Shown here: piece by piece, positions 1 to 19,903 of the stretch
How positions within the stretch are numbered: the first letter of the stretch is position 1
Layout: every line of letters begins with the position of its first letter
Assembly (NCBI GenBank): GCA_031372065.1
Contig: JANMKN010000223.1
Span: 1 to 19,903, forward strand
DNA length: 19,903 nucleotides
DNA from: Abditibacteriaceae bacterium
GTDB taxonomy: Bacteria > Armatimonadota > Abditibacteriia > Abditibacteriales > Abditibacteriaceae
Direction of reading: 5' to 3'
Notes under the pieces: model-generated
Databases searched by the model: none
What the model was told of the DNA's origin: nothing
What the model saw: the letters and a program-made list of their open reading frames with translations, nothing else
Made by a program: the position numbers and the translations under genes

Positions 1-1
1 T

Positions 2-139
2 ATGTTTCGATTAAAAAGCCTATTTGGCGACAAATTGAGCGCCCGCTCCCTCCAAGCGCAGGCCACTGAGTCGTTCATCCGCTGCGCTGTCTTAAACCAG
101 ATGACCAGTCTGGGAATGCCGGACAGTTATGCAGTCTGA
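2..139 (+). CDS. IS903-like DDE transposase, C-terminal fragment (5' part outside the window)
   Basis: Manual translation MFRLKSLFGDKLSARSLQAQATESFIRCAVLNQMTSLGMPDSYAV* matches the IS903-type ending pattern (MxRxKxLFG...LNxMTxxGMPxS). Not in the ORF track. Confidence 0.85.
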   Translation: MFRLKSLFGDKLSARSLQAQATESFIRCAVLNQMTSLGMPDSYAV

Positions 140-159
140 ACGGCCCCGACGGGGCCGTT
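139..159 (+). other. GC-rich hairpin directly after the transposase stop codon
   Basis: AACGGCCCC-GAC-GGGGCCGTT is a perfect inverted repeat. There is no U-tract, so a terminator role is uncertain. Confidence 0.5.
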
Positions 160-183
160 AGGACAAATCACGACCACTTTTTG

Positions 184-201
184 CATTCATGCAACAAAGC
201 C
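184..201. repeat. IS terminal inverted repeat (right)
   Basis: The reverse complement is GGCTTTGTTGCATGAATG; GGCTTTGTTG is the typical IS903-group end. Confidence 0.85.
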
Positions 202-202
202 C

Positions 203-1789
203 AATGAAACTAACAACTTTGAGTTAGAGGATTGGCAAATCCACATGGCAAAGCGCCTTGAGCAATTGCCTGCACAATCAGGGCAGAGAATCATGTTTCA
301 TGGCCCGCCTCAGCATGGCAAGTCGTTTCTTGTGTCACAGCGCTTCCCGGCTTACTGTCTCGGTGTAAAGCCGACTTTGCGAGTGCGCCTCGCCTGTTAC
401 AACATCACGCACGCCACACGCTTTTCCAAAGTTAATATGGACATCATGCGCAGCCCTGAATTCGCGCGTTTATTTCCTGCGCCTGCGTGCCGCATCCCGG
501 CAGTATGCCCCGCTGATGAATGGTCAACTGCCGCGCGCGCTGTGCTGCTGGATGCCAATCCCTCGTTTAAAGCGTTGGGTCTGGGCAGTGGATTTGTGGG
601 CATGGGGGTTGACTGTTTAATTATTGACGACCCATACAAAAATAGACAAGAAGCCGACTCAGAGAAAATCAACGCTAACATCTGGGACTGGTGGGAAAGC
701 ACGGTTATCCCGCGTATGAACCCAGATACTAATGTCGTGGTGATGTTCCACCGCTGGCGCGAAGGCGACTTTGCCGGACGGTTATTAGAACAGGGTGGGT
801 GGGAGTATTATCGTTACGCGGCGATTGGTGATGGCGATAATGACCCGATGAATCGGCCTGTCGACACGTCGTTGTCACCGCGTTATCCGGTGCCCTATCT
901 GCGCGCCATCGAAGCCAAAGACCCCATGACGTTTGTTGGTTTGTATCAGGGCAAGCCCACAGCAGACCAAGGCAACCGCTTTAAAGTTGATATGTTTTGC
1001 CCGCCCAATGAAAAGGGTGAGTATCGCGCTGACAAGTTTTGGTCAATTGATACTTTGCTTTCTCAGCCAATCCGCGAAGCGTATTTTGCGTGGGACACAG
1101 CAGCCAAAACCAAAGCGCGCAATGACTACACCGCTGGCGGCATTTTAGCACAAGCGGCGGACGGTTATTTGTATTTGTTGCCCGTGTTCTTGGACAAACG
1201 GGAAATTGCCGATGTCGAGCGCATTATTTTAACGGAATGGGCGAAATGGTGGCACGTTCTCAACTCCATCACGCCCGGTTGCTTGAAAGGCGCGCACGTC
1301 GAAGAGGGCGCATCGGGCGGCACCGCCATTGTGCAAAGCGCGCGGCGCTCTTTGCCAGAGATAAAGCGAATTCGTGACGCGTGGTTCGCGTGGAACTCCG
1401 CGAAACTTGACCCTGAATTGTTTGATTGGGCGCCACCGGTTGTCTGGCGCGACCATTTGGAAGACTGGAAATTAGTTGTCACTACTACGCCCGCTAACAT
1501 CTTGGCCCATCAGCCGGACAAAGAAAAAACCGAAGTCAAAGCGGTTGATACTATTTCTTGTTGTGCTGGTAGAAGCGTGCGCTTAATAGATTATGGTGGC
1601 GGCAATAAATATGGCGCCAAAGCGCCCTATGCACGTCAATGGTTGGGTCAGTTGCTGGCGTTGCCATTAGGCGACCATGATGACGCCGTGGATAGCACAA
1701 TCAAGTTGGTGCGCCCTTATGCTGGCATTGTCAATGGTGAACAACTGTTTACCCAACAAGAGATAGACGACGCGATTATGGAGGAGTGA
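203..1789 (+). pseudogene. Phage terminase large subunit, probably 5'-truncated by the IS (ORF track call 245-1789)
   Basis: Walker A GPPQHGKS, Walker B LIIDDP, coupling motif VMFHRW, and RNase H-like nuclease motifs AWDTA...NDYTA, HVE and HDDAVDS. The frame is open upstream of ATG 245 back to the IS end (NETNNFELEDWQIH). Confidence 0.8.
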
Positions 1790-1870
1790 GAAGGCAAACG
1801 ATGGATTTCAGGCGTTTATGGTTAAGCGGTTCCAAACGCCTACAACACAATGGGCAAGCACTTTCGTCAC

Positions 1871-1900
1871 TTAGAAGAATCAGAATAAATTGGATATAAT
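1871..1900 (+). promoter_or_regulatory. Possible sigma70 promoter for the helicase operon
   Basis: Perfect TATAAT at 1895-1900 in an AT-rich gap, a weak -35 (TTAGAA, 1871-1876), 12 nt before ATG 1913, and no clear Shine-Dalgarno. Confidence 0.4.
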
Positions 1901-1912
1901 CATTAGCAGCCT

Positions 1913-4900
1913 ATGAACGTTTTTGCACTACGGGATCACGTCATCGAGGATTATTCCAATTATATTCGTTCGTTCGTTGATATTCGTCATCCAAAGATTC
2001 AACAATTAGTGGTGCGTGAGTTAAATGAGGGGTTATTATGGCCGGAACCTCTGCTACAACTGAATCCGGCGTTCGAGCCGGGGCGCTCCATAGACCAATT
2101 GTGCGAGCAAAATCTGCTGCATCCTCTTTGTTCTTCGATCTTTCGCCGTAAAAACGAAGGCATAACCCAACCTCTCAATCTCCACAATCACCAAGATCAA
2201 GCTATCGAAGTCGCGCGCACCGGCGCACCCTATGTGCTGACCACAGGCACCGGTTCAGGCAAGTCACTCGCTTATATCATTCCTATCGTAGATTCCATTT
2301 TGCGGCGTGGCGCCGGACAAGGGGTGCAGGCTATTATCGTCTATCCTATGAACGCGCTGGCGAATTCACAAATGGGCGAACTCGAAAAATTTCTGTGCGA
2401 AGGCTTTCCTGAACGGCGTGGCCCAGTGACATTTGCGCGCTATACAGGTCAAGACAACCAACAGCGCCGTGAAGAAATCATTAACAATCCGCCAGATATT
2501 ATTCTGACCAACTTTGTGATGCTGGAACTAATGCTGACGCGCAAACGCGAAAGCGATTTATTGCGCGCCATGTCGGGTGTGCAAGGGAGTGGCTTACGCT
2601 GGTTGGTGCTGGATGAATTGCACACTTATCGTGGCCGGCAAGGTTCTGATGTCGCGGTGTTGGTGCGCCGTGCGCGCGAAATGACCTCTGGCACCGCTTT
2701 GCAGTGCGTCGGCACTTCAGCCACCATTGCAGGCAAAGGCACGCGCCGCGAGCAGCAAACTCAGGTGGCCGAAGTCGCCTCGCAACTCTTTGGCGTTCCT
2801 GTGGCCCCCGAACACATCATCGGTGAAACCTTGCGGCGCTTCACCTCTCCTCGCGATTTCACGCGCGACGAAGAAATAGTTGCCTTACGCGAAAGGCTAA
2901 TTGGCGCTGCTGCTACCGACTGTCAAGTTGACCTGCCCTCTGATCTTCTGGCGGCTTGGATTGAGACGACCTTCGGATTGCAACAATGCGAAGAAGATGG
3001 GGAACGGTTTTTCAGGCGTGCCCAACCGCGCGCTATTGGTGGTGCCAAAGGCGCTGCTCAGGAATTAGCGCAACTCACGGAATTACCCCTTAAATTATGT
3101 GAGCAACGCATTCGGGATTTCCTACTCGCTGCCTATCAATCCCCACCAGATCCGGCTACGGGGCGCACGCCGTTTGCCTTTCGCTTACATCAATGGGTTT
3201 CGCGCGGCGACACGGTTTACGCTTCGCTCGAAGCGCCATTAGAAGATCGTTATTTTACCGTTACCGGCCAAATGATGGTGCCGGGGGCGGGGCGTCAAAA
3301 GGCACTTTTCCCACTGGCGTTTTGCCGCGAATGCGGCCACGAGTTTTATACGGTGTGGCGCAGCAAAGAATCCGGCCTGTCGCACTTTTTGCCGCGCGCA
3401 CTACTGGACACACAAGAAGCCGCTGCGCCAGTGCCGAATGCGGACGCCGGATTTCTTTATGTCTCCGAATCGGCCCCGTGGCCTACCGACAGAGATCAGG
3501 TATCCCGCCGTCTGCCTGATGACTGGCTCGAAGAACATAATGCCTTGCAGCGGGTGAAGCCGGGGCAGCGCGATAACGTGCCGCAACCAATATTGGTTGA
3601 TCCAATGGGGCGCAATGACGCCACAGGCGTGCAATGCTTTTGGATGGCATCCTCGCTGCGCTTTTGCCCTTGCTGCGGCGTCACTTACAATTCCAGCCAA
3701 AAATCCGATTTCTCCAAGTTGTCCTCATTGGGCAACGAAGGCCGCTCGACAGCAACCACGATTCTGTCACTTTCGTTGATTGCCGCACTGCGTCAGGATG
3801 GACAACTCGACGCCGAAGCACGAAAGCTGCTGTCTTTCACCGATAATCGCCAAGATGCTTCATTGCAGGCAGGTCATTTTAACGACTTCATCGAAACAGC
3901 CTTGCTACGCGCTGCGTTATACCGCGCGGTCTGCGAGGCTGGTGCGGACGGCCTGCGACACGACACTTTGGCCGCCGAAGTATTTCGCACCTTGAATTTG
4001 CCGTTTGTAGAATATGCGCGTGATCCAAATGTGCGCTTTGCGGCGCGGGCCGAAGCCGAGCGTGCCTTGCGGGATTTGATTGGCTATCGCCTCTTTCGTG
4101 ATTTGCGGCGCGGTTGGCGTGTGACCAGTCCCAACCTTGAACAATGTGGCTTGCTCGAAATTGATTACGTTTCGCTTGATGAGTTGGCTGAGGCGCAGGA
4201 TGTGTGGGTGAATTTGCATCCTGCTTTGGCCGACGCTGCGCCCGAAAAGAGGCACTATCTGTCGCGCGTGCTTTGTGATGTCTTGCGCCGTGAGTTGGCT
4301 ATCCACGATAGCCATCTGGAAGGGCATTATCAGGAAGCTATGCAGAACCGCGCTGTCCAGCATCTCAAAGCGCCGCCGTCATTGTGGAACTTCGATGAGG
4401 GCGAGCAATTGGAAAAGGCGCGCGTTCTGTTTCCACGCGGACGGGCCAAAGGTTCCAGCGATTCCATCCTTGACGCTTATCTTTCGTCACGCGGCGCTTT
4501 TGGCCGCTTTGTTAAACGTGAATTGTTTGCCGGTGCCAATGCAACCGTTGAAGATGTGCAGCAAGTGCTTTGTGATTTGCTGGCGGCATTGCAAGAGGCC
4601 GGCATTGTCGAACAGGCCCATTCTTATTTGCGCCGCGCCTCACGCAATCGCTTTGGCCGCGATTCAGAACCGGAAGAACCGGGCTATCGCTTGAAAGCCT
4701 CGGCGATTATTTGGCGTTTTGGCGATGGCACGAAACCCCTGCACGATCCGCTACGCACACCGCGCTTGGCCTTTCAAGATGCCGAAGCCTGTGGACGTGT
4801 TAATCCTTTCTTCGCCGCGTTTTATCAAGGCATGGCGCAACTCTTGGGCAGCATGGAAGCGCGCGAACATACGGCGCAGGTGCCTTATGCGCAACGGCAA

Positions 4901-7255
4901 GAGCGCGAGGACAATTTCAAAGACGGCACCTTGCCGGTAATGTATTGCTCGCCGACAATGGAACTGGGCGTGGATATTCGCCAACTCAATGCGGTGCATT
5001 TGCGTAACGTGCCGCCGACACCGGCTAACTATGCCCAGCGTTCGGGCCGCGCCGGACGTAGTGGGCAACCCGCCATTGTATGGACGTATTGCACCAGCAG
5101 CAGCCCACACGATCAATATTTTTTCAAACGTCCTGAGCAGATGGTCGCCGGTGCTGTTTCGCCGCCACGCCTTGACCTTTCCAATGAAGAATTAGTGCGC
5201 GCTCATATTCACGCTTTGTGGCTGCATGAGACCGGCGCGGACTTGAAGCAATCCATGCGTGATGTGCTTGACCTAACGGGCGAAAATCCGACTTTGGAAG
5301 TGCAAGGCCCTCTGCGGGAAGCCTTCACCAGTAGCACCGCCAGAGAAAGAGCAAGGCCACGCGTTAAGCGAGTTATGGATTCACTGGGCGAAGCCGTAAG
5401 CGCCGCGCCGTGGTATTCGCCGCAGTGGTTGGACATGACACTCAGTGGTGCGCCGCACGCCTTTGAATGTGCCTGTGAACGCTGGCGTGGATTGTATCGC
5501 TCGGCGGCCCACCAGCGGGACGCGCAGCACCGTTTAGCCAATGATTTGTCGCGCGCTCCCCAAGACCGCGATCAGGCCCGTCGTCTGCGCGATGAGGCCG
5601 AGCGTCAAATCAGGTTACTCACCGATGTCGGTGAATCAGAGCATTCGGATTTTTATAGCTATCGCTACTTCGCCGCCGAAGGTTTTTTACCGGGCTACAA
5701 TTTTCCGCGCTTGCCACTCTCTGCTTTTATTCCGGGGCGTGGACGGCGCGATCAAGGCGAATATCTTTCGCGTCCGCGCTTCTTGGCGATTTCCGAATTT
5801 GGGCCACGCGCGCTCATCTACCACGAAGGTTCGCGCTATGTTATCAATCAAGTGATTTTGCCTCCGGCTACCGGCCCCGAAGGGGAATCGGTTTTGCCGA
5901 CGGAAACTTTTAAACGCTGCGCCGAATGTGGTTTTGGGCATCCAGTCAACAACGAATCCAACAGCGACTTGTGCGAGCAGTGCGGTGCGCTGTTGCCTGT
6001 GGCATGGGGTAATTTGCTTAGGCTGCAAAACGTGGCGACACGAAGGCGCGACAGGATCAACTGCGACGAAGAGGAAAGGCTTAAACTCGGCTATGAAATC
6101 CTGACTTCCATTCGCTGGCCTGAACGTGAAGGTCGCCGTGCTGTGCATGAAGCCATCGCCGAAACAAAAGGCACCGAAGTAAAAGGCGAAGTGGAACCAT
6201 TAGCGAGACTTTCTTACGCGCAGGCGGCTGCGATATGGCGCATCAATTTGGGCTGGAAACGGCGGCGCGAAGAGCATGGCCCCGGCTTTATGTTGGATAT
6301 AGAGCGCGGCTACTGGGAGAAGGCCGAAAAGGAAGAGCCAGATGACCCGTTTTCCAATCGTAAGGCTTTGGTGATTCCCTTTGTCGAGGATGCCAAAAAC
6401 TGTCTGCTGTTTGAGCCTCACCATGCGGAACAAAGCGACTCCTTCATGGCAAGTTTGGCTCATGCCTTAAAACGTGGCCTTTTAGCACGCTATGGATTGG
6501 AAGATGGCGAACTAACCGTCGAACCGCTGCCGGATGCGCGGCACCGTCGCGTGCTTTTGTTTTATGAGGCTACCGAAGGAGGTGCCGGTGCCTTGAAGCA
6601 TTTGTCTGAAACACCAAACGCACTGGCCGAAGTAGCGCGCCACTCATTAGAAATTTGTCACTTCGATGCGGAAAACGGTGACGATTTGGGCATTCCCACC
6701 GAGACAAACGAAGGCTGTGAAATCGCCTGTTACCATTGCTTACTTTCCTACACCAACCAACCGGAACATTTGCTGTTAGATCGCTTTGCGGTGCGCGATT
6801 ATTTGTTGGCACTAACGCAAACCACGGTTCGGGAAGTGCGCCCCGAATCGCCGGTTGTGGCCGATTTGAATGGTGTGGCTGAATTGGAAAAGGGCGAGTT
6901 GGTAGAAACACTAAAAGTGCCCGCTCCACTGTGGCGCGGCTGCGAATCGGAATTAGAGCGCGATTGGTTGCGCGCTCTCGTCAAGCGCGGTCATCGCTGG
7001 CCCGATGAAGCCCAACGATTGTTTAATGGTGCCGGTGTGCAGGCTGATTTTTATTATGGGCGTGGCTGCGCGATTTTTGTGGATGGCCCGCACCATGATA
7101 GTGAGAATCAAACAATTCACGATGCCACGCGCCGCGCGGCGTTAGAGGACTTGGGCGTGAGCGTTATCGCGTTTCGCTACGATGCCGATTGGGACGCGAT
7201 TTTCGATAAGTGGCCCAGTGTATTTGGCACGGCAAAAACAGTGGTTGCGAAATAG
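1913..7255 (+). CDS. YprA/DrmAB-like SF2 DEAD/DEAH helicase with DUF1998 Zn domain and C-terminal DUF559/Vsr-like nuclease domain
   Basis: Helicase motifs HQDQA, TGTGSGKS, YPMNALANSQ, LVLDELH, TSAT, FTDNRQDA, TMELGVDI and YAQRSGRAGR. Several CxxC pairs. DUF1998-like GGAG...CEIACYHCLLSYTNQ. C-terminal ESELE...ADFYY...IFVDGPHH...LEDLGVSVIAFRYD. Confidence 0.9.
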   Translation: MNVFALRDHVIEDYSNYIRSFVDIRHPKIQQLVVRELNEGLLWPEPLLQLNPAFEPGRSIDQLCEQNLLHPLCSSIFRRKNEGITQPLNLHNHQDQAIEVARTGAPYVLTTGTGSGKSLAYIIPIVDSILRRGAGQGVQAIIVYPMNALANSQMGELEKFLCEGFPERRGPVTFARYTGQDNQQRREEIINNPPDIILTNFVMLELMLTRKRESDLLRAMSGVQGSGLRWLVLDELHTYRGRQGSDVAVLVRRAREMTSGTALQCVGTSATIAGKGTRREQQTQVAEVASQLFGVPVAPEHIIGETLRRFTSPRDFTRDEEIVALRERLIGAAATDCQVDLPSDLLAAWIETTFGLQQCEEDGERFFRRAQPRAIGGAKGAAQELAQLTELPLKLCEQRIRDFLLAAYQSPPDPATGRTPFAFRLHQWVSRGDTVYASLEAPLEDRYFTVTGQMMVPGAGRQKALFPLAFCRECGHEFYTVWRSKESGLSHFLPRALLDTQEAAAPVPNADAGFLYVSESAPWPTDRDQVSRRLPDDWLEEHNALQRVKPGQRDNVPQPILVDPMGRNDATGVQCFWMASSLRFCPCCGVTYNSSQKSDFSKLSSLGNEGRSTATTILSLSLIAALRQDGQLDAEARKLLSFTDNRQDASLQAGHFNDFIETALLRAALYRAVCEAGADGLRHDTLAAEVFRTLNLPFVEYARDPNVRFAARAEAERALRDLIGYRLFRDLRRGWRVTSPNLEQCGLLEIDYVSLDELAEAQDVWVNLHPALADAAPEKRHYLSRVLCDVLRRELAIHDSHLEGHYQEAMQNRAVQHLKAPPSLWNFDEGEQLEKARVLFPRGRAKGSSDSILDAYLSSRGAFGRFVKRELFAGANATVEDVQQVLCDLLAALQEAGIVEQAHSYLRRASRNRFGRDSEPEEPGYRLKASAIIWRFGDGTKPLHDPLRTPRLAFQDAEACGRVNPFFAAFYQGMAQLLGSMEAREHTAQVPYAQRQEREDNFKDGTLPVMYCSPTMELGVDIRQLNAVHLRNVPPTPANYAQRSGRAGRSGQPAIVWTYCTSSSPHDQYFFKRPEQMVAGAVSPPRLDLSNEELVRAHIHALWLHETGADLKQSMRDVLDLTGENPTLEVQGPLREAFTSSTARERARPRVKRVMDSLGEAVSAAPWYSPQWLDMTLSGAPHAFECACERWRGLYRSAAHQRDAQHRLANDLSRAPQDRDQARRLRDEAERQIRLLTDVGESEHSDFYSYRYFAAEGFLPGYNFPRLPLSAFIPGRGRRDQGEYLSRPRFLAISEFGPRALIYHEGSRYVINQVILPPATGPEGESVLPTETFKRCAECGFGHPVNNESNSDLCEQCGALLPVAWGNLLRLQNVATRRRDRINCDEEERLKLGYEILTSIRWPEREGRRAVHEAIAETKGTEVKGEVEPLARLSYAQAAAIWRINLGWKRRREEHGPGFMLDIERGYWEKAEKEEPDDPFSNRKALVIPFVEDAKNCLLFEPHHAEQSDSFMASLAHALKRGLLARYGLEDGELTVEPLPDARHRRVLLFYEATEGGAGALKHLSETPNALAEVARHSLEICHFDAENGDDLGIPTETNEGCEIACYHCLLSYTNQPEHLLLDRFAVRDYLLALTQTTVREVRPESPVVADLNGVAELEKGELVETLKVPAPLWRGCESELERDWLRALVKRGHRWPDEAQRLFNGAGVQADFYYGRGCAIFVDGPHHDSENQTIHDATRRAALEDLGVSVIAFRYDADWDAIFDKWPSVFGTAKTVVAK

Positions 7256-7300
7256 AGAATTCACACTGTATGCCTGCTATTTGCATTCTTTGAAACGATT

Positions 7301-10180
7301 ATGATGACAAATTTTTCTCCCGGCTCATTGGTAAAAGCGCGAGGCCGCGAATGGGTAGTTTTGCCGGGTTCGGATGCTGATATGATGTTGCTGCAACCTT
7401 TGGGTGGCGGCAGTGATGATGTTACCGGCATTTATAAACCCGGCGAACTCGAACCTGTTATATCGGCCACGTTTGAGTTGCCGGATGCAGCGCAAACCGG
7501 TGATGCGCGTTCGTCGCGTTTGTTGCGCGAAGCAGTGCGCCTCGGCTTTCGTTCCGGCGCGGGGCCGTTTCGTTCATTCGGGCGCATCGCTGTCGAACCG
7601 CGTCCTTATCAATTAGTGCCGCTACTGTTGGCCTTGCAACTTGACCCGGTGCGCCTCTTAATTGCCGACGATGTTGGCATTGGGAAAACCGTCGAAGCGG
7701 GTTTGATTGCGCGTGAAATGTTAGATCGAGGCGAGATTTCACGAATGTCGGTTCTGTGTCCGCCTCATTTGGCGCATCAATGGGTAGAAGAATTGCGCAG
7801 GCGTTTTCATATTGAAGCGGTGCCGGTTCTTTCCTCTACCGCGCGTCAACTGGAAACCAACTCACACCGCCGCGCCAGCGAATCCATTTTTGAATTTTAT
7901 CCGTTCACGGTGGTTTCGCTGGATTACATCAAAACCCCCGAACATAGCGAAACGTTTTTAGCCCACTGTCCCGAACTGGTGATCGTAGATGAAGCGCATA
8001 CCTGTGCATGGGTAGGTAGCGGGGTGCGGCAACAGCGGCATAAATTGTTGACGCGCTTGGCACAGTCGGCGACGCGCCACATTGTTCTGGTTTCAGCGAC
8101 ACCGCACTCTGGCGATGCGGACGCGTTTCGCTCACTTCTCTCCCTGTTGAGTCCCGATTTCGCCCAATACCCCGATGATCTTTCTGGGCCACATCATGCT
8201 GATAAACGCCGCGAATTAGCGCGCCATCTGGTGCAACGACGCCGTGCCGACATCGAGCATTATTTGAACTCGGACACGCCCTTCCCCAAGCGCGAGCCAG
8301 ACGATGAAAGTGCTTACATTTCTTACACGCTTTCACCGGAATACAAAAAGGTTTTCGAGCGCGTATTAGCCTATGCCAAAGAAACGGTGCGCGATAAATC
8401 AGGCAGCAAGTTCCACCAACGGGTGCGCTGGTGGGCGGCTTTGGGTTTATTGCGGGCGCTGGCTTCCAGCCCCGAAGCGGCGGCGGCTACGCTACTCGCG
8501 CGGGCGCGCAATATGAGTGCGATGACGGTTGAAGAAGCTGACCAAGTCGGGCGACGTGGTGTTTTCGATCTCGTTGAAGATGATGCCGCCGAAGCTGCCG
8601 ATTTAGCACCCGGCGCGCAAGTGAGTGAAGACGACGAAGGCAACAACGAAAACATTCGACGTCTGAAAGATATGGCGAAGGCAGCGCAAAAACTGGCTGG
8701 TGCCGATGATTTGAAATTGCAAGAAGCCACTAAACAGGTGCGCGCACTTTTGAACAGTGGTTTTTCGCCGATATTATTTTGTCGCTTCATCAATACAGCG
8801 GCTTATGTGGCCGAACATCTGAAAACTAAACTCAAAGGTGTCGAAGTGGTAGCCGTCACTGGCCTTATGAGTCCCGATGACCGCAAAGCTGCCGTGGAAG
8901 AATTAGCGGAGGCCACACAAGAAGGCACACGCCGCGTGTTAGTGGCAACGGATTGCCTTTCCGAAGGCATCAACTTGCAAGGCTATTTCGATGCCGTTTT
9001 GCATTATGACCTGCCGTGGAATCCGACGCGACTTGAACAGCGCGAAGGACGCGTAGATCGCTTTGGTCAACCATCCAAAGTGGTGCGGGCACTCACCCTT
9101 TACGGCAAAGACAACCAAATTGATGGCATCGTGTTGGATGTGCTGCTGCGTAAGCATCGCCAGATTCGCAAGGCGTTGGGCGTATCAGTGCCCGTTCCGG
9201 CCAGTTCCGATGCGGTTGTGGAAGCAATTTTCGATGGCCTCTTATTGCGCGGAAAAAATGTATCCACCGAGCAACTCAGCTTGTTCGAGGATTTGATAGA
9301 AAAGCGCGACATTTTTCAGAATCAGTGGGACGTAGTGGCCGAACGAGAGAAACGCTCACGCACAGTTTACGCGCACGAAAGTATCAAGCCGGAAGTCGTC
9401 AAGCAAGAAGTGGATGCGATGCGGCACGCATTAGGTGGTGCTACCGAAGTCGAGAGTTTCGTGCGCGATGCCCTGCAAACAGTCGGCACACCACTGCCGC
9501 TTTCTACGCCAGCCAGACTTGCGCTGGATGCCTTGCCCGAAGTTGTGCAGGAACCGTTGCGAACTGCCTTACCCACCAGCGATTGGAAAGCAGGTGCGTT
9601 GCGTGTGCGCTTTGATACAGCCAACGCCAAAGGCGAAACGCATTTGGGGCGAACGCATCCGCTGGTGGCAACTTTGGCTTCGCACATTTTAGAAACGGCG
9701 CTTGATTCCGTTAATGAAAAACCTTTGGCCGCGCGAAGTGGTGCGATGCGCACCAAAGATGTGACCCGTCGCACCACGCTGCTTTTAACCCGTATGCGCT
9801 TTCATATTCATCAACGGGTGAAGGGTCAAGAGCAGCGTTCGCTTTTGGCCGAGGATTGCGTCTTGATGGCTTTTCGCGGTGCGCCCGAAAACGCCGAGTG
9901 GCTCAGTGAAGAAGAAGCCGAAGCCTTGCTGCAAGCCACGCCCGCTGAAAACATTGCACCCGATCAGGCAGCGGGTTTTGTGAGTGGCATTGTGGATAAC
10001 TTCGAGGCCCTACGCGAGCCACTAAAAGAAGCGGCCCAAAAGCGCGCTCAGGAATTATTGGAAGCACACCGCCGGGTGCGCGATGCGACGCGTGCCGGTG
10101 GCAGTGTGAGTGTGGAAGCGCAACCTGAACCGGACGTGTTGGGTTTGTGGGTTTATCTGCCAGTCTTGATTGAAGCATAG
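7301..10180 (+). CDS. SNF2-family helicase (DrmD-like)
   Basis: LLIADDVGIGKT, IVDEAH, SATPH, ATDCLSEGINLQ and YDLPWNPTRLEQREGRVDRFGQ. The start could be ATG 7301 or 7304. Confidence 0.9.
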   Translation: MMTNFSPGSLVKARGREWVVLPGSDADMMLLQPLGGGSDDVTGIYKPGELEPVISATFELPDAAQTGDARSSRLLREAVRLGFRSGAGPFRSFGRIAVEPRPYQLVPLLLALQLDPVRLLIADDVGIGKTVEAGLIAREMLDRGEISRMSVLCPPHLAHQWVEELRRRFHIEAVPVLSSTARQLETNSHRRASESIFEFYPFTVVSLDYIKTPEHSETFLAHCPELVIVDEAHTCAWVGSGVRQQRHKLLTRLAQSATRHIVLVSATPHSGDADAFRSLLSLLSPDFAQYPDDLSGPHHADKRRELARHLVQRRRADIEHYLNSDTPFPKREPDDESAYISYTLSPEYKKVFERVLAYAKETVRDKSGSKFHQRVRWWAALGLLRALASSPEAAAATLLARARNMSAMTVEEADQVGRRGVFDLVEDDAAEAADLAPGAQVSEDDEGNNENIRRLKDMAKAAQKLAGADDLKLQEATKQVRALLNSGFSPILFCRFINTAAYVAEHLKTKLKGVEVVAVTGLMSPDDRKAAVEELAEATQEGTRRVLVATDCLSEGINLQGYFDAVLHYDLPWNPTRLEQREGRVDRFGQPSKVVRALTLYGKDNQIDGIVLDVLLRKHRQIRKALGVSVPVPASSDAVVEAIFDGLLLRGKNVSTEQLSLFEDLIEKRDIFQNQWDVVAEREKRSRTVYAHESIKPEVVKQEVDAMRHALGGATEVESFVRDALQTVGTPLPLSTPARLALDALPEVVQEPLRTALPTSDWKAGALRVRFDTANAKGETHLGRTHPLVATLASHILETALDSVNEKPLAARSGAMRTKDVTRRTTLLLTRMRFHIHQRVKGQEQRSLLAEDCVLMAFRGAPENAEWLSEEEAEALLQATPAENIAPDQAAGFVSGIVDNFEALREPLKEAAQKRAQELLEAHRRVRDATRAGGSVSVEAQPEPDVLGLWVYLPVLIEA

Positions 10181-10461
10181 TTTGAGGGCAATTCGTCACC
10201 GGCTTGTGGCGGATTGTTACCAGCTTTATCGAGAACTTCCAGAAAACGCTCGCCCGAACCCCGTGCGGCGCGCTGACGCAAAGCGTCTAAGCCAGCTTCG
10301 TGGCCCTGACGGCGTGCCTCAGAATCTTGCCAACGCAGGACAGCTAATTTCTCCGCAACGGCTAAAAGGGCGAGTTGATTCATGGAAACACCTTGCTCTT
10401 GGGCAAGGGATTTTAGCTCCTCGTGCAGGGACGGGGGCAATCTGAGATTTAAAACGCTCAT
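10153..10461 (-). CDS. Ribbon-helix-helix (HicB-like/CopG) antitoxin
   Basis: N-terminal LNLRLPPSLHEELKSLAQEQGVSMNQL is an RHH pattern. Its start overlaps the PIN gene stop (ATGA, 10458-10461). Confidence 0.82.
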   Translation of the reverse strand: MSVLNLRLPPSLHEELKSLAQEQGVSMNQLALLAVAEKLAVLRWQDSEARRQGHEAGLDALRQRAARGSGERFLEVLDKAGNNPPQAGDELPSNYASIKTGR

Positions 10462-10907
10462 GTGGGATTATCCTCCTGATTTTGCAAAGTCGTGAGACGG
10501 GCTAAAAATTGCGCCGGAGTGACAATCTCCGGCAAAAAACCCGCGCCGCCGCCGAAATCGCGAGTATTGAATGTAATTAGAAAATGGGCACCGGCAGCCA
10601 CAGCACACTCCAAAACCATGTCGTCTTTTGGGTCTTGGAGAACGGGACGCCATTGAAAATGAATTTCCTGCGGACGCATCATGCTAACCAAACCATCCAG
10701 AAAATCGTCCAACTCCTGCACCGTCAAACCAAATCGCTCAACGTTGCGGTGCAGCACGCCGCGATATTCCTCGAACAACAAACCAGAAACGAATGCTGTC
10801 AACTCATTTTGCGCCAGACGAAGCAAAATTTGGCGCGACGCACCAGCTTTCGAGTCCAGTGCCGCAAAGATGACATTCGTGTCTAAAACAACCCGGTAGT
10901 GTTGCAT
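10458..10907 (-). CDS. PIN-domain (VapC-like) toxin
   Basis: VVLDTNVIFAAL, EEY, DPKDDMVLECAV and LITFNTRDF carry the PIN acidic residues. Confidence 0.9.
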   Translation of the reverse strand: MQHYRVVLDTNVIFAALDSKAGASRQILLRLAQNELTAFVSGLLFEEYRGVLHRNVERFGLTVQELDDFLDGLVSMMRPQEIHFQWRPVLQDPKDDMVLECAVAAGAHFLITFNTRDFGGGAGFLPEIVTPAQFLARLTTLQNQEDNPT

Positions 10908-10935
10908 ACGCTACTGCATATTCTACCATCACATT

Positions 10936-13900
10936 ATGAACTCTTCATCTCTCGCTTCTACTGTTCGCCTTGAAGGTGCGCTCTTTTCGCGCGACTTTTT
11001 AGATCGTCTCGGCGCACTTTCGTCGGACTTGCCGCATTTGTCGCCGCAAAGTTATGGACTGGCGCCCGAAGATAAATTGCGAGAGAAAATTAGCGCCAGT
11101 TGGAATGCTCTCAGTGGCCGCTGGGATAGGTTTCAAAGTGAGCTAAAAAAACTTAGCGAAGATGATTACGCCGTAGGCATCACGCGGCGCGAATGGCTGT
11201 TGCCGGTGTTGCAGGAACTCAATTTCGGGCGCGTGCAAACTGCCAATGCCATTCGCCTGACTGTCGGCGACGAAAGCAAAGAATACGCGATTTCGCATGG
11301 CTGGAATCGCACGCCGCTGCATTTGCTGGGCGCACGAGTTTCGCTCGATGTGCGCACGCAAGGCTTACCCGGCGCGGCGCAAATGGCACCGCACGCGCTG
11401 GTGCAAGAATGCCTCAATCGTTCGGGTGAGCATTTGTGGGCAGTGCTTTCTAACGGCTACAAATTTCGCGTGCTGCGCGACTCGGCGGCAATTGCGCGGC
11501 GCAGTTATGTCGAGTTCGATTTAGAGGCGATTTTCGAGAACGAAGATGCTTCCGGCTTTGCGCTGTTTTGGCTGCTTTGCCATGCCTCGCGTTTTGAATG
11601 GCGGGCGGCTGCGAATGAGGAAAACGAAGCCAACCCGCCGATTCTCGAAGATTGGCAAAAGGAAACCGAGCAGGAAGGCGTGCGCGCCCGCGATGTTATG
11701 CGCGGGGGAGTGCAAGGCGCGATTGAACATATCGGCACAGGGTTGCTGCGTCACAAAGATAACAAGCCGTTGCGCGAAGAATTGCGCAGTGGCGCGCTGT
11801 TGCCGCTGGATTTTTACAAGCTGACGTTGCGCCTTGTTTATCGCTTGCTGTTTATTCTCGTCGCCGAAGCCAAAGACAACTTGCTGCTGCCGGTAATCAA
11901 AGCGCCCCTCACCCCTAACCCCTCTCCCCCAAACGCTGCGCTGGGGACAGGGGAAAGTGAAGCCAAGGCGCGGGCCACAGCGCGTGAGCGTTACGAAAAT
12001 TATTATTCGCTGGCGAAGTTGCGCCAGAGGGCGGCCAAAACGCGCGGCACGGCGCACGAAGATGCGTGGCAAGGCTTGTGTCTGACGTTTCAATTTTTGC
12101 GCGGCGGCGAAGAAGGTTTAGCGATTCCGGCGCTCGGCGGTTTTCTGTTTCAGGAAGCAAGGCTCAAAGACGGCAGTGTGGCCTTGGAAGAATGCCATCT
12201 CGCCAATGAAGATTTGTTCGCGGCCTTGCGTCAGTTGTGCTATTTCCAGCAGGGCGCGGCGCGGCGTCAGGTCAATTTCACCAACCTCGGCAGCGAAGAA
12301 TTGGGCAGCGTTTATGAATCGCTGCTCGAACTGACGCCGCGCGTGGATTTGGATGGCTACCGTTTCCAACTCGAAACTTTGGCAGGCAACGAACGCAAGA
12401 TAACAGGCAGCTATTACACGCCGGAAATCCTCGTCAAATCGCTGCTCGATAGCGCGCTTGAACCTGTTATTGAAGCTGCGCTTCGGCGAGCGGCGAGCGG
12501 TGAGCAGCGAATGGAGAATGTATCAGATGGTGAACTCTTATCAGGATTTGGAAGTGTGGGAACGAGGGATGACTCTGGCGGAACAGGCTTATCGGTTGAC
12601 ACGCACCTTTCCGAAGGAAGAATTGTTCGGTCTGACTTCGCAGCTACGGAGATCAGCGAGTTCGATTCCGGCGAACATCGCAGAGGGATGGGGCAGGGAA
12701 AGCACGAAGGAATTCCTGCGATTTCTGAGCATAGCGATGGGCAGTCTGCGCGAAACAGAAACGCATCTGATTCTGGCACAGCGCGTGGGATTGGCGACAG
12801 CCGAACAAATTCAGCCTTTGCAACAGAACACGGAAATCTTGGGGCGTCAGCTTCTGAATCTGCAACGCAGCCTACGGCGCAAACTCGAAAAGGAAACGTA
12901 AATCCACTCGCTACTCGCCATTCGCTACTCGCCGCTCAGGAGAAAGCCCTGCTTTCGCTGCGCATTTGCGATCCGGCGTGCGGCAGCGGGCATTTTCTCA
13001 CAGCGGCGGCGCGGCGGGTGGCTTCGCGTTTGGCGCTACTTCGCACGCAGGGCAACGAACCGGAAAAGGCCGAATACCAACACGCGCTGCGCGAAGTGGT
13101 CGGGCATTGCATTTACGGCATTGACGTGAACGAAATGGCCGTCGAACTGTGCAAAATCGCACTGTGGATGGAAGGACTGGAAGCGGGACGCCCGCTGTCG
13201 TTTCTCGATTCGCATATTCGCTGCGGCAACTCGCTGCTCGGTGCCACGCCCGACATGATTGAAAACGGCTTGCCCGACGAGGCGTTTGCGGCGCTCGAAG
13301 GCGATGACAAAACTGTCGTCAGCGCGCTCAAAAAGCGCAACAAATTGGAGCGCGACACACAAACCACCACCTCGCTGTTCGTCGAAGAAAAATTGCCGCT
13401 CGGCGATTTGCGGCGCGCGATTGCCGAAATTGAGCAAGTCGGCGATGAACAACTCGAAGGCGTGCAACAAAAAGAACGAATGTTGCGCGCTCTGGAACAA
13501 TCCGGCTCCTACGATCACACCCATTTGCTTTACGATGCGTGGTGCGCTGCGTTTGTCTGGAAGAAAGTGCCTGACACGTTGCGCGGAGAAGGCGCTTTAG
13601 CCAAAGGCGAAACCAATCCCAATTTCATTGAGCCGCTGACCACCGAAGGCATTCGTTACATTCAGCAAAGCGCCTTGCCGATGTTTGCGCAGCAACGCCC
13701 TGAAATCAAGCGACTGCGCGGGCAATATAAATGGTTTCATCCGCATCTGGAATTTCCCGCCGTGTTTGGCGACAAAGGCGGGTTTGATGTGATTCTCGGC
13801 AATCCGCCGTGGGAGCGCGTCAAGTTGCAGGAAAAAGAATGGTTCGCGGCGCGCAGTCCCGAAATTGCGGGTGCGCCCAACGCGGCGGCGCGCGGGCGTT

Positions 13901-15354
13901 TGATTGAACAACTCAAAAGCGGCGATCCGGTTTTGCATGGCGCTTTTTTGGACGACAAGCGACGAGCCGAAGGCGAAAGCCATTTTGCGCGTTCCAGTGA
14001 CCGTTTTCCGCTCTGTGGACGCGGCGATGTGAACACTTACGCGCTTTTTGCCGAACTCAACCGCAATTTCATCAACGATTCGGGCCGCGTCGGTTGTATC
14101 GTGCCCTCCGGCATCGCCACCGACGACACCACCAAATTCTTCTTTGGTGACCTTGTTGAGAGGCAGAGCCTTATTAGCCTTTACGACTTTCAAAGTTCAA
14201 AAGGTTTGTTCAGCGAAATCGGTCACGCGCGATTCAAATTCTGCTGTTTAACAATGTGTGGTGCAAACGATAGTCATGGTTCTAACGCGGAATTTGCATT
14301 CTTTCTGCGCAGTGACGCCGAATTGCAAGATGCAGAACGCCGTTTCAAATTGTCGCCTGACGAAATCGCGTTGCTCAACCCGAACACCAAAACCTGCCCG
14401 ATTTTCCGCTCGTCGCGCGACGCCGAATTAACGAAGGCGATTTATCGCCGCGTGCCGGTGCTGGTCAATGAAAGCACCGGCGCCAATCCGTGGGGCATCA
14501 AATTTTCGACGATGTTCCATATGTCGAACGATTCGGGCTTGTTTGAAAACGAGCCGGACGAGGGGCGCCTGCCGCTTTACGAAGCCAAAATGCTGCATCA
14601 TTTCGATCATCGTTGGGCCACTTATGAAAACGGTGACACGCGCGATGTTAGCGACGCCGAAAAAAACGACCCGCAATTCGTGGTGCAGCCGCGCTATTGG
14701 GTCGCCGCACACGAAGTCAAAGCAAAAATGAGCGATAAATGGGACAAAAAGTGGCTGCTTGGCTTCCGCGACATTTGCCGTTCAACTGATGAGCGCACCG
14801 TTATCGCTTCGGTTTTGCCGCGCGTTGGGTGTGGAAATAAAATCCCTCTGATGATTATTGATGAGGACGTGGCCAAAGCTGCTTGTTTAATTGCCAATTT
14901 AACTGCCTTTCCTTACGATTACACATCACGGCAAAAAATAGGTAGCACCACATTAAACTATTTTATTTTCAAACAGCTCCCTGTCCTGCCGCCTTCGACT
15001 TACGACCAAACGCCGTCGTGGACGGGCGACGCCCTTTTGCGAGATTGGATAGCGCGGCGCGTGTTGGAACTGACTTACACCGCTTACGACCTGCGCGACT
15101 GGGCGCACGATTTAGGCTACGACGGCGAGCCGTTCGGCTGGGACACTGCGCGGCGCTTTGCCCTGCGCTGCGAGTTGGACGCGGCGTTTTTCCATCTCTA
15201 CGGCCTCACGCGCGACGAAACCGCCTACGTCCTCGACACCTTCCCCATCGTGCGCCGCAAAGACGAACGCGACTACGGCACCTATCGCACCAAAGACGAA
15301 ATCTTGCGGCTGTTCGATGAAATGGCAGCCTTGTGCATAGTCCCGGTAGCTTAG
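10936..15354 (+). CDS. Large N6-adenine DNA methyltransferase (Eco57I/type IIG-like, DrmMI-like) with two internal insertions
   Basis: ELGSVYESLLE, RKITGSYYTP, motif I CDPACGSGHFL, IYGIDVN and motif IV GNPPW (gamma-class order), followed by a C-terminal target-recognition region. Confidence 0.9.
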   Translation: MNSSSLASTVRLEGALFSRDFLDRLGALSSDLPHLSPQSYGLAPEDKLREKISASWNALSGRWDRFQSELKKLSEDDYAVGITRREWLLPVLQELNFGRVQTANAIRLTVGDESKEYAISHGWNRTPLHLLGARVSLDVRTQGLPGAAQMAPHALVQECLNRSGEHLWAVLSNGYKFRVLRDSAAIARRSYVEFDLEAIFENEDASGFALFWLLCHASRFEWRAAANEENEANPPILEDWQKETEQEGVRARDVMRGGVQGAIEHIGTGLLRHKDNKPLREELRSGALLPLDFYKLTLRLVYRLLFILVAEAKDNLLLPVIKAPLTPNPSPPNAALGTGESEAKARATARERYENYYSLAKLRQRAAKTRGTAHEDAWQGLCLTFQFLRGGEEGLAIPALGGFLFQEARLKDGSVALEECHLANEDLFAALRQLCYFQQGAARRQVNFTNLGSEELGSVYESLLELTPRVDLDGYRFQLETLAGNERKITGSYYTPEILVKSLLDSALEPVIEAALRRAASGEQRMENVSDGELLSGFGSVGTRDDSGGTGLSVDTHLSEGRIVRSDFAATEISEFDSGEHRRGMGQGKHEGIPAISEHSDGQSARNRNASDSGTARGIGDSRTNSAFATEHGNLGASASESATQPTAQTRKGNVNPLATRHSLLAAQEKALLSLRICDPACGSGHFLTAAARRVASRLALLRTQGNEPEKAEYQHALREVVGHCIYGIDVNEMAVELCKIALWMEGLEAGRPLSFLDSHIRCGNSLLGATPDMIENGLPDEAFAALEGDDKTVVSALKKRNKLERDTQTTTSLFVEEKLPLGDLRRAIAEIEQVGDEQLEGVQQKERMLRALEQSGSYDHTHLLYDAWCAAFVWKKVPDTLRGEGALAKGETNPNFIEPLTTEGIRYIQQSALPMFAQQRPEIKRLRGQYKWFHPHLEFPAVFGDKGGFDVILGNPPWERVKLQEKEWFAARSPEIAGAPNAAARGRLIEQLKSGDPVLHGAFLDDKRRAEGESHFARSSDRFPLCGRGDVNTYALFAELNRNFINDSGRVGCIVPSGIATDDTTKFFFGDLVERQSLISLYDFQSSKGLFSEIGHARFKFCCLTMCGANDSHGSNAEFAFFLRSDAELQDAERRFKLSPDEIALLNPNTKTCPIFRSSRDAELTKAIYRRVPVLVNESTGANPWGIKFSTMFHMSNDSGLFENEPDEGRLPLYEAKMLHHFDHRWATYENGDTRDVSDAEKNDPQFVVQPRYWVAAHEVKAKMSDKWDKKWLLGFRDICRSTDERTVIASVLPRVGCGNKIPLMIIDEDVAKAACLIANLTAFPYDYTSRQKIGSTTLNYFIFKQLPVLPPSTYDQTPSWTGDALLRDWIARRVLELTYTAYDLRDWAHDLGYDGEPFGWDTARRFALRCELDAAFFHLYGLTRDETAYVLDTFPIVRRKDERDYGTYRTKDEILRLFDEMAALCIVPVA
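11905..11953 (+). repeat. REP-like palindromic element inserted in-frame in the methyltransferase gene
   Basis: CCCCTCACCCCTAACCCCTCTCCCCCA...TGGGGACAGGGG forms an imperfect hairpin with a C-rich leader and translates as PLTPNPSPPNAALGTG. Confidence 0.65.
12484..12518 (+). repeat. Left 7-nt tandem repeat array of the nested element
   Basis: CGGCGAG CGGCGAG CGGTGAG CAGCGAA TGGAGAA. Confidence 0.8.
12518..12901 (+). CDS. Four-helix-bundle protein (23S rRNA intervening-sequence protein family), nested in the +1 frame of the methyltransferase gene
   Basis: SYQDLEVWERGMTLAEQAYRLTRTFPKEELFGLTSQLRRSASSIPANIAEGWGRESTKEFLRFLSIAMGSLRETETHL is the family signature. The start is probably ATG 12527 (GGAG at 12513-12516) or 12518, not the TTG at 12458. 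Confidence 0.92.
   Translation: MYQMVNSYQDLEVWERGMTLAEQAYRLTRTFPKEELFGLTSQLRRSASSIPANIAEGWGRESTKEFLRFLSIAMGSLRETETHLILAQRVGLATAEQIQPLQQNTEILGRQLLNLQRSLRRKLEKET
12907..12937 (+). repeat. Right 7-nt tandem repeat array, complementary to the left array
   Basis: CTCGCTA CTCGCCA TTCGCTA CTCGCCG CTC. Bases 12928-12937 are the exact reverse complement of 12488-12497, and 12918-12926 of 12506-12514. Confidence 0.8.
15182..15327 (+). repeat. Direct repeat, copy 1 (methyltransferase 3' end)
   Basis: 146 bp matching 16345-16490 with 12 mismatches by manual alignment. Confidence 0.92.
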
Positions 15355-15437
15355 TGCATAGTCTGGGAAACGTTGTGCATAGTCCCGGTAGCGTTATCCA
15401 GAGTCCCAGTAGCGTTATCCAACGTCACCGCAACGCT
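15333..15437 (+). repeat. 21-bp tandem repeat, 5 progressively degenerate units
   Basis: GTGCATAGTCCCGGTAGCTTA / GTGCATAGTCTGGGAAACGTT / GTGCATAGTCCCGGTAGCGTT / ATCCAGAGTCCCAGTAGCGTT / ATCCAACGTCACCGCAACGCT. Confidence 0.8.
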
Positions 15438-15471
15438 ATCCGGCGTTCGTGTGGCAGCAAACCACGAACTT

Positions 15472-15528
15472 GGCACCTATCGCACCAAAGTCGAGATTAC
15501 GCGGATTTACGAGGCGATAGCAGGATAG
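15472..15528 (+). pseudogene. Degenerate extra copy of the methyltransferase C-terminus
   Basis: 19-nt exact match GGCACCTATCGCACCAAAG. Translates as GTYRTKVEITRIYEAIAG*, versus [18 protein letters not shown] in the gene. Confidence 0.7.
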
Positions 15529-15598
15529 GGAGATCAGGAACAGCCATCACTTGCTACCTCACTGCTCGCAATTGTTCGACTCATCATTGCCTCTTTGC

Positions 15599-15617
15599 TA
15601 TACGTCAATGACGTATA
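15599..15617. promoter_or_regulatory. Palindromic operator upstream of the HigBA-like pair
   Basis: TATACGTCA-A-TGACGTATA has perfect 9-bp arms, overlaps a -10-like TATACT (15614-15619) and ends 23 nt before the toxin ATG. Confidence 0.7.
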
Positions 15618-15640
15618 CTCAGGTCATCTGAGAACGCCCT

Positions 15641-15958
15641 ATGGTTTTCCTTTAAACTTCCACGTTCACCCGCCGCGTGACCGAACTGCTGCCAGATGAT
15701 GAATACCGCAATCTGCAAGGAAAACTGGTTGATCGCCCCGATTCCGGTGACATCATTCGCGGTAGCGGAGGCATTCGCAAGTTGCGATGGGGACTGCAAG
15801 GGCGGGGTAAACGCGGCGGGGCGCGTTTCATTTATTACTGGGCCAAGGGGCAAGATCAAATCTTGATGCTGTTCGTTTTCACCAAAAATGAAGCGGACGA
15901 TTTGACGCAAGATCAAATTCACCAACTGCGGGCCATTGTGGAAGGAGAATATCCATGA
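15641..15958 (+). pseudogene. higB: RelE/HigB-family toxin with a premature stop at codon 5
   Basis: MVFL*TSTFTRRVTELLPDDEY...GDIIRGSGGIRKLRW...GKRGGARFIYY...FTKNEADDL, with in-frame TAA at 15653-15655. The ORF track starts it at GTG 15677. Confidence 0.8.
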
Positions 15959-16317
15959 AAGACGAATTATTTCAGGAACTATTAGAAAGCGTGCGCGAAG
16001 GCGGCGCTATAATGCGCGGCGAGCAGGAAGCGGCCCGCCGTTTTGAATTGGCATCGCCGGATGTGCGCCGTTTGCGCGAGGAGGCCGGTTTTTCGCAGCG
16101 TGAGTTCGCCACCTTGATGGGCATCAGCCCCGGCACGCTGCGCAACTGGGAGCAAGGCCGCCGCCAACCCGAAGGTGCTGCGCGTGTGTTGCTCGCTGTG
16201 GCTGCAAAACATCCCAAAATCGTTTGGGGCGTAGTGCGCCCTTCGACTGTCCGCACCACCAAACGGCGCCCTGTCGCCTCAGCAAAGCGCCGCCCTATCG
16301 CCAATAGCAAAGCCTAA
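15955..16317 (+). CDS. higA: HigA/NadS-like XRE helix-turn-helix antitoxin
   Basis: MKDELFQELLESVREG...FSQREFATLMGISPGTLRNWEQGRRQPEGAARVLL, with a GGAG Shine-Dalgarno and an ATGA overlap with the toxin stop. Confidence 0.88.
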   Translation: MKDELFQELLESVREGGAIMRGEQEAARRFELASPDVRRLREEAGFSQREFATLMGISPGTLRNWEQGRRQPEGAARVLLAVAAKHPKIVWGVVRPSTVRTTKRRPVASAKRRPIANSKA

Positions 16318-16344
16318 AACAGCTACAAACTCATTAACGACACA

Positions 16345-16508
16345 CGGCGTTTTTCCAACTCTACGGCCTGAGCCGCGACGAAGCCGCTTATGTGATGGCC
16401 ACCTTCCCCATCGTGCGCCGCAAAGACGAACGCGACTACGGCACCTATCGCACCAAAGGCGAAATCTTGCGGCTGTTCGATGAAATGGCAAACGGAGTAT
16501 TAAATTAA
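16345..16508 (+). pseudogene. Direct repeat, copy 2: orphan methyltransferase 3' end
   Basis: Translates as [53 protein letters not shown]. The repeat itself spans 16345-16490. Confidence 0.88.
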
Positions 16509-16523
16509 ACTCTGAGCTTAACC

Positions 16524-17126
16524 ATGCCTAACCAACGCACCTCCAAGCCGATCATCATGGTATCGTCGTCGGTTTACCAAATTGAATCGTTGTTGAATCA
16601 AATTTATGGTGTGCTTGACGGCTGGGGCTACACTGTCTGGATGTCGCATAAAGGCACGGTGCCTGTGCATCCGGGAAAAACCGCTTTTGAAAATTGTCTG
16701 GAAGCAACGCGACAATGTGATTTGTTTTTAGGTTTGATTACGCCATTTTATGGGAGCGGCAGACAAACCGGCGAACCCTCCATTACGCATCGTGAGATGC
16801 TACTTTCCATCGAAATTGATAAGCCCCGCTGGTTTCTGGCACACCATGATGTGGTTTTCGCGCGCCAGATTCTCAAACAATACCGATTCAAAGACAAGAT
16901 GGCAAATGAGTCTTTTACGTTTCGCGCGACCAAAGTCATGGATCATATCGGTGTCGTCGAGATTTATGAAGCAGCGATTCGTGCCGATCTCGACGAATAC
17001 GAACAGCGCACGGGCAATTGGGTGCAGGAATACATAACACCGCAGGACGTGCTTGGATTCATTGAGGCGCAATTTGGCGATAAGAAACGTATCAAGGCAT
17101 TTTTGAAAGAGGCGAAGCAATCATGA
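16524..17126 (+). CDS. DUF4062-like (TIR/NDT-fold) protein
   Basis: IMVSSSVY...GYTVWMS...AFENCLEATRQCDLFLGLITPFYGSG...SITHREM matches the DUF4062 pattern. Confidence 0.78.
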   Translation: MPNQRTSKPIIMVSSSVYQIESLLNQIYGVLDGWGYTVWMSHKGTVPVHPGKTAFENCLEATRQCDLFLGLITPFYGSGRQTGEPSITHREMLLSIEIDKPRWFLAHHDVVFARQILKQYRFKDKMANESFTFRATKVMDHIGVVEIYEAAIRADLDEYEQRTGNWVQEYITPQDVLGFIEAQFGDKKRIKAFLKEAKQS

Positions 17127-18535
17127 GCCGACTGGCCATTCAAGACCTGCTAAAAGCGGGTGAATCACAGGATCGCGAGTTCAAACGCAATGCGGCGAAT
17201 TTGGACGCTATCGGCGCGTCGGTCTGTGCTTTTCTTAATACGGAAGGCGGCACCCTGCTCATTGGAGTGAGCGACGCCGGGCGCATTGAACCTGTGGTAG
17301 ACGCGGATGAGAAAATCGCTGCTATCCAATCTCATGTGCAAGAGCGTTTATCACCAAAGGCTTTGTGGTCAGTCACCAAGGAAGTGACGCCGCAAGGCGA
17401 AATACTAAGCGTAGACGTTCCATCGGGGCAAGACCGCCCTTATCTGTTCAAAGACAGAATTTATCTCCGTCAAGGCCCAAATTCGAGGGTAGCCAAGGCC
17501 GAAGAGATTCGTAAATTGGTGTTGGCACGCGCGGGAGAACCAACCCGTTGGGAACGACTGGCCGCGCCGGGATTGGAATTAACCGACCTTGATGTTATAG
17601 AAATCAAGACCACCTCTGACATGGCTCGCAAAGTTGGAGCATCAAGCGTCCGCCGTCCGCCTGAGAGTGTCACCGGCCCCATCGAATTTGAACAAATGCT
17701 GGCTGAATGGTCGTTGTGGCAATTCGGGGTATTAACGAATGGCGCTGCTGTGCTTTTTGCCAATAATCCTGCGCTACGTCTACCGCAGACTCGAATCCGG
17801 GCCAGTCGTTTCGAGACAGACAAAGGCGGCAATTTCATTGATGACCGGGTTTTTGAGGGACACGCTTTTGATGTGTTGGAGCAAGTTTTTTCCTTTGTTC
17901 GGCAGCACGTTCGCATCGAAGGTCATTTTGAATCCGCTGGTTACCAGCGTGAAGACCGCCCAGAATATCCTTTCGCGGCGTTACGCGAAGGGATCATTAA
18001 CGCCATTATCCATCGTGATTACGAATCTTTCTCCGGCGGGATGGCGATTGGCATTTATCCGCACCGTATCGAGATTTGGAATTATGGCAGGCTACCGGAT
18101 GGCTTAAGAGTGCAAGATTTAAAAAAGAGCCATCCTTCTCTCCCCTCAAATCCCGATATGGCGCACGTCTTTTACTTGCGTGGCTTCATCGAACGATTAG
18201 GGCGTGGAACACAAAAAATCGTGCAAGAGTGCGAAGCGGCGGGCCTTCCTTCGCCTACTTGGAAAGTTTCTGAGTCTGGGATTACCCTGACGTTCTTTGG
18301 CCGCCAGTCTATGGCGACTACCAAGCCCCTCAACAGTCGCCAGAAGGCTTTGCTGCAACGGCTCGAACCGAGTCAGATAATTCATCCTGCGGATTATTAC
18401 AAAGAGATGATTAACCAGATTAGCCAAAGACAAGCTCAACGCGACTTGACTGATCTCGAAAAAAGCGGCTGGCTAAAGAAAGAAGGCGATGGCCCAGCAA
18501 CTGTTTACCTCCGAACTGAGAAAGAAATGGAGTGA
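17123..18535 (+). CDS. AlbA_2 (Schlafen-like) + RecG-C/HATPase_c_4 + C-terminal wHTH protein
   Basis: GESQDREFK, CAFLNTEGGTLLIGVSD, YPFAALREGIINAIIHRDY, IERLGRGT and SQRQAQRDLTDL...GDGPATVY. ATGA overlap with the upstream gene. Confidence 0.88.
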   Translation: MSRLAIQDLLKAGESQDREFKRNAANLDAIGASVCAFLNTEGGTLLIGVSDAGRIEPVVDADEKIAAIQSHVQERLSPKALWSVTKEVTPQGEILSVDVPSGQDRPYLFKDRIYLRQGPNSRVAKAEEIRKLVLARAGEPTRWERLAAPGLELTDLDVIEIKTTSDMARKVGASSVRRPPESVTGPIEFEQMLAEWSLWQFGVLTNGAAVLFANNPALRLPQTRIRASRFETDKGGNFIDDRVFEGHAFDVLEQVFSFVRQHVRIEGHFESAGYQREDRPEYPFAALREGIINAIIHRDYESFSGGMAIGIYPHRIEIWNYGRLPDGLRVQDLKKSHPSLPSNPDMAHVFYLRGFIERLGRGTQKIVQECEAAGLPSPTWKVSESGITLTFFGRQSMATTKPLNSRQKALLQRLEPSQIIHPADYYKEMINQISQRQAQRDLTDLEKSGWLKKEGDGPATVYLRTEKEME

Positions 18536-18565
18536 TGTTTAGGACGCAAGTGTAGGAAACCAATA

Positions 18566-18711
18566 TACCCAGACATATCCAGACATGAATTTGTCTGGCG
18601 GGGCGGGGGGGGCCTCAAAAAATCGGGGTTTGCCTGCAATTTGTTCGACAAAACCAAGTATTTAATGCTCTTACAAGATGAAAAGAGCGAGAATCCAGAC
18701 AAATCCAGACA
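18566..18711. repeat. Cluster of CCAGACA motifs in the intergenic region
   Basis: TACCCAGACA TATCCAGACA (18566-18585), inverted TGTCTGG (18592-18598), and AATCCAGACA AATCCAGACA (18692-18711). Confidence 0.7.
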
Positions 18712-18840
18712 TTTGCCATGCCTTAAAAATACAGACTACAAGAGGAACCGATGTGAGTGGATGCTACCGAACATGGACGCCAATCTTTGAATGGATTGCT
18801 CTGATGTCACAAAAGTTATTTGGAAAGCGAAGGTAAACCA

Positions 18841-19644
18841 ATGAAAGATTCTCAACTGCTGGAAAAAATCAAGACCAAGCTGCACTCCAAATTTCCTGTG
18901 ACGGCACACACCAATGGTTATGTGGCGGATTGGAACGACAACCTGATTCCCGGCGTGTTCGCGGCGCAATTTGAAGCTGATTTAAGAGCAGGTGCCGGTC
19001 AGGAGTTGGAAGGCAAGTTTAAGGCGCTGCATTCGTCTTCGGCTTTGGCCGTCAACACCTTTGCGCCATTTAAACCCAATCCTGCCGATCTACGTTTTCA
19101 AGGCAAACAAGGCTTTACGCATTTGCAATTTGAGCAGCGCTTGCCAACAGGTCTGGGAGGCACACCGCCAAATCTTGATGTTTGGCTACAAAGCCCCGAT
19201 GGTGTTATCGCTATTGAGTCGAAGTTTCTCGAATACTTCACTCCCAAACAGGCTGAATATAATGCCAGTTACGTTCGCACCGCTCTGCCACAAGCCGACA
19301 ACGCATGGTGGGATGTTCTGCAATTTTCGCAAGCGGCAGGCAAGCAGTATCTCGACACCGCACAACTGGTCAAACACGCATTGGGCCTTTTGAAATATCA
19401 ACAAGACAATAAGCCGCTTTCGGCCACGCTGGTTTATTTGTTCTGGGAGCCAGTCAACGCCGCTGCCTTTGATGCCTGCCACCGACATCGCCAACAGATT
19501 CACGAATTAGCCACTCGCGTTGCCAATTCTCGTATCAAGTTTGAGGCGTTAAGTTACAACGAACTGTGGTCGCAATGGAACACGGTGCCGCACCTTGCCA
19601 CGCATCTGAGCCACTTGCGGGCGCGCTACGAAGTCGCAATTTGA
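18841..19644 (+). CDS. Putative PD-(D/E)XK restriction-type endonuclease (PGN_0703-like)
   Basis: LHSSSALAVNTF, FEQRLPTG, PNLDVWL...IAIESKFLE and QLVKH. ATG 18841, preceded by AAGGT, is preferred over TTG 18820. Confidence 0.7.
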   Translation: MKDSQLLEKIKTKLHSKFPVTAHTNGYVADWNDNLIPGVFAAQFEADLRAGAGQELEGKFKALHSSSALAVNTFAPFKPNPADLRFQGKQGFTHLQFEQRLPTGLGGTPPNLDVWLQSPDGVIAIESKFLEYFTPKQAEYNASYVRTALPQADNAWWDVLQFSQAAGKQYLDTAQLVKHALGLLKYQQDNKPLSATLVYLFWEPVNAAAFDACHRHRQQIHELATRVANSRIKFEALSYNELWSQWNTVPHLATHLSHLRARYEVAI

Positions 19645-19669
19645 CAAGCAAACAAAAGGAATTTTCTCA

Positions 19670-19903
19670 ATGCCATCTGAATTTTCTTGGATTCCGTTTT
19701 ACCGTGAAGTTGCCATAGAAGTCCTCAAACGTGAAACCAAACAAAGTGAACTTCTTGCTTTGCTGGCAGGGGCAGCCCGCAACGGTTTGAAAGTGATTTC
19801 GCTTGCGGACGAAGATGCAGCGAAAAACAAGATTCCATTAGCGGAAATTGACCCGTTCACCTTTTTCGCCGCATTCAATCGTGGTGGATGGGAAAACCGC
19901 AAA
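19670..19903 (+). CDS. N-terminus of a probable McrB-like AAA+ restriction protein (runs off the window)
   Basis: Manual translation MPSEFSWIPFYREVAIEVLKRE...IDPFTFFAAFNRG, with AAGGA Shine-Dalgarno at 19656-19660. I recall FxWIPFY and IDPFTFF...FNRG from McrB-like N-termini, but the AAA domain is not visible here. Confidence 0.6.
   Translation, partial: MPSEFSWIPFYREVAIEVLKRETKQSELLALLAGAARNGLKVISLADEDAAKNKIPLAEIDPFTFFAAFNRGGWENRK

Follow-up and report, generated by a model that had tools for sequence, protein, structure and literature searches.

How can a conserved DNA methyltransferase gene carry a second, complete gene in its interior and keep its own reading frame? The question is raised by a locus in the genome of an Abditibacteriaceae bacterium (contig JANMKN010000223.1, forward strand), of which a stretch of 19,903 nucleotides, called the window below, was analysed. 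A preliminary description made from the sequence alone had placed a four-helix-bundle gene, bracketed by complementary repeats, inside the methyltransferase gene. It had suggested that the unit resembles the intervening sequences (IVSs) of 23S rRNA and that it might be tolerated as a dual-coded loop, removed or bypassed at the RNA level, or cleaved. The features of the locus are listed in Table 1.

Table 1. Features of the host gene, the nested gene and the operon, in window coordinates.
Feature	Positions	Strand	Remarks
YprA/DruE-like helicase, operon gene 1	1913-7255	+	Pfam shows DEAD, Helicase_C and MZB only
SNF2 (DrmD/BrxHII-like) helicase, operon gene 2	7301-10180	+	
Host gene, PglX-like/Eco57I-like adenine DNA methyltransferase, 1472 aa	10936-15354	+	ORF open through the insert
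Second in-frame insertion in host gene, short gene-less period-7 palindrome	11905-11953	+	Multi-copy in the genome
Host YYTP motif (aa 493)	12412-12423	+	Anchors the insertion loop on its upstream side
5' arm, purine-rich 7-nt array, unit CGGCGAG	12484-12515	+	Inner end overlaps part of the Shine-Dalgarno
Approximate insert, S/G-rich in host frame, predicted unstructured	12490-12930	+	147 codons versus modal empty spacing
Shine-Dalgarno-like GGAGA of nested gene	12513-12517	+	9 nt before ATG 12527; GGA pairs with 3' arm in predicted stem
Nested four-helix-bundle ORF (PF05635/TIGR02436), 124 aa	12527-12901	+	+1 frame of host; alternative in-frame ATG at 12518
3' arm, pyrimidine-rich 7-nt array, unit ACTCGCT/C	12903-12937	+	In host frame, encodes the start of the predicted helix that runs to motif I
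Host motif I (DPACGSG, aa 679)	12970-12990	+	Intact
Host catalytic motif IV (NPPW, aa 956)	13801-13812	+	Intact

The nested protein scored 133.9 bits against PF05635 (curated cut-off 33.8) and 132.6 bits against TIGR02436 (cut-off 24), and the family assigned to it earlier is the right one. Its top PDB sequence match was 2GSC (E = 1.7e-27); Avd was not among its three PDB sequence matches. As described before, the gene is complete, has its own Shine-Dalgarno and occupies the interval between the YYTP motif and motif I, with no host-frame stop across it. In the window, the host-frame insert contains 21 Ser and 21 Gly among 147 residues and no Cys, Trp or Tyr.

The host protein was matched by the Pfam families Eco57I, MmeI_Mtase and N6_Mtase, and by DrmMI of PADLOC (E = 6e-58). 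The operon runs from a YprA-like helicase through a BrxHII-like helicase to the PglX-like methyltransferase, which is the order given for ARMADA Type I (bioRxiv 10.1101/2025.09.15.676423, partial text); by gene order it would be ARMADA-type-I-like. ARMADA Type I is further marked by a helicase of its own clade that ends in a Vsr-type nuclease; in the window's YprA-like helicase the Pfam families seen were DEAD, Helicase_C and MZB. Unlike ARMADA Type I as described, the window has a toxin-antitoxin pair on the opposite strand between operon genes 2 and 3. The palindrome upstream in the host gene gave 47 blastn matches in the same genome (G000), itself included, and is absent from the homologue in genome G024.

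The empty site was located by measuring the spacing between the YYTP motif and motif I in the 119 top homologues of the host, 113 of which were measurable. In 59 of them the spacing was 39 aa and in another 30 it was 42 aa, compared with 186 aa in the window; a similar insert was present in five, and a few had shorter inserts. The homologue in G024, a genome of the same family, matches the host on both flanks and lacks query residues 232-379. The cassette is a true insertion into the methyltransferase. Of the insert of 148 codons proposed previously, the in-frame character stands and the length is corrected to 147 codons relative to the modal spacing; with only about 60% identity to the closest empty relatives, the exact end positions of the insert cannot be assigned. 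The junctions inspected showed no clear target-site duplication, the empty alleles being too distant to define one, and no enzyme that would mobilise the cassette came to light.

The region encoded by window positions 12262-14001 was modelled with AlphaFold using an alignment of 68 rows. The model had a pTM of 0.73, with a pLDDT of about 31 for residues 87-208, a low value that is partly built in because few rows are aligned in the insert, and above 90 for most of the flanking core. The arm-encoded residues continue helices on both sides. The insert is thus predicted to be unstructured and the enzyme core around it intact. Comparison of the model with the PDB using Foldseek gave no match at E <= 0.001 (the top weak rows were BrxX/PglX and CamA), and the loop could therefore not be mapped onto a solved structure.

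The family was sampled across the phylum, in which PF05635 matched 75 of 151 genomes; the sample of 94 copies consisted of the best 90 of about 240 matches and four others. Most of the 94 have period-7 arms with a locus-specific unit, and heptamer arms can be regarded, as suggested, as a general feature of this gene family. Six copies had no stop in the -1 frame, of which five lay inside long ORFs, all encoding DNA methyltransferases, at three different sites. One basis for the host assignments was DUF1156, which we take to be a methyltransferase family.

Protein databases were searched with the host-frame (shadow) peptides. A word-indexed search with the insert found only two other proteins among 878 candidates. 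An exhaustive search with a profile built from three shadow peptides gave 146 matches among 1.84 billion proteins; two of the long matches, P0066 and P0121, were dropped as spurious. The 64 long true matches comprised 46 methyltransferases, four histidine kinases, two nSTAND1 proteins, one intein-containing protein, one DnaE and ten proteins left without assignment by BLAST or Pfam, the kinase, nSTAND1, intein and DnaE cases being established at the protein level only.

This host spectrum bears on the idea of a functional partnership, in which the small protein would serve the defence enzyme as a regulator or RNA-binding subunit, with the linkage fixed by nesting, and would be more than a passenger. 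The methyltransferase context of all five nested family-sampled copies and of the 46 shadow proteins fits such a role, as does the occurrence of the family in cas loci (PMC3936711, partial text). It is opposed by the empty state of most close hosts, by the 89 of 94 copies that are free-standing and by the shadows in proteins other than methyltransferases. We regard a partnership as unlikely, although it does not exclude tolerance of the insert by read-through.

Nested copies were also sought with a frame-blind DNA pattern, which required the nested ANIAEG motif and host motif I at 265-325 nt, with any distance between these limits. The genome collection yielded 52 loci and the metagenomes 92, and 80 of the latter were examined. 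50 of the 52 genome loci were true copies, and all 50 were in host phase and stop-free; the loci came from 13 named phyla, eight being without a phylum. Nested copies occur, for example, in Nitrosomonas sp. ANs5 (L112) and Chlorobium sp. KB01 (L114), whose hosts are PglX-type by motif. Among the 80 metagenome loci, 73 were true copies, 69 in phase and 67 stop-free. Pooled with the window, 124 of 133 loci were true copies (the other nine were not true four-helix genes and were dropped), 120 were in host phase and 118 had no host-frame stop, so that intragenic copies do keep the host frame, as had been asked of them. The host frame was broken in six of the 124 (four out of phase and two with a stop, through single stops or frameshifts) and the nested frame in one; these counts apply to one ANIAEG codon choice and one site, which the pattern fixes, and decayed copies would be missed. 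The same pattern gave no match in a viral collection.

For the analysis of selection, 119 nested copies were kept after removal of the four out-of-phase copies and the one with a stop in the nested ORF, and 74 remained after dereplication (80% identity clusters). The free-standing set, which represents one phylum, consisted of the 94 family copies minus five nested ones and seven with in-frame stops; the resulting 82 were dereplicated to 80. Since the nested copies are relatives of one another (at 70% identity they form 45 clusters), the counts below overstate their independence. The 74 nested copies contain one host-frame stop, compared with 138.9 expected from synonymous shuffles, and 73 are open, compared with 11.2 expected. 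The corresponding -1 frame of the 80 free-standing copies has 355 stops versus 422 expected, with one copy open. The third frame is not depleted of stops (445 versus 420 expected). At the level of sites, T precedes AA, AG or GA at one of 1307 positions in nested copies versus 355 of 1503 in free-standing ones.

The nested ORF has a dN/dS of 0.12 (13 disjoint pairs) and is under purifying selection. The host frame gave 2.3, the third frame 2.1 and the -1 frames of free-standing copies 1.7; the host-frame value resembles that of non-coding frames, and the loop sequence is accordingly not conserved. Its composition is nevertheless constrained. Third-position T that would create a host-frame Cys, Trp or Tyr codon is used at 34 of 646 sites in nested copies versus 196 of 760 in free-standing copies (GC3 0.55-0.7), an approximately fivefold depletion, and T that creates Ser is used more often (315 of 722 versus 175 of 580). 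Scored per gene, all 74 nested copies show this direction (74:0), compared with 51 of 79 free-standing copies (51:28), and it recurs in all five nested groups and in four copies that had been retrieved by means other than the pattern. The depletion is not accounted for by proximity to stop codons, since TCA, TCG, TTA and TTG, each one change from a stop, are not avoided. Stop-free shadow peptides in long proteins likewise contain 0.7% Cys and 0.3% Trp, versus 2.7% and 1.5% in short ORFs, and are also poorer in Tyr and Phe. Because both stops and Cys/Trp/Tyr codons have been removed from the host frame, the insert is probably translated within the enzyme. Of the fates considered in the preliminary description, the tolerated dual-coded loop is the one favoured by this evidence of selection in two frames.

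It is extremely improbable that a recent insertion killed the gene and that the frame is open by luck. Chance openness does occur, as the host frame stayed open in 2% of 300 synonymous shuffles of the window's nested ORF, and as the single open free-standing copy illustrates. The host motifs are intact, and in the window T is used at 0 of 16 stop-making sites, 0 of 22 Cys/Trp/Tyr-making sites and 14 of 24 Ser-making sites. Seven of the ten changes listed for the upstream host sequence of a close relative are silent.

The reading that we favour, with a probability of about 0.8, is that a mobile heptamer-hairpin cassette is tolerated because the host reads through it as a disordered loop. A unit consisting of a 7-nt array, a Shine-Dalgarno, the four-helix-bundle gene and the complementary array would have entered a tolerant loop between the YYTP motif and motif I and stayed there. 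Ribosomes in the host frame would read through it and produce a full-length, presumably active enzyme with a disordered loop of about 125 residues, the arm-encoded residues lengthening both flanking helices. Other ribosomes would start internally in the +1 frame and make the small protein, the host-frame ribosomes perhaps exposing its start by opening the stem. Selection would conserve the small protein, and its third codon positions would keep the host frame stop-free and poor in Cys, Trp and Tyr. Movement of the cassette may take place by way of the arms.

The arms themselves were examined for pairing. Period-7 arrays were detected at 12484-12510 and 12906-12932, and the segments 12484-12515 and 12903-12934 form 25 Watson-Crick pairs, three G.U pairs and four A/C mismatches over 32 nt. 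Alternative registers are shifted by -14, -7 and +14 nt, in agreement with the earlier statement that the arrays pair in more than one register. The folding z-score was -2.25 for the sense strand and -3.37 for the antisense strand. The arrays of the window are short and degenerate (80-85% matches), and by blastn its two arms gave two matches and one match in the genome, themselves included. The genome has 200 period-7 arrays, of which 66 have an inverted partner nearby, separated in most cases by a loop too short to hold a gene. Pairing was best with the copy's own arm, compared with foreign arms, in 21 of 72 nested and 37 of 74 free-standing copies, a specificity that is only modest because related loci share units.

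RNase III could cut such a stem, as it does that of 23S rRNA IVSs, and would thereby tune or destroy the methyltransferase mRNA while uncut transcripts were read through. The 32-nt stem brackets the gene, and the genome encodes RNase III (rnc); the Coxiella IVS is excised by this enzyme (PMC4990558, partial text) and Correia-element mRNAs are cut at inverted repeats (PMC10969869, partial text). Cleavage is also compatible with read-through. The stem, however, has a mismatch about every 7 nt. The ratio of sense-strand G.U to A.C in the arms is 71:73 in nested copies versus 59:28 in free-standing ones (Fisher p = 0.006, for relatives that are not independent), so that the nested arms lack the G.U bias of the free-standing arms, and in 41 of 72 nested copies it is the antisense strand that folds better. 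The loss of the bias in nested arms would fit relaxed selection on the RNA stem once the cassette is nested. We consider that regulation by cleavage probably does not operate here.

The repeated units could alternatively act as a slippage switch, in which gain or loss of a 7-nt unit inactivates the methyltransferase or yields a fusion of its N-terminal third with the small protein. Locus L189 equals L180 over the core, but its 3' arm is two units (14 nt) shorter and its frame is shifted, so slippage may occur. From 12458 to the end of the 5' arm the +1 frame contains no stop, and several proteins leave the host frame directly after the insert. Against a switch, the length of the arm region differs in 10 of 69 close pairs, and nine of 11 differences are multiples of three; the arrays of the window are, as noted, short and degenerate, the sequencing runs examined showed no indel, and L189 may be an assembly collapse. 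A switch of this kind is rather improbable.

Splicing or ribosome bypass, by which a compact enzyme would be restored, is very unlikely. Deletion of approximately the stem-bounded stretch does give a near-native spacing, and the stem would join take-off and landing points, with an in-frame register among the 7-nt shifts. Obligatory skipping would, however, free the host frame from selection, and yet stops and Cys/Trp/Tyr codons have been removed from it. In rRNA, RNase III excises IVSs without ligation (PMC4990558, partial text), and the window contained no Rfam match at the gathering score. No joint skipping the cassette was found in three DNA runs from one study, one of which may be the source of the window's DNA, and one RNA run from another, a weak search covering contigs only. 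The close relative is represented in the RNA run by a contig that passes unspliced through the 5' junction (12328-12588) and by a second one over 12584-12883, both at a depth of 2; these contigs, for which DNA carry-over is possible, cannot show transcript ends, and stretches of the gene lacking RNA coverage are given no weight. Four of the six changes listed for the nested ORF in the relative's RNA contigs are silent in the nested frame and five change the host frame. The proposal that the insert is removed or bypassed at the RNA level is not supported, given the depletion in the host frame, and the only junction seen, although weak evidence, is unspliced.

The distribution of the insertion was followed on a tree of host flanks with 159 tips (51 filled, 100 empty and eight with other inserts). 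The filled state is scattered, with a minimum of 11 changes; since the empty hosts sampled all lie near the window's enzyme, all-filled clades elsewhere are uninformative. The window clusters with empty hosts and a single further filled host (support 0.996). On the small-protein tree nested status changes at least nine times. The window's protein belongs there to a nested-only clade (support 0.997) of 42 members that have similar arms and hosts scattered on the host tree; this clade could partly be an artefact of a shared two-frame constraint. Host and cassette identity correlate with rho = 0.49, with exceptions both ways, and much of the spread is therefore vertical. The junctions of the window are offset by two to three codons from those usual in the nested-only clade, whose spacers are missing from them. 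These differences point to a separate insertion of the window's cassette and not to a transfer with flanks.

No description of the nested arrangement was found in the literature searched, a coverage outside which most subscription papers fall; 'four helix' and '23S' do not occur in the parts available of a BREX survey (PMC12839542) and of the main text of the ARMADA preprint. The locus is a case of recurrent natural same-strand dual coding in bacteria in which selection is measurable on both frames. It also exemplifies a mobile unit that carries a gene and is tolerated within defence enzymes, splicing not being evident. Because gene callers report the long frame only, the small genes are hidden and the shadow peptides are annotated as low-complexity inserts. 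Since both frames can be knocked out separately, the locus offers a clean test of the roles of the heptamer hairpin and of PF05635, a large and uncharacterised family. Going further, one may tentatively picture a third lifestyle beside introns and inteins, although the odds are against it: a frame-transparent element, from a specialised lineage pre-adapted to read as a harmless -1-frame disordered loop, that would use its arms to enter tolerant loops in proteins such as methyltransferases and kinases, with the Avd-like protein binding and spreading the many gene-less heptamer hairpins of these genomes.

Inteins and group I and II introns are mobile units inside conserved genes that are non-lethal and recur at particular sites. 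The cassette shares with them a non-lethal life inside conserved genes and recurrence at sites. It differs in having no splicing motif, Rfam match, endonuclease or reverse transcriptase, and in being tolerated through dual coding; the Pfam scan of the host protein found no intein family, and the insert has no Cys. Same-strand genes nested in different frames with an internal start are familiar from lambda Rz1 in Rz, phiX174 E in D and Bacillus subtilis comS in srfA. As in these pairs, two proteins would be read from one strand in different frames. A nested gene of the Rz1 type, however, overlaps existing host coding sequence, whereas here a pre-existing gene arrived by insertion, the host frame is new and predicted to be unstructured, and the arrangement is repeated in unrelated hosts.

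A close relation in gene content is seen in the ORF-bearing 23S rRNA IVSs of Coxiella and Leptospira, which have the same family (S23p/PF05635), a similar size (428-444 nt), complementary stem-forming ends and a sporadic distribution (PMC4990558, partial text); the family also occurs in rRNA inserts of CPR bacteria (10.1101/2024.02.27.582315, partial text). Unlike these, the cassette lies within an mRNA coding frame, inside a protein-coding gene and not an rRNA gene helix, has arms made of 7-nt arrays, is under selection in the host frame and gives no sign of excision, and its ORF is conserved whereas the Coxiella IVS ORF is reported to be decaying (PMC4990558, partial text). Of the label IVS-like, the protein family and the terminal stem can be kept, but not membership of the IVSs. 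A link to the diversity-generating retroelements runs through 2GSC, the top PDB match of the window's protein, as Avd (4DWL) is structurally homologous to PF05635 (2GSC) (PMC10053308, partial text); no reverse transcriptase or template and variable repeats were present among the main ORFs scanned in the window.

Like Rickettsia palindromic elements and intragenic MITEs (PMC10969869, partial text), the cassette is palindromic mobile DNA inserted in frame and, in its case, probably translated. It is about three times longer than Rickettsia palindromic elements and contains a second gene, complete and with a start of its own, in a different frame, which is not described for those elements in the same partial text (PMC10969869); it is not a short, near-identical, multi-copy, gene-less unit. 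In contrast to the Rickettsia elements, its out-of-frame protein is conserved and its host-frame peptide is not. By the features tested, the cassette lies outside the IVS, intein and intron classes, and it is best filed as a combination of an IVS-type gene with MITE-type in-frame tolerance.

A period-7 palindrome is a second in-frame insertion in the window's methyltransferase gene; it has 47 matches in the same genome (blastn, self included) and is absent from the methyltransferase homologue of G024, a same-family genome. The 3' end of the gene recurs downstream with 87.5% amino-acid identity over 48 residues, and from this arrangement the RelE-like/HTH pair looks as if it had arrived by recombination at the gene end. 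The defence island may lie within or next to a prophage, given the terminase-like ORF directly upstream.

Features of the window outside the nested cassette
Feature	Position	Strand	Remark
Phage terminase large subunit-like ORF	245-1789		immediately 5' of defence operon
PIN-domain and HicB/RHH-like pair	10153-10907	minus	between SNF2 helicase and methyltransferase, opposite orientation
Period-7 palindrome	11905-11953		in methyltransferase gene
Degenerate 21-nt tandem array	15333-15421		overlaps methyltransferase stop codon
RelE-like/HTH pair	15677-16317		ahead of duplicated 3' end
Duplicate of methyltransferase 3' end	16341-16490		copy of 15178-15327
DUF4062, Schlafen AlbA_2/HATPase_c_4 and REase-ARP genes	16524-19644		extend defence island

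Several additional short arm-like peptide stretches were present at other positions in the host methyltransferases P0003, P0004 and L017, which suggests that gene-less hairpins have been inserted in frame repeatedly in some of these hosts. Additional arrays in reversed order were observed within the arm regions of four nested copies (L123, L124, L157 and L201), so that a separate local hairpin is possible on each side.

Gene-less heptamer hairpins were also observed in the window's genome (G000 C83, about 1950-2600), after tRNA-like 3' ends and 5' of a dnaX-like gene; at the four-helix loci L036 and L102 the cassette sits in the matching tRNA/dnaX region.

The shadow peptide, the host-frame reading of the four-helix gene, was observed within an intein-domain region (P0068) and within a DNA polymerase III alpha subunit (P0135). 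Four histidine kinases (P0017, P0043, P0082 and P0138) carry it with arm-like flanks, in all four at a common position directly ahead of the ATPase-domain DTGIG motif.

Follow-up and report, generated by a model that had tools for sequence, protein, structure and literature searches.

An out-of-frame four-helix-bundle cassette in a bacterial DNA methyltransferase gene whose own reading frame stays open

The window analysed here, a DNA stretch of 19,903 nucleotides which forms an entire 19.9-kb contig of a 6.1-Mb genome (94% complete), carries a DNA methyltransferase gene with a second gene nested within it, on the same strand and in another frame. The reading that we consider very probable is dual coding by read-through, in which the host gene is translated straight across a selfish, nuclease-free cassette lodged in a permissive loop before motif I. 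As judged from sequence, both frames appear to be translated, the enzyme is probably active, and the cassette would be a selfish passenger. In bacteria, conserved gene pairs in which one long gene lies wholly inside another on the same strand are regarded as rare. A literature search, with most subscription journals outside it, found no description of four-helix-bundle genes nested in coding genes.

A repeat-flanked cassette lies within the methyltransferase gene

The host gene (10936..15354, + strand) was recognised as an ORF, by Pfam and by PADLOC as encoding a 1472-aa N6-adenine DNA methyltransferase of the Eco57I/type IIG/DrmMI-like kind. Pfam matches on its product are Eco57I (above cut-off), MmeI_Mtase and N6_Mtase, while PADLOC ranks DrmMI first (194.6 bits) and REase_MTase_IIG next. 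The motif GSYYTP (aa 491; 12406..12423, +), invariant or nearly so in the alignments, is located 5' of the cassette, and DPACGSG (aa 679; 12970..12990, +; placed by alignment), which we take to be SAM-binding motif I, is located 3' of it. NPPW (aa 956; 13801..13812, +), presumably the catalytic motif, is intact in the sequence. With DPACGSG and NPP(Y/F/W) intact and Eco57I above cut-off, the protein was assigned to the type IIG/DrmMI-like N6-adenine methyltransferases.

The gene stands in a defence-locus context, downstream of a DEAD/DEAH helicase gene (DruE-like; 1913..7255, +; Pfam, PADLOC) and an SNF2-type helicase gene (DpdE/DrmD-like; 7301..10180, +; Pfam, NCBIfam, PADLOC). In a comparison with the class I DISARM gene set, DrmMI is the top PADLOC match of the methyltransferase, DrmD scores 336.7 against an NCBIfam cut-off of 610, and the two helicases score best in PADLOC as DpdE and DruE; DrmB and DrmC are absent among the ORFs scanned, on a contig that stops at both window ends. 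A terminase large subunit-like gene (245-1789, +) is found immediately 5' of this locus, and Pfam detects a PIN-domain and HicB/RHH-like pair (10153-10907, −) between the SNF2 helicase and the methyltransferase. Further defence-island cargo, namely DUF4062, Schlafen/AlbA_2-RecG-C and REase-ARP genes, lies downstream (16524-19644, +).

The cassette, i.e. the nested gene with its two arms, spans 12484..12937 (+; host-frame aa 517-667/668) according to inverted repeats, spacer length and alignment, and its ends are not base-exact. As the spacer between YYT and DPACG is 183 aa long in the window enzyme vs 34-36 aa in the shortest empty alleles, the net insert amounts to about 147-151 codons. Repeats, fold and structural model define the left arm (12484..12517, +) as an array with a 7-nt period and the right arm (12903..12937, +) as a complementary array of the same period. 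The arms pair in both the minimum-energy and the centroid fold (z −2.25; 1/100 shuffles). A check for arm covariation was set aside: in 39 of the 41 site-1 loci the two arms of a locus pair better with each other than the average over 15 swapped partners, yet they beat every swap in only 9/41, because the arms share a consensus.

The nested gene (12527..12901, +) encodes a 124-aa four-helix-bundle / 23S rRNA intervening sequence protein, identified by Pfam, NCBIfam and a PDB match. It lies in the +1 frame relative to the host and ends with TAA at 12899-12901. Its product covers the whole PF05635 profile (E 3.5e-39, 133.7 bits vs a cut-off of 33.8), reaches 132.5 bits vs a cut-off of 24 for TIGR02436, is also above cut-off for NF008911, and matches PDB 2gsc at E 1.8e-27. 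A likely ribosome-binding site, GGAG (12513..12516, +), is present 10 nt 5' of the ATG at 12527, with a duplex of −6.4 kcal/mol with the anti-SD motif. This ATG is the most likely start, since the alternative one at 12518 is too close to GGAG. Among the 41 site-1 loci with enough flank, a start codon is present in 40 and a ribosome site of −5 kcal/mol or better in 30, both counts being without a chance control.

The cassette encodes neither a nuclease nor a transposase. The analysis identified no mobility enzyme for it, no target-site duplication is evident by eye, and blast found no close second copy in the same genome. A free four-helix-bundle copy in that genome (L005; G000:C161:31886-32170) has an internal TGA and is likely decaying. 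What the original prediction overlooked is that cassettes of this kind, flanked by repeats, recur, and that they share an insertion hotspot across the family.

Taken alone, the open frame of the window copy is only suggestive

It had been predicted that both frames are open, and this is the case: the host frame is stop-free across 12491-12934 and the second + frame holds an intact ORF. The accompanying claim, that no T-ending codon of the nested gene precedes AAx, AGx or GAx, is also correct: of the 30 nested codons that start with AA, AG or GA, none (0) follows a T. Two figures needed revision. Dual coding had been assigned to 148 codons, whereas the actual overlap is about 125 (~124-127) codons and the 147-151 codons are the entire insert including arms. 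The probability of such an open frame by chance had been put below 1%, which is too low. Shuffling of the nested gene's own synonymous codons, a check proposed together with this estimate, gave P 0.032, and a null model with genome codon usage gave 0.032 as well; only uniform codons gave a value below 1% (0.005). Real 127-codon segments of this genome gave 0.026 (209/7976). With ~3 stops expected and P ~0.03, the window copy alone is thus only suggestive.

A rival reading is that the open frame is a chance survivor of a recent insertion, possibly in an inactive enzyme. The P value of the window copy is in line with this, as are the position of the window enzyme as sister to two empty alleles (SH-aLRT 92) and the fact that one of 25 free copies is open by chance. 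Still, we find chance survival highly improbable in view of the family pattern at near-saturated wobble sites described below, the intact host motifs, and the window copy itself, which shares the direction of the family's shifts in host-frame residues (Cys 0 vs 2.3, Tyr 0 vs 3.3 and Gly 14 vs 9.0 expected).

The host frame is open in relatives flanked by methyltransferase sequence

We assembled the best 80 of 453 relatives of the nested protein in GTDB genomes, picked by likeness to the nested query. The host-equivalent frame is open in 54 of these 80 loci vs 4.3 expected from local codon usage, and the other + frame in 1/80. A first grouping into open and closed copies was circular for stops, and the loci were regrouped by methyltransferase homology on both flanks. 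All genome loci flanked by such homology at both ends have an open host frame over the core (40/40), and in 39/40 the whole gap is in frame and stop-free, counts that are not independent, since the nested copies are related. A metagenome set of 81 loci (80 metagenome, 1 viral), which may share organisms with the genome set, gave 47/47 open cores and 44/47 whole gaps in frame and stop-free for both-sided loci, and 8/8 open for loci with a methyltransferase on one side. Lacking a methyltransferase context, 23 of 26 metagenome loci are closed, and two of the three open ones are DUF1156-type nested copies as judged by their flanks. The single relative on viral contigs is closed. Among the open nested copies are some from genomes of 36-39% GC, for which 5-10 stops were expected. 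Broken hosts occur in 5 of the 87 both-sided loci, four within the gap (L032, L139, L153, L154) and one without NPP (L046).

As a control we drew copies by family, not by likeness to the window copy, from 41 genomes of the phylum. This yielded 30 loci, or 28 after leaving out the window's own locus and one fragment: 24 closed, 3 nested in methyltransferases and 1 free copy open. The concern raised at the outset, that free-standing homologues might commonly have this frame open, is thus dispelled by 24 closed copies among the 25 non-nested ones. Four other copies in the window's genome are intergenic and all closed (4/4), with 5-9 stops each. The family-level tests make the open frame far more than chance.

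Wobble bases of the nested gene follow the residues of the host frame

T at wobble positions before AA/AG/GA is missing from open copies (0/1172 vs 162 expected), a zero that is fixed by the open/closed grouping itself; not so fixed is the count of T at all other wobbles of the open copies, which is 714 vs 705 expected. Closed copies have 105 T before AA/AG/GA vs 110 expected. Four-fold sites differ at a median of 0.65 between nested copies (990 pairs) and 0.75 in free copies, and the wobble sites of nested copies are hence near saturation. Where an invariant Gly is followed by AG, T occurs in 0/45 nested vs 12/28 free copies. Such sequence patterns indicate that the open frame is maintained, not merely inherited.

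We then asked which host-frame residues are favored once the stop-making options are removed, for 45 site-1 nested copies vs 27 free copies. Nested copies are depleted (observed/expected) in Cys (14/79), Tyr (44/101), Trp (18/37), Pro (314/499) and Arg (380/561) and enriched in Gly (668/457), Asp (323/206) and Ser (555/349), with Val, Ala and Glu at 1.0-1.1 of expectation. Cys is low in 43/45 nested loci, and Gly plus Asp are high in 45/45; the kinship of the nested copies inflates all of these figures. No such shift is seen in the 27 free copies (Cys 81/74, Gly 241/255, Asp 103/106), in which Ser is raised and Pro lowered too. Because the wobble shift follows the encoded host-frame residue, its direction, off Cys/Tyr/Trp and toward Gly/Asp, points to selection on a translated loop.

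A different possibility is that splicing takes the cassette out of the transcript, or that ribosomes hop over its stem, with the open frame as a back-up. On one hand, the long terminal stem of the predicted fold places the two ends next to each other, and the insert lengths stay divisible by 3. On the other hand, RNA-level removal would need neither stop avoidance nor the host-frame Cys/Gly/Asp shifts, Rfam gives no intron or ribozyme match, remnant alleles retain arm-like peptides with changed residues, and the known IVS RNA is cut without re-joining (PMC4990558). It is for these reasons that we see removal or skipping as highly improbable and prefer read-through.

Both genes look alive and the insert is modelled as a low-confidence loop

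Among full-insert enzymes that are not truncated (93 rows, of which 11 are too short), all but one of 82 have NPP(W/Y/F) (81/82), as do 29/29 empty ones. The bundle ORF is intact in 39/44 loci, with 2 premature stops, 2 lost stops and 1 cut accounting for the rest. On their sequences, both genes look alive. That the methyltransferase is read through the insert, as the original prediction had it, is consistent with the host-frame amino-acid shifts, the intact motifs on both sides and the predicted model, and the enzyme may well still be functional.

AlphaFold was run on aa 431-803 with 35 insert-bearing rows (mean pLDDT 63). Structure prediction had been proposed as a check on whether the insert is a disordered surface loop; in this model aa 528-654 have pLDDT <50, a value that is no proof of disorder, between two helices. 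These helices (aa 497-521 and 657-673) are predicted with confidence and include the arms: the left arm would prolong a helix in the host frame, and the right-arm residues from aa 657 form a predicted helix running into the SAM-binding motif. A fold search with the model returned nothing at E ≤0.001, its weak top rows being the PglX and CamA adenine methyltransferases. ESM Atlas assigned the host-frame insert to the nested gene's own family at 0.77, which we rejected as a known wrong-frame effect.

One metatranscriptome contains two contigs, each at depth 2, that come from a near relative (covering 12328-12588 and 12584-12883) and cross the left junction without a skip. We do not count them as support, because their strand is unshown, DNA is not excluded and the right junction is unbridged. 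Six differences are listed in the nested ORF of this relative, four silent and two changing for the bundle; the same six all change host residues and create no stop, and at depth 2 they may be errors.

The cassette is patchily distributed and enters other hosts

Same-loop nesting recurs in many phyla, with patchy presence on a quick methyltransferase tree of 149 cores (93 full, 29 empty, 20 short with mostly repeat-like spacers, 7 intermediate). The full insert requires 18 changes on this tree, at least 8 of them forced by starred branches, in a sample biased by the insert-bearing query and on trees that cannot separate gain from loss. In a tree of the bundle proteins (83 rows, 122 columns, with an unsettled bootstrap), nesting at site 1 has to change 7 times, at least 4 of them forced. 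The nested bundles do not form a single clade, and a starred clade rich in them also contains 7 free copies with 3-11 stops each. Enzyme and bundle distances are weakly correlated (rho 0.24, p 0.005, n=33), and the pattern is therefore partly one of co-inheritance and partly one of reshuffling. Five intermediate alleles retain arm-like peptides with changed residues while the bundle region is gone; we read these as probable remnants.

Further nesting sites are a C-terminal site in a related enzyme and a distant methyltransferase. Other hosts are DUF1156 methylases (4 loci, 2 sites), a type ISP enzyme, a kinase/STAND protein and the housekeeping gene for Mfd, the transcription-repair coupling factor (L083:4130-7873), where the frame is open as well. 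Host-frame translations of the cassette were also noticed in the ATPase domain region of a hybrid histidine kinase (P0012, from protein only) and in kinase/STAND proteins (L066:2487-5360).

These data bear on the idea that the cassette has been domesticated as a control element of the defence operon: its stem would be cut by RNase III or slow translation, and the bundle bound to it would adjust how much methyltransferase is made. This could coexist with read-through. It is favored by the pairing of the arms in the predicted fold, by the good conservation of the bundle frame in nested copies, and by 5/28 non-nested copies (L045, L055, L072, L076, L079) that adjoin the 5' side of the same enzyme family, next to cassette-free enzymes; the related Coxiella IVS, with heptamer repeats, is cut by RNase III (PMC4990558). 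However, empty alleles are common and include the sisters of the window enzyme, and most free copies sit amid housekeeping genes. As nesting also occurs in Mfd and a kinase, the cassette is not defence-specific. Domestication is in our opinion rather unlikely, though it deserves some weight, and the selfish cassette is the reading pursued below.

Comparison with known nested and intervening elements

The closest precedent for the arrangement comes from actinophage methylases, in which out-of-frame HNH endonucleases, the ShiLan domain and the Pacc40 gp60 insertion, lie in an open host frame (PMC11855218). As there, a DNA methylase whose own frame is open carries a second, out-of-frame gene, splicing elements are lacking and occurrence is patchy. 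PMC11855218 also describes the in-frame product as a predicted poorly ordered loop, as here, and Pacc40 relatives with the HNH gene just 5' of the methylase, to which our five loci with the cassette 5' of a cassette-free enzyme are comparable. Unlike in ShiLan, the passenger is a four-helix bundle without a known nuclease and with a ribosome-binding site and inverted 7-nt arms, the hosts are bacterial defence-type genes in many phyla instead of mycobacteriophage methylases, and host-frame selection was measured. A hidden homing endonuclease of the ShiLan type was rejected: the nesting is out of frame, but only four-helix-bundle families match, not HNH.

For its protein, the cassette resembles the ORF-bearing 23S intervening sequences (S23p; Coxiella, Leptospira), with a PF05635/TIGR02436 protein, sense orientation and sporadic occurrence; terminal inverted repeats forming a stem, here a predicted one, and heptamer repeats are likewise shared. 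For the Coxiella 23S IVS, the same protein family, the heptamer repeats and RNase III cutting without re-joining are documented (PMC4990558). The cassette differs in its location: inside a protein-coding gene, a cut that is not re-joined would destroy the message, and tolerance comes through an open second frame. A 23S rRNA location was rejected, the cassette being within the methyltransferase ORF and 11800-13100 having no rRNA match in Rfam.

PF05635 has been linked to Avd of diversity-generating retroelements, which has a homologous fold (PMC10053308), and XCC0516, a member of a homologous four-helix-bundle family, is a pentamer (PMC4990558). The window protein, which matches PDB 2gsc, is like Avd in belonging to homologous four-helix-bundle families. 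Avd binds RNA. A diversity-generating retroelement was rejected, as the PF00078 reverse transcriptase is absent from the genome (94% complete) and from the 12 window ORFs scanned; a repeat search showed no template/variable repeat near the nested gene.

Inteins, and palindromic elements found within coding regions, such as the Rickettsia palindromic elements, are inserted near conserved motifs, are patchy among alleles and are kept in the reading frame. The cassette shares these three traits, and differs in having no splicing domain and in carrying a whole second gene in another frame. An intein was rejected, with no splicing (Hint) domain or intein family on the host protein in Pfam and NCBIfam, and so was a self-splicing intron, with no group I/II structure and only one chance-level miRNA match in Rfam at E ≤1. 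Ultimately, the cassette acts in the manner of a ShiLan-type passenger and is made from an IVS cassette, but it is a member of neither group.

A possible life cycle of the cassette

In the scenario that we propose, the cassette enters the permissive loop just before motif I. Straight reading of the mRNA would give the enzyme with a predicted disordered, Gly/Ser/Asp-rich loop, while the internal ribosome-binding site would give the 124-aa bundle protein from the same mRNA. As the cassette lacks a nuclease or transposase, its most likely means of spreading are the 7-nt arrays and exchange between alleles of related methyltransferases, by recombination or gene conversion. The bundle protein likely binds the arm stem, protecting or mobilising it. 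This binding and the spreading route are the weakest steps. Long dual coding may be followed by decay of the bundle frame, and then by an arms-only remnant or loss.

A broader version can be put forward tentatively, as a conjecture that is less likely than not to be right. Four-helix-bundle cassettes might be widespread nuclease-free selfish elements that colonise protein-coding genes via dual coding, with selection rewriting their wobbles so that the host frame yields a harmless Gly/Ser/Asp loop; a bundle pentamer might spread or protect its own RNA stem of 7-nt repeats, and arms left after decay might become new host helices.

Nesting of this kind would add a third mode of existence for passenger genes inside host genes to the two that rely on RNA splicing and protein splicing, and repeat DNA may turn into protein structure in this way. 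With ~90 loci and matched free-standing controls, selection on an overprinted frame becomes measurable directly. The long-unexplained S23p/four-helix-bundle protein gains a testable setting: a stem in the mRNA, a start site inside the host gene, and a host enzyme whose empty alleles allow comparison. As annotation pipelines call only one frame, such loci are read as a long or split methyltransferase.

Other repeats in the methyltransferase genes

The window methyltransferase contains a second, unrelated palindrome in frame (11905-11958, +), in a stretch that the alignment shows to be ~31 aa longer than in five homologues. Blast gives 47 short matches for this palindrome in the genome, and sediment runs show a spike in depth. 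A 92% DNA copy of the final ~49 codons of the methyltransferase (16344-16490, +) follows a RelE/HTH toxin-antitoxin pair (15677-16317), and short repeats of its 3' end are found at 15373-15490; the arrangement gives the impression that sequence was inserted or exchanged where the gene ends. Finally, several related methyltransferases (P0002-P0005, P0011, L021) have extra short in-frame hairpin inserts at other loops, without a nested gene, which consist of 7-nt arrays and other palindromes.
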